From NCBI GenBank assembly GCA_036381415.1, contig DASVCV010000002.1:20091-84090 (forward strand): 64,000 nucleotides of DNA, read 5' to 3'. This DNA is from Patescibacteria group bacterium. GTDB taxonomy: Bacteria; Patescibacteriota; Microgenomatia; UBA8517. Below are positions 1 through 64,000 of the stretch, in pieces. Position numbers and translations under genes: made by a program. The first letter of the stretch is position 1; the number at the start of each line of letters is the position of its first letter. A model generated the notes under the pieces. That model worked only from the letters and a program-made list of their open reading frames with translations. It ran no database searches and had not been told where the DNA came from.

Positions 1-417
1 CTGGATGGCAGGGCAGCTGGTTTTGCACCCTTAAAACTGACAAAAATTGCTGCAGGGAACCATAAATTAACAGTTGAATACCCAGGCTCGGGGCAGCGCA
101 ATTTAAGCGTAAGGACGCTTAACGGATACAATTTAACTGCTGTTGTTAAGTTAGCTAATAGTACTAATACTTCTACTCTTGGAGTGCAAACTAAGAGTTC
201 ACCTCAGGTTGAGGTTTTAGAGACAGCAGCTGGGTTTTTAATTGCAAGAGAAACTCCAACTACTGCATCAAATGAAGTTGGACATGCGCTTGATGGACAG
301 AAATATAATTTTATTTCTAAGAGCAGTGACTCTCAATGGTATGAGGTCGATCTGGGGGGAGGGAAAAGTGGCTGGATTTCGGTACTATATGCAACTGTAT
401 CAGGTGAATTGAAATAG
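1..417 (+). CDS. 3' (C-terminal) fragment of a larger protein cut by the window edge. The C-terminal ~60 aa resemble a bacterial SH3 (SH3b) domain.
   Basis: Frame 1 is open from nt 1 with no stop until 417. The listed GTG at 184 is internal. The W-Y-E-V...G-W-I motif is typical of SH3b folds. Confidence 0.45.
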   Translation: MDGRAAGFAPLKLTKIAAGNHKLTVEYPGSGQRNLSVRTLNGYNLTAVVKLANSTNTSTLGVQTKSSPQVEVLETAAGFLIARETPTTASNEVGHALDGQKYNFISKSSDSQWYEVDLGGGKSGWISVLYATVSGELK

Positions 418-488
418 ACCCGAAACTCCTATAGTATGTTTACTGTTTTTCACGCGTGTAAACAAATTGGGGAGAGAATTAAATGAAA

Positions 489-1445
489 TTATCTTAAGAA
501 GCTGAAAGTTAAACTTCCGTATAGAATCCAGATGACCATCATTGTCCAAATTACGACTGATGCAACCAATGGAATATCTGACAGCAAAAGCTTTTCTGGA
601 GCCTCAGATCTCCCCTCAAAGATAAGTGCCTGATATCTCATTATTCCGAAAATTGTGACAGGGATTGTTATCATTAAAAGCTTGTTTATTGTTGTAGTGC
701 GTGAAAACTCTGAAAGGAAGAGCCAGAGATTAAGTGGTACTTTGGGAGATTCAAAAAATGTAAAGAGCGCCCAGCTCATCCAAGATGCATTTCCGAACAT
801 AGTTACATATGAATTAAGAAGATCTTTTGGATATTTCTGAAGAGATTTTCTGGTCTCCCCTCCTGGGACAATCCCCAATTCTGCTCTTCTTTTGCCTGAG
901 GCAAGGAAAAGAGCAACTGATATTACACAAAGAAGGAACCAGACTGAAAGATGGGCATCAATTACAAAAGCTCCTGCATAAATTCTTATTACAAAGCCGG
1001 TTGCAATAATGAGGATGTCTAGAACAGGTACGTTTTTAAGGATCAGTGAATAGGCTAACTGGATAAGAAGATAGCTTAGAATAAGTACAAATAACAGGTC
1101 TGAGAGAGCTTTGGAAAGAAGAAGAGCGATAACAGCTAGAAAAAGAGTTTCAGCTATGGCGATTGAGACAGGCAATGTTCCTTTTGCAATAGGTCTCCCC
1201 TTTTTGATTGGGTGAAGCCTATCTGAAGGCGCATCGACAATGTCGTTAAAAATGTAAGTGGCTGAAGCTGCAAGGCTAAATGCCCAAAAGGCCCAGAATG
1301 CTCTTAAAAAGAAAAACTTATCATATAGAAGACCTGAGAAAATAAGTGCAGCAAAGATACTTAAGTTTTTTGTCCAATGAGGAGGGCGAGTGACAAGAAT
1401 GGCAGCTTTTAATGTTTTAGCTATTTGGGACGGTAGGTAAGCCAT
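489..1445 (-). CDS. UbiA-family polyprenyl transferase (decaprenyl-phosphate phosphoribosyltransferase-like).
   Basis: About 8 predicted TM segments. The NDIVDAPSDRLHPIKKGRPIAKG stretch matches the UbiA NDxxDxxxD / RPIxxG motif. Genomic context is glycan carrier-lipid genes. Confidence 0.75.
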   Translation of the reverse strand: MAYLPSQIAKTLKAAILVTRPPHWTKNLSIFAALIFSGLLYDKFFFLRAFWAFWAFSLAASATYIFNDIVDAPSDRLHPIKKGRPIAKGTLPVSIAIAETLFLAVIALLLSKALSDLLFVLILSYLLIQLAYSLILKNVPVLDILIIATGFVIRIYAGAFVIDAHLSVWFLLCVISVALFLASGKRRAELGIVPGGETRKSLQKYPKDLLNSYVTMFGNASWMSWALFTFFESPKVPLNLWLFLSEFSRTTTINKLLMITIPVTIFGIMRYQALIFEGRSEAPEKLLLSDIPLVASVVIWTMMVIWILYGSLTFSFLR

Positions 1446-2488
1446 AATATTAATCCACCAATTGTGAATCCTACACCGATCATTGTATATAACTTAAAGT
1501 CAGTATTCAAATTAAGAGCTAAAATACCTAACAATGCAGTGATTGCCCAGTAAAGAAGTGCTACCTGGGGTTTGGTTAGACCTAAGTCTAGAAGACGGTG
1601 GTGTAAATGTCCCCTATCACCCCAGAACGGAGATTTGCCTGAGGCAATTCTTCTTACAATTACATAACCTGTGTCAATTAAAGGAACGGCAAGAGCTACT
1701 AAAAGAAGTCCAACCTTGGCTGTTGCAAGTATTGCTAATATTGCTAAAAGATAGCCTGCAAGGTTAGATCCAGCAAAGGAGGGCATTATCTTTTGCGGAT
1801 AGATGTGCCATGGAAGAAATCCTAGAAAAGCACCTCCTGTAGCAGCAGCTAAAATAATGACTGGTTTTTGAGTTGGATCTGGGGCAAATCTTAATGAAAG
1901 AATTGCTATGACAAAGGCTGCAATTGCAACTACTCCTGTTAGCTGGCCGTCTACTCCTTTTGCTCCAAAATTTAGAGCATTCATGAGAAGAACAATTAAA
2001 AAGAGAGCAAAAAGATCAGAAAGAATCCAAATACTATGAAAAGAACCAAAAATCTGGAAAGTAATTTGAGGATGAGAAAGATCTATTATTCCTCCAAATG
2101 GGTTTGTAATGTAGGCAATTCCAATTCCTGCTGCAATTGGGAAAAGAGCTGCTATAAACTGAATTACTAATCTAAGGTAAGGGTTAAGATCAAACTTATC
2201 ATCTAGAATACCCATTATCATAATCACAACAGCACCAGCAATAATTCCAAGAAGGTGTTTATCTATGGGAAGAAACACGGCAGTTGCTAAAAGAAATGCA
2301 GTAAAGATGGCAAGTCCTCCCCCTCTTGGTATTGGATAGGTATGGAGGACTTTGGGGTGTTTATGTTTGGCTGGATCATCTATAAGGCCAACTTTCCAAG
2401 AAAGGAGTAGGACAAAAGGTGTTACCAGAAATGAAATAATTGCTGCCAAAATTGCAGGAGGGAAAATAAGCTGGTTTATATTTGTCAT
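1421..2488 (-). CDS. Polyprenyl-phosphate sugar-1-phosphate transferase, MraY/WecA/TagO (GT4) family.
   Basis: Polytopic membrane protein with ILDDKFDLNPYLRL (DDxxD loop), NALNFGAKGVDGQ (NxxNxxDGxDG-like) and GHLHHRLL (HHR) motifs. Confidence 0.7.
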   Translation of the reverse strand: MTNINQLIFPPAILAAIISFLVTPFVLLLSWKVGLIDDPAKHKHPKVLHTYPIPRGGGLAIFTAFLLATAVFLPIDKHLLGIIAGAVVIMIMGILDDKFDLNPYLRLVIQFIAALFPIAAGIGIAYITNPFGGIIDLSHPQITFQIFGSFHSIWILSDLFALFLIVLLMNALNFGAKGVDGQLTGVVAIAAFVIAILSLRFAPDPTQKPVIILAAATGGAFLGFLPWHIYPQKIMPSFAGSNLAGYLLAILAILATAKVGLLLVALAVPLIDTGYVIVRRIASGKSPFWGDRGHLHHRLLDLGLTKPQVALLYWAITALLGILALNLNTDFKLYTMIGVGFTIGGLILWLTYRPK

Positions 2489-2809
2489 TTAAATTTTTCC
2501 TACAAGTAGAATTATTCTTAATACTGTAATTGCAGAAAGAGCTGTTACTACAACTGTAAGGCCAACAAGAATTTGTTTTATGAACTCTTCTTTAGAGGTT
2601 TTACTTATAAAAATATTGGCTCCAATGAAGGCGAGAGCTACAAAAGGAGGAATAATTAGAGCCCAGGTGTTTGCCAGTTGTTCATCTCCATATGGAAGGC
2701 CATAAAAAAGAGGTACAACAGGAGGTAGGTGCGGCTGCAAAAGAAGTATTACTAGAATTATGAGAAGATTTACGACAGCAGCTGCCACTTCTATTTTTTC
2801 TATTAGCAT
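2489..2809 (-). CDS. Small integral membrane protein (3-4 TM), function unknown.
   Basis: 106-aa hydrophobic ORF packed tightly (1 nt gap) between the GT4 and GT-C genes on the same strand. Confidence 0.4.
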   Translation of the reverse strand: MLIEKIEVAAAVVNLLIILVILLLQPHLPPVVPLFYGLPYGDEQLANTWALIIPPFVALAFIGANIFISKTSKEEFIKQILVGLTVVVTALSAITVLRIILLVGKI

Positions 2810-2828
2810 TTACCAAATTGTAGACTAA

Positions 2829-4349
2829 TTACTGTGGTAGACGCAATTGAGGCTTGGGAATGTTGATTTTGATCCAGATTTCATAGTTTGAGCTGGTTTC
2901 AACTGGAACATAGTTTAGAGCAAGAAAACTTCCAAGAGCTGGAAAACTTCCTCCTTCTTCTAGGGTTACTATGAATTTTGGCGGATTACTTTGCAGGGCT
3001 TTTATTACATCTTCTTTTGATGAAAAGTCACTGATATGATAATTTGCTACATATTTAAAAGGCGGAAGCCTTTTAGATAGTGCATAGATTGGTGGAGAAT
3101 CTCCCCAAACAAAAACAGGGTCATTGTAGTTTGATGATATAGAAAGATATTTGGCAATTTTGTAATTTCTATTAACATGAGAATCGAATTCATCAAAATA
3201 TTCTTCTTTTGATATCTGGTGTGTTGCAAATCTGATAAAGCGGCTGTAGTAGGTAAATGTTGAGTAGTAGTAAAACTTGTAATAGACAGGAACTAGAAGA
3301 GCTAAAAATAATGGTATTACTGCAAGAGCTTGTTCAATTCGAGTGGAAGCTAAGAGAATTGCAGTAAGAATAGATATTGGTGCAATAGATTGGATTAGAT
3401 AGTGGGGATACGGACGTTCGGAAAGAGTTGCTGCAAAGAGACTTGTTAATAGCCAAATGGTAGCAAAGATGAATGGTGTTGAAAGCTTCTTATTTTTAAT
3501 TTTAAGAATTACTAATCCTATTAGGATGACAGAGGATCTTAAAAGAAGAGGACCATTTTTAACTAAGAAAGGAGTTTGGTTTTCTCCCCCTCTCCAAGAT
3601 GAAAGGTAGCCAACATTTTGAAGGAATGCTGCAACTAGGTACTCATTAAATGCTCCTTTTGTCCAATACCAAATGAAGGTTGCAAGAATGGGCAGAATAA
3701 AACCTAAAGCAAGAACAAAAGTTTTTTTGATAATGCTAATAACATTTTCTTTATTTATTTTTGAAACTACAATCCAAAAAAGAACTACGGCTGGAACATC
3801 AAAACTTGCAGGGATTTTAAAAAGAGCTGCTAATGAAAAAAGAAGTCCTGCAAAAAAGATCTTTTTGTAATTTGGCTTAGTAAGAAGTATTAAAAAGGCT
3901 AGCATTATTGGGCCAATAAGGAAAAGTTCACTATTTACAATATTTCCTTCTAAAAGTGGAAGAGTGGAAAGAAGAGCAAAAATAACCGTAGCAATTTTTT
4001 GGAGTTTTGTGTTGTTTTCAAAAAGAATAGTTGTAAGTTTCCAGAATACTACCACAGTTACCAGCATCCAGAAGGCTAGAATTACTTTGAACCAAAAAAG
4101 GTTTCCGCCTATGGCTGCTAAAAGGTAAATTAGTGGAGGTTTATTGTCATGAATGTTTTTGTAGAGAGTAAGACCGTGACGAATTCCTTCTCCTAAAGTT
4201 AGATATATCATTTCATCTCCATATGAGTAGGGTTCAAAAAATGAAGGAATACGAAGTATTAATGTTAGACCTAAGAGGCAACAGAGCCAGTTTGGAATTC
4301 CTAACTTTCTATCTAATTCTTTGATCTTATTTATTATCTGACGAACCAT
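2829..4349 (-). CDS. GT-C fold membrane glycosyltransferase (ArnT/PMT-like, GT39/GT83 type).
   Basis: N-terminal YSYGDEMIY DE motif in the first extracytoplasmic loop, a following KPPL motif, and 10+ TM helices. Confidence 0.65.
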   Translation of the reverse strand: MVRQIINKIKELDRKLGIPNWLCCLLGLTLILRIPSFFEPYSYGDEMIYLTLGEGIRHGLTLYKNIHDNKPPLIYLLAAIGGNLFWFKVILAFWMLVTVVVFWKLTTILFENNTKLQKIATVIFALLSTLPLLEGNIVNSELFLIGPIMLAFLILLTKPNYKKIFFAGLLFSLAALFKIPASFDVPAVVLFWIVVSKINKENVISIIKKTFVLALGFILPILATFIWYWTKGAFNEYLVAAFLQNVGYLSSWRGGENQTPFLVKNGPLLLRSSVILIGLVILKIKNKKLSTPFIFATIWLLTSLFAATLSERPYPHYLIQSIAPISILTAILLASTRIEQALAVIPLFLALLVPVYYKFYYYSTFTYYSRFIRFATHQISKEEYFDEFDSHVNRNYKIAKYLSISSNYNDPVFVWGDSPPIYALSKRLPPFKYVANYHISDFSSKEDVIKALQSNPPKFIVTLEEGGSFPALGSFLALNYVPVETSSNYEIWIKINIPKPQLRLPQ

Positions 4350-5662
4350 ATAAATTTAAGGTCTGAAAATGTGTGGATTTCTCCTACATTATAATTTGGG
4401 ATTTTTACTTCATCGACCGGACCGCTTGTTATTACTCCAACTCTAAAAGCATTTTTGGGAAGAGTGTAGACAGTGTCAGAGGGTGTCATCAAAGCAGTTC
4501 CAACAAAGAAAGGAAGAGCACCCTTACTTGTTAAATAAATGGGTGCATCTATGTTGTAATATTTTGCTTCCCATAAATGATGGGCAGTTCCATTCCAGTT
4601 AACAACATAGTCGTCTCCCCTTTTTGATTCATGAACATATTGGGCTAAATCTTTAAAAGGAAGTTTTGTAGGATGAGTGAAGTAGGTGAAATCAATTATT
4701 AAAAAGAGGGAAACAAGAATTGCAATGAATGGTGTTGAGATTTTTCGTCTTGAAGAGGCAAGAACTAACATTCCTGCTGGGATTGCATAAAGAAGGTATC
4801 TGTCAAAAAAAATGGGTTGGAATTTTTGTGAGACAAGCCAAGTTAAAAGAATTGGGCCAAAAAACCAAAGAAGAAGAAAGGCTGATTTTTGTATGTTTTT
4901 GTGCCACTGTCTTAGAACTAAAATAATAAGTCCAAAAATTAGAGCTGGTTTGGCTAATGGGTTATTAATTCCAGTTGCAAGATATTTAGCAGAAAGTCCA
5001 AGAAAATCAGTAATGGTAGGTTTTCCTAACCAGAAGCCAGAGCCAACCATTTTGGTTTGGTTATAGAGTGGGATAAGCCAGGGAATATACAAGACTCCAA
5101 TTGCAAGGAAGGAAAGGAAGTGGGAAATTGCATTTTGCCTTTCTTCTTTTGCCTTTTTGCCTTTTTTTGTGAATGCAAATGCTGCTTGTTTTAGGAACCA
5201 AACTCCTTGGATAAATATTGCAAAGATAGCAAAGTGATGGGTGTAGAGGCTAAGAACAGTTGCTACTACATATGGAATCCACTTTTTGGTGAGCATGAAG
5301 TAGAAGGAAGCAGTTACTGTTAGGGCAAGTAAGCTGTACATTCTTCCTTCAAAAGCATAGTTAAAAAAGAAGGGATTTAGAAACACAAGAATGGCTGCAA
5401 TGGCAGCAACATTTTTGTCCCAAAGATATTCCCCAATTTTATATACAAAAAAGATGGCTAAGAGAAAAAAGAGGAAGGAAAGAAGTCTAATTGCTACTTC
5501 ACCATGTCCAAAAAAACCAAACCAGATATGTTCTAAAATGTTGTATAGAGGTGGAGATGTGTCATGAGTGATTGTAGAAATTATGTCAGGGATAGATTTT
5601 TGAGAAAGAACTGCTGAGAAAGCTTCATCACCCCAAATACTTACATTAAATTGGTTAAGCAT
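4334..5662 (-). CDS. GT-C fold membrane glycosyltransferase (PMT/YkcB-like).
   Basis: N-terminal WGDEAF DE motif, a polytopic membrane body and a C-terminal soluble domain. It overlaps the downstream GT-C gene by 16 nt, consistent with an operon. Confidence 0.65.
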   Translation of the reverse strand: MLNQFNVSIWGDEAFSAVLSQKSIPDIISTITHDTSPPLYNILEHIWFGFFGHGEVAIRLLSFLFFLLAIFFVYKIGEYLWDKNVAAIAAILVFLNPFFFNYAFEGRMYSLLALTVTASFYFMLTKKWIPYVVATVLSLYTHHFAIFAIFIQGVWFLKQAAFAFTKKGKKAKEERQNAISHFLSFLAIGVLYIPWLIPLYNQTKMVGSGFWLGKPTITDFLGLSAKYLATGINNPLAKPALIFGLIILVLRQWHKNIQKSAFLLLWFFGPILLTWLVSQKFQPIFFDRYLLYAIPAGMLVLASSRRKISTPFIAILVSLFLIIDFTYFTHPTKLPFKDLAQYVHESKRGDDYVVNWNGTAHHLWEAKYYNIDAPIYLTSKGALPFFVGTALMTPSDTVYTLPKNAFRVGVITSGPVDEVKIPNYNVGEIHTFSDLKFIWFVR

Positions 5663-5714
5663 TGTACTTTTAGTCTAGCAAGAAAGAGAAGGAAGTTAAA
5701 GTTTGGATTATGGA

Positions 5715-5945
5715 TTATAGATGAAGTGTGTCATCTCCCTCTGACACTTTTGAGTTACCTGCGTCAATTACTCTGTATGTGAAATCTTGTAGGTCGCCAC
5801 ACAGGCATTTACCATCAAAAAGATTAGATTTATTTAAATATTCTTTTGGAGGAAGAAGATTAAGGTGAGCCATATGTGAAATTAATTGTTTCTTTAGGCA
5901 TAATTCACAACCCAAGCATTGAGGAAGAGGACATCTTTCCAACAT
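5715..5945 (-). CDS. Small Cys-rich protein (CPLPQCLGCELC...CLC), possible metal or redox binder.
   Basis: 76-aa ORF with 6 Cys. Shares a CELC motif with the neighbouring 70-aa ORF. No homolog recognised. Confidence 0.25.
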   Translation of the reverse strand: MLERCPLPQCLGCELCLKKQLISHMAHLNLLPPKEYLNKSNLFDGKCLCGDLQDFTYRVIDAGNSKVSEGDDTLHL

Positions 5946-6044
5946 GGTTTATTATAACTTTACAAATTTTGAGGTCAAGGTCAGCAGTAAGAGGGGGATT
6001 TTTTCGATATTGAAAGCTATTGGTGGAGGAGAATATTGTGTTGT

Positions 6045-6257
6045 TCAACGTTTTTTGTGCAGAATAATAGTGTCTACTCCAAAAGTTTTGGACGTATCCA
6101 GCTTGCTCTTAAGATGCACCGATGATAATTCCCTTACCTTTGGACAAGGGGTGACGAATGCCAGGATTTTTTCAAGATCTATTCCTTTTGCTCTTGCTTT
6201 TGATAGCTTTTCCCAGTCGGCACATCCTCCTTCTTTGTTGCAGAGTTCACAGGACAT
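6045..6257 (-). CDS. Small CxxC-containing protein.
   Basis: 70-aa ORF starting MSCELCNKEGGC. Sits in an intergenic gap between the GT-C and GT2 genes on the same strand. Confidence 0.3.
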   Translation of the reverse strand: MSCELCNKEGGCADWEKLSKARAKGIDLEKILAFVTPCPKVRELSSVHLKSKLDTSKTFGVDTIILHKKR

Positions 6258-6289
6258 TGTCAGATATTACCTTAATGAATGGGTGATGT

Positions 6290-7783
6290 CTAGACTTTTT
6301 CCGTTACTTTATATTCTATATATTTACCCAACATAAGGCGTGTGTGCGCATCTAAACCTGGAAGAGCTGAGAAGAAAAACCCTGCAACAGGCATTAATAT
6401 AAATTCAAAAGGAACAAGAAGGGCACGCCATAACGGAAAGGTTGCCGGCCTTTTTGGTTTATAGTAACTATCAATAATAATCATTACTAGAAGAAATACT
6501 AGAGCAACTGTTAAAACAAAAGAGGAAAGTTTTGGAACAGTATAGCCTAGAACGGTTCTTCCAAAAGCTGGATTAAGAATTGTTGGGACTGTGAGTCCAA
6601 TTGTAATAATGAACCAGTTAACTGGCCATAAAAAGTGGGACCAGATTACATATACCAACCTTAATGTTTTTTCAAAGAAGGGAACGTCTGGGGTTAGGAA
6701 GTAATCTCTAATTATCCATGGATCATCTGAAGCTCCCCATGCCCATCTTTTAAGCTGTTCATATTGAGTAACTAGGGTTTTCCAGACAGTTGTTGATTGA
6801 GCAGCGTCTGCAAATAATGGAAGATAGATTGGTTCCACTTCTAGCTTTCCTTTCATTTTGTAAAAAGCTTTAAAAAATATTCCCCAATCTTCTGGAATTT
6901 TATCTGGATCCCAATAGCCTACTTCATCAAGAAGTTTAAAAGAAAGAGAGTAGTTTTGCTGATTAATAAGGCGGTCACGACGAGGTAGTTGAGAAAGATT
7001 CCAGATTGAGCCAAGAGTATTTTGAACACGAGTGATTGCAGGAAGTTCCCAAATGTTGTTGTAAAACATTACTGCTGGCTGCCAGAAGTAATTGTATCTT
7101 CTTGGATTATCTAAGAATTTAAAAGTAAGACAAGAGAAATGCTTGGGGTGGTATTTATGGTCTGCATCACAGGAGGTGACTGTATAGTAATTAATGTCTT
7201 GTCCTTTTGCATCAATTAAATTTTCTTTAACCCAAATTGCAGCAAAGCGTTCGTTAGAGGCCTTTCCGGCAACTTCACCAGGGACTAATTCATGAACTGT
7301 TACAACTAGATTTCCAAAAAGTTTGCCAAATTTTTCTTTTAATATTTTTACTTTAGGAAGACGAGACTCTTCTGGTTCTTTTTTCTCCATTGCCATTACA
7401 ACAATGAGCTGTTTAAGAGGAAGATCTTGAGAAGCCAGAGACTTAAGAGTTCTTTCTAAGATATGTATGGGTTCTTTGTAGGTTGGGATTATTACAACAT
7501 GACGTACCTTTTCCCAGTCGGGGAAAGCTTTAATATCCCCTACCCAATCAAAGTTCATTGAGGCTTGTACTCTTATATGGGAAATAACAACTGTGATTGC
7601 AATTTGGAGTGATTGGTAAAACCAGTAAATATTAAAAAATAAAACAAAGTAAGCAACTGCATTTGGGATAACAAGAATTCCCCAGTATGGAAAAAGAATT
7701 AAATTCCAGGAGACAAAACCTGGAAGGATTTCCAAGAATCTTAAAACACCTTTTTCATGCTTAAGAATAAAATTTCTAATCAT
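6290..7783 (-). CDS. Family 2 glycosyltransferase, processive type (cellulose/chitin-synthase-like) with C-terminal TM helices.
   Basis: VVIIPTYKEP (first D/UDP-binding region), SCDADHKY (DxD), QLKRWAWG (Q-x-x-R-W processivity motif), and N- and C-terminal TM segments. Confidence 0.75.
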   Translation of the reverse strand: MIRNFILKHEKGVLRFLEILPGFVSWNLILFPYWGILVIPNAVAYFVLFFNIYWFYQSLQIAITVVISHIRVQASMNFDWVGDIKAFPDWEKVRHVVIIPTYKEPIHILERTLKSLASQDLPLKQLIVVMAMEKKEPEESRLPKVKILKEKFGKLFGNLVVTVHELVPGEVAGKASNERFAAIWVKENLIDAKGQDINYYTVTSCDADHKYHPKHFSCLTFKFLDNPRRYNYFWQPAVMFYNNIWELPAITRVQNTLGSIWNLSQLPRRDRLINQQNYSLSFKLLDEVGYWDPDKIPEDWGIFFKAFYKMKGKLEVEPIYLPLFADAAQSTTVWKTLVTQYEQLKRWAWGASDDPWIIRDYFLTPDVPFFEKTLRLVYVIWSHFLWPVNWFIITIGLTVPTILNPAFGRTVLGYTVPKLSSFVLTVALVFLLVMIIIDSYYKPKRPATFPLWRALLVPFEFILMPVAGFFFSALPGLDAHTRLMLGKYIEYKVTEKV

Positions 7784-9207
7784 TATTTTAGCCGTGGGAA
7801 AAGAGGATTACCCTTTTTGATTTTAGGCCCTTTAAATTGTTTTTCTATTTTGTTGGCAGTATCGGGAAGGAAGGGTTTGAGATCTACTGCAATTTGTCTA
7901 ATATCATTAACAAGAAATTCAAGTACTTTTTGAAGTTCTTCTCCTTTTAATTCCCAGACTTTTTTACTATTTATTAGAATGTCTGCTTCTTTTATTTTGT
8001 CCCAAATAAATTTTAAAGCATCGTCAAACTCGTAATTAGAAAGAGCGATATCGATGTCTGGTTCTATATTGGATTTATTTTCTGGAAAACTAAATTTAGA
8101 GTTTTGGGCAAGGGTTGAAATTCTAGAGATTAAATTTCCGAGGCCGTTTGCTAGGTCTGCATTATATGCAGTTTCAAATTTTTCGAAAGTGAAATCGCTG
8201 TCTTCCCATGGATGAATTTTTGCTAGTAGATAATATCTAGTTGCATCAGTTCCATATTTTTCTACTAGTTCATATGGAGAAACCACATTCCCCAAACTTT
8301 TGCTGATTTTTTGCCCATCCTTAGTTACAAAACCATGAATGAAGACTTGTTTAGAGTTTGGAAGACCTGCTGACATTAACATTGCTTGCCAGATAGCTGT
8401 TTGTTGACGAAGGTTATCTTTTCCAGCAAATTGGATTACAGGCCACCATTTTTTAAATTCATTTGCTTTATCAGGCCACCCTATTGCTGAAACATAATTC
8501 ACTAAGGCATCGAACCATACAAACATTACATGTTCTGGATCCCCTGGGACATCTATTCCCCATGGCATTTTGCTTTTCAGTCTTGAAATACTGAAGTCTT
8601 GAAGGCCGTTTTTGACGAATGTTTTTATTTCTTTGTACTTTGATTCGGGAACTACAAAATCTTGGTTTTTTTCATAAAACTTTAGTAATTTATCTTGGTA
8701 TTTGGAAAATTTAAAAAAATAATTTTCTTCTTCGTATATTTCTATTTGTAAGTTTGGATGAATTGGGCATCGATTATCTACAAGTTCTGAGTCGGTTTTT
8801 TCCAGTTCGCATCCTACGCAATACTTAATTTTGTAAAGTTTTTTGTAGATATCTCCATTTTTTAAGCATTTTTCCCAGAATTCTTGAGCTGCTTTTATGT
8901 GGTGTTCATCAGTAGTTCTTATGAAGCTATTGTAGGTCAGATTAAGGGCCTTTTTAAGATTGTCAAACTTGGTTGCGTATTCATTTACATATTGTTGCGG
9001 CTTTTTTCCTTGCTCGATTGCTTTTCTATAGATTTTTAGACCATGCTCGTCTGTTCCAAAGTTAAAAAATACGCTATATCCAGACAACTTTTTGTGCCTG
9101 GCATAGGCATCTGCCTGCACTATTTCAAGTGCAAATCCTATGTGTGGATCAGAGTTGACATACGGTAGTGTTGTTGTTAAGTAGATGTTTTTTGTGCTCA
9201 TGCGCAA
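7783..9207 (-). CDS. metG: Methionyl-tRNA synthetase (minimal form, no C-terminal tRNA-binding appendix).
   Basis: PYVNSDPHIGF (HIGH-class motif), KISKSLGN (KMSKS), and a zinc knuckle CVGCE...CPIH. Confidence 0.9.
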   Translation of the reverse strand: MRMSTKNIYLTTTLPYVNSDPHIGFALEIVQADAYARHKKLSGYSVFFNFGTDEHGLKIYRKAIEQGKKPQQYVNEYATKFDNLKKALNLTYNSFIRTTDEHHIKAAQEFWEKCLKNGDIYKKLYKIKYCVGCELEKTDSELVDNRCPIHPNLQIEIYEEENYFFKFSKYQDKLLKFYEKNQDFVVPESKYKEIKTFVKNGLQDFSISRLKSKMPWGIDVPGDPEHVMFVWFDALVNYVSAIGWPDKANEFKKWWPVIQFAGKDNLRQQTAIWQAMLMSAGLPNSKQVFIHGFVTKDGQKISKSLGNVVSPYELVEKYGTDATRYYLLAKIHPWEDSDFTFEKFETAYNADLANGLGNLISRISTLAQNSKFSFPENKSNIEPDIDIALSNYEFDDALKFIWDKIKEADILINSKKVWELKGEELQKVLEFLVNDIRQIAVDLKPFLPDTANKIEKQFKGPKIKKGNPLFPRLK

Positions 9208-10222
9208 ATTTTAGCATGTCTATACCTTTATAGCCATATATTTTATTCCTATAGTTTATGTTTTTAAGTAATTTTTTACAGTCCCTAATTTTTTCTTTAT
9301 GTTTTAGATGTGGCTTTAAGAGTGTGGCAAAACGATAATTATCTATTTTTCGATCTAGGGTTAAAATCCAATAGTTATGGTTGTGTGAGTAACCATCTTT
9401 TCCTGTGTAGCCTTTTTTGACTCCTAGAAAGATTTTAGGATGAAACTTTCTTTTAGCTAGAAAATTAAATATTTGTTTAAGAATTGCTTTGTTATAGTTC
9501 CCAAGAGAAAATTTTGCAGACTTTTTATCTTTTGTAATGTAAAAACTACCCTCTGCGTCTATAAATCCTGCTAGTATGGATAGAAAAATTTCATTCTTTT
9601 TAAAAACCCAGCTGGGAAATTTTGAGTATTTTTTAAGTAGAAATTCGAAAGAGTTGTCTACACTACATTCAATCTGTTGTTTTCCTGTTTTGTAGGTTTT
9701 ACTTATCCAAATTCTTCCGTATGGAAACAGAAGCCTCTTAATTAATTTGATTTGTTCTGCATGAGTTGAGGCACAATCTATAAGAATTGTTTCACTATTT
9801 TTATACATTTTTCTTACTCTTAGATCACCTATTCTAAACCCAAGAATATATGCTTTTTCCTTTAGGTTTTCTGAAAACGGACGTCTTTTTGTAATAATGT
9901 GTGCTGCTGCTAAACTTTTTATGGGAAGATCATAATTTCTTATTTTTCTATCGATTGTGGAATACGCACACTTGTAAATTTTTGCAATTTTTCTACTAGA
10001 TAATTTTTGTTTAACATATAACTTTTTTAGTTCCTCTTTACTTATATTTGGTCCAGGTATTCCTGATGATCTTAGTGGAATTTCTAATTCTTTTGCTCTT
10101 ATTTCGATAGTTCTTACACTAAAACCTAATAGCTTTGATATTTTTAGTAGATTCCAGTGTTTGTTTATGTAGTAATTTTCTAATAGTTCTTTGGTTATAA
10201 TATTTCTTCTTTTTGTCGGCAT
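9149..10222 (-). CDS. Free-standing double-motif LAGLIDADG homing endonuclease with two N-terminal NUMOD1-like HTH modules.
   Basis: Two dodecapeptide motifs, AYILGFRIGDL and LAGFIDAEGSF, separated by about 90 aa. Two HTH-like repeats (LGFSVRTIEIRAKEL; SRKIAKIYKCAYSTIDRKIR). Very AT-rich compared with its neighbours. The 3' end overlaps the metG start by about 58 nt. Confidence 0.7.
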   Translation of the reverse strand: MPTKRRNIITKELLENYYINKHWNLLKISKLLGFSVRTIEIRAKELEIPLRSSGIPGPNISKEELKKLYVKQKLSSRKIAKIYKCAYSTIDRKIRNYDLPIKSLAAAHIITKRRPFSENLKEKAYILGFRIGDLRVRKMYKNSETILIDCASTHAEQIKLIKRLLFPYGRIWISKTYKTGKQQIECSVDNSFEFLLKKYSKFPSWVFKKNEIFLSILAGFIDAEGSFYITKDKKSAKFSLGNYNKAILKQIFNFLAKRKFHPKIFLGVKKGYTGKDGYSHNHNYWILTLDRKIDNYRFATLLKPHLKHKEKIRDCKKLLKNINYRNKIYGYKGIDMLKFAHEHKKHLLNNNTTVCQL

Positions 10223-10272
10223 AATTCATTATTGTCCAAAGATAAACCGAAGTCAAACATTTACCGAAGTTT

Positions 10273-10626
10273 TTATTTGCCTACAAATTTCTTAATTTTG
10301 TCTGCCCATTGGTTTGCCCACTCTTCTGCTTCAAGTTTTTTAATGGCTAACTCAAATCCTTTTTTCTTCATCATATTTGCAACATCTGCAATTGTTGCAG
10401 AGGATACCTTAAGGTTATTTTTAATATTGGTGTAGCTTCTTCCTTTTTTTAACCAATAGGCGACAGCTAATCTTTTTGAGAAACTTTCAAATTCTGCTTG
10501 GGTAAAAAAGTCTTGGAGGAACTGGTGTGATTCTTGGGGGGTCTTAATATCTGCAACTACCTGGGCTAAGGTTTTGCTGATTTGGTTTTTTAGAATGTCG
10601 TTTACTTTACTACTTGATACTCTCAT
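10273..10626 (-). CDS. TrpR-like YerC/YecD family DNA-binding protein.
   Basis: About 117 aa. The RLAVAYWLKKGRSYTNIKNNLKVSSATI stretch is the characteristic YerC/TrpR HTH region. Confidence 0.75.
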   Translation of the reverse strand: MRVSSSKVNDILKNQISKTLAQVVADIKTPQESHQFLQDFFTQAEFESFSKRLAVAYWLKKGRSYTNIKNNLKVSSATIADVANMMKKKGFELAIKKLEAEEWANQWADKIKKFVGK

Positions 10627-10635
10627 GCCATTGGA

Positions 10636-10977
10636 TTAGTGGCTAGTATACCAAAAGTAAAGTTCAAAGGCGAGGGCAGTAGCGGTAATTAAAATTAGGT
10701 TTACGATGTTTCCTACTCCAAAGTATCTAAGAATTATAAATAAAGTAATGGCAGCTGCTGTGATTAATCCACGTCTGACATTTATGAAAATAGTTGTGAG
10801 TGAGAAAAAAAGAGTTGCAAAAACAATGGTAAAAAAGACAGGTACTGCCCCAAAGGTGTCTGGGTCTACAAAGACTATTATTAGAAGGAGTGAAATCCAG
10901 AGAAAAAGAGTGATTGCAAGAAGGGGAAAAAAGTTTTTTCTTTTCCTTATTTGGTTTTTGCGAATCTCACGTCTCAT
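10636..10977 (-). CDS. Small membrane protein (3-4 TM), unknown function.
   Basis: Hydrophobic 113-aa ORF. No motif recognised. Confidence 0.4.
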   Translation of the reverse strand: MRREIRKNQIRKRKNFFPLLAITLFLWISLLLIIVFVDPDTFGAVPVFFTIVFATLFFSLTTIFINVRRGLITAAAITLFIILRYFGVGNIVNLILITATALAFELYFWYTSH

Positions 10978-10994
10978 TGTATACTCATTATACG

Positions 10995-11990
10995 ATGGAT
11001 CCCGTTATAGTTCTGGTATTAGTTGTTGGTGGAATACTGCTTTTAGGTCTTTGGATCAACAAAAGATTTATGGAGTTAAAAGAGAGCCAGAAGACTTCTC
11101 CAGAATTACTTCAGGTTATACAAATGCTACAGAACTCATCGACTGAGGACAGAAAAGTTTTGCTTGAGAACTTGCAGTCTAATACAAGAACTTTAAATGA
11201 CAGACTTGATAATGCTGCAAAAATTATTTCTTCAGTGCAGAGAAATATTGGAGAAATGAGTGAGATAGGAAGAAGTATGAAAGATTTGCAGCAATTTTTA
11301 CAGAGTCCAAAGTTAAGAGGAAATGTGGGAGAACAAGTTTTAAAAGAATTATTGGGACAAATGCTTCCTAAAGGATCATTTCACCTTCAGTATGCATTTA
11401 AGTCTGGTAATAAAGTGGATGCAGCAATCACAACAACAGCTGGTATTGTTCCAATTGATTCAAAGTTTCCAATGGAGAATTTTAGAAGAATGATGGGAGA
11501 TGGAAGTGAAGCAGAGAAAAAAGTATTTGCCAAACAGTTTGAAAAGGATGTGAGAATGCATATTGATGCCATATCTAAAAAATATATTTTGACTGATGAG
11601 GGGACTATTGATTATGCATTAATGTATATTCCTAGTGAAGCTGTTTATTATGAAATAGTCAATAACCCTGATCTTTTTGAGTATTCAAATAAAATGAGAA
11701 TACTTCCAGTTTCCCCTACTACTTTCTATGCATATATGAGAGCCATACTTATGAGTTTTGAGGGACAAAAAATAGAACAAAAGGCAAAAGAAATTCTTTC
11801 TTCAATTAGAGCGGTTCAAAAAGACTACACTAAAGTGGAAGATAATTTAGGAGTATTACAGAAACATTTAAATAGTGCATACAACAAAATGTCTGAAGTT
11901 TTTGTTTCATTTACACAACTGGGGCAAAAGATTTCAACAACTTCAAGTTTGGGTCAGGAAGTAAAAGAAAAAGATACCTTACTTCCCTAA
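10995..11990 (+). CDS. rmuC: DNA recombination protein RmuC.
   Basis: N-terminal TM, a long coiled coil and a C-terminal RILPVSPTTFYAYMRAIL (RmuC VSPTT motif). The likely true start is the MDPVIVLV Met, not the upstream M at 10914. Confidence 0.7.
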   Translation: MDPVIVLVLVVGGILLLGLWINKRFMELKESQKTSPELLQVIQMLQNSSTEDRKVLLENLQSNTRTLNDRLDNAAKIISSVQRNIGEMSEIGRSMKDLQQFLQSPKLRGNVGEQVLKELLGQMLPKGSFHLQYAFKSGNKVDAAITTTAGIVPIDSKFPMENFRRMMGDGSEAEKKVFAKQFEKDVRMHIDAISKKYILTDEGTIDYALMYIPSEAVYYEIVNNPDLFEYSNKMRILPVSPTTFYAYMRAILMSFEGQKIEQKAKEILSSIRAVQKDYTKVEDNLGVLQKHLNSAYNKMSEVFVSFTQLGQKISTTSSLGQEVKEKDTLLP

Positions 11991-12890
11991 TTCTTTTTCT
12001 ATAACTTCTGAACTTTTTTCTGGTTGGTAAGCAAATATATTGTGCCCTGAGTTTGGTATTTCTATAAAATCTGAAATTAAATTTTTTGTTGTAGTTTTTA
12101 GAAGATCGTTTCCACCGTAAATGAAAACTGTTTCATTTTTAACTTTAGGGAGTAATTTTGGAAGATCTTCTTCAATCTCTTTTTTGACATCAATGTCAGC
12201 TGATGTTTTTGGATCATTTTGGGACAGTAACTCTAGGGTTTTTTGTTTGGCTCTAGTACTTTCTTCACCTACATTTCCGTATACAATTGGAATTAAAAAT
12301 GTTTCTTTTCCAAAGCGAGTTGAGGCTAAATATCTTCGTATGCTAAGGGGTACTTTTTCAGCAATTTCTACCTGTGTACCTGTTACTTTGCCTGGGACTC
12401 CAACCAGAATTTGTTTTCCCTGAGTACAGTTCTTTGCTGATGCTCTGATTGCAACAATTGTCCCTAATGAAAAACTAATAATTGGTGATTTTTGCAAGTT
12501 ATTTTGTTGGATAAATTCACAAAGACTTTGGGCGAATAAATCAGTATTATGGATTTCTCCTTCAATTGCATCTGAGGCCCCATAACCGGGTAGGTCTATT
12601 AAATAAACTTTATAGTTCTTAGCAAGTTTTTCTTCCCAATGAGACCAAGGATTACTTAGAAGAGAGCCGTGTACCATAATTACTTCTGGGCCATTTCCAA
12701 TTACACGATAGCTTTGTTTTGTGCTTTTAAACTCAAAAGTTTGGTTATACGGTAGTTGTTGTCGTTTTTCGGGTAGAAAAGTGGACACAGATAAAACTAT
12801 CACTATAAAGATTATACAAGCAATAAAAAGGAGCCATTTTTTCCATCCTTTTTGGTGTGCTTCATAGTATAAATTAGATTGATTCTCCAC
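11979..12890 (-). CDS. Membrane-anchored alpha/beta-fold hydrolase.
   Basis: N-terminal TM, then VIMVHGSLLSNPWSHW...YKVYLIDLPGYGASD. A nucleophile elbow (SLGT) is plausible. Confidence 0.65.
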   Translation of the reverse strand: MENQSNLYYEAHQKGWKKWLLFIACIIFIVIVLSVSTFLPEKRQQLPYNQTFEFKSTKQSYRVIGNGPEVIMVHGSLLSNPWSHWEEKLAKNYKVYLIDLPGYGASDAIEGEIHNTDLFAQSLCEFIQQNNLQKSPIISFSLGTIVAIRASAKNCTQGKQILVGVPGKVTGTQVEIAEKVPLSIRRYLASTRFGKETFLIPIVYGNVGEESTRAKQKTLELLSQNDPKTSADIDVKKEIEEDLPKLLPKVKNETVFIYGGNDLLKTTTKNLISDFIEIPNSGHNIFAYQPEKSSEVIEKELGK

Positions 12891-12907
12891 TGTTATAATG
12901 TTAAAAC

Positions 12908-15814
12908 ATGATAGCTAATATGAACCAAAAACTCAACGAAGAACAACTTGAAGCAATTAAACATGGAGAAGGACCACTTCTTATTATTGCTGGAGCTGGA
13001 ACTGGAAAAACTACAGTAATTACTGAAAGGATTAAGCATTTAATTGAAAAGAAAGTTGCAGAGCCAAGTGAAATTTTAGGACTTACTTTTACAGAGAAAG
13101 CTGCACGTGAGATGGAAGAAAGAGTGGATGTAGCACTCCCCTATGGATATACCCAGATGTGGATTATGACATTTCATTCTTTTTGTGACAGGATTTTGCG
13201 GCGTGATGCACTTCATATTGGGTATGATCCAAAGTACAAACTAATGACTGAAGCTGAGACAGTGCAATTAGTGAGACGTAATCTTTTTAAATTTGATTTA
13301 AAGTATTTTAGACCTTTGGGAAATCCAACAAAATTTATAGGTGGAATGACACAGCATTTTTCCAGACTTCAGGATGAAAATATTTTGCCAAATGACTATA
13401 TAAAATGGGCAAAAGGAAAGATGCAAAAGAGTGAAAGTGAAGAAGAAAAGAAGGATGGAGAAAAGTGGCTGGAGCTAGCCAATGCTTATAAAGCATATGA
13501 GGAGTTAAAAGTTAAAGAAGGTGTAATGGATTTTGGGGATTTAATTGTTAAGACTATAAAACTTTTTAGAGAGAGACCTAATATCTTAAAAGAATATCAA
13601 AAACAATTTAAACATATTTTGATTGATGAATTTCAAGATACAAACTATGCACAAAACGAACTGGCACTTCTTTTATCTAAAACTTCCAAAAATATAACAG
13701 TGGTTGGGGATGATGATCAGTCAATTTATAGATTTAGAGGAGCAGCAGTATCTAATATTATTCAGTTTAGAAAGAATTTTCCTAAAGTAAAAATTGTAGT
13801 TTTAACTAAGAACTACCGTTCTACTCAAGAAATTCTTGATAAGTCATATGAGCTAATACAACACAATAATCCAGATAGGCTGGAAGCAATTGAGAATATA
13901 GATAAAAAACTTGGGTCTCAGAGAAAAACAAAAGGAGAAGATGTTGGTTTTATTCATGTAGATAGGGTGGAAAATGAAGCGGATGCTGTTGCTAAAAAAA
14001 TAAAAGAGTTAGCAAGGCAAGAAAAAAGAAAATATAGCGATTTTGCAATTTTAGTTAGGGCAAATAATCATGCAGAACCTTTTACAAGAGCATTGTCTAG
14101 AAATGGAGTGCCTTATCAGTTTTTAGGTCCTGGAAGACTTTTTAGACAATCTGAAATTGTAGATTTAATTGCTTATTTGAAAGTTTTATACAACTTTGAA
14201 GATTCTGTTTCAATGTATAGATTACTTTCTATTGAACACATTGATATAGAAGGAAGAGATTTGGCTGCAATTGGAAATTATGCGAGAAAATACAATTTAT
14301 CTTTGTTTGAAAGTGCTGAAAAGATAGATGATATTAAAGTAAGTGAGAAAACTAAAGAAAAGGTTAAAAAAATTGTTGATGTAATTAAGAAACACTTAAG
14401 ACTTGCAAGAAAGGAAAGTGCTGGACAGCTTCTTTATTATTTTTTGGAAGATACTGGCCTTCTTACTAAACTTTTGACTCCTAAAACAGTGGATGCTGAA
14501 AAGAAGGCTGCAAATATTTCTAAATTTTTTGATAAGTTAAAAACATATGAGGTAGACCATGAGGATGCAAGTGTAGCAAGTGTTGTTGATTGGATAGATT
14601 TGTCAATGGAGTTAGGAGAGTCACCTGTAGCTAATGATATGGATTGGACAGATGTGAATGCGGTCAACATTTTGACAGCTCATTCTTCTAAAGGACTGGA
14701 GTTTCCTGTTGTATTTTTAGTTAATCTTACCAGTGGACGCTTTCCTACAGTTGAGAGACGGGAACAGATTCCAATTCCGGAAGAGATTATAAAAGAGATA
14801 CTGCCAAAGGGTGATTATCATATGCAGGAGGAAAGAAGGCTTTTCTATGTGGGAATGACTAGGGCAAAAGACAGGCTGTTTTTTGCTGCGGCTAATTATT
14901 ATGGGGAAGGGAAAAGGGAGAAAAAGGTTTCACCTTTTATTTTTGAGGCATTAGGAGATGAGACAGTGGGAAGTGAAGAAGGACAACAGGGAGAACAATT
15001 ATCCTTTTTAGACTATGCAAACAAGGAAGAAAAAATTAAGAGCAAGGCAAATAAGTTTCATATTGATTACTTGTCCTACTCTCAGATTGAGACATTTAAA
15101 GTTTGTCCCCTTCACTACAAGTTAAGATATATTTATAAAGTTCCTACACCTACTTCTGCCAGTCAGAGTTTTGGAATATCTGTTCATGATGCTTTGAAAG
15201 ATTTTTATGCATCTATTAATGAGGGCCAAAAAGCAAGTAAAGATTTGCTTATTAACTTACTTGGCAAGAATTGGATAAGGGAAGGATTTAGTTCTAAAAA
15301 CCATGAAAGTAAGTTTTTAGAGAAAGCAAAAGAGTTTTTGAGCGAGTATTTTGAAAAAGAGTATAACAAGGAAAGAAAAACAGTGCTATTGGAGCAGCCA
15401 TTTACTGTTCCTTTAGAGAATGGGAATCCTAGTAGGCCACTTAAAATTGGAGGAAAGATAGATAGAGTGGATGAACTTGCTAATGGGAAAATAGAGATTA
15501 TTGATTACAAAACTGGAGCAAATGTGCCAACTCAAAAACAGGTGGACCATGATATGCAGCTAACTTTCTATGCTTTGGCTGCAACAATAATGAAGCAACC
15601 TCCTTTTGGGAAAAAGCCTGAGGATGTAAAACTTACTCTATATTATTTTGATAGCCATAAAAAGATTTCTACAGTTAGAACTGGAAGTGATTTAGAAAAG
15701 GCAAAGAAAGAAATATTTAAAATTAGAGAACAAATAGAGAAGTCTGATTTTACCTGTACTAATGGAATACTTTGCAGAAATTGTGAATATAAACTACTTT
15801 GTGCAGGAGAATAA
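12908..15814 (+). CDS. UvrD/PcrA-family superfamily 1 helicase fused to a C-terminal PD-(D/E)xK (RecB/Cas4-like) nuclease domain with a 4-Cys Fe-S cluster signature.
   Basis: Helicase motifs: AGAGTGKTT (Walker A), DEFQDTN, YRSTQEIL, TAHSSKGLEFPVVFL, VGMTRAKDRL. C-terminus: CPLHYK ... GKIDRVDEL ... EIIDYKTG ... C-x2-C-x5-C (CRNCEYKLLC). Confidence 0.8.
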   Translation: MIANMNQKLNEEQLEAIKHGEGPLLIIAGAGTGKTTVITERIKHLIEKKVAEPSEILGLTFTEKAAREMEERVDVALPYGYTQMWIMTFHSFCDRILRRDALHIGYDPKYKLMTEAETVQLVRRNLFKFDLKYFRPLGNPTKFIGGMTQHFSRLQDENILPNDYIKWAKGKMQKSESEEEKKDGEKWLELANAYKAYEELKVKEGVMDFGDLIVKTIKLFRERPNILKEYQKQFKHILIDEFQDTNYAQNELALLLSKTSKNITVVGDDDQSIYRFRGAAVSNIIQFRKNFPKVKIVVLTKNYRSTQEILDKSYELIQHNNPDRLEAIENIDKKLGSQRKTKGEDVGFIHVDRVENEADAVAKKIKELARQEKRKYSDFAILVRANNHAEPFTRALSRNGVPYQFLGPGRLFRQSEIVDLIAYLKVLYNFEDSVSMYRLLSIEHIDIEGRDLAAIGNYARKYNLSLFESAEKIDDIKVSEKTKEKVKKIVDVIKKHLRLARKESAGQLLYYFLEDTGLLTKLLTPKTVDAEKKAANISKFFDKLKTYEVDHEDASVASVVDWIDLSMELGESPVANDMDWTDVNAVNILTAHSSKGLEFPVVFLVNLTSGRFPTVERREQIPIPEEIIKEILPKGDYHMQEERRLFYVGMTRAKDRLFFAAANYYGEGKREKKVSPFIFEALGDETVGSEEGQQGEQLSFLDYANKEEKIKSKANKFHIDYLSYSQIETFKVCPLHYKLRYIYKVPTPTSASQSFGISVHDALKDFYASINEGQKASKDLLINLLGKNWIREGFSSKNHESKFLEKAKEFLSEYFEKEYNKERKTVLLEQPFTVPLENGNPSRPLKIGGKIDRVDELANGKIEIIDYKTGANVPTQKQVDHDMQLTFYALAATIMKQPPFGKKPEDVKLTLYYFDSHKKISTVRTGSDLEKAKKEIFKIREQIEKSDFTCTNGILCRNCEYKLLCAGE

Positions 15815-16075
15815 TTACTTAAAAGACATTATTAGAAGGCCAGATTTTTGAATATCAGATTGAGTCCAGAACTTTTGTTTTTTAGTATTTAAGACGAAAG
15901 TTATCTCTTTTTCTAATTTTCTACCAGTGTATTTTTTAGTTACCGGGTCATATTCTTCAAGAACTAAGATATCTCCTTTTTTACAACTAAAATTAGCAAG
16001 TCTGGCATCAAAGGTTTTTTTACCATCCAAAATTTCTTGAAAGAATGGCATCCAAGTTTTCTTCCTAATTTTCAT
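15815..16075 (-). CDS. ASCH-like / DUF3850 domain protein.
   Basis: 86 aa with the W-x-PFF-x-I-x-x-GKKTF-x-R ... GD-x-LVL-E ... YTGR pattern typical of DUF3850. Confidence 0.55.
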   Translation of the reverse strand: MKIRKKTWMPFFQEILDGKKTFDARLANFSCKKGDILVLEEYDPVTKKYTGRKLEKEITFVLNTKKQKFWTQSDIQKSGLLIMSFK

Positions 16076-16914
16076 AATTTGATTATACTATTTGTTTTTT
16101 TGAAACTTCCAGGATATTCAACTTCGTTTCCTCCAAACCCTTTTTTAAATTTAGTAAAACCTTTCCATGAGTTAAGAGGAAATCTTTCATCATAAATTCC
16201 ATCAAAATCAAATACTTTATGTTTACACTTCTTTCCTAAAAGTATCGCTTGCCAAGTTAGAAGAGTTGGTGCAAACAGTTTTCTTCCTAAACTATTGCTT
16301 GCAGCATACATATAATAAATAGTGTTATTGGTACTTAGAAGCAAAAGACCAGCAATTATTTTTTTGTTCTTTTTTGCAATTAGCGAGTCTGATTTATTTC
16401 CAAAAGCATCATAAATGGCAATTATGCTTTTCTTTTGAGAAAGAAATGGGAATCTTTTCCTTTCAAAATTTTCTCTCCAGAACTTTGCAAATTCATTTAT
16501 ATTTTTGGAGTGGGTAATTTCTACCCCTTTTTTCTTAGAGAGATTAATGTTGTATCTAGTTTTGGAAGACATATCTAAGAGTAGATTCTTTTCAGATTTT
16601 GTAAGATCAATTTGTATAGTTTTAGTTGGAAGAGAAAAAGATTTACCTTTTTTGAAGTTGTTTTTTAATAATAAATTATGAGAAGAGGAGAAGAACGGTA
16701 AATCTGGTTCAATAGTTGTTTGATATATTTTATATTTATTCTGTAAATATTTTATATCTTTAAGAATTAGTTTTTTAGGTCTTTGAACTTTTAATAAATA
16801 TCCAAGTAATGGAATTCTTTTTAAAAAATAATAATTACCATTAATTTTTTCTACTTTCCATCCAATAGATTTTAGATAGCTTGCCCATTCACTGGTTTGT
16901 CTTAAATCTTTCAT
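16072..16914 (-). CDS. FemAB/FemX-family peptidyl (aminoacyl-tRNA-dependent) transferase for peptidoglycan bridge formation.
   Basis: N-terminal region MKDLRQTSEWASYLKSIGWKV and overall about 280-aa GNAT-duplication architecture. Paralog of the 17471..18406 ORF. Confidence 0.6.
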   Translation of the reverse strand: MKDLRQTSEWASYLKSIGWKVEKINGNYYFLKRIPLLGYLLKVQRPKKLILKDIKYLQNKYKIYQTTIEPDLPFFSSSHNLLLKNNFKKGKSFSLPTKTIQIDLTKSEKNLLLDMSSKTRYNINLSKKKGVEITHSKNINEFAKFWRENFERKRFPFLSQKKSIIAIYDAFGNKSDSLIAKKNKKIIAGLLLLSTNNTIYYMYAASNSLGRKLFAPTLLTWQAILLGKKCKHKVFDFDGIYDERFPLNSWKGFTKFKKGFGGNEVEYPGSFKKTNSIIKL

Positions 16915-16946
16915 AATATGGTTAGCTATTATATTATATTAATAAG

Positions 16947-17474
16947 ATGAATAAGTTTTTGAAGTTTGTGCTTGGACTTTCAATTGTAGGAGTGGCTGCA
17001 GTTGTTTTAGTTCCTGTAATTTTTCTTTTGTTATATTTGTTTGTTTTTAAACCTGTAAAAATAGTTGGCTTGTCTATGGCTCCAAGCTATAAGAATGGAC
17101 AATACTATATGGTAAATAAGCTAGGTAGGAATAATATTTCAAGAGGAGATGTAATTATTTTTCGCGTACCACCAGAAGGTAAAAGTGATTACATACAGAG
17201 AGTTGTAGGTTTGCCTGGGGAAAAAGTAAAAATAGAGAAAGGGAAGGTTTATATAAATGGACAAGTGCTAAATGAGAGTTATCTTGATTCTGGTATTACT
17301 ACGAATTCAGGTACTTACTTAGAAGAAGGGAAGGAAGTTACAATTCCAGAAAATAAATATGTGACATTTGGAGACAACCGAGATCATAGTCTTGATTCAA
17401 GAATTTTTGGATTTCTTCCAAGGGAAAATGTTGTTGGTAAAGTGTGGTTTTGCTATTTTGCTTGCAGTCTTTAG
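16947..17474 (+). CDS. lepB: Signal peptidase I.
   Basis: N-terminal TM, then VGLSMAPSY (catalytic Ser box), RVVGLPGEKV and GDNRDHSLDSR boxes. Confidence 0.85.
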   Translation: MNKFLKFVLGLSIVGVAAVVLVPVIFLLLYLFVFKPVKIVGLSMAPSYKNGQYYMVNKLGRNNISRGDVIIFRVPPEGKSDYIQRVVGLPGEKVKIEKGKVYINGQVLNESYLDSGITTNSGTYLEEGKEVTIPENKYVTFGDNRDHSLDSRIFGFLPRENVVGKVWFCYFACSL

Positions 17475-18406
17475 AACTTCGGTTTAGATAAACCTGTTGA
17501 TGATTTTCCTTTTAAGTAAAACCATCTTGCTGTGTCAAATCCTTTATATAGATAGTAGAGAGGTTTGTTTATAATCAAATCCCAAGTTCCTACAAATTCA
17601 ACAACTTCTGGATTAAATCCTTCTTTAAACGGAGTAAAGCCTTTACCTGGTTCTCTTCCCCACATATCAAAAGTTTTTAATCCATTCTTTTTTCCAAATT
17701 TGATGGCCTCCCACATCATTAAATTGTTTGGCATTACATTTTTATATTTGTCTGAGCTTGCTCCATATGGATAATAAAGAAATTCTTTGTATGTAAATAG
17801 AACCCAGGTTGTAACTATTTCATTATTAAAAGATGCAGTTAATAGATGGGCAATGCCTGCAGGATGTAGTGTTTCCCACATTAGTCTGTGGTATTTTTCA
17901 TTATGAGCATAGAAGTTTTGTCGTTGAGTGGTTTGCCTTGTTAATTTGATATATTCATTAAAGGCTTTATCTGAGTTGTCTTCTTTGACTTCTACACCTT
18001 TTCTTTGAGCAAGGCGGATGTTGTACCTGGTTTTTGGCTTAAACGAGGAAAGAAGTTCATCTTCTTTTTTTGTTAGGTCTAGCCAAAATGTAGTTGGAGT
18101 AAAGAAGGTCTTTCCTTTAACACAATGATTTTGTTTTAGGAGATTAATTACGCTTTCATCTTTAAGGGTATTTGGTTCAAGTTTTATAAAAATTAGATTG
18201 CTCTTTTTTGCAAAATCTTTTAAGTACTCTAGCATCTCCTTGGTTGGAGTTGGGCCTTTTATAAACATCCCAAGCTTATATTTAGTAAGAGGAATTTTGT
18301 GAAGAGTAAGGGTGCCGTATTTGGTCTCTACTACTTCATTCCCCCATTTTTTTCTAAATAAGCTCCATGCAGGAGATTGGAGAGGATGTTGAGATGGAAC
18401 TTTCAT
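17471..18406 (-). CDS. FemAB/FemX-family peptidoglycan bridge-forming transferase (second paralog).
   Basis: MKVPSQHPLQSPAWSLFRKKWGNEV N-terminus and overall similarity to the 16072..16914 ORF. Confidence 0.6.
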   Translation of the reverse strand: MKVPSQHPLQSPAWSLFRKKWGNEVVETKYGTLTLHKIPLTKYKLGMFIKGPTPTKEMLEYLKDFAKKSNLIFIKLEPNTLKDESVINLLKQNHCVKGKTFFTPTTFWLDLTKKEDELLSSFKPKTRYNIRLAQRKGVEVKEDNSDKAFNEYIKLTRQTTQRQNFYAHNEKYHRLMWETLHPAGIAHLLTASFNNEIVTTWVLFTYKEFLYYPYGASSDKYKNVMPNNLMMWEAIKFGKKNGLKTFDMWGREPGKGFTPFKEGFNPEVVEFVGTWDLIINKPLYYLYKGFDTARWFYLKGKSSTGLSKPKF

Positions 18407-18407
18407 T

Positions 18408-20276
18408 TTAATAAAGATTGTCTGTATCTATATCTATATTATACTCATCTAGGATATATTCATTGTCTGAAGATTCCAAAAGGCTTTCTGGAATATCAAT
18501 TATGAATCTTGAGATTGGGTTTGAAACTCTTTGTCCAAAGAAAAGTCTGTGAGAAGCGTAGGTGAGGAAAAGTACTTCTTTTGCACGGGTAACTCCAACA
18601 TATGCAAGACGCCTTTCCTCTTCAATTTGATTTGAGTCAAAAAGAGACCTTGAGTGAGGAAAGATTCCATCTTCCATTCCTACTAAAAAGACGACAGGGA
18701 ATTCGAGACCTTTGGCGGCATGAAGAGTCATTAGGGTTACTTTATTTGAATTTGATCCATTGGAAGTGTGGAGTGTCCCATCTGAATTTTGTTCTGCTTG
18801 AACAAGAGCTACATTTTCAAGAAACTCTTGAATATTTGGAAATTGGGTGGCAACAGATCTTAATTCTTTAATGTTTTCTAGCCTTTGAATATTTTCTTCA
18901 GTTTCTTTTTTGTAAGAGGAAAGATAGTCAATTGCAGATACAAGAGAGTCCATTATATCTAGGGTTGTGTAGTTTTCTAAGCTTTCCAGTTTAGATTTAA
19001 ATTCCTCAAACTTTGCTTTTCTTCTGACACCAAGTTTGTCTACCCTTTTTTGAGAAACTTTATCTCTTGGATTAACTAGTAGCCTTAAGAAGGAAAGAAC
19101 GTCTTTAATTTCTTTTCTGTCATAGAATTTGACGCCACCAACAAGGACGTAGGGAATTCCTGCATGAAGAAGGGATTCTTCTAAGACACGAGATTGGGCA
19201 TTTGTTCTATACAAGATTGAAAAATCTCGGAGGGAGTAGCCTTGAGTTTTAAGACTTGCAATTTTGTTTACAATGAAAGCTGCTTCGTCAAAACCGCTTT
19301 TGGCTTGGTAGAGTTTTATTTTTTTGCCAGTATCATTTAAGGTCCAGAGCTTAAGGATTGGGTGAGAGGTGTTTTTGGAAATGATTGCATTTGCTGCATC
19401 AAGAATTGTTTGGGTGGAGCGGTAGTTTTGTTCAAGATTTATTACTTTCAAGTTTGGATAGTCTCTTGAAAGATAATTAATGTTTCTATAGTCTGCACCA
19501 CGCCAAGAATAGATTGATTGGGATGCATCTCCTACACAAGTCAGGTTTCCTGTAGAGCCAACTAAAAGTTTGGTCAGATGATACTGGATTTTGTTTGTGT
19601 CTTGCCACTCATCAACTAGTATGTGAGTTAGTTTTTGCTGCCACTTAGTGCGAACTTGGGGTTTTTCTTCTAGAAGTTTGACAGTTTTATTTAGAAGATC
19701 ATCAAAATCAAGGGCATTGATTTCAGTGAGAAGTTTTTCATAGCTTGCAAAAATTTTAAAAACTTTTTCATCAAAATCTGTTTGTGCATTTTCTCCAAAG
19801 GCAAGTGCATTAATCATTTTGTTTTTTGCACTGGAAATTATATTTGCTACAGCAGCTGGGTTGTATGAATCTTCAGAAAGATTAAAATCAGAAAGCACTT
19901 CTTTGATTGCATCTTTTTGGTCTGCATCATCATATATGACAAAGTCGGGTGAAATTCCAATTTCACGTCCATCGATTCTAAGAAGCTTTACACAGAAAGC
20001 ATGGAAGGTGCCTGCAAAACCAGGCATATCACTTGAAAGCTTTGCAATTCTTTCCTTCATCTCGGTGCTTGCTTTGTTTGTAAAAGTCATGAGAAGGATT
20101 TGAGTTGCGGGTACTCCTTGGGAGATAAACCAGGCAGCACGGTGGGTTAAGACTTTTGTTTTACCTGAACCTGCTCCTGCAAGAACCAGAAGCGGACTTT
20201 TAGGGTATGTGACTGCGTCTATCTGAGCTTTATTTAAATCTGCTAAAATATCCATGATGGTAAAGAAAAGAAACAA
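18408..20276 (-). CDS. ATP-dependent DNA helicase PcrA/UvrD family.
   Basis: LLVLAGAGSGKTKVLTHR (Walker A), DEWQDTN, YRSTQ, TLHAAKGLEFPVVFL, VGVTRAKE. The annotated TTG start (20276) is less likely than the in-frame ATG at 20255 (MDILADLNKAQ). Confidence 0.85.
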   Translation of the reverse strand: MFLFFTIMDILADLNKAQIDAVTYPKSPLLVLAGAGSGKTKVLTHRAAWFISQGVPATQILLMTFTNKASTEMKERIAKLSSDMPGFAGTFHAFCVKLLRIDGREIGISPDFVIYDDADQKDAIKEVLSDFNLSEDSYNPAAVANIISSAKNKMINALAFGENAQTDFDEKVFKIFASYEKLLTEINALDFDDLLNKTVKLLEEKPQVRTKWQQKLTHILVDEWQDTNKIQYHLTKLLVGSTGNLTCVGDASQSIYSWRGADYRNINYLSRDYPNLKVINLEQNYRSTQTILDAANAIISKNTSHPILKLWTLNDTGKKIKLYQAKSGFDEAAFIVNKIASLKTQGYSLRDFSILYRTNAQSRVLEESLLHAGIPYVLVGGVKFYDRKEIKDVLSFLRLLVNPRDKVSQKRVDKLGVRRKAKFEEFKSKLESLENYTTLDIMDSLVSAIDYLSSYKKETEENIQRLENIKELRSVATQFPNIQEFLENVALVQAEQNSDGTLHTSNGSNSNKVTLMTLHAAKGLEFPVVFLVGMEDGIFPHSRSLFDSNQIEEERRLAYVGVTRAKEVLFLTYASHRLFFGQRVSNPISRFIIDIPESLLESSDNEYILDEYNIDIDTDNLY

Positions 20277-21450
20277 GGCTAACTATGAGCCCTCCAACGA
20301 TTTTAGCATGAATGAGGAAGGGAATTCAGATGAAAAGTTGGAATATTCTTCAAATAAGATGTTTGGAATAAAAGATAAAAACTTGGCTAAAAGGAAAGTG
20401 TTTTTGTCTAGAGCTAGAAGAAGATTGTTTAAACATGTTTGGGTTGCAAGAGTGTTTTTAATTATTATTGGCATTTGCTTGCTGGCTATTTTAGGATTTT
20501 TTGGAGTTAATGGACTTAAAGGTACTACCTTTGGCCAATATGTGGGAGTTGGTAAGAATTTTATTTTTCCTCCTAGCGGATTAGTTCCTGAAATTGATGG
20601 GAGGATAAATATTTTACTAATGGGCAAAAGCGGGGAAGGTCAGGACTCACCTGATCTTACTGATACTATGATTCTTGTTTCTATTTCCCAGTCAGACCAT
20701 AAGATAAGTTTAATTTCTATTCCCCGTGATATTTGGATACCTGATTTGCAGGCAAAAATAAACAGCAGCTATTACTGGGGAAAACAAAAATCACAAGGAT
20801 CAGCTCTTGCTGGTATTGTTCTTGCTAAATCAACGGTTGAGGAAATAGTGGGAGTGCCAATACAGTATGGTGTTGTTATTAATTTCTCAGGATTTCAAAA
20901 AGTGATTGATGAGATAGGCGGAGTAGATGTAATGGTTGATAGAGGATTTACTGATACGCAATACCCTTTGCCTGGGCATGAGGCAGATAATTGCAATGGA
21001 GACCCTACCCTGGCTTGCAGATATCAGACGGTTACTTTTAAAGCAGGGCTTAATCATATGGATGGGGCAACTGCTTTAAAGTTTGTTAGGTCAAGACATG
21101 CTCCTGGAGATGAAGGAAGTGATTTGGCAAGAGCACAAAGACAGCAAAAGGTAATTAAGGCAATTATGGAGAAAACACTTAGCCCAGCTACTTTTCTTTC
21201 ACCTTCAAAAATAACTTCATTAGTTGCAATTTTAAATAGTTCTGTAGAAACTGACATGGCTGCTGCTAAGGCTGCAGTAGTTGGACGGTATGTTGTTGAT
21301 GCAAGAAACAATATAGTAACTCATGCAGTTCCAGAAGAGCTTTTGGCTGAAGGTCCTAAATCATATTTATATGGATATCAGTTTGTGTTTTTGCCAAAAA
21401 AGGGAGATTGGTCAGATCTACAAAAATGGGTGAAACAAAATCTTCCTTAA
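20254..21450 (+). CDS. LytR-CpsA-Psr (LCP) family cell-wall polymer phosphotransferase.
   Basis: TM anchor, then INILLMGKSGEGQDSPDLTDTMILVSIS...ISLISIPRDIWIP, the LCP core. The start is ambiguous: the ATG at 20254 overlaps the divergent helicase start, and a later Met (about 20359, MFGIKDK) is also plausible. Confidence 0.8.
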   Translation: MMVKKRNKANYEPSNDFSMNEEGNSDEKLEYSSNKMFGIKDKNLAKRKVFLSRARRRLFKHVWVARVFLIIIGICLLAILGFFGVNGLKGTTFGQYVGVGKNFIFPPSGLVPEIDGRINILLMGKSGEGQDSPDLTDTMILVSISQSDHKISLISIPRDIWIPDLQAKINSSYYWGKQKSQGSALAGIVLAKSTVEEIVGVPIQYGVVINFSGFQKVIDEIGGVDVMVDRGFTDTQYPLPGHEADNCNGDPTLACRYQTVTFKAGLNHMDGATALKFVRSRHAPGDEGSDLARAQRQQKVIKAIMEKTLSPATFLSPSKITSLVAILNSSVETDMAAAKAAVVGRYVVDARNNIVTHAVPEELLAEGPKSYLYGYQFVFLPKKGDWSDLQKWVKQNLP

Positions 21451-21452
21451 AT

Positions 21453-22577
21453 TTAGAAAGCCCATTGGCCTTTGACAAAAAGAACGGAGAAATAAAGTAG
21501 AAGACAGGAAAAGATTAATACCAAAGGTATAAACACTATTTTTCTTTTTGAAATTAAAGCAAGAAATATAAACAAGGGAGGGATTGAAAGAAGGTATCTT
21601 GGAGTGCTTAAAAGAAAACTTGTTGAGGTAATAAAAAGGATAGAAAGAATATAATAGACCCAGTCTCTTACTTTTAATTTTTTAATTATGAAAGGAATAA
21701 GAGCAAAACATAGAATGGCAAGTCCCCCTTCAAAAAGACCAAGCATGAGTGAATCATGAGTCAGAGGTATTTTAAGAAATCCTAGACTGTTTTTTATACT
21801 AACCCATGGAAAATCAAGATGTTTGTACCAATGAGTTTCTAGAACTTCTTTAAAAGCAAAGATTTTACCAAACAATAACCAATTAACAGCAAGGTAAGTA
21901 GAAATAGAAATAATGAATGGAATTGTTATCAGAACTGAGAGAAGAATTTTTTTCTTTAAATTAATTTTTTCTAGTAGTAAAGAAACAAAAAGAGTGGGTA
22001 GTGTTATTAAGCCCATTGTTCTTGTTAAAAAGGTCAGTGCTCCCGAAAGAGAGGACTCATACCAATTTTTGTTTTGAGAAAAGAAGAAGCAGGATACTAA
22101 AAGGAAAAAGAATAATGATTCTGTATATCCAATTGAAAAAAAGTATGAAGTCGGAAAAATATTAAGAAGCACAAGAGATTTTAAGGCAGTTTGTTCATCG
22201 TAGTCTTTTTTTACAAGAAGGTAGAATACTAAACTTCCTAGAATGAAGAAGAAATTGGATACTAATAAAGCTGAAGTAAATACGTTTTTAATTAGCAAAT
22301 TAGCAAAGGTTACAATTGCAGGATATAGAGGTGGGAAAACTATGAAGTTTGCTTCATCTCCACTTGTTCCATACCAATGTTGGGTTATATATAAATAGTG
22401 AGGAGTGTCCCATCTGTTCCAGGTAGAGTCCAGAAGGATGGGTTTATGTGTTTGATAGCCAACTATTAAAAGGGGAAGAATAAGAATAACAATTCTTCCT
22501 AATCCTATTAGAAGAGCAATGGAGATAAGTTTATGTTTTTCTGACTGTAGTTTAAGCCTTTGCATTAAATGTCTCAT
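21453..22577 (-). CDS. Polytopic membrane protein, probable GT-C-type glycosyltransferase (DUF2029/GT87-like).
   Basis: 11+ TM helices with a conserved acidic/aromatic first loop (WNRWDTPHYLYI). The fold assignment is inferred. Confidence 0.45.
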   Translation of the reverse strand: MRHLMQRLKLQSEKHKLISIALLIGLGRIVILILPLLIVGYQTHKPILLDSTWNRWDTPHYLYITQHWYGTSGDEANFIVFPPLYPAIVTFANLLIKNVFTSALLVSNFFFILGSLVFYLLVKKDYDEQTALKSLVLLNIFPTSYFFSIGYTESLFFFLLVSCFFFSQNKNWYESSLSGALTFLTRTMGLITLPTLFVSLLLEKINLKKKILLSVLITIPFIISISTYLAVNWLLFGKIFAFKEVLETHWYKHLDFPWVSIKNSLGFLKIPLTHDSLMLGLFEGGLAILCFALIPFIIKKLKVRDWVYYILSILFITSTSFLLSTPRYLLSIPPLFIFLALISKRKIVFIPLVLIFSCLLLYFSVLFVKGQWAF

Positions 22578-25151
22578 GCTTTTATACTAAATTCTATGCT
22601 GGGGAAGAAATTTAAACAACTTATTATTCCCAAGAATCTCATTTTATCAGTTTTATTTGTACTTGGAGTAAGGCTTGCCTTTTCACTTCTTCCTAGTTTT
22701 CAGATAGATATGGGGACTTGGCTTGCATGGGCAGGAAGGCTTCGTGATTTAGGGTTTGATAAATTTTACTCTGACACTGTTTGGACTCAATATACTCCTG
22801 GATATTTGTATTGGCTTTGGGTTATGGGAAAGACAGGTATTATTTCAGAAGTTGCAATTAAACTACCAGTAATACTAGCTGATATTGGAGTGGGAGTAAT
22901 TATTTGGAATCTAGTCAGAAAGGTTGGCAAGAATACTGCACTTGCTGCATTTTTTGCATATACGCTTAATCCTGTTGTGATATTTAACGGATCAGTTTGG
23001 GGACAAATTGATGGGATATTTACTTTGTTTTTATTTTTGGCAGTTTATTTGATTAATGAGAAGAAAAGTGTTGTTTTGGGATGGAGTATGTGGGCAATTG
23101 CATTTTTAATAAAGCCGCAGGCTTTTGCTATTTTGCCTTTTCTAGTTCTAATAACTTTAAAGAAATATACTATTAAACAAATTCTAAAAGCAGGGATAGT
23201 TACCCTTCTTCTAATATTGGCACTTTCTATTCCATTTTTCCCAACCAATCCAATCTTTGGGTTACCAGATCTAATAAATAAAATGAGTCTTTACTATCCT
23301 TATACTTCTGTTTTTGCTTTTAATGTTTGGACTTTGGTTGGAATGTGGAAGGCAGACAGCACTACTTTTTTGGGAATACAGTATTTTTATATTGGAATTG
23401 GGATGTATGCTCTTTCACTGTTGTTTCTTTTTTGGAAATTTAGAAATAAATTGGATGAGCAAAAGATAGTTTATTTAGTTGTTGCACTTTCATGGATTGC
23501 TTTCTTTTTGTTTCCAACAAGAGTTCATGAAAGATATCTTTTCCCAGCATATGCATTTTTAATTACAGGATCAGCTCTTTCTAAATCAAAAGCATTATCT
23601 ATTTTTTATGTAGTACTTTCTTTTTTAAACTTTTTAAATTTATACCATCCATATGCCTACTATGCTCAGAATTATTTGGTTTCCAAATGGTTGCTTGATT
23701 TTACTGGGAGTGCTTCAGTTTCAATTGGAATTGGAACTTTCTTAATCTTTTTGGCAATTTCATTTAGCGAGAGATTTAAATTCTTGGAAAAAATAAATAT
23801 TTTCTCAAAGAAAAATAGACGTACAATAAAAAATGATTCTAAAGCGGGTAGATTAGGGAATATTTTTATGGGAGGTAAGGATTATGTATTGGGAATGAAA
23901 AATTTGGAAGTTAAGAAAGTAAATTTGCCTCATATTAAATTAACTAAAAAACAAATAAATATCCTTTTAGGAGTAGTAATTGCATTTTCTTTTGTAACAC
24001 GAGTATTTATGTTAGCTAATCCACCTCAGGAATATTTTGATGAGGTATATCATGCATTTACTGCAAGGCAAATGCTGCATGGAAATAAAATGGCTTGGGA
24101 GTGGTGGAACACACCCCCTGTTGGGTTTGCATATGAGTGGACACATCCACCTTTAGCTAAAGAAGGAATGGTTTTGGGAATGTTGGTATTTGGAGAAAAT
24201 CCATTTGGATGGAGAATACCTGGAGCACTTTTGGGGGTGGGAAGTGTAATACTTATCTACTTAATTGCCAGAAAACTTTTTGAGGATGATTTGGCAGGAG
24301 TACTTGCAGCAGGAGTATTTAGCTTAGATGGATTACCCCTTGTACTATCTAGGATTGGGATGAATGACAGCTACTTTTTATTTTTTGCGCTGACTTCAAT
24401 TTATTTTTACTTAGATAATAAAAATAGACTATTTAAAAATAGTAATAACTTTTTGGCTGCATTAACATTTGGGTTGTCCCTTGCTTCTAAATGGAGTGCT
24501 TTATGGGCCATTCCTATCTATGTTGCAATACATTTTCTTTTAAAGAGAAAATTAACTATCTCATATCTGTGGTTTTTGGTCTTACCTCCTTTAGTTTATG
24601 TTGCAACCTATATTCCCATGTTTATCAGCGGACATAATTTCTCAATATTTATTGAGATGCAAAAACAGATGTGGTGGTATCACACTAATTTGCGTGCCAC
24701 TCACCCGTACACATCTCCCTGGTGGAGCTGGCCATTTTTAGTCAGGCCAATCTGGCTTTATACAAGCGGAAGATTAGGAGACACTATTTCAAACATCTAT
24801 GCGATGGGGAATCCAGTTGTATTTTGGTTTGGATTAGGGGCAGTTGTTGTAACGGCAGTGAAAGGGTTAATGGAAAGGAGCAAGAAATTAATATTGGTTG
24901 CATTTGCATATTTAATTTTCTTTGTACCTTGGGCACTATCTCCAAGAATAATGTTTTTGTACCACTATCTTCCTTCAATTCCATTTTTGGCAATTGCAAC
25001 TGGGTATGTTTTAAGAAAGCATAAAGAACTCATTGCTCCTGTATTTATTGTAGGACTTGTTACTTTTATTTACTTTTACCCACATTTAATTGCAATGAAA
25101 GTTCCAGTTGTATTTGATTCTTCATACTATTGGTTTGATAGCTGGAGATAA
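22569..25151 (+). CDS. Fused 860-aa membrane glycosyltransferase. N-terminal GT-C/DUF2029-like half, C-terminal PMT (GT39) family protein O-mannosyltransferase-like half.
   Basis: The C-terminal half carries PPQEYFDEVYHAFTARQ (PMT DE motif) and a PMT_2-like distal region. 20+ TM helices overall. Overlaps the divergent GT-C gene start. Confidence 0.65.
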   Translation: MSHAFILNSMLGKKFKQLIIPKNLILSVLFVLGVRLAFSLLPSFQIDMGTWLAWAGRLRDLGFDKFYSDTVWTQYTPGYLYWLWVMGKTGIISEVAIKLPVILADIGVGVIIWNLVRKVGKNTALAAFFAYTLNPVVIFNGSVWGQIDGIFTLFLFLAVYLINEKKSVVLGWSMWAIAFLIKPQAFAILPFLVLITLKKYTIKQILKAGIVTLLLILALSIPFFPTNPIFGLPDLINKMSLYYPYTSVFAFNVWTLVGMWKADSTTFLGIQYFYIGIGMYALSLLFLFWKFRNKLDEQKIVYLVVALSWIAFFLFPTRVHERYLFPAYAFLITGSALSKSKALSIFYVVLSFLNFLNLYHPYAYYAQNYLVSKWLLDFTGSASVSIGIGTFLIFLAISFSERFKFLEKINIFSKKNRRTIKNDSKAGRLGNIFMGGKDYVLGMKNLEVKKVNLPHIKLTKKQINILLGVVIAFSFVTRVFMLANPPQEYFDEVYHAFTARQMLHGNKMAWEWWNTPPVGFAYEWTHPPLAKEGMVLGMLVFGENPFGWRIPGALLGVGSVILIYLIARKLFEDDLAGVLAAGVFSLDGLPLVLSRIGMNDSYFLFFALTSIYFYLDNKNRLFKNSNNFLAALTFGLSLASKWSALWAIPIYVAIHFLLKRKLTISYLWFLVLPPLVYVATYIPMFISGHNFSIFIEMQKQMWWYHTNLRATHPYTSPWWSWPFLVRPIWLYTSGRLGDTISNIYAMGNPVVFWFGLGAVVVTAVKGLMERSKKLILVAFAYLIFFVPWALSPRIMFLYHYLPSIPFLAIATGYVLRKHKELIAPVFIVGLVTFIYFYPHLIAMKVPVVFDSSYYWFDSWR

Positions 25152-25290
25152 TTACTTCTAGAGAGTAAAAGGGAATTAGGGTGGTGGCTTCAACCATTTT
25201 AGTTCTTTTAGTTTGGTAAATACTAAATTTATTGTTCTAGAGGTACAACACAAAATAATTAAGCAAGTCTAAGACTAGTTAATAGAAGTG

Positions 25291-26019
25291 TTAGAGAGCT
25301 AGTATTACTGCTCCTATTAGAAGGACTATACCTCCTGCAATTGCAAGCCAGGTTGGAGTTGATACTCCAGCTTGTGGAAGAGCAGGTGCAGGGGTTGCCA
25401 CTGTTGGTTTTGGTGTTGCAACTACAGTGGGAGTTGGGGTGGCAAGTGCGACAGGCGTAGGTGTTGGAGTTGCGCATACGCAAGTTGTGCTTGTAGTACA
25501 TGATGGGTTTCTACAAACACCTGTAGTTCCAGAAGTTATATAGCAGGTCATTCCAGACTGACAGTTTGCATCAGATCCGCAAGTTCCACCGCATGCATTG
25601 GGTACCCCTGGCGTTGCAGTAGGAGTTGGAGTTGCAGTCGGGGTTGGTGTTGCAGTTCCTGAGGGAGTAGGAGTTGGAGTTGCAGTTGCAGCAGTAATGG
25701 CAAAACTTGTTGTGCAGATACTTGAAGTGGCTGCACATGCACCATTTACGATGTTTTGTCCTGAAGGACAACAATAAACTGTTGAACCATTAGCTGGACT
25801 TATACAAGAAGTAGAGCCTGCAATGCTGGTTGCATTACAATTTAATCCTGCAGCACATTGTTCTGCTGCTCCAGGTTTACTGGTGGGTGCAGTTGGTGCA
25901 ACTGATTCTTGTCTTAACTGATATAGCCTTAAAGCAGTAAATACTGCAATTCCTGCAAGAATTACAGTTGCTCCTAGTATTAATATTGTTACTAAATTTT
26001 TCTTTACAAATGCTTGCAT
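25291..26019 (-). CDS. Cys-rich, Pro/Thr-linker-rich surface protein B2. N-terminal signal-anchor, C-terminal LPQAG sorting signal plus hydrophobic tail.
   Basis: N-terminus MQAFVKKNLVTILILGATVILAGIAVF. 22 Cys, (TPTP)n linkers, an 8-Cys module NACGGTCGSDANCQSGMTCYITSGTTGVCRNPSCTTSTTCVCA. C-terminus LPQAGVSTPTWLAIAGGIVLLIGAVILAL. Confidence 0.6.
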   Translation of the reverse strand: MQAFVKKNLVTILILGATVILAGIAVFTALRLYQLRQESVAPTAPTSKPGAAEQCAAGLNCNATSIAGSTSCISPANGSTVYCCPSGQNIVNGACAATSSICTTSFAITAATATPTPTPSGTATPTPTATPTPTATPGVPNACGGTCGSDANCQSGMTCYITSGTTGVCRNPSCTTSTTCVCATPTPTPVALATPTPTVVATPKPTVATPAPALPQAGVSTPTWLAIAGGIVLLIGAVILAL

Positions 26020-26023
26020 ATTA

Positions 26024-27520
26024 TTAGAACCATTGGTTTAGAACTTGATGATGTAATTGTCCTGAAACTGTGAAATTGGTGATATTTGTTGGTATTGTGT
26101 ATTCTTCATAGAAATCAGCACTGCTTGGACGCTTAGTGGCTACTTCAGGTTGCAAGGTTCCATTAATAGTGAATCTTGCTTTATCAAATACTCCAGAGGT
26201 TGTTGTACCTGTAAGTGTAAAGCGTATTTTATCTCCTGGTTTTAAAGCCGAAAGCTGAGTTGTGGTTAGAGGATTCCAGTTAGTGTCATAAATTTGTATT
26301 CCAGTGCATGTTGCGGTTGGAGTTGGACCACAGGCTTGTTGTACTTCAGCAGCGGTTGGGTTTGCTCCTGATGAGTTAAGAACATATGAGTTTCCTTGGT
26401 CACGAGCAACGCAGTTATTTGTTGTCCATCCAGTAGGAAGTGTGTCTGGGACGCAATATGTGGTGTTGTTTGTCCCTGTTCCTACTGTACAACTTGGTCC
26501 AACTATGTATCTACAAACTGAGCCTGTTTGACAAAGGCCAAGAGATGCACTGCATGGATTTCCACAGGCATTTAGGCTACTGCAGTCGCAGTTTCTTCCA
26601 GGAATGGTTTTTCCAATACAGCTTGCATTTTGACAGATCCCTGCAACGCATGTAACAGTTCCACCATTTCCTGCAGCAGCGCAGTCACTTGTTTGAGTAC
26701 ATGCCTGTCCACAGGTTGGTTTAGGAGTGGGAGTAGGTGCTGATCCACCTGCACAAGTTGAAGGATTCCAAACACATGCTCCTTGGGGATTTCTTTGACA
26801 TTCCGAGCCTCTTTCTCCTACACCTGCTTCAACACAAGAGCAGCTTCCGCAAGCTCCCCATCCTGGCTGGATTGTTGGAGCTGGGGCTGTTGAACTTGTT
26901 GGAGTAGGTGAAGGTGGGACATAACCGCTTGTGCTACATTGTCCAGATGTAGCTGCGGGACAACCAGACTGGCATCCACAAGAGCTGTTTTGGGATACAC
27001 AATTTACAGTTCCGTCAGAATTGTAGAAACAATTATCGCATTTGTTTGCATTGAATTTATCTCCACATCCAGCAAATCCTCCAGGAGTGTTGTTTGATGC
27101 TCCGCCACAGGCGTCAAGTCTAACACAAGGTCCGTAAGTGTTGTTTGCTTGGCATACTACTCCTGTTCCAGCTCCATTACATTCAATACAGGATTGTTCA
27201 CCTGGGTTAACACATGATGCTCCTGGTGCTGCGCCTCCACCAGCTGCCTTCTGTTTAAAAATTTGCTGTTGTTGAACTAGGAGTAGTCCTGCTCCAACTC
27301 CTACTACTAAGAGAACTAGTCCAAGAATGGTTGGAATGAGTGCCCTTCTTCTGGGTGACGGTGGGGCAAAGTCTGTTTGTGGTGGAGTTGTAATGTTAGT
27401 GTCAGCTGGTCCTCCTGCACCTGTTTCAGGAGGAGTTTCTGTTGGAAAAGTTGGATTTGTCCCTGGGTCACTTGGCGCGATTGTGTTGGTGGAATTTTGA
27501 GGGCTGGTATTATCTTGCAT
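26024..27520 (-). CDS. Large Cys-rich surface protein A2. N-terminal Pro/Thr-rich segment plus signal-anchor, about 45 Cys, and a conserved C-terminal beta-rich domain.
   Basis: PRRRALIPTILGLVLLVVGVGAGLLLV anchor. Many CxC / CxxC disulfide-type spacings. The C-terminal IYDTNWNPLTTTQLSALKPGDKIRFTLTGTTTSGVFDKARFTINGT domain is shared with the 28342..30033 ORF. Confidence 0.6.
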   Translation of the reverse strand: MQDNTSPQNSTNTIAPSDPGTNPTFPTETPPETGAGGPADTNITTPPQTDFAPPSPRRRALIPTILGLVLLVVGVGAGLLLVQQQQIFKQKAAGGGAAPGASCVNPGEQSCIECNGAGTGVVCQANNTYGPCVRLDACGGASNNTPGGFAGCGDKFNANKCDNCFYNSDGTVNCVSQNSSCGCQSGCPAATSGQCSTSGYVPPSPTPTSSTAPAPTIQPGWGACGSCSCVEAGVGERGSECQRNPQGACVWNPSTCAGGSAPTPTPKPTCGQACTQTSDCAAAGNGGTVTCVAGICQNASCIGKTIPGRNCDCSSLNACGNPCSASLGLCQTGSVCRYIVGPSCTVGTGTNNTTYCVPDTLPTGWTTNNCVARDQGNSYVLNSSGANPTAAEVQQACGPTPTATCTGIQIYDTNWNPLTTTQLSALKPGDKIRFTLTGTTTSGVFDKARFTINGTLQPEVATKRPSSADFYEEYTIPTNITNFTVSGQLHHQVLNQWF

Positions 27521-27597
27521 TTAATTTTTTATGAATATGAAGCTAGTCATTTCTAGCCCTATACCCATCATAGAAAGAGCTAGAGCTGGTGTCAAGT
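27521..27597 (-). pseudogene. Remnant copy of the 3' end (sorting-signal-encoding tail) of the 30045..31382 gene. It marks the junction of the tandem duplication.
   Basis: Translates to ...LTPALALSMMGIGLEMTSFIFIKN*, cf. ...DLTPTLALSMMGIGLVVTSFILWKKLEI* at the true gene end. About 70 nt of DNA are near-identical to 30069..30130. Confidence 0.55.
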
Positions 27598-27615
27598 AAA
27601 TTGTTTGTAAATTCT

Positions 27616-28332
27616 TTAGAGAGCAAGTATTACTGCTCCTATTAGAAGGACTATACCTCCTGCAATTGCAAGCCAGGTTGGAGTTGATACTCCAGCTTGG
27701 GGAAGAGCAGGTGCAGGGGTTGCAACTGTTGGTGTAGGAGTTGCAACTGCAATAGGTGTAGGAGTTGGGGTTGGTGTTGCACATACGCAAGTTGTGCTTG
27801 TAGTACATGATGGGTTTCTACATACTCCTGTAGTTCCAGAAGTTATATAACAGGTCATTCCAGATTGACAGTTTGCATCAGATCCGCAAGTTCCATTACA
27901 TGCATTTGGTGCTCCAGGTGTTGGAGTAGGAGTGGGTGTAGGAGTTGGAGTTGGTGTAGGTGTAGCTGTTGCACAAACACAGTTTGAGTTTGATGCACAG
28001 GATGGATTTACACAGATGTTGTTTCCAGATACTGTTTGGCAAGTTAGACCAGTTGGACAATTTGATTGACCACCTGGAGTAGTACAAGCTTCATAGCATT
28101 GAGGTACTGGTGTAGGAGTAGGAGTTGGTGTTTCAGCAGTAAGTGTAAAGGACAGTGCTTGGCAAGCAGGGTTTACTTGAGCACCTGGATTACTAGTAGG
28201 AGCAGCAGGAGAAACAGACTCTTGTCTTAACTGATATAGCCTTAAAGCAGTAAATACTGCAATTCCAGCAAGTATTACAGTTGCTCCTAGTATTAATATT
28301 GTTACTAAATTTTTCTTTACAAATGCTTGCAT
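27616..28332 (-). CDS. Cys-rich, Pro/Thr-linker-rich surface protein B1 (paralog of B2). Two copies of the 8-Cys module and an LPQAG sorting signal.
   Basis: N-terminal 40 aa and C-terminal about 95 aa are identical or near-identical to B2. The first domain is replaced by a second 8-Cys module (CYEACTTPGGQSNCPTGLTCQTVSGNNICVNPSCASNSNCVCA). Confidence 0.6.
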   Translation of the reverse strand: MQAFVKKNLVTILILGATVILAGIAVFTALRLYQLRQESVSPAAPTSNPGAQVNPACQALSFTLTAETPTPTPTPVPQCYEACTTPGGQSNCPTGLTCQTVSGNNICVNPSCASNSNCVCATATPTPTPTPTPTPTPTPGAPNACNGTCGSDANCQSGMTCYITSGTTGVCRNPSCTTSTTCVCATPTPTPTPIAVATPTPTVATPAPALPQAGVSTPTWLAIAGGIVLLIGAVILAL

Positions 28333-28341
28333 ATTATTTTT

Positions 28342-30033
28342 TTAATTCCATGTATTTAACGCTGCATGGTGAATTTGTGCTGTTACTGTGAAACTTGTTA
28401 CACCTACTGGAATTGTGTACTCATCATAGAACTCTTGAGTTGCTGCTGGTTTGGTTGTTGTTACTTCTGGTCTTAAGGTTCCATTAATAGTAAATCTTGC
28501 TTTATCAAATACTCCAGATGTGGTTGTTCCAGTTACAGTAAATCTAACCTTGTCTCCTGCTTTAAGAGCTGATAATTGAGTGGTTGTAAGCAGATTCCAG
28601 TTTGTGTCATATGCTTTTACAGCCTGACATTGTGCAGTGGAAGGAGCGGTTGATCCAGGAGGGTTGGTTGGTGTTGTTCCTCCACCAGTAGTTGGAGTAG
28701 TTGGTGCTTCAATGGTGCCAGCTGGTGCGGCGCAGGACTGGCGGTCGGCATCGTATGAACAAGATATGGTTCCATTGTTGCAGAAGCAGTCGTAATTGCT
28801 TGGTTGGTTGTAATGGTCACCGCAACCTGCAAATCCTCCACTGCCGACTGTGCGGCCATCATATACTCTACATGTGTTGCCAGTAGTTGGGGGAGTGCTC
28901 CCATTACAAGTGTGTGTTGTTTCGTTACAATCACCGCTTAAACAACTTGTGTCGTATATACAAGTTGCTCCGTCTGGCCTGTTGCCGATCTCACCGCAGC
29001 GGTCTGTACGGATACAATCCCATTGACCAAGAGCGTTACAGTATGCTTGTTGAGTTGGACCTGCGCCTCCTGCTGGTTCTCCGTTTGCACCACTACAGTC
29101 TCCGCAAGCTTTTCTGTCTCCTGTGGTACATACTCTTCCTGTAGCATTTGAATAACCTCCGCAGGCTATTAATGTACCAGCGTTGCCGTAGCAGACTTTC
29201 TGTCCGGATTTAACTGTTCCTGCAATACAGGTAATACAATGAAGTGGACTTGAGCAGTTTGCATCTGAGGTACAAGTATCGCCTTCCCCACCTGTTGTTG
29301 TGCCTCCTGGAGTTGTACCTCCGCCGCTGGTGGTTGCAGTTGGACAGCTTTCACCTGCTGGACAACATCTACCTAGATAGCTTCCATTAGATTGTTGACA
29401 ACCTGCACCTGGATATACATAAGTCCATCCTGTAGCTGGGCATTGTCCACGATCAGAACCACTTGATCCAGTACACCAAGCACCTGCAGGAGCCGTTGGT
29501 TGAGTTCCTCCACTACTTGGTTGAGAACACATGCCAAGAGTGTTGCTGCATCCAACTGCAGATCCTCCACCACCTGAACAGTTCCAGTTGTAGTTTCCAG
29601 GACATTCTCCTCTATTACCTACTCTACAATCTCCAGTACACCAGCCGCCTGCTCTTTGATTTAGAAGCTGTTGTCTTTGAGTAAGTGCTAATCCTGCTCC
29701 AACTCCTACTACTAAAAGAACTAATCCAAGAATTGTTGGAATGAGTGCCCTTCTTCTTGGTGAAGGAGGGGCAAAGTCTGTTTGTGGCGGGGTTGAAATT
29801 CCAGAATCAGGTGGAACTCCTCCTCCATTGCCTGTATCTTGTGGTGTTTCTGTTGGGAAGGTTGGACTTGTATCTGCTGGTTGAGTGGTAGTTGTGGTTG
29901 TTGTTTCTGTAACTGTTACAGGTGGTACAGATAATGGCTGGTCTGTAAGAGTTGGTGGAGTACTCGTACTTTGATCAGTAGGAAATGTAGGATTAGTAGA
30001 AGTATTTTGTTGATTTAGAGTACTATCTTGCAT
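28342..30033 (-). CDS. Large Cys-rich surface protein A1 (paralog of A2).
   Basis: Same N-terminal anchor (PRRRALIPTILGLVLLVVGVGAGLAL) and C-terminal domain as A2. A different Cys-rich central region of about 50 Cys, and a longer poly-Thr N-terminal segment. Confidence 0.6.
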   Translation of the reverse strand: MQDSTLNQQNTSTNPTFPTDQSTSTPPTLTDQPLSVPPVTVTETTTTTTTQPADTSPTFPTETPQDTGNGGGVPPDSGISTPPQTDFAPPSPRRRALIPTILGLVLLVVGVGAGLALTQRQQLLNQRAGGWCTGDCRVGNRGECPGNYNWNCSGGGGSAVGCSNTLGMCSQPSSGGTQPTAPAGAWCTGSSGSDRGQCPATGWTYVYPGAGCQQSNGSYLGRCCPAGESCPTATTSGGGTTPGGTTTGGEGDTCTSDANCSSPLHCITCIAGTVKSGQKVCYGNAGTLIACGGYSNATGRVCTTGDRKACGDCSGANGEPAGGAGPTQQAYCNALGQWDCIRTDRCGEIGNRPDGATCIYDTSCLSGDCNETTHTCNGSTPPTTGNTCRVYDGRTVGSGGFAGCGDHYNQPSNYDCFCNNGTISCSYDADRQSCAAPAGTIEAPTTPTTGGGTTPTNPPGSTAPSTAQCQAVKAYDTNWNLLTTTQLSALKAGDKVRFTVTGTTTSGVFDKARFTINGTLRPEVTTTKPAATQEFYDEYTIPVGVTSFTVTAQIHHAALNTWN

Positions 30034-30044
30034 CTTTTATTTTT

Positions 30045-31382
30045 TTATATTTCTAACTTTTTCCAAAGTATGAAGCTAGTCACTACTAGCCCTATACCCA
30101 TCATAGAAAGAGCTAGAGTAGGAGTCAAGTCACCAGACACTGGAATGGCACTCCCCGTGGCTGGAAGAGTAATTCTTGTTGTCCCAGATGTTGTTGAAAC
30201 AGGGGTTGGAGTTGGTGTTGGAATGGGAGTGGGTGTTGGAATAGGTGTAGCAGAACCAGATGCAACAAAAGCTGGTCCTTCAGAAGCTTGAACAACAAAT
30301 GTTTTTGTTAAGGTTTGCAGAATTCCTTGGGCGTCTGTCCAGGAAACTGAAAGAGTGTGAGTTCCTGGATCTAGATTTGCAGGTGGATTCCAGGTCCAGG
30401 TTCCATCAGCAGCAGCTGTAACTGTTGCCGTTTGGGGAGTGGACCTGACAGTAATAGTAATTTTTGTATTAGGAGTGGCAGTTCCCATGATTTGAGGTTT
30501 AGCAGTGGAAATTATTTCGCCATCTTTGATACTTGTAACGGTTACAGTTTTTGTTGTTCCTGAGGTTGTAGCAGTATTTCCTAAGTTAAAACCTGCTGAT
30601 GAAGTTGCTGTGTCAGGCAAATTAAGATTTGATTGAGGATTTCCTCCTTCGGTGTTACCAGGATTACTTCTAAAATCATATGTTTGTCCAAGTTTGATAA
30701 CAGGAGTTGGGTTGGCTGATTTAGGATAGATTTGAGCAGTTGAGACTCCACTTACTCCACCTTGAACAAAAATTTGAAGAAGAGTGGAGTCTGGGGAAAT
30801 AGTTGCATAACTTGTGAGATCTGGTTTAAGTGCAGTGCTAATTGGAATTACCCAATTACCGTTAGCTGAAGTTAAGGCAGACATTGGGTTAAATCCAGTT
30901 CCATTTACATAGACCAGAACTTCTGGAGCTGGAAGGCCACCTGCATCTTCAACTGTTCCTGATATCAAGATCTGAGTAGGAAGAGTGGATGTTGTTTGTG
31001 AGGCAGTTTGGGTGTTCCAAGGGATTCCTGAGTTGTCATAATCAGAGCCAGCTGAATTAATTTTAAAATAGTAGGGAGTTGATGGACTTAAGGTAGTTAC
31101 TTGGACCCAATGAATGGTGGTAGCAGTTTGGGAAGCAAGTGTTGTCTGGCTTAAACTGTCTTGACTTACCCCATATTTGACATATCCAACGGTTGGTTTG
31201 TCAGTAATCCAAGAAATTGCAAAAGAAGAGGAAGATTGGTTTGTTATTCTTACATCTTGGGGTGCAACATCAGGAGAAGCACCAAGCTTAAATTGCTTGG
31301 ATGTTGCAACAAGAAAAATACCTGCTCCCATACCAAGTACAAGAACTAGTATTCCTATTAGTGTTGGGATTTTCCCTCTCAT
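30045..31382 (-). CDS. LPXTG-anchored multi-domain surface protein (Fn3-like, CarboxypepD_reg-like and Ig-like domains, PT-rich stalk).
   Basis: N-terminal signal MRGKIPTLIGILVLVLGMGAGIFLV. Fn3-like region SFAISWITDKPTVGYVKYG...YYFKINSAG. Ig-like region DGTWTWNPPANLDPGTHTLSVSWTD. (PTPTPIPTPTPTP) stalk. C-terminal LPATG plus hydrophobic segment plus KKLEI, a canonical sortase signal. Confidence 0.65.
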   Translation of the reverse strand: MRGKIPTLIGILVLVLGMGAGIFLVATSKQFKLGASPDVAPQDVRITNQSSSSFAISWITDKPTVGYVKYGVSQDSLSQTTLASQTATTIHWVQVTTLSPSTPYYFKINSAGSDYDNSGIPWNTQTASQTTSTLPTQILISGTVEDAGGLPAPEVLVYVNGTGFNPMSALTSANGNWVIPISTALKPDLTSYATISPDSTLLQIFVQGGVSGVSTAQIYPKSANPTPVIKLGQTYDFRSNPGNTEGGNPQSNLNLPDTATSSAGFNLGNTATTSGTTKTVTVTSIKDGEIISTAKPQIMGTATPNTKITITVRSTPQTATVTAAADGTWTWNPPANLDPGTHTLSVSWTDAQGILQTLTKTFVVQASEGPAFVASGSATPIPTPTPIPTPTPTPVSTTSGTTRITLPATGSAIPVSGDLTPTLALSMMGIGLVVTSFILWKKLEI

Positions 31383-31717
31383 GGCGTGGTTCCTCCTGGA
31401 GTTGCTGACTGACTGGCAATTGGAGTTGCTGACTCACTTGCAACGGGTGTTGCAACAGGTGTTGGGGTAGGAAGAGTGGATGCAGTAACGGTATTATTTC
31501 CGATCTGGTCATCACTAAGGTACATTCTTTGTTGTAATTTATTTAGAGCAGCTACGTCAAGAGTGGGATTTAAGGGTGCAACAATTTCAGCAGGTACTGG
31601 GGGAGAAGGCTTTATAGTTAGGGTTCTATAAACCTCAAAAGCAATCCAGAAAAAGATTGTGATTAGGGTAATTATTGCAAGAGTTACTCCTGCTGGTGTT
31701 TTTATTCCTCTTTTCAT
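31379..31717 (-). CDS. Membrane-anchored Pro/Thr-rich protein co-transcribed with pilN/pilO. Possible pilus-associated component.
   Basis: 112 aa: N-terminal TM (MKRGIKTPAGVTLAIITLITIFFWIAF), then a PT/ATP-rich low-complexity tail. ATGA start/stop overlaps with both neighbouring genes. Confidence 0.45.
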   Translation of the reverse strand: MKRGIKTPAGVTLAIITLITIFFWIAFEVYRTLTIKPSPPVPAEIVAPLNPTLDVAALNKLQQRMYLSDDQIGNNTVTASTLPTPTPVATPVASESATPIASQSATPGGTTP

Positions 31718-32379
31718 TTTGTTTGGGCTGTTTGAGCTTCCTGGTAAGGGGCTCTTCCTTCTATGGTTAGATATAAATTTTTAACATTATCAATTTCTGT
31801 TGCAGTAAAATTTAGACTGTCAAAGACAAGAGGACGTCTTAAAAGTTCAATATCTGCAAGGAATGTTGAGATGGTGTTGTAGTCGCCTGCTACTGAAATA
31901 GATACTCCAACCCCTGAACTTCCTTGCGGAAGAGTTTTTCTTTGATCAGGGGGACCTGCAAGAACAGGGGAAGTCCCTGCAAGAGTTATTTGTTCACTTC
32001 CTATGTTTTGAGTAACAACATTATCTTTTTTAATTACTCCTTCAATTTGGCGGATGTATTGACCAAGAGATGGAGATGTGGGAACTGCATCAGAAAGAAG
32101 AGCAATATTTGCCTGTTGGGATGCAAGAATACTCTGAGCTTGCTGAAGGTTTAGGATTTTAGCATCCATTTGTTCTATGGTTTTTTGCTTTTCATTAATT
32201 TCTGTTAAGAGGTTAGAGATGGTAAGGGCAGTTGGCTTAATGGCAAAGATTGAAAAAAGGCCAATAGTAACTATGGAAAGTAGAAGCTCAAGAAAGGCTT
32301 TTAAGTCTGGCCTTCTTTTGTAAAGAGCCATTAAGTTAAATAGATACTGTTGTCCTCTAAAGTAGCTTTTAGGTCCCAT
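31714..32379 (-). CDS. pilO: Type IV pilus assembly protein PilO.
   Basis: Basic N-terminus plus one TM and a coiled coil. C-terminal ISVAGDYNTISTFLADIELLRRPLVFDSLNF is similar to the PilO core. Start uncertain: 32379 or 32331, while the ORF track gives 32484. Confidence 0.65.
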   Translation of the reverse strand: MGPKSYFRGQQYLFNLMALYKRRPDLKAFLELLLSIVTIGLFSIFAIKPTALTISNLLTEINEKQKTIEQMDAKILNLQQAQSILASQQANIALLSDAVPTSPSLGQYIRQIEGVIKKDNVVTQNIGSEQITLAGTSPVLAGPPDQRKTLPQGSSGVGVSISVAGDYNTISTFLADIELLRRPLVFDSLNFTATEIDNVKNLYLTIEGRAPYQEAQTAQTK

Positions 32380-32953
32380 TTGGTTTAGGCGTAGCTGCCA
32401 CTCCTTTCTGTGTAGCAAGAACTTGGAAAGTGATATTGCCTGTTGTTTGGTCAATTGTGGTTTGAGTAAGAGATACTTTATCAAACATATTTGGGATTGC
32501 TTTTAAGTTTGCAATAAATGTACCTGCTCCAACTTCTGAGGTGGAAGTTGCTCTAATTTCAACTGCAGATGCATCTACTGAAAGAAATGTTATTTGGACA
32601 GTATCAGGAAGAGCAGTTGTTAGGGTTTGAAGAAGAGGAATGTATTTGCTTTTGTCATATGCAACAGAAGAGAAAATGGCTAACTCTTTTTGAGCTTCTC
32701 TAAAGTTCTTTTCAACTTGGGCATATGAGGTAATAACTGCCTTTTTTTGATTTATAGCTTCTGTTAGGTCGCTTACTTTGGAGTCAAGCCAGAATCTAGA
32801 GAGAAATGCTCCCATTACGACCATTTCAGTTGCAATGACAATGAGCCTAAATGAAGAAATAAGCCATCTAAAAATTCTTCCTAGAGTGGATGATTCGAAC
32901 TCTTCTTGTGGAAGAAGATTGATCCTTGGTTCTTTAGTGTTGCGGGCAGCCAT
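32369..32953 (-). CDS. pilN: Type IV pilus assembly protein PilN.
   Basis: The hallmark N-terminal INLLP motif (PRINLLPQEE), a single TM, a coiled coil and a C-terminal ALPDTVQITFLSVDASAVEIRATS region. Confidence 0.75.
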   Translation of the reverse strand: MAARNTKEPRINLLPQEEFESSTLGRIFRWLISSFRLIVIATEMVVMGAFLSRFWLDSKVSDLTEAINQKKAVITSYAQVEKNFREAQKELAIFSSVAYDKSKYIPLLQTLTTALPDTVQITFLSVDASAVEIRATSTSEVGAGTFIANLKAIPNMFDKVSLTQTTIDQTTGNITFQVLATQKGVAATPKPNGT

Positions 32954-33019
32954 ACAATTAGAGCCAATGACTATTCAATGGCTACTTCAATATAACATAA
33001 CCGTGAGGTTCACAAAAGA

Positions 33020-33313
33020 TTATTTTTTGGAAGCTTTTTTAGAAGATTTTTTGGGAGCAGCTTTTTTAACTGGCTTAACTGGTTTTGCTAATTTAGAAAG
33101 AGCTGATTTAATTCTTGCTGCTTTATTCTTATGGATTACTTTCTTTTTTGCAGCACGATCTGCAAGAGAAGATGCTTTTTTAATACTTACCTGGCTTTTA
33201 GTTTTCTTTGCTAGTCGTATTGCAGCATCCAAATCCTTTATAATAATTGTGTTAACAGATGCTTTCTGGGCTGACCCTCTTAAAGCTCTTTTGGCTGTTT
33301 TAGTTACAGGCAT
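33020..33313 (-). CDS. rpsT: 30S ribosomal protein S20 with a Lys-rich C-terminal extension.
   Basis: MPVTKTAKRALRGSAQKA...IHKNKAARIKSALSKL matches the S20 signature. Start taken at Met-14 of the listed ORF. Confidence 0.8.
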   Translation of the reverse strand: MPVTKTAKRALRGSAQKASVNTIIIKDLDAAIRLAKKTKSQVSIKKASSLADRAAKKKVIHKNKAARIKSALSKLAKPVKPVKKAAPKKSSKKASKK

Positions 33314-33363
33314 GCCTGAAGTATAATTCAAAATGCTCGTAATTTCAATCAAACACTAAAAAG

Positions 33364-35055
33364 ATGAACAATTTGATTAGACAGGGAAAGAAGATTTTCT
33401 TTTCAGAACAAACAACAGTACTTTCTGCAGCTGGAGTAATAATGCTAATGACCTTTGGGTCACAGATACTTGGGTTTGTTAGGGCAAGGGTTGTTCTTCA
33501 TTTTTTTACAACAAGTGATTCCTCACTTTTTTTTGCTGCATTAAGGCTGCCTGAACTTGTTTTTGAAATATTAATGTATGGAATGTTTTCTTCAGCTTTT
33601 ATTCCTGTTTTTAGCAAGGCAATTAAAAAGGGAGAAGATGCTTGGGATATTGCAGGCAGAGTAGTTAATTTAGGGCTTTTGATTTTTGGAGTGTTTGCAA
33701 TAATCATGGGGATTTGGGCTGACAAAATATATGCGGTTATTGCTCCAGGATATACACCTGATCAGATTATTCAGATTGCAAATCTAGCTCGTGTATTATT
33801 TATTGCTCAAGGAATATTTATTGTAAGTTATGTACTTACTGGAGTACTTGAGTCTTTAAAGAGGTTTTTAATTCCAGCTCTGGCTCCTATTTTTTACAAC
33901 TTAGGACTAATACTTGGGACAATACTATTAAGTAATAGGTTTGGGCTTATGGCTCCTGCAATTGGAGTTGTAGTTGGAGCTTTTGTACATTTTTTGATTC
34001 AGCTTCCTTTGGCATTCAAGCTTGGATTTAGGTTTAGTTTGAGATTAAAGCCCAATAGTGGTGTTAAAAGCATTATTAAACTTGCAACTCCGCGTTTAGC
34101 TGATCTTTCATTTCAACAAATAGTGTCTGTGGTTGAACTTTACTTTTCATCTTTGATTTCAACAGCATCTTATACCTATTTGACTGTTGCTAATTCACTT
34201 CAGTCAGCACCTGTAAGGTTGTTTGGAATATCTCTTGCTAAAGCTGCACTTCCAACCTTGACTCACCAGGATGAGAATCCAGAGGAATTTAAGAGAACAC
34301 TTCTTTCAACTATTTATCAGATGTTTTTCCTAGTTATGCCGGTTGTGACTTTCTTTATAGTGTTAAGAATTCCAACAACAAGACTGTTTTTCGGAACTGC
34401 AAACTTTGACTGGAATGCAACAGTGCAAACAGGAATGGTTCTTTCAGCTTATGCTCTTGGAATTCCATTCCAGGCAGCTGTAGCCATACTTGCCCGTGCT
34501 TTTTATGCATTTCATGACACAAAAACTCCTGTTCTTATATCAATAGTAGGAGACGGGGCAATAATAATTGCTGATTTTGTTCTTATAAAAGGGTTTGGGC
34601 TTCCACTTTGGGCTTTGTCTTTCTCTTTTTCTCTGGGAGCTTTTATAGAAACATTGGTTCTTATCTTTCTTATAAATAAAAAACTTAAAAATATGCCTTT
34701 CCTTTCGGTAATGCCTACAATTTTAAAGAGTGTTTTTGCAGCAACTGTTTCTGGGACAACAATGTATATATTAATGAAGGCACTTGATAAGTCGGTTTGG
34801 GAGAAGCGGGGACTTAACCCATCACTTCTTATTCCTTTTGATAAATTAGTTCTTGATACAAGATATACTGTAAATCTTATAATTCTTACTGCAGTAGTTG
34901 GAGCAATTGGACTTGCAGCTTATGTTGTTACTTCATATTTACTAAAGTCAGGAGAACTAACTAGCTTAATTAGAGTTATCAGAAGAAACCATATTTTAAG
35001 ATTTAGACAAAAGTTAGAGCCTGTTACTGAAAAACCTTCTGCAGATATTCCTTAA
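33364..35055 (+). CDS. murJ: Lipid II flippase MurJ (MviN).
   Basis: 14-TM MOP-superfamily topology. N-terminal SQILGFVRARVV is MurJ-typical. Confidence 0.85.
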   Translation: MNNLIRQGKKIFFSEQTTVLSAAGVIMLMTFGSQILGFVRARVVLHFFTTSDSSLFFAALRLPELVFEILMYGMFSSAFIPVFSKAIKKGEDAWDIAGRVVNLGLLIFGVFAIIMGIWADKIYAVIAPGYTPDQIIQIANLARVLFIAQGIFIVSYVLTGVLESLKRFLIPALAPIFYNLGLILGTILLSNRFGLMAPAIGVVVGAFVHFLIQLPLAFKLGFRFSLRLKPNSGVKSIIKLATPRLADLSFQQIVSVVELYFSSLISTASYTYLTVANSLQSAPVRLFGISLAKAALPTLTHQDENPEEFKRTLLSTIYQMFFLVMPVVTFFIVLRIPTTRLFFGTANFDWNATVQTGMVLSAYALGIPFQAAVAILARAFYAFHDTKTPVLISIVGDGAIIIADFVLIKGFGLPLWALSFSFSLGAFIETLVLIFLINKKLKNMPFLSVMPTILKSVFAATVSGTTMYILMKALDKSVWEKRGLNPSLLIPFDKLVLDTRYTVNLIILTAVVGAIGLAAYVVTSYLLKSGELTSLIRVIRRNHILRFRQKLEPVTEKPSADIP

Positions 35056-35084
35056 ATTTTACTCTTCCCAGAGCTTGACACTTA

Positions 35085-35111
35085 TTAGCAGTCATGATAG
35101 TCTAGTGCCAA
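35085..35111 (+). promoter_or_regulatory. CIRCE-like operator (HrcA binding site) immediately upstream of hrcA.
   Basis: TTAGCAGTC-N9-TAGTGCCAA versus consensus TTAGCACTC-N9-GAGTGCTAA (3 mismatches). A TTGACA -35-like hexamer lies at 35075..35080. Confidence 0.5.
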
Positions 35112-35843
35112 ATGACAACAGGTCTTACTTCCCGTCAAACACAAATTTTAAAAGCAATTGTAGATGAATATATATCAACTGCAGAACCTGTTGGGTCAGT
35201 AGCACTAGATAAAAAGTACAATCTTGGAATTTCTCCTGCAACTATAAGAAGCGAGATGGTTAATTTAACCAAAATGAAATATTTAAAGCAGCCTCATACT
35301 TCGGCAGGACGTGTTCCAACTCCACATGCAATGAAATTCTATATTAATCAATTAATGGAGGAAAAACAGATGAGTGTTACTGATGAAGTAAGAACTAAAG
35401 AACAAGTTATTGATGCAAAAGGAAATTTTGAAAAAATAATGGAGGAAGCAACTGAGGCTTTAGCTGATAGGACTCATTCTTTGGCAATTGCTGCAACAGA
35501 TGATGGAGATGTATGGAGAGCAGGAATGTCTAATATTTTTGATAATCCTGAGTTTGATAATATTGCCATTTGTCATGACATTTTTACATTTTTAGAAGAA
35601 GAAAAAGGATTAATGGATTTATTTTTCCAAAGATTAACTGGACTTACTCCAGTTGAAGTTATCTTTGGACCTGATTTAAATACTCCATCCCTTGCTGATT
35701 TGGGAGTGGTTGCAACTAGGTTTGATATTAATGGAAAACAAGGAGCAATGGGAGTGGTTGGACCTTTTAGACTTAACTATCAGGTAGTTATTCCAACTGT
35801 AAGGTATATTAGAAACTTAATCCAGGAACTGGCTGGAGTTTAA
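35112..35843 (+). CDS. hrcA: Heat-inducible transcription repressor HrcA (short form).
   Basis: N-terminal winged HTH LTSRQTQILKAIVDEYISTAEPVGS...ISPATIRSEM is the HrcA signature. Confidence 0.8.
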   Translation: MTTGLTSRQTQILKAIVDEYISTAEPVGSVALDKKYNLGISPATIRSEMVNLTKMKYLKQPHTSAGRVPTPHAMKFYINQLMEEKQMSVTDEVRTKEQVIDAKGNFEKIMEEATEALADRTHSLAIAATDDGDVWRAGMSNIFDNPEFDNIAICHDIFTFLEEEKGLMDLFFQRLTGLTPVEVIFGPDLNTPSLADLGVVATRFDINGKQGAMGVVGPFRLNYQVVIPTVRYIRNLIQELAGV

Positions 35844-35854
35844 TTACTAATTAA

Positions 35855-36322
35855 ATGAAAAATAAAAAAGTACAGGAAAAGAAAGTAGAAAAAGAAGGAA
35901 AAGAAGTTGGTGAGTTAAAAAACCAACTTGCAAGAGCACTTGCTGACTATGACAATTTAAGAAGAAGAACAGAAGAAGAAAAGAGTATTTGGATAAAGTT
36001 TGCAACAGGAAAATTTATCCAGAGCTTGTTACCTATTTTGGACGCAATTGAGGCATCTTTAACTCATACTAAGGATCAGGGTTTGGCAATTGCAGTAGGA
36101 CAATTAAAAGATTTACTAGCTAGTGAAGGACTTGAGGAAATTAAACCAAAAAAGAGTGAGGAGTTTGATGAGAATTTAGAAGAAGCTATAGAAGTGGTTG
36201 GTGGGAAGAAAGAAGATTTTGGGAAAATTGCAGAAGTGGTAATGTCTGGATGGAAATTTAAAGATGGACCTGTAATAAGACATGCAAAGGTCAAGGTCTA
36301 TCAAAAGGGTCTTGACAACTAA
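35855..36322 (+). CDS. grpE: Nucleotide exchange factor GrpE.
   Basis: LKNQLARALADYDNLRRRTEEEK and a C-terminal beta-domain. Lies between hrcA and dnaK. Confidence 0.85.
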   Translation: MKNKKVQEKKVEKEGKEVGELKNQLARALADYDNLRRRTEEEKSIWIKFATGKFIQSLLPILDAIEASLTHTKDQGLAIAVGQLKDLLASEGLEEIKPKKSEEFDENLEEAIEVVGGKKEDFGKIAEVVMSGWKFKDGPVIRHAKVKVYQKGLDN

Positions 36323-36349
36323 TTGGCACTCGTAGTAGATTAGTGCTAA
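36323..36349 (+). promoter_or_regulatory. CIRCE element (HrcA operator).
   Basis: TTGGCACTC-GTAGTAGAT-TAGTGCTAA is a near-perfect 9-N9-9 inverted repeat matching the CIRCE consensus. It sits directly after the grpE stop. Confidence 0.7.
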
Positions 36350-36362
36350 GAAAGAAATAAAT

Positions 36363-36749
36363 ATGACAGAAAGATTAAACATTGAGGGTAGGAGTCAACT
36401 GGAAAAAGAGTTTGAGACACTTGATGTTTTGATGAAGTACTATATGAAAGACCTTAAACGTGGGGGGAAGATTACACAGGAGCAGGGAGAATTAGTAAGA
36501 GAATATGTACGTGCTGAATTTTCTTACTCAGATGAGAAAAGAAAACTTGGTGATAAAAGTGATATAGAGATTGTTGATAAATTGATTGTAAAGCATCATG
36601 AGTTAGAGGAAAGATGGCAAAACACTGGAGGCTTAAATCGGGGAACTTTGATGAGTAGGGCAGATTCTTTACACAGAATGACGACGGGTAGGTTTAAAAT
36701 TCCCTGGAAGGAAGCGAGAGCAGAATTAAAAGAGAAAGGATTAAGGTAA
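36363..36749 (+). CDS. Hypothetical protein embedded in the heat-shock operon between CIRCE and dnaK.
   Basis: 128-aa charged, helical ORF with no recognisable motif. Tight spacing: 7 nt to the dnaK start. Confidence 0.5.
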
Positions 36750-36756
36750 CGAACGT

Positions 36757-38658
36757 ATGGCAAAAATAGTAGGAATTGATTTAGGAACAACAAATTCAGT
36801 AGTTGCTGTTATGGAGGGAGGACGACCTAAGGTTATCCCTGCAGCTGATACTGGACGAAATATTACTCCATCTGTGGTTGAACCAATTAAGAATTTGGTT
36901 GGGGATGTTGCCAAAAGGCAAATGATTCTTAACTCCAAAAATACAATTTATTCTATTAAAAGGATAATGGGAAGAAGAATTGATGATCCTGAAACTAAAA
37001 GAACTATTGAGATGGTCCCTTACAAAGTTAAATCAGGTAAGGCAAGCATGGCAGTTGTTGAAGTAGATGGAAAAACTTTTACTCCTCAAGAAATCTCTGC
37101 AAGAATTTTGATGAAATTAAAGAAAGATGCAGAAGGGTACTTGGGAGAAAAAGTAACACAAGCTGTTATAACAGTTCCAGCTTACTTTGATGATGCTCAA
37201 AGGCAAGCAACAAAACAGGCAGGAGAAATTGCTGGATTTAAAGTAGAAAGAATAATTAATGAGCCAACTGCAGCAGCTTTGGCATATGGACTTGATAAAA
37301 AGAATGCACAAAAGATTGCTGTTTATGATTTGGGAGGAGGAACTTTTGATATATCTGTACTTGAATTAGGAGATGGAGTATTTGAGGTAAAGGCAACTAA
37401 TGGAGATACACACTTAGGAGGAGATGACTTTGATGCAAAGATTGTTGACTATATAGTAGATGAATTTAAGAAAGAAAATGGAGTTGATTTAAAGAAAGAT
37501 GCACAGGCACTTCAAAGAGTAAGAGATGCTGCGGAAAGAGCAAAGATAGAACTGTCTGCAAGCGAGGAAGTAGAAATAAACCAACCTTACATTACTCAGC
37601 AAGATGGACAGCCACTTCATTTAACAATGAAATTAACTAGGGCAAAGCTTGAGAGCTTGGTTGGTGATTTAATTCAAAAGACAATTGACCCAGTAAAGGC
37701 TTGCTTAAAAGATGCAAAGATTGATGTAAAAGATATTGATGAAGTGGTCTTGGTTGGAGGGATGACAAGAATGCCTAAGGTAATTGAAGCTGTTAAAGAC
37801 TTCTTTGGAAAAGAACCAAATAAAAGTGTAAATCCAGATGAAGTAGTTGCAATTGGAGCTGCAATTCAAGGAGGAGTATTAGGAGGAGAAGTAAAAGATA
37901 TATTACTGCTTGATGTTACTCCATTAACTTTGGCAATTGAGACACTTGGAAGAGTAGCTACTCCAATGATTCCAAGAAATACAACAGTGCCTGCAAGCAA
38001 AACTGAAGTATTTTCAACTGCAGCTGATAATCAGACACAAGTAGAAATTCATATTACACAAGGAGAAAGACCAATGGCAGCTGACAACAAATCTCTTGGA
38101 AGATTTACACTTGATGGAATTCCACCAGCTCCAAGAGGAGTGCCTCAAATTGAAGTTACTTTTGATATTGATGCATCAGGAATACTTAAAGTAACTGCAA
38201 AGGATAAAGCAACTGGAAAGAGTCAAAATATTACAATTTCTGGAGCTGTTGGATTATCTGATGAAGAGGTAAAGAAAATGCAGACTGATGCAGAAAAGCA
38301 CAAAGAAGAGGATGAAAAGAAATCAGAATTGATTAAGGCAAAAAATGCAGCAGAAGGACTAGTTGCTACTGCTGAAAAAGCTTTAAAGGATGCAGGAGAC
38401 AAAGTTCCAGCAGATGTAAAAGAAAAAGTAGAAGAGAAAATAAAAGCTGTTAATGAGGTAAAAGAGAAAGACAACAAGGAAGAAATTGAAGCAAAGACAA
38501 AAGAATTATCTGAAACTCTTTCTCAGGTTGGACAGGCAATGTATGGACAGCAGGGTGCACAAGGACAGCCAAACTCTGAACCACAAGGTGAAGAACCAAA
38601 AGAAGAAAAAAAGAAAAAGAATGAAGGAAAAGTGGAAGAGGGAGAAGTAGTAGAATAA
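36757..38658 (+). CDS. dnaK: Chaperone DnaK (Hsp70).
   Basis: [28 protein letters not shown]. Full-length 633 aa with an acidic C-terminus. Confidence 0.95.
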
Positions 38659-38666
38659 AATAGGGC

Positions 38667-39533
38667 ATGGCGGCCAAATCAGACTACTATGACATCCTTG
38701 GTGTCTCCAAAAATGCTTCAGCTGATGAAATAAAAAAAGCTTACAGAAAGCAAGCTTTAGAGTGGCATCCTGACAAACATCCTACAGAAAAAGATGCTGC
38801 TGAAAAAAGATTCAAAGAAATAAATGAGGCATATCAGATTCTTTCTGATACTTCTAAAAGACAAGCATATGATCAGTTTGGACATGATGCTTTTGCACCA
38901 GGTGGAGCAGGAGCTAGACAAGGGGGTTTTCAGGGAAATCCTTTTGGAGGTGGGGGACCATTTACGTATACTTATACAAATTCTGGTGGTGGGCAGAATC
39001 CTTTTGGAAATTTTGATTTTGGAGATCCATTTGATATTTTTGAACAATTCTTTGGAGGAGGGAGACAAAACAGAGTTCCTAGATACAGCATGACAATTGA
39101 CTTCATGGAAGCAATTAATGGAACTGAGAAAACAGTTGATATAGAAGGCAAGCGTCGTACAATAAAGATACCTGCTGGAGTAGAGGAGGGATCTAGAATT
39201 AACTTTAATGACTTTACTTTGTCTGTAAATATCCGGCCTCATGAAATTTTTGAAAGAGATGGAGCTGATATTTATGTTAGATTTGATATTCCTTTTTCTA
39301 TTGCAGCCCTTGGCGGAACTGTTAAAGTTCCTACAGTTGATGGAGATTTAGCAGTAAAAATAAGACCAGGGACTCAGTCAGGAATACTTGTAAGACTTAG
39401 AGGGAAAGGAGCAACTCACTTGAGAGGACGCGGACGAGGTGATGAGTATGTCAGAATTAATGTTGCAGTTCCCTCTCACCTATCAAGAAGCCAAAAGAGT
39501 TTGGTTGAGGAAATGAAGGAAGAAGGATTATAA
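38667..39533 (+). CDS. J-domain co-chaperone, DnaJ class II (CbpA-like). G/F-rich region but no Cys-rich zinc-finger domain.
   Basis: DYYDILGV...[13 protein letters not shown] (HPD motif), a GGFGG-rich linker and DnaJ C-terminal domains. No CxxCxGxG repeats. Confidence 0.8.
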
Positions 39534-39548
39534 AGGTTTAGTTTTTTT

Positions 39549-39782
39549 CTAACGGGATAAATCTTCTACGGCAGAGTAATTTTCTATAAGTTGATCTAAC
39601 TCCTCATGAAGCTTGGCAATAAATTGCTGGTCTGGTTCTATGCTTTCATATTTTTTAAGCATTTCGACTGCCTTTCCATAATCTTGCCAGTTTTCATCTG
39701 TTGGATTTTTTTCGACACTAAGACTTTTTGCCCAAACATTTAAGTAAAGAGAAAGAGGGTATATTTTTCGTTCGTTGTTCAT
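39549..39782 (-). CDS. Small protein, member 1 of a tandem three-gene paralog family (function unknown).
   Basis: 77 aa. Shared pattern YL-x5-S...(K/E)NP/DP...IV-x-DF(E/Q)-x-GEG...MP-x-Y with the two ORFs downstream. Confidence 0.45.
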   Translation of the reverse strand: MNNERKIYPLSLYLNVWAKSLSVEKNPTDENWQDYGKAVEMLKKYESIEPDQQFIAKLHEELDQLIENYSAVEDLSR

Positions 39783-39833
39783 TGATTTATTCTAACACTT
39801 GAGTAAAGGTGTGTCTTTATGGATGTGTAAAAT

Positions 39834-40058
39834 TTATTTTTTGTCTAGAGGTGGGTAGTACTCAGGCATTTCCTTCATTAGCTCACTTACTATTGACATA
39901 CTTCCCTCACCTATTTGAAAGTCATGTACTATTTTTCTTGCCCTAATTAGGGCATCATGATTTTTTGGGGTTTGGCTTTCATGATATGCGCGGGATTTTA
40001 TTCCTAGATAAATTCTGACTGCCTCTGGAATTGTGTTTGCATGCTCTTTTCCGGGCAT
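39834..40058 (-). CDS. Small protein, member 2 of the tandem paralog family.
   Basis: 74 aa. VRIYLGIKSRAYHESQTPKNHDALIRARKIVHDFQIGEGS...MPEYY. Confidence 0.45.
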   Translation of the reverse strand: MPGKEHANTIPEAVRIYLGIKSRAYHESQTPKNHDALIRARKIVHDFQIGEGSMSIVSELMKEMPEYYPPLDKK

Positions 40059-40064
40059 AAATAA

Positions 40065-40328
40065 TTATAGTTCTTTGTTGATTTTTGCTCTTTGTTCTTG
40101 ATATCCAGGCATGTTTTTAGCAAGTTCTTCATCCATTCTTCTAATGATTTCAGGGTCTCCTTTTCCTTCCTCAAAGTCTCTAACAATATTAAGTGTTTCA
40201 TCAAGAGATCTTTTATTCTCAGCGGTTGGGTCTTTGTCGAACACACTTAACCTGGCAAGAAGATAAATTTGAGCTACAAGAGGTACGTCTCTAAAAGGCA
40301 TATAAAAGATTATAGCAGTCTTTTCCAA
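40065..40328 (-). CDS. Small protein, member 3 of the tandem paralog family.
   Basis: 87 aa. AQIYLLARLSVFDKDPTAENKRSLDETLNIVRDFEEGKGD...MPGY. Confidence 0.45.
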   Translation of the reverse strand: MEKTAIIFYMPFRDVPLVAQIYLLARLSVFDKDPTAENKRSLDETLNIVRDFEEGKGDPEIIRRMDEELAKNMPGYQEQRAKINKEL

Positions 40329-40384
40329 GTTTGACTTCCTTGGAGCCTTGAGCTAGAATATCTCCAGGTTATTAGAGAAGGGTT

Positions 40385-40410
40385 TGGTGGGCATGTCCCA
40401 CCATTTTTTT
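40385..40410 (+). terminator. Intrinsic-terminator-like hairpin plus T-tract, 11 nt upstream of the nusA start (possible attenuator).
   Basis: GGTGGG-catgt-CCCACC followed by ATTTTTTTTT on the + strand. No + strand gene lies immediately upstream. Confidence 0.4.
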
Positions 40411-40420
40411 TAGAAATAAT

Positions 40421-41572
40421 ATGGCACAACAAACAGCTAGAACAGAATTTGCACAAGCTCTTAAGGCAGTAGCTACAGAGAGGGGCTTAGATGCAGAAGT
40501 AATAATAGATACTATTAAACAGGCAATTATTGCAGCTTATAAAAGGGATGCAAGAGATGCTGGTGTTGAGACAGAGGAAATGGATTATGATGTTGATCTT
40601 CATTCAGTAACTGGAGAAACTAAAGTTTATGGATTTCCAATAGGAAAACCTGAAGAAAAGAAAGATGTGACACCTCCTGGATTTGGAAGAATTGCAGCAC
40701 AAACTGCAAAGCAAGTTATTCATCAGAAAATAAGAGAAGCAGAAAAGGGGGCAATTATGAGTGAGTTTAGCGGAAGAGTAGGAACCTTAATTTCTGGAAT
40801 GGTACTTAGATTTGATGGACCAAATGTAAAGGTTGATGTAGGCAGAGCTGAAGCTATTATGCCAACTGAAGAAAGAGTTCCTACTGAGAGACTATCTTTA
40901 AATCAAAGACTAACCTTCTACCTTAAAGGAATTGAGGAAGGACCAAGAGGAAAAAGAATTATTTTATCTAGGGCTGATCCTGAATTTGTAAAAAAGCTTT
41001 TTGCCCGTGAAGTCCCTGAAATTGCATCAGGATCTGTTGAAATTAGAGAAATTGCAAGAGAAGCTGGAGTAAGAACAAAGATTGCAGTCTTTTCTAACCA
41101 ACCAGGAGTTGATCCTGTAGGATCTTGTGTTGGACAAAAAGGAGTAAGAGTTCAGGCAGTTACTAATGAATTAAATGGTGAAAGAGTTGATATTATTCCT
41201 TGGAACAGTGATGCAAAGGAATATGTTAAAGCAGCTTTAGCACCTGTTGAAATACTTACTATTAAGCTTGATAAAAAGGCAAAAATTGCAAAGATTAAAG
41301 TGCCTGAGGATCAGCTTTCACTTGCCATAGGACGTGAGGGACAAAATGTGAGGCTTGCCGGCCAACTTACTAATTGGAAAATTGACATAGAAGGAGATGT
41401 CGTTAAATCAAAAGACAAAGAAGAGAAAAAGGAAGAAGAAAAAGTGGAAGAGAAGGAAGAAAAGGTAGAATCAAAGGTAGAGGAAGTGGAGAAAAAAGAA
41501 GCAGTAGTGGAAGATAGTAAAAAAGATCAGAAAACAAGGACTGAAGAAGTTAAGCCTGAGAGCGAAAAATGA
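40421..41572 (+). CDS. nusA: Transcription termination/antitermination factor NusA, with a Lys/Glu-rich C-terminal tail.
   Basis: N-terminal domain, S1 and two KH regions (GREGQNVRLAGQLTNWKIDI). Followed by infB. Confidence 0.9.
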   Translation: MAQQTARTEFAQALKAVATERGLDAEVIIDTIKQAIIAAYKRDARDAGVETEEMDYDVDLHSVTGETKVYGFPIGKPEEKKDVTPPGFGRIAAQTAKQVIHQKIREAEKGAIMSEFSGRVGTLISGMVLRFDGPNVKVDVGRAEAIMPTEERVPTERLSLNQRLTFYLKGIEEGPRGKRIILSRADPEFVKKLFAREVPEIASGSVEIREIAREAGVRTKIAVFSNQPGVDPVGSCVGQKGVRVQAVTNELNGERVDIIPWNSDAKEYVKAALAPVEILTIKLDKKAKIAKIKVPEDQLSLAIGREGQNVRLAGQLTNWKIDIEGDVVKSKDKEEKKEEEKVEEKEEKVESKVEEVEKKEAVVEDSKKDQKTRTEEVKPESEK

Positions 41573-41679
41573 AAAAAAGCATGGTAGTTACTACTTTTTG
41601 TACCTCTTAATTTAAGGCTTTAACATCTTTGACGCCTTGAAAGTTTTCTTTTTAATTTTGTTTTTTAGTTGTATTTAAT

Positions 41680-43065
41680 ATGGAAATATCAAGAGCACCA
41701 ATAGTAGTAGTTTTAGGGCATGTTGATCATGGTAAAACATCCTTACTGGATGCTGTTAGAAAAACCAATGTAACAGCAAGGGAGGCAGGAGGAATTACTC
41801 AGAAAATAGGAGCTTCAGAGATTAAAACAAAAGATGGTAAAAAGATAACTTTCATTGATACTCCAGGACATGCATTATTTTCTGCAATGAGGCTTAGAGG
41901 AGCAAAATATGCTGATATTGCTCTACTTATAGTTGCAGGAGATGATGGAGTTGCTCCACAAACCAAAGAGGCACTTACTATTATTAGAGAAGAAAAAATT
42001 CCTTTTATAGTTGTAATTACTAAAACAGATTTACCAACAGCTTCTACTGAAACAGCTTTGCAGCAATTAGAAAAAGAAGGAGTTTACTTTGAAAAAAGAG
42101 GGGGAGATACTTCCTATATAGAAGTATCTGCAAAAACAGGTAAAGGAATTGAGGATTTACTTGATTTAATTAGTTTGGTTTCTGAAGTAAGTGATGTTAA
42201 GTCAGATCCTGAAGGAGAATTATCAGCTACTGTTCTTGAAACAAGTAAAGATAAAAAAGGACTTTTGGTGTCAGTTGTTGTAATAAATGGAAAATTGAAA
42301 GTTGGAGATACAGTATATGCTGGAAAAATTGAAGGCAAAATTAAGGGATTATTTAATGATTTAGGGAAAGCTGTAAAAGAATTAAATCCAGGTGAGCCAG
42401 GTCAAATTCTAGGATTTTCAGAACTAGCTCCAACTGGTGCAACTATTAAATCAAAGCCATATGAAATAAATGAAAATTTATCTAGAACTAATGGAGAAAA
42501 AGAATCAAGAGTAAAGATTTATGTGAAGGCAAAGACAGCTGGAGGTTTGGAAGCATTAATTGGAAACCTGCCAAAAGGAGTGTATGTAGTAGGATCCAGT
42601 GTTGGAGATTTAAATGAAAATGATGTTTTTTTGGCAAAAGCAGCTGATGCATCTATTTTTATCTTTGAGGCAAAAACACCATCTTCTGTTTCAAAACTAG
42701 CAGATACTGAAGGAGTAGCTATTGAAAGATTTGATATTATTTATGCCTTAATTGAGAGGCTGACTGATCTTGTTACTTCAGGAGAAACAAAGATTTTAGG
42801 AAGAGCACAGGTAGTTGCCTCATTTCCATTTAATGGAAAGAAAGTGGCAGGATGCAAGGTTGTTGAGGGGGTTATTAAAAAGCAGGATAGACTAGAACTT
42901 CAAAGGGGAGAATCTACTATAGGTAGTGTAAGAGTTACTTCAATTAGAAAGCAAAAAGATGAAGTAAACCAGGTAAGACAAGGGGAAGAATGCGGAATAT
43001 TATTTGAGCCTCAGCTTGATTTTAAAGTGGCTGATATGTTACTATCGGTTTCCAAAAGGCCATAA
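41680..43065 (+). CDS. infB: Translation initiation factor IF-2 (minimal 461-aa form starting at the G domain).
   Basis: GHVDHGKTSLLD (G1), DTPGH (G3), ITKTDL (G4). Position after nusA. Confidence 0.85.
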   Translation: MEISRAPIVVVLGHVDHGKTSLLDAVRKTNVTAREAGGITQKIGASEIKTKDGKKITFIDTPGHALFSAMRLRGAKYADIALLIVAGDDGVAPQTKEALTIIREEKIPFIVVITKTDLPTASTETALQQLEKEGVYFEKRGGDTSYIEVSAKTGKGIEDLLDLISLVSEVSDVKSDPEGELSATVLETSKDKKGLLVSVVVINGKLKVGDTVYAGKIEGKIKGLFNDLGKAVKELNPGEPGQILGFSELAPTGATIKSKPYEINENLSRTNGEKESRVKIYVKAKTAGGLEALIGNLPKGVYVVGSSVGDLNENDVFLAKAADASIFIFEAKTPSSVSKLADTEGVAIERFDIIYALIERLTDLVTSGETKILGRAQVVASFPFNGKKVAGCKVVEGVIKKQDRLELQRGESTIGSVRVTSIRKQKDEVNQVRQGEECGILFEPQLDFKVADMLLSVSKRP

Positions 43066-43067
43066 GT

Positions 43068-43901
43068 ATGGACAAATCATTTAAAAGACTAGTAGATGCA
43101 GCTAAATCAGTATTGATCTTACTTCCAACCAACCCAGTTTTTGATCAAGTAGCTGCAGGATTGGCTCTTTACTTAGCATTAACTGACACCAAAGGAGTTA
43201 ATGTTGCATGCTCTTCTGACATGCTTGTTGAGTTTAATAGGTTAATTGGTGTTAATAAAATTAAAAAGGAATTAGGAAATAAAAACTTAACAATAACTTT
43301 GGCTGGATATAACCCAGATAATATTGAAAAGGTTTCATATGATTTGGAAGAAAATGGAGAAATGAAGCTTAATGTTATTACCAAAGCTGATGGAGTTCCC
43401 CCAACTGCAGATCAAGTTAAACTTGTATTTACTGGAATTGCAGCTGACTTAATAATTTTGATTGGAGGTCAGCAGGGAAGTGATTTTCCAGAGCTTTCAA
43501 ATAAAGATTTGGCTGACAAGAAAGTGGTTCATATTGGAACTAGTGAGGTTAGAGTTGAAGGAAGAGATACTATCTCTTTTGCAAGACCAGCATCAAGTGT
43601 TTCAGAATTAATGGGAAGTTTAATTAAAGAAAGCGGGTTTCCAGTTGATGCAGATGCTGCAACTAACTTAGTAATGGGAATTGAAGAAGGAAGCAGAAAC
43701 TTTACTTCAAAAGATACCACTGCAGATACATTTGCAATGATTGCAGATTTAATGAAATTGGGTGGAAAAAGAATTACAGAAGCACAAATTCCAGGAAGGA
43801 ATTTTCCACCTGGAGCAATACCAGGAGAAGTTCCTCAGTCAGGACAAGCAGCACCTCAATCTTGGATGGAACCAAAGATATATAAAGGTACTTCAGTCTA
43901 A
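43068..43901 (+). CDS. DHH/DHHA1-like (NrnA-like) protein with degenerate catalytic motifs.
   Basis: The architecture and spacing match NrnA (ILLPTNPVFDQV...IGGQQGSD...VVHIGTS...ATNLVMGIEEGSRNF). The H-x-N-P-D-G-D and DHH residues are replaced (PTNPVFDQ; HIG). Confidence 0.5.
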   Translation: MDKSFKRLVDAAKSVLILLPTNPVFDQVAAGLALYLALTDTKGVNVACSSDMLVEFNRLIGVNKIKKELGNKNLTITLAGYNPDNIEKVSYDLEENGEMKLNVITKADGVPPTADQVKLVFTGIAADLIILIGGQQGSDFPELSNKDLADKKVVHIGTSEVRVEGRDTISFARPASSVSELMGSLIKESGFPVDADAATNLVMGIEEGSRNFTSKDTTADTFAMIADLMKLGGKRITEAQIPGRNFPPGAIPGEVPQSGQAAPQSWMEPKIYKGTSV

Positions 43902-43921
43902 CTTGATAAGAAGCTGTTGGT

Positions 43922-44473
43922 TTATTTCTGTAAAGTGATGTCTTTTGCTCCACTTTTAAGAGCTATTTGAACAATTTGTTCTAAATCGGTATTTTTTATA
44001 TCTGGTCCTATAGAATCTGGAATTTTCAGTGAGATGTCTTGGGTTGCTTTAAAAGTGCCGTTTTCTTGTTGGACAACATAGAAGGTGTGTATTTCCGGTT
44101 CGACACCGGGAAGTATTTCTGACAGGCTCTGAGAGAAAGCCGTGATCTTTTGTTCTACGTCTATTTTTGAAGCAGTTAAAGTGCTTTGGGTGGAGGTAAG
44201 AACAAAATTTATCATAACTGTTTTTGTGGGTTCAGGGGGAGTTGTTGGTGATGGGGTTGGTAGACTGTATGGTATTGGTATTGCAGTGGCTTGAGCTGTT
44301 GTACTTGTAGAGGAATTGTTTTGAAGTTTTCTTGATAGATAATCAATGCCTGACCCTATTAGGAAGAGGGCAAGAAGGGAAAGAATAAGTGTAATCCCTG
44401 CTGTTATCCCCCATTTGGCATATGATGAAGTAACGACTTTTTTGAAAGTATTTCTTATTCTTCTAAAGGCCAT
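43922..44473 (-). CDS. Membrane-anchored hypothetical protein with a Pro/Thr-rich linker and a C-terminal globular domain.
   Basis: N-terminal TM (WGITAGITLILSLLALFLIGSGI), then PIPYSLPTPSPTTPPEPT, then a 100-aa domain. Confidence 0.45.
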   Translation of the reverse strand: MAFRRIRNTFKKVVTSSYAKWGITAGITLILSLLALFLIGSGIDYLSRKLQNNSSTSTTAQATAIPIPYSLPTPSPTTPPEPTKTVMINFVLTSTQSTLTASKIDVEQKITAFSQSLSEILPGVEPEIHTFYVVQQENGTFKATQDISLKIPDSIGPDIKNTDLEQIVQIALKSGAKDITLQK

Positions 44474-44570
44474 ATTACTATCCTTGTTATTCTTTAGATA
44501 TTATGATATTATAGCCAAGATGTAAACAAGGTTTACTTTGGAATAAGCCTACTTTGTTTAACATGACTAT

Positions 44571-44837
44571 ATGGCACTACCAACAGACGAGAAGCAAAAG
44601 ATAATTAAGAAGTTTGCCAGAGAGAAAGGCGATACAGGATCTCCTGAAGTACAAATAGCCTTACTTTCTGCACAGATAGATAAATTAGTAGGTCATTTGA
44701 ATGAACATGCAAAAGATGTACATTCAAGACGCGGACTACTTTCAATGGTAGCTAAAAGAAGAAGACTTTTGAGTTATCTTCAAAAGCGAGATAAAGCTCG
44801 ACACGAAGCTCTAAAGAAAGAGCTTGGTTTAAAGTAA
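44571..44837 (+). CDS. rpsO: 30S ribosomal protein S15.
   Basis: [17 protein letters not shown]...[15 protein letters not shown]...RRRLLSYL matches the S15 signature. Confidence 0.9.
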
Positions 44838-44867
44838 TATTAAAATAGAAAATATATACATAAATAA

Positions 44868-47258
44868 ATGACAGAAGTTTCAAAAAGTATTGAGTTAGGC
44901 GGAAGAACACTTACACTTTCCACAGGAAAATTAGCACAACAGGCAAATGCAGCAGTAATGGCCAGATATGGTGACACAGTTGTTTTTGCAACTGTAGTTT
45001 CCTCAGCTCCAAAAGAAGATTTAGGGTATTTTCCTTTAACAGTTGATTATCAAGAGAGACTTTATGCAGGAGGAAGAATTAAAGGATCTAGGTGGGTTAA
45101 AAGAGAAGGAAGACCAACTGATGAAGAAATACTTGCTGCAAGATTAATTGACCGCTCAATTCGTCCTCTTTTCCCATCAACTTATAAAAACGAAGTACAG
45201 GTAATTGTTATGGTTTTGTCAGTGGACATTGAGAATGATCCATCAATTTTGGCAGCTGTAGCAACTTCAGCAGCACTTTCAATTTCATCCATACCTTGGA
45301 ATGGACCAGTTGCACCGGTAAAGGTAGGTCTTAAGGATGGAACTGCTTTTATTAATCCAGTTGAGTCTGAACTTAAATATTCTGATTTAGATTTAGTTGT
45401 AACTTCAACTGCTGAGTCAGTTGTGATGATTGAGGCAGGAGCAAAGGAAGTAACTGAAGAAGAAGTTGCAAAGGCAATTGATTTTGCTAAGGCAGAAGGA
45501 GGCAAAGTAATTGATTTAATTAATGACTTTAAGAAAGAGGTAGGAAAAGAAAAGCAAGTTGCTCCTAAAGAGAAGAAAAATCCAGAACTTGTAAAAAGAG
45601 TAAAGAAATTAGTTGGAACTAAATTAGAGAGTTTGGTAGGAGATATGGCACTTCATGAAGGTGGAGATGCAGGTATGGCAGCATTCCAGCAAGCAATAGT
45701 TGCTGACATGAGCCGCGAAGAGGCTGGAGAGGCACTTTCAATTTTAGAAGAATTAATTCATGAAAAAACCCGTGAGATAATTTTGGCTGGTGGAAGGCCA
45801 GATGGACGTAAGCATGATCAAATTAGAAATTTGTCTGCTGAAGTAGGAATACTTCCTAGAACACATGGATCAGCAATATTTAAGAGAGGACAAACACAAG
45901 CTCTTACTGTAACAACACTTGGTGCACTTTCCTTGGGGCAATTAATTGAAACTGCAGAAGGAGAAGAAACAAAAAGATATATACATCATTATTCTATGCC
46001 TCCTTATGCAACAGGAGAAACAGGAAGATTTGGAAATCCATCAAGACGTGAAATAGGACATGGAGCACTTGCTGAAAGGGCACTCTTGCCTGTTATCCCA
46101 TCTGAAGATAAATTCCCATATGCAATTAGAGTTGTATCAGAAGTAATGAGTTCTAATGGATCAACTTCAATGGCATCAACTTGCGGATCAACTCTTTCAT
46201 TGATGGATGCTGGAGTTCCACTAACATCACCTGTTGCTGGAATTGCAATGGGAGTTGTTATTGAAAATGACAAAAAATATGCAATCTTAACTGACATTGT
46301 TGGATTTGAAGATCATATGGGAGATATGGATTTCAAAGTTGCTGGAACTGAAAAAGGAATTACAGCATTACAGCTTGATGTAAAAACATTGAAGCTTACT
46401 CCAAAAATACTTTCTGAAGCACTTACACAGGCAAAAGAGGCAAGACTTGAAATTATGGAAGTTATTAAAGGAGCAATATCAAAACCTAGGGCACAGGTTT
46501 CCCAATATGCACCTAAAGTAGCAATGGTTAAAGTTGCAGTAGATCAAATTGGGGAAGTAATTGGGTCTGGTGGAAAGACAATTAAGAAGATAATTGCTGA
46601 CACTGGAGCTCAGGTTGAAATGCAAGATGATGGAACAGTAAATATTTCAGGAATCAGCCAGGAATCAATTGATAAAGCAGTTGAGATTGTTAAGAACCTA
46701 ACTAAGAAAGTACAAGCTGGAGAAATATATGATGGAACAGTTGCAAGAATCCAACCTTTTGGAGCATTCGTAGAAATACTTCCTGGAAAAGATGGAATGG
46801 TACATGTTTCTGATATGGGTCAAGAAGGACAGTATGTTAATACTCCAGAAGATGTTGTAAAAATTGGAGATAAAGTAAAAGTAAGAGTAAAGGAAGTAGA
46901 TGCAATGGGAAGAATTAATCTTTCTATGAGAATGGATCCATCTACTGATAAAAAGATAGAAAGAAGACCAAGTAGCGGAGGAGATAGAGGTGGAAGAGGA
47001 GGATTTGGTGGAGATAGAAGAGGTGGGTTTGGAGGAGACAGACGTGGTGGATTTAGTAGAGGTGGAGATAGAGGAGGATTTAGAGGAAGAGAAGGAGGAG
47101 ATAGAGGAGGATTTGGTGGAGATAGAGGTGGAGCAAGATCATCTGGACCACATTTTCCTACAAGTAGATTTGTATCAGGCGGCAGAGGTGGAGATAGAAG
47201 AGGTGGCGGACGAGGTGGAAACGACAGAGGCGGACGCGGGGGATTTAGAGGCGAGTAA
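44868..47258 (+). CDS. pnp: Polynucleotide phosphorylase (PNPase) with an unusually long C-terminal RGG/GDR-repeat tail.
   Basis: Two RNase PH domains, KH and S1 domains ([18 protein letters not shown]). The last ~100 aa are about 15 Gly/Arg repeats (G-G-D-R-G-G-F). Confidence 0.9.
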
Positions 47259-47280
47259 CTTCATGATATAGTGAGATAGT

Positions 47281-48318
47281 ATGGATTCTGCTCACAGCCA
47301 GATTGATGAACTTGTTAACAAAGTAAAAGGTGTAAGACTTCCTGAAGGATTGGCTGAAATAGTACTAACTAGATTAGAACAGCTTTCAAAGCTGACTAAT
47401 TCCCCTACTTTTTTACCTGAGTTTGACAGCATGAATAGATATGTAGATTGGATTGTGAATTTGCCTTGGGATAAAAAGACACAAGATATTTTAGATTTAG
47501 ATCACTCCAAGAAAGTTTTAGATAAAAACCATTTCGGTTTAAATGAAATTAAAGACAGACTTTTAGAATACATATCTGTACTTAAACTTAGAGGAAATAC
47601 TGCAGAGATTGCACGCGCCCCTATTCTTTGCTTTGTAGGGTTAGTTGGAACTGGAAAAACAACTATTGCGTCATCAATTGCAGAAGCACTTGGCAGGAAG
47701 TTTGCCCGCATTCCTTTTGGAGGAATGGGAGATCCACTTGATTTAAGAGGCCAGTCAAGACTGCATGCAGAAGCAGAGCCTGGAAAAATAATTAAAGCTT
47801 TAAAGGGAACTGGATCAAGAAATCCAGTAATTCTTCTTGATGAAATAGATAGGGTTACAGATCAGGGAAGAGCTTCTATTATGGGAGTATTAGTTGAACT
47901 ATTAGATCCAGAACAAAATCATGCCTTTGTTGATCACTATATTGATTATCCTTTTGATTTATCAGAAGTATTATTTATTGCAACTGCAAACAATACAACA
48001 AATATTGCTACAGCAGTATTAGATAGGTTGGAGCCAATTCAAATGCCTTCATATACTGATTTAGAAAAGATAACAATTGGAAAAACCTATGTATTGCCTA
48101 AGGCAGTTAAGACGGCTGGGATTCCTGATGGAGCACTTTCTTTTGATGAAGAAGTGTGGCCACAAGTTGTAAGACCTTTGGGATTTGATGCAGGAATTAG
48201 AACTTTAGAGAGGACTATTGATGGAATAGTGAGGAAAGTGGCAAGAGAAATAGTTGAAGGAAAATCACAATCTGTTAAAATCACTTCACAGAATGTAAAA
48301 CAATACATTCCTCAATAA
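47281..48318 (+). CDS. Lon-family AAA+ ATPase module without a protease (S16) domain.
   Basis: YVDWIVNLPWDK...DHFGLNEIKDRLLEY (Lon pre-AAA helix), PILCFVGLVGTGKTT (Walker A), ILLDEIDRV (Walker B), LLDPEQNHAF, VLDRLEP (sensor/Arg). The ORF ends at the end of the AAA+ alpha-subdomain. No Ser-Lys protease domain follows. Confidence 0.75.
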   Translation: MDSAHSQIDELVNKVKGVRLPEGLAEIVLTRLEQLSKLTNSPTFLPEFDSMNRYVDWIVNLPWDKKTQDILDLDHSKKVLDKNHFGLNEIKDRLLEYISVLKLRGNTAEIARAPILCFVGLVGTGKTTIASSIAEALGRKFARIPFGGMGDPLDLRGQSRLHAEAEPGKIIKALKGTGSRNPVILLDEIDRVTDQGRASIMGVLVELLDPEQNHAFVDHYIDYPFDLSEVLFIATANNTTNIATAVLDRLEPIQMPSYTDLEKITIGKTYVLPKAVKTAGIPDGALSFDEEVWPQVVRPLGFDAGIRTLERTIDGIVRKVAREIVEGKSQSVKITSQNVKQYIPQ

Positions 48319-48324
48319 ATTTAA

Positions 48325-48999
48325 ATGAGTGAAGCCCCAAAATTTTATACAGAAGAGACTTCTATTGATGATTTGTTGAAATCAGTGCCAGCTGACACAA
48401 AGGTTTTATCTTTGTGTGAGGGTCATACAAGTCAAGCAACAAAAAGAGAAGTTGCAGAGTGTATGGAAGAATTAGGAAGGTTAGGTTTTACACATTTAGC
48501 AATGGAAGCTTTTGGAATTGATGCACAGGAGGCATTGAATGAATACCAAGAAAGTTCAACGAATAAAGGTAGAAAGGGTTTACTTAAGTATTTAAAAAGA
48601 GGCTTGGGTGGATGGCTGACCAAAGGGCCTGAATTATATATGGGAATAGTTGATGCTGCTATTAAAAATGGAATAAAGGTAAGAGGAATTGCTTTGCCAC
48701 AAAAAGAAGAGAGTAAATTTTCTGGAGTTTTTGAGTTAAGAGATCTACTAGATAGAAAGGATATACATATGGCGGGAGCTGTAGCATCTATACTAAATGA
48801 GAATCCAAGCAATAGGGTTATTACTTTTACAGGGACTAATCACGTCATATATGGCAAATCAATGGGAGGGTACTTAAGAGAAAGTAAAATTGATACATTT
48901 AATGTTGTGTTTTTGGGTAAAGATTACCCAACTGAAGAATTGACTAAAAGAAAAGGAAATTTGTTATATGATTGTGTTATACAGTTATCTGAAAAATAA
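48325..48999 (+). CDS. Hypothetical protein (possible GExH-type ChaN/TraB/Tiki-like fold, low confidence).
   Basis: 224 aa. SLCEGHTSQ (a G-E-x-H-like motif near the N-terminus) and VITFTGTNHVIYG. Not a Lon protease domain. Confidence 0.4.
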   Translation: MSEAPKFYTEETSIDDLLKSVPADTKVLSLCEGHTSQATKREVAECMEELGRLGFTHLAMEAFGIDAQEALNEYQESSTNKGRKGLLKYLKRGLGGWLTKGPELYMGIVDAAIKNGIKVRGIALPQKEESKFSGVFELRDLLDRKDIHMAGAVASILNENPSNRVITFTGTNHVIYGKSMGGYLRESKIDTFNVVFLGKDYPTEELTKRKGNLLYDCVIQLSEK

Positions 49000-49002
49000 A
49001 AT

Positions 49003-49605
49003 ATGGATAAAAGAGAAAAGTTAAAGAAATTAAGAGAAGAGATGTTAGCTGATGAGAGCTTACCTCTAAGAAAGGGAGCAACTAATTTGGTTTTTGGAGA
49101 GGGAAATGCTGATGCCAAAATACTAGCAATTGGGGAAGGTCCTGGGTTCCATGAAGATAGATTAGGAAGGCCATTTGTAGGTAATGCAGGTAATCTACTT
49201 AACAAACTTCTTGCTACTATAAAATTAAATAGAGAAGATGTTTTTATAACCAACATGGTTTTTTATAGGCCTCCTAATAACCGTGATCCATTTCCTAATG
49301 AACTTAAAGCATTTGAAAAATATATGGATCAGATTATTGAAATAATTAGTCCCAAAGTAATTATTACTTTGGGAAGATTTTCCATGGGTAAGTTTTTACC
49401 AGATGTTAAAATTAGTTCTGTGCATGGGAGGACTTTTAAGCTAAACTTCAAGGGTAGAGGGATAACTGTTGTTCCAATGTATCATCCGGCAGCAGCATTA
49501 AGAAGGAATGATGTGATGGAGCAAATAAAAGCAGATTTCTTAAAATTGCCGACTATCTTAAAAGAGGCTACAAAACCTGAAATAAAACAGGAAGGACTAT
49601 TCTAA
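49003..49605 (+). CDS. Uracil-DNA glycosylase, family 4.
   Basis: LVFGEGNADAKILAIGEGPGFHEDRLGRPFVGNAGNLL matches family-4 UDG motif A (GEGPG...ED) and the PFVG.AG motif. C-terminal HPAA (motif B). Confidence 0.8.
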   Translation: MDKREKLKKLREEMLADESLPLRKGATNLVFGEGNADAKILAIGEGPGFHEDRLGRPFVGNAGNLLNKLLATIKLNREDVFITNMVFYRPPNNRDPFPNELKAFEKYMDQIIEIISPKVIITLGRFSMGKFLPDVKISSVHGRTFKLNFKGRGITVVPMYHPAAALRRNDVMEQIKADFLKLPTILKEATKPEIKQEGLF

Positions 49606-49620
49606 ATTATTTAAAAATAT

Positions 49621-51270
49621 ATGGGACTTAAATTTATTGCAATATCAGGAACTACTGGAGTGACACAAAATTGCTATGTCTATGAGTATGGAAATGACAT
49701 GATTGTTGTTGATTGTGGAGTAGGTTTTCCAGAACCTGAAATGTATGGAGTGGATTTAATTATTCCTGACTTTAGTTATATTATTCAAAACAAAAGCAAG
49801 TTAAAAGGGATTGTAATTTCTCATGGACATGAAGATCATCTAGGGGCACTCCCCTTTCTACTTAAAGAGGTAAATGTTCCGATTTATTCAACTGAATTGG
49901 TTGCTGGATTTATTGAGGATAAGTTTGAGGATCAGGGAATAAAAGCTCCTAAGGTAAATATCTTTAACCCAGAGAGGGATTCTGTAACTCTTGGAGTGTT
50001 TAAGATAACTCCATTTAGAGTTTCTCATTCAGTTCCTGATGGAGTTGGGTTTTGCATTGATACACCAGAAGGAAAAGTATTTCATGTACCTGATTATAAA
50101 TTTGATTGGACACCAGTTGATGGCAAGCCATTTGATGTAGCAAAAGCTGCAAGTTTGGCAAGTGAGGGAGCACTCATGCTTGCATCAGATGCATTAGGAT
50201 CAACAACTGCCGGATATACAGAAAGTGAGAAATCAATTGAGGGAAGAATTGAGATGATTGTAAGTAAAGCTACAAAACAAGTTTTCTTTACGACAATTTC
50301 TTCAAATATTTCTAGAATTCAGCAAGCAATTAATGTTGCTTCACGGTTAGGAAGAAAGGTTTCTATTATCGGCCGCTCAATTGATAGAAAGGCTGCAATT
50401 GCAAAAGAATTGGGGCTTCTTAAATATCCTGAAAATTTAGTAATTAATCCAAAGCAGGCAGGAAAGTTAGATCCTTCAAAGATTATGTACATAATATCTG
50501 GTTCATATGGACAGCCAGGAAGTGCTTTATATAGAACTGCACTTGGAGAACATGACTTTTTACAAATTGATAAAGAAGATATTGTAATATTTTCTTCAGA
50601 TCCAGCTCCTCCTGGGTCTAAAACAAATGTTGATTTTGTGGTTGACCATTTAATAGAAGCAGGGGCTGATGTTCATTATTATGAGATACAAGAAGATTTG
50701 CATGTTTCAGGACATGGATGCCAGGAAGATATAAAAATGCTATTTGCATTAATTAAACCAAAATACTTTATTCCAATTGGAGGAACAATTAGACACATGA
50801 GAGCTTTCAGTGAAATAGCACAGGATATGGGAGCATCTGCCAACCGTGTGTTTGAGCTAAGAGAAGGGGATGTTGTAGAGTTTGCTAATCAGAATGCAAA
50901 GAAGACTGGACATATTCAGGTTAAAAATGTGTTGGTGGATGGGCTTGGAATTGGGGATGTTGGAAACGTAGTATTACGGGATAGACATGTACTTGCTAAA
51001 GAGGGAGTTGTTATTGCAATACTTCATATTGACTCTGACAAACAGATAATAGTAGAAAACCCAGACCTGGTTAGCCGAGGTTTTGTGTTTGAAGGAAAGA
51101 ATTCAAGAATTCTGGAGGAGGCTTCAAAGCAGCTGAAGAATTTTTTGGATAGGAAAAGAAGGGTGGATTCAAAACTGGCAAGGGATGCAGCAGTAGACTT
51201 TTTGGAAAGGTTCTTTTTCAAGCAGATAGGAAGAAGACCAATGATACTTCCTGTGGTAGTTGAAGTGTAA
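49621..51270 (+). CDS. rnj: Ribonuclease J (metallo-beta-lactamase / beta-CASP RNase).
   Basis: VISHGHEDHLGALPFL (HxHxDH), beta-CASP motifs and a C-terminal domain. 549 aa. Confidence 0.9.
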   Translation: MGLKFIAISGTTGVTQNCYVYEYGNDMIVVDCGVGFPEPEMYGVDLIIPDFSYIIQNKSKLKGIVISHGHEDHLGALPFLLKEVNVPIYSTELVAGFIEDKFEDQGIKAPKVNIFNPERDSVTLGVFKITPFRVSHSVPDGVGFCIDTPEGKVFHVPDYKFDWTPVDGKPFDVAKAASLASEGALMLASDALGSTTAGYTESEKSIEGRIEMIVSKATKQVFFTTISSNISRIQQAINVASRLGRKVSIIGRSIDRKAAIAKELGLLKYPENLVINPKQAGKLDPSKIMYIISGSYGQPGSALYRTALGEHDFLQIDKEDIVIFSSDPAPPGSKTNVDFVVDHLIEAGADVHYYEIQEDLHVSGHGCQEDIKMLFALIKPKYFIPIGGTIRHMRAFSEIAQDMGASANRVFELREGDVVEFANQNAKKTGHIQVKNVLVDGLGIGDVGNVVLRDRHVLAKEGVVIAILHIDSDKQIIVENPDLVSRGFVFEGKNSRILEEASKQLKNFLDRKRRVDSKLARDAAVDFLERFFFKQIGRRPMILPVVVEV

Positions 51271-51322
51271 CTTCAAATATTTTATATTGGTTTCTCCATA
51301 CCTTTAGTTGGTATAATGAATT

Positions 51323-53440
51323 ATGAGTCAAAAGAATAAAAAAAGGATGAAGTCCAAGAAAGCCTTTAAGTTAAAACTTAAGAAGGAAACAATGCACTCC
51401 ATTTCTCAGGTAGTTTTCTTTGCATTGACTGCTCTTGTTATTATTTCATTCTCAAGAAGAGGTGAAATTCTTATTCAACTAAATGATTTTTTGATGACTT
51501 ACTTTTCTTGGACAACAATATTTTTGCCTTTCATTTTTCTTTCTTTTGGATTTTTGGTTTCTAAATTTAGAAATCCTCTGTCTTCTCCAAATGTTGTAGT
51601 TGGTGCACTCTTATTTTTTATTTCTCTAATGACTCTTTCAAGGGCAGGCATAGTTGGACAGGCAAGCTGGGAAGGATTATCAGGTCTTATTACAGGAGTG
51701 GGAGCATTTATACTTTTGTGTGGAACAATATTGGTGGGACTTATTATTTTATTTAACACATCTTTGGACCAAGTACTTGCTTTGGTTGGAGATGGACTTA
51801 AACAGTTAAGGTATTATATTTTAGGTGAGAAGAAATTTGAAAAAGGATTAACTGGACTTACACCTAAAAAAGAATTAAAAGTGGTTGGGGGAAGTATTAA
51901 TACTCCAGCTCCTAATTCTAGGAATGATAAGTCAGCAGTTTCTAAAGAACCTCTTGAATCAAAACTTGTAAGTAATGTTCCTGGAGAAAGCAAAGTTTGG
52001 AAGTATCCTCCTTTATCTATTTTGACCCACACTGAGGGAGGTCATGCAGATAGAGGAGACATTAAAGGAAATGCTCATATTATTGAGCAGACATTAGAGT
52101 CTTTTGGAATCACAGCAAGAGTTGTTGAGGTTAACCTTGGACCTGCTGTGACACAATATGCATTAGAAGTTGCACTTGGAACGAAGCTTTCTAAGATTAC
52201 GGCTTTGGAGAGGGATATGGCACGCGCTTTGGCTTCTCCAACAGGTCAAATTAGAATTGAAGCACCCATTCCTGGGAGAAGCTTGGTTGGAATTGAGTTA
52301 CCTAATAGAGCACCTGAGTTTGTTCCTCTAAAGAAAATGATGGAGTCAGAGATACTAACTTCCAGTAGTTCAAAGCTTTCAGTATCACTTGGATTTGATG
52401 TTACTGGAAAACCAGTTGTAGCTGATATTGGACGCATGCCGCATGTTTTAATTGCAGGGCAAACTGGAAGTGGAAAATCAGTTTGTATAAACACTTTTCT
52501 TTCTACGCTATTGTTTAGAGCATCCCCTTCTGAGGTTAAATTAATTTTGGTTGATCCAAAGAGAGTGGAATTAACTGGATATAACGGAATTCCACATTTG
52601 CTTGCTCCTGTAATAGTGGAGCCTGAGAAAGTTATTTCAGCATTAAGATGGGTAATGGCTGAAATGGACAGAAGATATAAATTGTTTGCTCAAGCTGGAG
52701 TAAGAAATATTGATGCATATAATGAGATGAGTGGGTTCCAAGCACTTCCTTTTATTATTCTATTTATTGATGAACTTGCTGATATTATGCTTTTCTCACC
52801 AGTTGAAGTTGAGGATGCAATAACCCGTATTGCTCAGATGTCTAGAGCTACTGGAATTCATATGGTACTTGCTACTCAGAGGCCTTCAGTTGATGTTATT
52901 ACGGGACTTATCAAAGCAAATATTCCTGCTAGAATTGCATTTGCGGTATCTTCTTTGGTGGACTCTAGAGTGATTTTAGATACTCCTGGAGCAGAGAAGT
53001 TATTAGGAAAAGGAGATATGCTTTATCTTCCTCCTGAACAGGCAAAGCCTATGAGAATTCAGGGAGCATATGTGTCTGATAAAGAGATAACAAGTCTTGT
53101 GACATTTTTGAAGAATCAGGGAGTTACTCCACAATATACTGATGAAGTTACAACTATGGCAAAAGCAGGAACAAATATGGTTCCTGGAGTTGAAGGGAAT
53201 TTGGATGATTTGTTTAAAGAGGCAGTTAAAATAGTCTGCCAATTTGATAAAGCATCCGCGTCACTTCTACAGAGACGTCTGTCTGTTGGATATGCAAGAG
53301 CTGCCAAAATTATTGACCAATTGGAGGCAGCACATGTAATTGGTCCAGGACAGGGAGCAAAGCCAAGAGAGGTTTTGATTCAGGATGCTGAAGCTTTTTT
53401 GTCTGCTGGCAAGAATGATGCTCCTCCCCTTTCTGGTTAA
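51323..53440 (+). CDS. ftsK: DNA translocase FtsK/SpoIIIE.
   Basis: N-terminal 4-5 TM, a linker, a motor domain with LIAGQTGSGKSVCINT (Walker A) and FIDELADI (Walker B), and a C-terminal gamma winged helix (LLQRRLSVGYARAAKIIDQLE). Confidence 0.9.
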   Translation: MSQKNKKRMKSKKAFKLKLKKETMHSISQVVFFALTALVIISFSRRGEILIQLNDFLMTYFSWTTIFLPFIFLSFGFLVSKFRNPLSSPNVVVGALLFFISLMTLSRAGIVGQASWEGLSGLITGVGAFILLCGTILVGLIILFNTSLDQVLALVGDGLKQLRYYILGEKKFEKGLTGLTPKKELKVVGGSINTPAPNSRNDKSAVSKEPLESKLVSNVPGESKVWKYPPLSILTHTEGGHADRGDIKGNAHIIEQTLESFGITARVVEVNLGPAVTQYALEVALGTKLSKITALERDMARALASPTGQIRIEAPIPGRSLVGIELPNRAPEFVPLKKMMESEILTSSSSKLSVSLGFDVTGKPVVADIGRMPHVLIAGQTGSGKSVCINTFLSTLLFRASPSEVKLILVDPKRVELTGYNGIPHLLAPVIVEPEKVISALRWVMAEMDRRYKLFAQAGVRNIDAYNEMSGFQALPFIILFIDELADIMLFSPVEVEDAITRIAQMSRATGIHMVLATQRPSVDVITGLIKANIPARIAFAVSSLVDSRVILDTPGAEKLLGKGDMLYLPPEQAKPMRIQGAYVSDKEITSLVTFLKNQGVTPQYTDEVTTMAKAGTNMVPGVEGNLDDLFKEAVKIVCQFDKASASLLQRRLSVGYARAAKIIDQLEAAHVIGPGQGAKPREVLIQDAEAFLSAGKNDAPPLSG

Positions 53441-53454
53441 TATATAAAACTTAT

Positions 53455-54081
53455 ATGAGAAAATTTAGTGATTTTTTAATTGAAGCTAGGCGTGGCAAAG
53501 GACTAAAAGTGTCTGATGTTAGTGAAATGACAAAAATTAAGATGCAGTTTATCACTGCAATAGAAAATGAAGATTGGGAAAAACTTCCTCCTTTTCCAGT
53601 TGTTGTTGGGTTTGTTAAGAGTATTGCACATTTTTTAAATATTAATGAAAGAGAAGCTGTTGCACTCTTAAGAAGAGATTATCCAATTAAACCGGTTGTG
53701 GTAGCTCCTAAGCCAGATATGGAAACTAAATTTGTATGGTCACCAAGAAAAACTTTTGCAACTGGAGTAATTTTAATTGTTCTTGTAGTAGCAGGATATT
53801 TGGGTCTTTCTTATAGAAAATTTTCTAGTCCACCTAGATTGGTTGTTAGCGAACCAAAAGAAGGACAGACAGTAACAATAGGGACTTTGAAAGTTTTAGG
53901 AACAACTGATGTAGATGCAACTGTTAAGGTGAATAATCAACCAGCACTTGTGAGTGATCAAGGAGATTGGTCAACTGATATTAGTGTAGATAAAAATACT
54001 ACCAGTCTAACTATTGAGGCATTATCCAGATCTGGAAAGACTACTACAATTAATAGGAAAATACAGGTACAATCTAAATAG
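53455..54081 (+). CDS. rodZ: RodZ-like cytoskeletal protein (XRE-type HTH, one TM, C-terminal beta domain).
   Basis: N-terminal HTH FSDFLIEARRGKGLKVSDVSEMTKIKMQFITAIENEDW, then a TM, then a DUF4115-like C-terminus. Confidence 0.55.
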   Translation: MRKFSDFLIEARRGKGLKVSDVSEMTKIKMQFITAIENEDWEKLPPFPVVVGFVKSIAHFLNINEREAVALLRRDYPIKPVVVAPKPDMETKFVWSPRKTFATGVILIVLVVAGYLGLSYRKFSSPPRLVVSEPKEGQTVTIGTLKVLGTTDVDATVKVNNQPALVSDQGDWSTDISVDKNTTSLTIEALSRSGKTTTINRKIQVQSK

Positions 54082-54100
54082 AAATAATTAATTAGTAATA

Positions 54101-54343
54101 ATGACAAGCATTCAAACAGTATTAGTAATTGTAATAATAGCTTTAGCTTTTCTTTTATTTATAGTTGGATTTCAGGTGCTCATGATTATTCTTGATTTAA
54201 GAAGAGCAATTAAGAGATTAAACAGTATTTTAGAGGATGCAATCTTAGGTGGAGGATTAATTAGACCTGAGAAGCTTACTGGAATAATGGAGCTGTTTAG
54301 AAAAGGAAAAGATCGAGGGTTGGGAACACATGGACAAAGGTAG
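54101..54343 (+). CDS. Small single/double-TM membrane protein.
   Basis: 80-aa ORF with a hydrophobic N-terminus and a basic C-terminus. Confidence 0.35.
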   Translation: MTSIQTVLVIVIIALAFLLFIVGFQVLMIILDLRRAIKRLNSILEDAILGGGLIRPEKLTGIMELFRKGKDRGLGTHGQR

Positions 54344-54346
54344 ATT

Positions 54347-55063
54347 TTAAAATTTGTGCCTCATCCAATTTTTGGCATTTCTTTTTGCTTCTTCTTTTGT
54401 AATAACTTTAAGATGTACGTCCATCCCCATATTTGGATCCACATTGTCTGAAATAAGGTGTGTGGGGGCATTTTCAATTTTTGTAATAATATTTCTTAAG
54501 TCAAAAATAAAAGATCTGATTGGCAGATGAGTAGTGTCTTTGAGCTTATATATATTTTTTGAAAAGAAACCATTGTCTTTAGGTCCTTTTTGTAGAGATT
54601 TAAGGCACCTAATACCTTCCTCATACCTTACTTCATCAGATTGGAAGTTTTCAAAGTTTGTATAGGTTTGAGGCTTTGCTGTGTTTTGAATATGTATATA
54701 TGGCCACAAAGAGGCAAGGAAGGATTTTAAGTCTTTGTTATCCAGTAGTTTGAAAACTGCGTTTGACTGCAGTCTCCTTTTAATCCATGTATCAAGTGTG
54801 ACGTTTTGTAGTTCTGGGTAGGTAAGATTTAAAAATTCATTTAATTGGGATACTCTTATTCCTAAGCGTTCTGCTTCGATTTTTAGAGAGCAGTTGCGAA
54901 GTTTAAGCCAAGAGGCACCTTCTACTTTTGGCTCTTCCTTTTGTGCCATTGCGTTTTTGGGAACATCGACAGATTGTGGCTGTTGCCCACAAAAACCTTC
55001 TCTTTCCAGGTGGTATGAATAAGCTGACATACGGAAGTTTTCACTTTCGGCTATATGATACAC
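54347..55063 (-). CDS. Hypothetical soluble protein (238 aa).
   Basis: Long ORF with no competing frames. No motif recognised. Confidence 0.45.
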   Translation of the reverse strand: MYHIAESENFRMSAYSYHLEREGFCGQQPQSVDVPKNAMAQKEEPKVEGASWLKLRNCSLKIEAERLGIRVSQLNEFLNLTYPELQNVTLDTWIKRRLQSNAVFKLLDNKDLKSFLASLWPYIHIQNTAKPQTYTNFENFQSDEVRYEEGIRCLKSLQKGPKDNGFFSKNIYKLKDTTHLPIRSFIFDLRNIITKIENAPTHLISDNVDPNMGMDVHLKVITKEEAKRNAKNWMRHKF

Positions 55064-55066
55064 CTT

Positions 55067-56920
55067 TTAGGCAAGTATTTTATATCTTAGGACTCTAAAG
55101 GAGTTAAGTATGGGGAAGAAGTCAGTTACAAAATTATAGGCAGCTGCTCCTTGGGGTCCCATCTGGGAGGTAAGAACTAGTGTTAAGCCTATTGTGTTGA
55201 CTATACCCCAAATTAAAAAGTTTTGTTTTGAAATATTAGTTGTGTAGCGGCCGAGTTTGATTGCCTCAGCTACTTTAGAAAAATTATCCTGCATTAGGGC
55301 TATATCTGCTGCTTCAATTGCAGCATCAGATCCGATTGCACCCATTGCAATTCCAATATCTGCTAAGGCAAGGGAGGCGGCGTCATTTACTCCATCTCCT
55401 ACCATTGCCAATTTACCTTTTTTACTTAAATAAGTTTTGACATATTTAAGTTTGTCTTGGGGAAGAAGATTGGCATGGAATGTTGTAATGCCTACTTCTC
55501 TTGCTACACGGCTTGCCACATTTTCATTATCTCCCGTAAGCATGATAATGTCTTTTACACCTAAAGTTTTGAGCTTTGCGATAGTTGATTTGGCATCAGG
55601 ACGAATTTGGTCTGCAAGGGTTAGAAATGCTGCGAGCTTTCCTTTTATTCCGAGAAAGACCACGTCATATCCATCTTTTTGGTAGTCTTGGGCTGTTTTT
55701 ATCTGGTCTTGGGTTACTTCTACTTTTTCTTCTGAAACAAATCTTTGGCTTCCTACAACAACCTTGCTTCCGTTATAAGTAGCTACAATTCCTTTTCCTG
55801 CTACTTCTTTAAAGTTTTGAGGAGTTTTAATAGGGACACCATCATTTTTTGCATGCTGCGTTATTGCTTTTGCAATTGGATGTTCGGAAACTGATTCAAT
55901 GGATGCAAAAATGGAAAGAGCCTCATGACTTTTTAGCTTGCCAAAAGTGATAATTTTTTCAGTTTTAACAATTCCTTTTGTTAGAGTTCCTGTTTTATCA
56001 ACTATTATAGTATTAACTTTGGCAAGTCCTTCTATGAAGCTTCCTCCTTTAATAATTATTCCTTGTCTTGCCCCTTTTGCTATTGCACTCCAGAAGGCTA
56101 AAGGAATTGCTACTGCGATGTCATCAGCACATGCTACAAGAAGAACTGAAAGAACTATTGAGAGGTTGGAAGTTAAGAGATAAACTGCGATGGATCCAAA
56201 AAGAGTGATAAGAATATAGACAGTTGCAAATTTGTCAGCAACAGTTTGAATTCCAAGTTTCCCTCCTTGGGCTGACTCAACAAGTGCTACTATTTTTTCA
56301 AAAGTGGTGTCTTTACCTACTTTTTCTGTTTTAACAATTAAAGATCCTGTTAGACAAAGAGTGGAGCTTAACACTTTATGACCTTTTGTTTTAGTAACTG
56401 GAATTGATTCGCCTGTAAGGGAGGATTGATCAATTGAGGCATCTCCTTCAACTATTATTCCGTCGATCGGGATTCTATCTCCTGTTTCAACAACAACTAA
56501 ATCCCCTACATTTACATGTTCTACTGGTTCTTGAACAATTCCACCTTCTTTTTTTATTTTTACAATTTCTGGGCGGAGCTTAAGAAGACTTTTAATGGCA
56601 TCATGTGCTTTACCTTCTGTGTAGTCGCCAAAAATACGGGCTGAAGTGATCATTAGATTAATGAAAACTACAGATGCCCACTCACGGTTAAGAAGGGAAA
56701 CAAAAAGTGCAATGGAGGCGAGTAGGTCAACTGTTACTTTTCTATGTCTGACTGCTTTGAGTGCACTTAGCACTACAGGAATTGTTGCAAAGGTGCCAAC
56801 AATAACTATTAGAGTGTTTTCTGTCATGAATGGAAAGAGTTTTAGGTAATAGGTAACTAGAGAGAGAATAAGAGCTATAAGAAGAGCAATATTTAATTTA
56901 AGTGAGAGAGATTTATCCAT
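55067..56920 (-). CDS. P-type ATPase, P1B-like architecture lacking both an N-terminal metal-binding domain and the CPx motif.
   Basis: LTGESIPV (actuator TGES), VDKTGTLT (phosphorylation site), SEHPIAKA (P1B HP motif), MLTGDN, GDGVNDAASL. TM6 reads VACADDIAV where CPC is expected. Confidence 0.8.
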   Translation of the reverse strand: MDKSLSLKLNIALLIALILSLVTYYLKLFPFMTENTLIVIVGTFATIPVVLSALKAVRHRKVTVDLLASIALFVSLLNREWASVVFINLMITSARIFGDYTEGKAHDAIKSLLKLRPEIVKIKKEGGIVQEPVEHVNVGDLVVVETGDRIPIDGIIVEGDASIDQSSLTGESIPVTKTKGHKVLSSTLCLTGSLIVKTEKVGKDTTFEKIVALVESAQGGKLGIQTVADKFATVYILITLFGSIAVYLLTSNLSIVLSVLLVACADDIAVAIPLAFWSAIAKGARQGIIIKGGSFIEGLAKVNTIIVDKTGTLTKGIVKTEKIITFGKLKSHEALSIFASIESVSEHPIAKAITQHAKNDGVPIKTPQNFKEVAGKGIVATYNGSKVVVGSQRFVSEEKVEVTQDQIKTAQDYQKDGYDVVFLGIKGKLAAFLTLADQIRPDAKSTIAKLKTLGVKDIIMLTGDNENVASRVAREVGITTFHANLLPQDKLKYVKTYLSKKGKLAMVGDGVNDAASLALADIGIAMGAIGSDAAIEAADIALMQDNFSKVAEAIKLGRYTTNISKQNFLIWGIVNTIGLTLVLTSQMGPQGAAAYNFVTDFFPILNSFRVLRYKILA

Positions 56921-56970
56921 TGGTTTATTATAACCTAGCTCATAGGTTTTGATTAGGATATAATTGCGTC

Positions 56971-58308
56971 ATGCAAGCAAATGAAGTAAGAGAAAAGTAT
57001 TTAAAGTTTTTTGAAAAGAGGGGCCACAAGCGAATTGACCCGGCTTTACTTGTTTTAAAAGAAGACCCTACAACTTTGTTTACCTCTTCTGGAATGCAAC
57101 CTTTGGTTCCTTATTTAATGGGAAAAGATCATCCAGAAGGAAAAAGACTGGTTGATTCACAACCTTCTTTAAGGGCACAAGACATAGAAGAAATTGGAGA
57201 CAACCGTCATCAGACTCTTTTTGAGATGCTAGGGAACTGGAGTTTAGGAGATTATTTTAAAAAAGAACAGATCCCTTGGTTTTATGAATTTATGACTGGT
57301 GAACTTGGACTTCCAAAAGATAAGCTTTATGTGACTGTCTTTGAAGGGAATGACCAGGTTCCTAAAGATGAAGAAACTCATGATCTTTGGAAATCTTTGG
57401 GGATAGCAGAAGATCACATTTATTTTTATGGAGACAAGAAGAACTGGTGGAGTAGGGCTGGTACTCCTGATCAGATGCCTGATGGAGAAATAGGAGGACC
57501 TGACTCTGAAGTATTTTTTGAATTTGGTTCTGTGAAACATGACAAGAAGTTTGGAGACAAATGTCATCCAAACTGTGATTGTGGAAGGTTTTTAGAAATT
57601 GGCAACTCTGTTTTTATGCAATACAAAAAGCAAGCTGGGAAACTTGTTGCATTGCCTAAGAAAAATGTGGATTTTGGTGGAGGGTTAGAACGTCTGACTG
57701 CTGCAACCAATAATAATCCAGATACTTTTAGTACAGATTTGTTTTCTATGATTATTGAGGAAATCGAAAAGGCTTCTGGGAAATCTTATGGAGAAGAGAA
57801 AAACAAAGGAGCAATAAGAGTGGTTGCGGATCACATGAAGGCTGCTACTTTCTTAATTAAAAGCGGAGTGGTGCCTTCTAATAAATATCAAGGATATATT
57901 TTGAGAAGACTTCTTAGGAGAGCTGCACTTAAGATGAGAGATCTGAAAGGTGAAATAAACGGAAATGTTTTAGCAGGAGTTCTTGATGCAGTAGTTTCTA
58001 CTTATAAAGGTGTTTATTTTGATGAGAAAGATAATGTAGGAAGCTACAAAGATATTGTAAGAGAAGAAGTAGGAAAGTTTGCTAAGAATGTTGAAAAGGG
58101 GTTAAGCAAAATGGAAAAAGTGAGGAAAGAAGATATTAATGCAAAGTTTGCTTTTGATCTTTTTCAGTCAGAAGGATTTCCTTTTGAAATTACTCAAGAG
58201 CTTGCAGCTAAAAAAGGTGTTAGGCTTTTAAGAGAAGAATTTGAAAAAGAGATGGAAAAGCACCAGAATATATCTAGAGAAGGATCAGGGGTATTTAAAA
58301 TAAAATAA
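56971..58308 (+). CDS. alaS: Alanyl-tRNA synthetase, catalytic plus tRNA-recognition domains only (no editing or C-Ala domains).
   Basis: KFFEKRGHKRIDPALLV...TLFTSSGMQP (motif 1), NRHQTLFEMLGNWSLGDYFK (motif 2), FGGGLERL (motif 3). The ORF stops at 445 aa and the next ORF is unrelated. Confidence 0.85.
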   Translation: MQANEVREKYLKFFEKRGHKRIDPALLVLKEDPTTLFTSSGMQPLVPYLMGKDHPEGKRLVDSQPSLRAQDIEEIGDNRHQTLFEMLGNWSLGDYFKKEQIPWFYEFMTGELGLPKDKLYVTVFEGNDQVPKDEETHDLWKSLGIAEDHIYFYGDKKNWWSRAGTPDQMPDGEIGGPDSEVFFEFGSVKHDKKFGDKCHPNCDCGRFLEIGNSVFMQYKKQAGKLVALPKKNVDFGGGLERLTAATNNNPDTFSTDLFSMIIEEIEKASGKSYGEEKNKGAIRVVADHMKAATFLIKSGVVPSNKYQGYILRRLLRRAALKMRDLKGEINGNVLAGVLDAVVSTYKGVYFDEKDNVGSYKDIVREEVGKFAKNVEKGLSKMEKVRKEDINAKFAFDLFQSEGFPFEITQELAAKKGVRLLREEFEKEMEKHQNISREGSGVFKIK

Positions 58309-58310
58309 TT

Positions 58311-58736
58311 ATGGCAGAGGAGAAGAAAAAGGATTCAGGAGCAACGGGATTTTTAAACAAATACTGGTGGGTTTTACTTGGTGGGTGTGGTTGTATTGTT
58401 GTTATTCCATTTGTTATTGCTTTTGTTGTGGGAGTTTTGTTAGTTGCTGTAAATCCAGCTGCTCAGATTAACAAAGCAAAAGATGCAAGAAGAAGTAATG
58501 ATCAGGTTCATGTGCAAACGGCACTTGAGAGCTACTATATTGATAAGAGTGTATATCCAACTTCTTTAGATGAATTGGTACCGTACTATATGGCTCTTGT
58601 TCCAGTTGAAACTGATTCTCAGGTTGCTCCTTATAAATATACAGTTTTAGATAAAGGGATAAATTATCAGTTTTGTGTAACTTATTCATCTGGTGAGTTT
58701 AAGTGTGTTGACTCCAAAAGCGTTATAGGTAGATAA
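58311..58736 (+). CDS. Type IV pilin / pseudopilin-like protein with an atypical N-terminus.
   Basis: A 29-residue hydrophobic segment followed by AAQINKAKDARRSNDQVHVQTALESYYIDKSVYP (pilin alpha1-beta fold signature). It lacks the canonical G|F-x-x-x-E prepilin site. Confidence 0.5.
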   Translation: MAEEKKKDSGATGFLNKYWWVLLGGCGCIVVIPFVIAFVVGVLLVAVNPAAQINKAKDARRSNDQVHVQTALESYYIDKSVYPTSLDELVPYYMALVPVETDSQVAPYKYTVLDKGINYQFCVTYSSGEFKCVDSKSVIGR

Positions 58737-58784
58737 TTTTCAATTTAATAACAGGCTTGGTCGTGCTACAATGATTCTTAACTC

Positions 58785-61031
58785 ATGGAAGAACATTTTT
58801 GGTCTTTAGCTCTTGAAACCGGCTGGGTGCAGGCGGCTATTTGGACGATTAAAGAAAAAGAAGCACATGTTGTTGCAGTTTCAAATGCAGTTGCTTGGGA
58901 AAGTGATGAAGACTTACTTAGTGCCTGTGACACAGTTCTTTCTTCCATAGTTTCAGGACTAGCTGAAAATGCAAAGGAACCTTCTAAGACTGTATTTGGT
59001 GTTCCACCTGGATGGGTAGGAGAAGGGCAAATTAAAAAAGAATATTTAGATAGAATTAGAAATATATGCCACAAATTATCTCTTGAACCTTCTGGGTTTG
59101 TAGTACTGCCTGAAGCTATTGCTCATTTCAAAAAATCTGAAGAGAATGCACCTGTTTCTGGAGTAATTGTTGGAGTAGGAACAGATGCATTAGATATTAC
59201 TGTTGTTAGACTTGGAACAATTATTGGAACAGTTAATGTGGGAAGAAGTTTGTCTGTTTTAGATGATGTTGTTGAAGGAATTGCAAGGTTTGGGGGGGCA
59301 GAGCCATTTCCTTCAAGATTTTTAATATATGATGGGAAGAGTGCTGAATTGGAAGATGTAAGGCAGGAACTTATAAAAGCGGATTGGACAGGTGAGCTTA
59401 AAACAAAAGCTAAGTTTCTTCATACTCCACAGGTGGAAATAGTTGATCCAAAAATGAAAATGGTTGCAGTGAGTCTAGCTGGAGCTAGTGAAATAGGGCA
59501 GGCAAATGTGGTTACTTTTGATTTGGGAGAAGAAAAGGCTGAAAAACTAAAAGAGGAAAAGCCAGAAATAAAAGTAGAACAACCTAAAGAGGATTTGAGT
59601 TCTCATGAGAATTTGAGTGAGGTGGCAAAAGCTACTGATTTTGGTTTTGTAATGGATCAAGATATAAATGAAGTTGCAGGTGCAACAAATCCTAACCCAG
59701 TTCAGACTTCAGCCAATACTCCTAGTTTTGTAACTTCTCCTCATCCAGTTTCTAACCCTTTTCCTCGTAATCCAATTAGTAAAATCAAGCATAATATAGT
59801 AAGGTTACCTTTGATTTTAAGCGGAGCTTGGCCGCTTTCAGCGGTGAAAGGAAAAATGGATCAAAGAAATAAAATTAGCATGCCTGGTGGAGAAGCTAGA
59901 AAGAAAATGCCTATTATTTTGGCAATAGCTGGGGCAGCTCTTTTGATATTTGGATTTATTGGATGGTGGTTTTTACCAAAAGCTGAAGTGACTATTTTTG
60001 TTTCTCCAAAAAAGATTGAACAAAAGCAGCTTATAACATACGATCCAAAACTTACTGATCCTGATATTTCAAAAAGACAACTTCCTATTTCAACTGTTTC
60101 CACTTCAGTAAGTGGAGATAAGACAAAATCTACAACTGGGACTTTAACTATTGGGGATAGGGCAAAGGGATCAGTTGTTATTAGAAATGGAGGATCAGAT
60201 GATATTGGTCTTACAGCTGGAACAATTTTAACAGGACCAAATAGTCTTAAATTTAGTCTTGATAATGGAGCTTCTGTTTCTGCTGCAACATCCCCATCAA
60301 ATCCTGGAACTGCAACAATTTCTGTAACAGCTTCTGGGATTGGAGCAGAATACAATTTGGCTAAGGGAGAAACACTTCAGGTGGGGAATTTTTCAAAAAG
60401 CCAGGTGGATGCTTTAGTGGATTCAGATTTTTCAGGTGGGTCAAGCCAGGAAGTGGTTGCAGTTTCCAAAGATGATTTATCAGTTTTGCAGAAAGATTTA
60501 ACTAGTGAATTGACTGAAAAAGCTCAAAACCAATTAAAGGAAAAACTTGGGGATGATGAGATACTGCTTGATCCTGCTACGATTGCAACAGCTTCTGGAA
60601 TAACTTATGATCATGTTGCAGGGGATCAGGCTTCAACACTTAAACTTAGTGAGAACTTAAGCCTTACCAGTTATGTAGTTTCAAAAAAGAATTTAGGGAA
60701 TTTGGCTAGGGATATTGTAAAAGGACAGGTGCCTAATGGGTTTGTTGTTAAGGATGATCAGATAAGTACTAATTTTGATACAAAATTGGGATTAGTTGAT
60801 GGAGTGTGGAAGCTAGATACTACATTTAATGTTAATTTGTTACCACAGATTAATACTGATGATATTGCTAAAAAAATTGCAGGCAAATCTCAAAAAGCAG
60901 CGCAAGAAATATTATCTAGGATAGCAGGTTATGTGAGAGCTGAGATACACCTGACAAAAGGTTTTCCCAGCTTTGGTACTTTACCTCATGTTGTTAAAAA
61001 TATTTCTGTTGAGTTGTCCTCAGAAAAATGA
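58785..61031 (+). CDS. Bitopic protein: N-terminal actin-like (ASKHA, PilM/GspL-cytoplasmic-domain-like, degenerate) domain, one TM, and a about 340-aa extracytoplasmic Thr/Ser-rich beta domain.
   Basis: SLALETGWVQA and VIVGVGTDALDITVVRLGTIIG resemble the phosphate-1 and phosphate-2 regions of the actin fold with substitutions. TM at about aa 385-405. ATGA overlap with the sortase gene. Confidence 0.45.
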   Translation: MEEHFWSLALETGWVQAAIWTIKEKEAHVVAVSNAVAWESDEDLLSACDTVLSSIVSGLAENAKEPSKTVFGVPPGWVGEGQIKKEYLDRIRNICHKLSLEPSGFVVLPEAIAHFKKSEENAPVSGVIVGVGTDALDITVVRLGTIIGTVNVGRSLSVLDDVVEGIARFGGAEPFPSRFLIYDGKSAELEDVRQELIKADWTGELKTKAKFLHTPQVEIVDPKMKMVAVSLAGASEIGQANVVTFDLGEEKAEKLKEEKPEIKVEQPKEDLSSHENLSEVAKATDFGFVMDQDINEVAGATNPNPVQTSANTPSFVTSPHPVSNPFPRNPISKIKHNIVRLPLILSGAWPLSAVKGKMDQRNKISMPGGEARKKMPIILAIAGAALLIFGFIGWWFLPKAEVTIFVSPKKIEQKQLITYDPKLTDPDISKRQLPISTVSTSVSGDKTKSTTGTLTIGDRAKGSVVIRNGGSDDIGLTAGTILTGPNSLKFSLDNGASVSAATSPSNPGTATISVTASGIGAEYNLAKGETLQVGNFSKSQVDALVDSDFSGGSSQEVVAVSKDDLSVLQKDLTSELTEKAQNQLKEKLGDDEILLDPATIATASGITYDHVAGDQASTLKLSENLSLTSYVVSKKNLGNLARDIVKGQVPNGFVVKDDQISTNFDTKLGLVDGVWKLDTTFNVNLLPQINTDDIAKKIAGKSQKAAQEILSRIAGYVRAEIHLTKGFPSFGTLPHVVKNISVELSSEK

Positions 61032-61714
61032 GAAGTAGTTTCTTCGTAAAAATACTAGCTATTGCTTGTGGAATAGGTGGAGTTGGAATTTTGGCTTGGG
61101 TTTTTTTACCAATCTTTTTTTATGAGTTTACTGCACCACCACTAATGTCTTATCTATCTCCACTTCCTGATAACACTCAAGCTGCAAATAGTACTAACGG
61201 AAGCTTTGATGATACTAAGGCAAGCAACTGGTTTGTGGGATCTAATCCATCTGATTTTAAAAAAGGAAGTGTTACTTTTTATAACTTATCAATTCCGAGA
61301 TTAGGAATTTCTGATGCTGTAGTTGCAGTTGGAGGAGAGGATTTATCACAATCTTTAATTCAATATCCTGGAACTGCCTTACCAGGCAGACCTGGGAATG
61401 CTACAATTTTTGGACATTCGGTACTTCCTCAGTTTTATAGTGCTACAAACTATCTAACTATTTTTTCAGACTTACCTAGCTTACAAAAGGGAGATGGAAT
61501 AAGTATAAGATCTGATGGAATAAGTTATGAATATAGAGTGGAGGAAAAATTTGAAGTACTACCTACTGATGTGCAAGTGCTAGAGCAAAATTTAAGTGAT
61601 TCATTTTTAACTTTGGTTACTTGTGTTCCACCTGGAGATCCAAGACGTCCAAGAAGGCTTATAATAAGGGCAAGGATTGTTCCTTTGCAAAATACAAATA
61701 CGGGACAGAATTAA
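61028..61714 (+). CDS. Sortase (transpeptidase) family protein.
   Basis: N-terminal TM. TIFGHSV (catalytic His), LTLVTCVPPG (TLxTC catalytic Cys) and a downstream Arg-rich region (DPRRPRR). Confidence 0.8.
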   Translation: MRSSFFVKILAIACGIGGVGILAWVFLPIFFYEFTAPPLMSYLSPLPDNTQAANSTNGSFDDTKASNWFVGSNPSDFKKGSVTFYNLSIPRLGISDAVVAVGGEDLSQSLIQYPGTALPGRPGNATIFGHSVLPQFYSATNYLTIFSDLPSLQKGDGISIRSDGISYEYRVEEKFEVLPTDVQVLEQNLSDSFLTLVTCVPPGDPRRPRRLIIRARIVPLQNTNTGQN

Positions 61715-61731
61715 ATTAAAACAAATTTAAC

Positions 61732-62106
61732 ATGAAAATTTTGGGAATTGATTTTGGATTAAAAAAATTAGGGTTAGCAATATCTGATGGAAAGTTGGCT
61801 GAACCTTATGCTGTTGTGAGATACCAAAATGAAGAAAAACTTATTAATCATTTGAAAGGAATTATTAAGAAAGAAGGTATAGAAGAGGTAATAGTTGGAG
61901 TGTCTGAAGGAGGAATGGGAGAGCAGTCAAAAAAGTTTGGAGAGAAGATTAGTGAGTTTATAAGAACTGAATACCAAGATGAGACATTAACTACACAGGA
62001 TGCAAATAATTTAGCTATTTCATCAGGTATTTCAAGGAAGAAAAGAAAAAGTATGGAAGATGCATATGCTGCTTCTTTGATGCTTCAGGACTACTTGGAC
62101 AGATAA
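61732..62106 (+). CDS. ruvX: Holliday junction resolvase-like / pre-16S rRNA nuclease YqgF (RuvX).
   Basis: MKILGIDFGLKKLGLAISDG is a RuvX signature. Confidence 0.85.
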   Translation: MKILGIDFGLKKLGLAISDGKLAEPYAVVRYQNEEKLINHLKGIIKKEGIEEVIVGVSEGGMGEQSKKFGEKISEFIRTEYQDETLTTQDANNLAISSGISRKKRKSMEDAYAASLMLQDYLDR

Positions 62107-62163
62107 TTAAATGGCATTTTTTAGAGTCTTGCGTGGTATACTTAGATATCATAATATAGTCAC

Positions 62164-62364
62164 ATGTTTAAAAATGTAATATCACCAATTCAGGCGTGGC
62201 TTTTATCTCAGGGAAGATGTGTAGGATGTGGAATGCCTTTGTCTCAGGGAAAGGTTGAGAAGCACAAAGGGGGAGATGAAAAAATAACTTGTAAGTGCAA
62301 GAGAATTTATATTAGAGATGGAAAGACTAAAAGATATAGACGTGCACTTCTTGAAGAGGTCTAA
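62164..62364 (+). CDS. Small zinc-ribbon protein.
   Basis: 66 aa. CVGC ... CKCK pair and a basic C-terminus. Confidence 0.35.
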   Translation: MFKNVISPIQAWLLSQGRCVGCGMPLSQGKVEKHKGGDEKITCKCKRIYIRDGKTKRYRRALLEEV

Positions 62365-62385
62365 TTTAGGCTATACTTACTTCTA

Positions 62386-63366
62386 GTGAAGAAAAAACTT
62401 ACTTTAATTCCAGCTTTAATTTTGGTTTTACTTGTTGGTGGGGCTATTTTCGTCTCTTATCAACTCCGTGCTCCTAATACTAATAAAGGAACTCAAAGAT
62501 TTATTATTGAGAAAGGTAGTTCTGGAGCTGCAATTGCCAACAAGCTAGAAAAGCAAGGAATTATTAGAAATGGTTTAGTTTTTAGACTGTATACAAAGTT
62601 TACAGGGGTAGCTACTAGAATCCAGTCTGGAGAATATGAACTAAGTTCTAATCTTACTGTTCCAGTTTTAGTTGCAACTTTACTTAAGGGCCCAACTGAA
62701 GTTTGGGTAACAGTTCCTGAAGGATTAAGAAGGGAAGAAGTAGTACAAACCTTAATAGAGGATATGAAGCTTACTGGAACTAGAGCTAGTACTTTTTCTT
62801 CTGACTTTTTAAATGGAACTATTGGGAAAGAAGGGTATTTGTTTCCTGATACTTATTTAATTTCACTTGATGCTAATGCAAATAGTGTTATTAAAGTAAT
62901 GGAAAGTACTTTTGAGAAAAAATATGCAGATGCTTCCAAAACTCAAACAGCAAGTTTGAATCGTGAACAAGCAGTGATCCTAGCTTCTATTATTCAAAGA
63001 GAAGCAATAACGGCAGAGGATATGAAGGGAGTTGCTTCGGTACTTGAAAATAGGTTAGCAATTGGAATGGCATTGGGGTCTGATGTAACAGTGGAATATG
63101 GATTAGGATATGACCCAGTTGAAAAAACTTGGTGGAAAAAAGATCTGACTGCAGATGACCTTGCAATTAATAGTCCGTATAACACAAGGATAAATGCTGG
63201 TCTTCCTCCTACTCCAATTAGCAACCCAGGATTAGTTGCCTTAGAGGCAGCACTTAATCCGCCACAGACTAATTATTTGTATTATCTTTCTGATTCGGAC
63301 GGAAAACTTCATTTTGCGACAACCCTTGAGGAACATAATGCAAATATACAAAAATACTTACAGTAG
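62386..63366 (+). CDS. mltG: Endolytic murein transglycosylase MltG (YceG family).
   Basis: N-terminal TM, LRAP-like region, SPYNTRINAGLPPTPISNPG (YceG signature). Lies after ruvX as in the conserved alaS-ruvX-mltG neighbourhood. Confidence 0.85.
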   Translation: MKKKLTLIPALILVLLVGGAIFVSYQLRAPNTNKGTQRFIIEKGSSGAAIANKLEKQGIIRNGLVFRLYTKFTGVATRIQSGEYELSSNLTVPVLVATLLKGPTEVWVTVPEGLRREEVVQTLIEDMKLTGTRASTFSSDFLNGTIGKEGYLFPDTYLISLDANANSVIKVMESTFEKKYADASKTQTASLNREQAVILASIIQREAITAEDMKGVASVLENRLAIGMALGSDVTVEYGLGYDPVEKTWWKKDLTADDLAINSPYNTRINAGLPPTPISNPGLVALEAALNPPQTNYLYYLSDSDGKLHFATTLEEHNANIQKYLQ

Positions 63367-63451
63367 GTATTGACAGATGAATTGATGAGTTCTAGACTTT
63401 CTTTTTAGAGATGATTAAGGAAAGGATACGAGGAGGTTTAGATAAGCTGCA

Positions 63452-63476
63452 GGGAGCCGAAGGGCTCCTTTTTTTT
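63452..63476 (+). terminator. Rho-independent terminator downstream of mltG.
   Basis: GGAGCC-gaag-GGCTCC perfect 6-bp GC-rich stem, followed by a T9 tract. Confidence 0.6.
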
Positions 63477-63785
63477 GGACACAATGGGAAAGAAAAAAGT
63501 TATGGGACTATTGAGACTTCAGATGGGCAATTTATAGATGGAGAACCAAAAGAAGGACCCAAAGGACCTTATGACAGAATCATAAAATTTGGCTGCCAGA
63601 ATCATACAAAGGGAAAGATTGCTCCTGTTAAAAGATATACAAGAGGAAGATCTCCTAACCTTACTATTACTGGTTCTGAGGATGAATCTATTAAAGAAGC
63701 ATTGAAAAGTGTGAGCCACCTTGTAAATAATTCTGAGCATTCACATAGTAATGCAGAAGATAGATTAGTCTACCAGGAAACAATA

Positions 63786-64000
63786 ATGCCTGTATTTGAA
63801 AAAAATACAATGGAGTTATATGAGGAACTTAAAAAACAAGGAGTTTTGGAAAATAATAACTATGTAATTTGCGGCCCTTTAAGAGGTGGAGAGTTCACTA
63901 TTGCTGCTTTAATTTACAATGCCCATAAAATTGGATGGGATATACCTTTTGACAGAATTGCCTGCTATGAACTTAAAAGGGTATTGATGGACAATGGAGA
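63786..64000 (+). CDS. 5' portion of a purine phosphoribosyltransferase (HGPRT-like) gene, continuing past the window end.
   Basis: MPVFEKNTMELYEELKKQ...NNNYVICGPLRGGEFTIAALIYNAHKIGWDIPFDRIACYE fits the HGPRT N-terminal hood and flexible-loop pattern. Upstream, the same frame is open from 63441 without an ATG. An ATG at 63485 in another frame precedes an A6 homopolymer, so a frameshifted longer gene cannot be excluded. Confidence 0.4.
   Translation, partial: MPVFEKNTMELYEELKKQGVLENNNYVICGPLRGGEFTIAALIYNAHKIGWDIPFDRIACYELKRVLMDNG

Follow-up and report, generated by a model that had tools for sequence, protein, structure and literature searches.

The 64,000-nucleotide stretch of DNA analysed here (the window) contains three open reading frames between alaS and ruvX, encoding a 141-residue pilin-like protein, a 748-residue bitopic protein (X748) and a sortase. 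The question raised by this locus is whether the three constitute a type IV pilus (T4P)-like module inserted among housekeeping genes, as proposed in a first-pass annotation, or whether the sortase has some other relationship with its large neighbour. All of the genes are on the forward strand. The alaS gene (56971–58308) encodes a 445-residue protein with only the catalytic and tRNA-recognition core (Pfam tRNA-synt_2c, 2e-111), and is followed by the 141-codon ORF (58311–58736), the X748 gene (58785–61031), the 228-codon sortase gene (61028–61714), ruvX (yqgF; 61732–62106; PF03652, 3.7e-26), a 66-codon ORF (62164–62364) whose Cys-rich product (CxxC...CxC) matches no Pfam family above cut-off, and mltG (yceG; 62386–63366; PF02618, 1.3e-79). 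AlaS, the sortase, RuvX and YceG/MltG are assigned by both Pfam and NCBIfam. The stop codon of X748 and the start codon of the sortase gene overlap as ATGA in the window sequence, and this overlap, alaS, the bitopic 748-residue protein, ruvX and mltG are all as first annotated. The co-directional string probably ends at mltG, beyond which there is a terminator-like hairpin at 63451–63470. Two sigma-70-like promoter matches (TTGACT-18-GATAAT, 10/12, and TTAATA-16-TG-TACAAT) are positioned just 5' of X748 at 58708–58772 on the forward strand. They are weak evidence for a promoter; the total number of matches across the region is no higher than in shuffled sequences.

The gene order rnj-ftsK-rodZ-like-80aa-alaS-X748-sortase-ruvX-66aa-mltG is near-invariant in 86 Microgenomates loci, with ruvX found in 81 and the 66-codon ORF matched by tblastn in 75. 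X748 is followed by the sortase gene in 83 of the 86, in different species, and the spacing is between -4 and +30 nt in 66 of these 83, including 21 with overlaps (-4 or -1) and 45 with gaps of 0–30 nt. Exceptions are found at locus L032, where a 1440-codon gene separates X748 and the sortase gene, and at L074, where ruvX directly follows X748. We recovered more than 600 full-length homologues of X748, all of them from the Microgenomates group; across more than 100 orthologues identity is 42–48% over the full length, and 46 invariant positions are distributed over both domains. More than 80 species carry the gene at a common chromosomal site. Because order and spacing are kept in the Microgenomates loci, the pair is ancestral in the class Microgenomatia (Woesebacteria and relatives) and not a mobile insert, and its two genes are co-transcribed; the coupling noted in the first pass is real and extends over 83 loci, and the synteny comparison that had been proposed to look for mobility reveals a fixed pair. 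Of the three genes described as extra, only the 141-codon ORF, present in one genome, is so. The string around the pair is housekeeping in nature and envelope-flavoured. As it also contains alaS and ruvX, adjacency within it corresponds to co-transcription and does not imply shared function. The sortase family was previously described as 'near ubiquitous in Microgenomates', in a study reporting 35 Microgenomates-enriched families, mostly hypothetical, of which 14 are membrane proteins (Meheust et al. 2019, PMC6744442).

The 141-codon gene is a lineage-specific acquisition, unrelated to X748 and the sortase and outside of the conserved module. None of the 86 related loci has it, and a word-indexed search of 5.8 billion clusters returned only a self-match and no close homologue; an exhaustive search identified 1254 distant relatives (E≤1e-3), some of which exceed the Pfam T2SSG cut-off. 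The proposal that it encodes a pilin fold without a G|FxxxE site is borne out, as the AlphaFold2 model (pLDDT 86) has the alpha1 helix (residues 16–79, kinked at Pro49) and beta-sheet (three-stranded) specified beforehand as the fold to look for, the top four Foldseek matches in the PDB are PulG and pilins (prob 0.99 and 0.98 for the first two), and the family profile matches GspG in the PDB (1.8e-5). The long kinked alpha1 followed by a small beta-sheet resembles type IV pilins and GspG, as do two conserved cysteines near the C-terminus, and the profile similarity to GspG spans the C-terminal part of alpha1 and the beginning of the head domain. Unlike pilins, the protein has a charged N-terminal tail and then an uncleaved anchor of 30 uncharged residues (18–47), such that it is bitopic with a pseudopilin-like (GspG-like) extracellular domain. 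Neither a G|F(M)-x-x-x-E prepilin peptidase (class III) site nor Glu5 can be read in the sequence, the sole Gly-Phe being G13-F14 with Tyr at position +5, and the class III signal is also absent from the family consensus. In its relatives the domain is frequently found at the C-terminus of multipass membrane proteins (RDD, UPF0259-like), and it is therefore a membrane-tethered ectodomain rather than a polymerising pilin. The window AlaS lacks the tRNA_SAD domain (PF07973) carried by its 575–589-residue relatives, and no SAD remnant was found anywhere in the window; in this lineage AlaS has thus shed its C-terminal domain, and the 141-codon gene fills the gap.

The sortase is membrane-anchored and scores well above cut-off against PF04203 (2e-24, 86 bits, cut-off 26.6) and above it for TIGR01076 (46.9, cut-off 39.35). 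Every NCBIfam model for the individual classes (A–F) falls below its cut-off, the closest being class E/C (class E: 3.7e-13, 49.8 bits, cut-off 160). The catalytic triad is intact, with the His (FGHS), Cys (TC) and Arg kept in 83 orthologues, and together with the N-terminal transmembrane anchor and a TLxTC-type motif it resembles that of the class A and class E housekeeping sortases. In Actinobacteria the class E sortase gene is also located among cell-wall and division genes. The Microgenomates enzyme differs from classes A and E in that a large bitopic non-substrate protein is encoded just before it, often overlapping, and we know of no sortase that requires a partner such as X748. As with Gram-positive housekeeping sortases, candidate substrates with LPxTG-like signals, of the general form [LVI]PxTG, are encoded in the same genome. 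A sorting-signal scan identified a 445-residue FN3/Ig-like surface protein (30045–31382, reverse strand; Pfam Big_13/fn3) that ends with LPATGSAIPVSG, a transmembrane segment and KK (LPATG/IPVSG); its orthologues keep [VI]P[VA][ST]G and the transmembrane segment, and to judge by these sequence features it is probably a sortase substrate. Two further window ORFs, of 238 and 242 codons, end with LPQAG plus a transmembrane segment and are additional candidates. The gene for the 445-residue protein shares an operon with pilN-pilO, located 26 kb from X748 behind rpsT.

X748 was modelled with AlphaFold2 (pLDDT 83 overall) as a cytoplasmic domain, a linker, a transmembrane helix and an ectodomain. 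The cytoplasmic domain (58785–59525, residues 1–247, folded from 1 to 245, with pLDDT >90) is predicted to consist of two plain beta-beta-beta-alpha-beta-alpha-beta-alpha halves with no inserted subdomains. Its Foldseek matches in the PDB include Ppx/GppA, EutJ, the HgdC activator, PilM and FtsA (4a2b), the best of these being the Ppx/GppA phosphatases; the TM-score against PilM, normalised on PilM, is 0.42–0.48 (0.46 for 5eox_B). This is an ASKHA fold, the outcome specified in advance for an actin-like domain, and the description of that domain as degenerate also holds: in an alignment of 69 sequences the motifs are ExG (E11 invariant), GVGxxxLE in place of DxGGGTxD, and LAGASE, and the phosphate-2 aspartate is lost. 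The domain is therefore more likely to be a protein-binding pseudo-ATPase than an enzyme, although the invariant acidic residues (E11, E110, D161, E164, E236) and the Ppx/GppA proteins as best matches leave room for an enzymatic role. The disordered cytoplasmic linker (59526–59900, residues 248–372, about 125 residues, pLDDT <50) contains the motif [ED]-D-phi-G-F-phi-phi-x-x-D-[VI] at residues 284–294 (nt 59634–59666), with G287 and F288 invariant and D293 at least 90% conserved in the 69 sequences, and a basic phi-phi-x-K-phi-K element precedes the membrane. The single transmembrane helix (59901–59975, residues ~373–397, helical at 375–396 in the model) is oriented N-in/C-out, with RKK on its N-terminal side; the WWFLPKA motif is conserved.

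The ectodomain (59976–61031, residues 398–748, about 350 residues) is indeed large and Ser/Thr-rich, as annotated in the first pass (20% Ser+Thr, compared with 12% in five housekeeping proteins encoded in the window), and its fold is that of a baseplate-J/wedge subunit. Foldseek matches it to baseplates (7kh1_A5, 1e-6; 8kea_b, 1.7e-6) and to about 20 BFVD models named baseplate J or wedge (E down to 3.8e-7, 330–430 aligned columns). The whole ectodomain aligns structurally with the baseplate J/gp47/T4 gp6/TssF wedge family (PF04865), and a weak sequence similarity covers about 100 residues; the Pfam Baseplate_J match to X748 (1.4e-3, 18.4 bits) is below the cut-off of 21.1, PF04865 is precomputed on several orthologues, and PHROG phrog_6 (baseplate wedge) matches at 5.5e-4 to 8e-3. 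Baseplate J proteins are soluble parts of contractile tails, with genes beside those for gp25/W-like and gp7/I-like partners, whereas X748 is membrane-anchored, fused to a cytoplasmic ASKHA domain and chromosomally encoded, and neither the 86 loci nor the window, as far as it was annotated, contains tail, sheath or spike genes.

The reading of X748 as a PilM+PilN or GspL-type fusion stands with regard to topology and the ASKHA fold, but not to the ectodomain or to sequence. In its complete form this reading makes X748 the alignment protein, akin to GspL or to PilM+PilN, of a T4P-related machine, with the 141-residue protein as its pilin and the sortase as part of the same apparatus. [quoted passage not shown] The pilin fold of the 141-residue protein is consistent with such a machine, as are the pilN-pilO genes, which have no adjacent pilM and encode a PilN that keeps INLLP, the PilM-binding motif. 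However, the supposed pilin gene is confined to this genome and lacks the class III signal, and there are no T4P or T2SS genes, nor GspE or GspF/GspM, within 5 kb on either side of X748 in any of the 86 loci, where the neighbours are housekeeping genes only. The proposal of a single T4P-like module is not supported. T2SSL/GspL_C does not match X748 in Pfam, and no PilM, GspL, PilN or PilO signal was obtained in Pfam, NCBIfam (E≤0.1) or a PDB profile search (E≤10), in which the profile of 69 orthologues matched no chain at all. PilM (PF11104) is soluble and cytoplasmic with an extra 1C-type subdomain forming the PilN-peptide groove, whereas the 245-residue domain of X748 is minimal, without an inserted PilM/FtsA 1C-type subdomain, is at least as close to Ppx/GppA and EutJ as to PilM, and is joined through a 125-residue linker to a membrane helix; outside, the baseplate-J-like domain replaces the ferredoxin-like domain of about 80–100 residues (GspL_C), and the genomic partner is a sortase rather than GspE/F/M or PilB/C/O. 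Moreover, a complete Microgenomates genome carries PilM in its own T4P locus (PMC7143001), and every X748 homologue recovered belongs to the Microgenomates group, in contrast to T4P genes, which have been reported throughout the CPR, the larger radiation of ultra-small bacteria that includes this group. A role for X748 in pilus alignment is improbable.

That X748 is a component of the divisome or elongasome, a membrane-anchored protein resembling an FtsA/MreB adaptor with the sortase only a neighbour, is unlikely. The conserved string does encode FtsK, an HTH_25/RodZ-like bitopic protein and MltG, FtsA (4a2b) is among the ASKHA matches, and the conserved linker peptide could dock a cytoskeletal protein; but alaS, rnj and ruvX in the same string make the neighbourhood weak evidence, the tightest and commonest coupling is to the sortase, and X748 lacks both a 1C subdomain and an amphipathic helix of the FtsA type and has no sequence similarity to FtsA. 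This explanation overlaps with a sortase-associated scaffold and does not exclude it. The baseplate-J fold, the weak sequence matches and the NCBI name 'baseplate J/gp47 family protein' on some orthologues could also suggest that a prophage or contractile injection system left the ectodomain behind as a remnant, within a decaying or fortuitous fusion. This is extremely improbable and is effectively refuted by the conservation of X748, which retains its full length and has residues that are invariant in each domain, occupies one chromosomal position in more than 80 species with no further phage or injection-system genes nearby in any locus, and has a confidently predicted structure.

We tentatively favour a role for X748 as a Microgenomates-specific trans-membrane scaffold that, with the housekeeping sortase, acts in surface-protein or wall assembly. 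By analogy with phage baseplates, the ectodomain is assumed to oligomerise at the outer face of the membrane, where it would recruit, position or regulate the membrane-anchored sortase, or its substrates or products, wherever the wall is being synthesised; an intracellular partner would be tied to these sites through the cytoplasmic domain and the linker peptide. Counted in favour of this role are the synteny, the junction, the conservation, the folds, the degenerate motifs, the triad, the study of Meheust et al. 2019, the window substrates and the absence of the pilin-like ORF from the related loci; counted against it are the separability of the pair at L032 and L074, the lack of a sorting signal in X748, the absence of any known sortase that needs such a partner, and the features of the ASKHA domain that would fit an enzyme. 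If the pair does work together, X748 would be the first dedicated non-substrate partner of a housekeeping sortase, and would represent the recruitment of a fold known from phage baseplates to the surface of bacterial cells.

The architecture of X748 is undescribed and the X748–sortase combination is an uncharacterised pair; we found no description in the searchable literature of an ASKHA domain, transmembrane helix and baseplate-J-like ectodomain in one protein, or of such a protein paired with the near-universal sortase of its lineage. Microgenomates are abundant, uncultured, ultra-small bacteria with genomes of about 1 Mb, and that essentially every species recovered nonetheless retains a 750-residue protein at a single locus suggests that this protein is likely to be important for the envelope or an epibiotic life. 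A more elaborate scenario, and one we consider quite unlikely, is that X748 derives from a phage baseplate-wedge protein that was domesticated and fused across the membrane to the degenerate actin-like domain, and that it oligomerises into a Microgenomates-specific trans-envelope platform; with its co-translated sortase this would nucleate or anchor a cell-surface structure, for instance the Ig-like proteins that are anchored in the wall and share an operon with pilN-pilO, and thereby the passage through the wall of pili or a host-attachment organelle. Such a platform would add a new type to the known sortase-dependent assembly machines. For annotation, the locus is not a pilus module, and the 'baseplate J/gp47 family protein' label does not denote a prophage.

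The first-pass annotation had the coordinates and gene calls between alaS and mltG right. The gene alaS (56971–58308; catalytic domain only by Pfam and NCBIfam) is followed by a pilin-like 141-aa ORF (58311–58736), the 748-aa bitopic ORF referred to here as X748 (58785–61031), a 228-aa sortase gene (61028–61714; PF04203, 2e-24, Pfam and NCBIfam), ruvX (61732–62106), a 66-aa Cys-rich ORF (62164–62364) and mltG (62386–63366), with RuvX and YceG/MltG identified by Pfam and NCBIfam. The ATGA common to the X748 stop and the sortase start, also reported there, can be read in the sequence. X748 is identical to an entry labelled 'hypothetical protein' in a Patescibacteria MAG, and the window comes from the core chromosome of a CPR bacterium of Microgenomates type. 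An Rfam search of the window gave no matches, and a promoter and terminator scan yielded no more than suggestive sites, in numbers not above those in shuffled sequences. The 66-aa protein between ruvX and mltG has a CxxC...CxC pattern without any matching Pfam family, and is kept in 75 of 86 Microgenomates loci.

An AlphaFold2 model of X748 built on 69 orthologues has a mean pLDDT of 83, exceeding 90 in both folded parts. Residues 1–245 form two successive beta-beta-beta-alpha-beta-alpha-beta-alpha units, a predicted minimal ASKHA/actin-like core without inserted subdomains, and are followed by a disordered linker (248–372), a single transmembrane helix (~373–397) with RKK just before it, and an ectodomain (398–748) that is rich in beta structure and has a single long helix. 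In a Foldseek comparison with the PDB, the N-terminal domain matches many ASKHA proteins, with Ppx/GppA at the top (6e-8), followed by EutJ, HgdC-type activators, PilM (1.6e-6, TM-score on target of about 0.46) and FtsA. The nucleotide motifs are altered in the alignment of orthologues: phosphate-1 is ExG with E11 invariant, the phosphate-2 motif 'DxGGGTxD' has become 'GVGxxxLE' with the Asp replaced by an invariant Gly, and the adenosine motif is 'LAGASE'. The linker, though disordered, keeps the peptide [ED]-D-phi-G-F-phi-phi-x-x-D-[VI], in which G287 and F288 are invariant. Pfam, NCBIfam and a PDB profile search (E<=10) gave no signal for PilM, FtsA, GspL, PilN or PilO in X748; the PDB profile search, which was also the sequence route to its ASKHA subfamily, returned no matches at all. 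The model, the structural matches and the altered motifs confirm the first-pass description of a degenerate actin-like domain, one transmembrane segment and a large external domain.

The external domain is not PilN/PilO/GspL-like but has a baseplate-wedge fold by Foldseek, matching phage baseplate complexes in the PDB (7kh1_A5 and 8kea_b) and, among predicted viral structures, about 20 proteins named 'baseplate J' or 'baseplate wedge' over 330–430 columns. Sequence searches are in weak agreement with a baseplate fold: Pfam Baseplate_J reaches 1.4e-3 on X748, under the cut-off, several orthologues have PF04865 among their precomputed domains, and PHROG phrog_6 (baseplate wedge) matches X748. 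We rejected X748 as a sortase substrate because it is without a C-terminal sorting signal; its conserved C-terminal 'LPGxLGTLP' is inside the folded domain, with no transmembrane segment after it.

X748 has more than 600 homologues, and the top 120 are, almost without exception, full-length and 42–48% identical; the named organisms among these 120 are Woesebacteria, Curtissbacteria or Microgenomates. Window proteins were compared by tblastn against 86 loci, 80 from a scan in which each GTDB species was represented by one genome and six from exact look-ups, in which the order rnj-ftsK-rodZ-like(HTH_25)-80aa-alaS-X748-sortase-ruvX-66aa-mltG is near-invariant. A sortase gene was found in 84 of the 86 loci and lies directly 3' of X748 in 83 of the 86. 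The junction is operonic and often overlapping, with an overlap (−4 or −1) in 21 of the 83 and a gap of 0–30 nt in 45, and the sortase is intact, its His, Cys and Arg all being conserved. No T4P (type IV pilus), T2SS or phage-tail genes are present within 5 kb in any of the 86 loci. Given the near-invariant order and pairing, we therefore conclude that X748 and the sortase are an ancestral fixture of this class and not a mobile insertion. Mobility, raised on the first pass as a question for comparative synteny, is rejected since the position is fixed across the 86 loci and the GC content of the locus (0.33–0.39) is like that of adjacent sequence. The class-wide conservation fits the findings of Meheust et al. 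2019 (PMC6744442), who report a sortase family near-ubiquitous in Microgenomates and 35 Microgenomates-enriched families that are mostly hypothetical, with 14 predicted membrane proteins.

Breaks of the pair are rare. In one related locus (L032) a 1440-aa coiled-coil-rich ORF lies between X748 and the sortase gene, the site being given as 7210–11532, and in another (L074) ruvX is directly 3' of X748, with no sortase on the short contig. Elsewhere in the string, the 80-aa gene is separated from alaS by two ORFs on the minus strand (54347–56920), one for a 617-aa P-type ATPase and the other a 238-aa orphan; L003, the closest relative, has the ATPase as well, and in the other relatives examined alaS is directly after the 80-aa gene.

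The 141-aa ORF is outside this conserved module: tblastn found it in none of the 86 loci, and a word-indexed search of 5.8 billion clusters returned the self-match alone. AlaS is 575–589 aa long with a tRNA_SAD (editing-type) domain in more than 80 related species; it ends at 445–446 aa in the window and in L003, whose X748 is 79% identical to that of the window and which has two unrelated small ORFs in the gap where the window has the 141-aa ORF. No tRNA_SAD remnant or stand-alone SAD/AlaX-like sequence was found in the window, and the 141-aa ORF thus fills the room left when AlaS was truncated in this lineage. That it is itself a disguised tRNA_SAD remnant (445 + 141 giving ~586 aa) was rejected, as none of the reading frames shows similarity to that domain and the ORF clearly belongs to a family of pilin-like proteins. 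This is a real domain family, with 1254 relatives at E<=1e-3 by exhaustive phmmer; some are bitopic proteins of 130–190 aa, the others form the C-terminal module of a multipass membrane protein (RDD, UPF0259-like), and two are above the Pfam T2SSG cut-off. In the PDB, the first matches to a profile of 27 members are pilins and GspG pseudopilins (1.8e-5), and the AlphaFold2 model (pLDDT 86) has a long helix kinked at Pro49 and a three-stranded sheet, with PulG and type IV pilins as its four best PDB matches. The G|FxxxE signal is absent from the protein and from the family consensus. The pilin fold and the missing processing signal noted on the first pass are both borne out, and the protein is not a pilin able to polymerise but a pseudopilin-like ectodomain tethered to the membrane.

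About 26 kb upstream in the window, directly behind rpsT, is a conserved operon (30045–32953, minus strand) of pilN, a pilO-like gene, and genes for a transmembrane protein of ~115 aa (112 aa here) and an FN3/Ig-like protein of ~445 aa, the last three genes overlapping by 4 nt. PilN has the N-terminal peptide MAARNTKEPRINLLPQEEF and carries an INLLP PilM-binding motif. Other Microgenomates keep the operon, again with no pilM beside it (orthologous operons at 8001–10944 of L088 and 8001–10921 of L089), and preserve its sorting-like motif, [VI]P[VA][ST]G; the C-terminus of the 445-aa protein consists of LPATGSAIPVSG, a transmembrane segment and KK, and its orthologues end with VPASG and VPVTG followed by a transmembrane segment. 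In these single-membrane cells, this protein may be a part of the pilus machinery that is anchored to the wall. Proteins of the sortase-substrate type are present in the window: two further ones, of 238 and 242 aa, end with LPQAG and a hydrophobic tail, and they and the 445-aa protein stand out as candidates for cleavage by the sortase. A tandemly duplicated gene pair occupies 25291–30033 (minus strand). Its 563- and 498-aa products are Cys-rich and secreted with a common C-terminal domain, and its 238- and 242-aa products are Thr/Pro- and Cys-rich, with near-identical N-termini and an LPQAG end whose hydrophobic tail lacks basic residues; in L089 there is a single copy, ending LPKAG.

A plausible but tentative explanation, which we favour, is that X748 is a trans-membrane scaffold that organises or regulates sortase attachment of surface proteins. 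The baseplate-like ectodomain probably oligomerises, and would organise or regulate sortase-mediated anchoring to the wall, with the pseudo-ATPase domain and linker peptide binding a cytoplasmic partner. X748 is built of known folds, and such logic is like that of known bitopic ASKHA scaffolds. A role in the divisome or elongasome, suggested by ftsK, the rodZ-like gene and mltG as neighbours, partly overlaps with the scaffold reading and is rather less likely. The T4P/GspL-like role proposed on the first pass is unlikely: PilM is reported to be encoded in the T4P locus of a complete Microgenomates genome (PMC7143001), and X748 is therefore not needed as PilM. Nor is a sortase coupled to pilus assembly proteins what is present, with pilN-pilO ~26 kb off and T4P genes absent from the surrounding 5 kb. 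We consider it highly improbable that X748, baseplate-like as its ectodomain is, represents a phage remnant. The ASKHA domain could possibly be an enzyme, as in structure it matches Ppx/GppA best and it keeps several invariant acidic residues.

A literature search gave no description of the X748 architecture or of its pairing with a sortase, and nothing relevant came up when baseplate J was paired with Patescibacteria or with sortase, or FtsA with Microgenomates; a preprint on the CPR 'Pam pilus' has sortase in its introduction only and leaves alaS, ruvX and mltG unmentioned. A sortase coupled to pilus assembly proteins would be the more striking arrangement, but the pair is a worthwhile uncharacterised envelope-associated one, class-wide in a poorly understood lineage. 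Elsewhere in the window, a 357-aa LAGLIDADG-type homing-endonuclease-like ORF (9149–10222, minus strand) overlaps the start of the methionyl-tRNA synthetase gene region (7783–9207) and may be an intein or intron-associated element.
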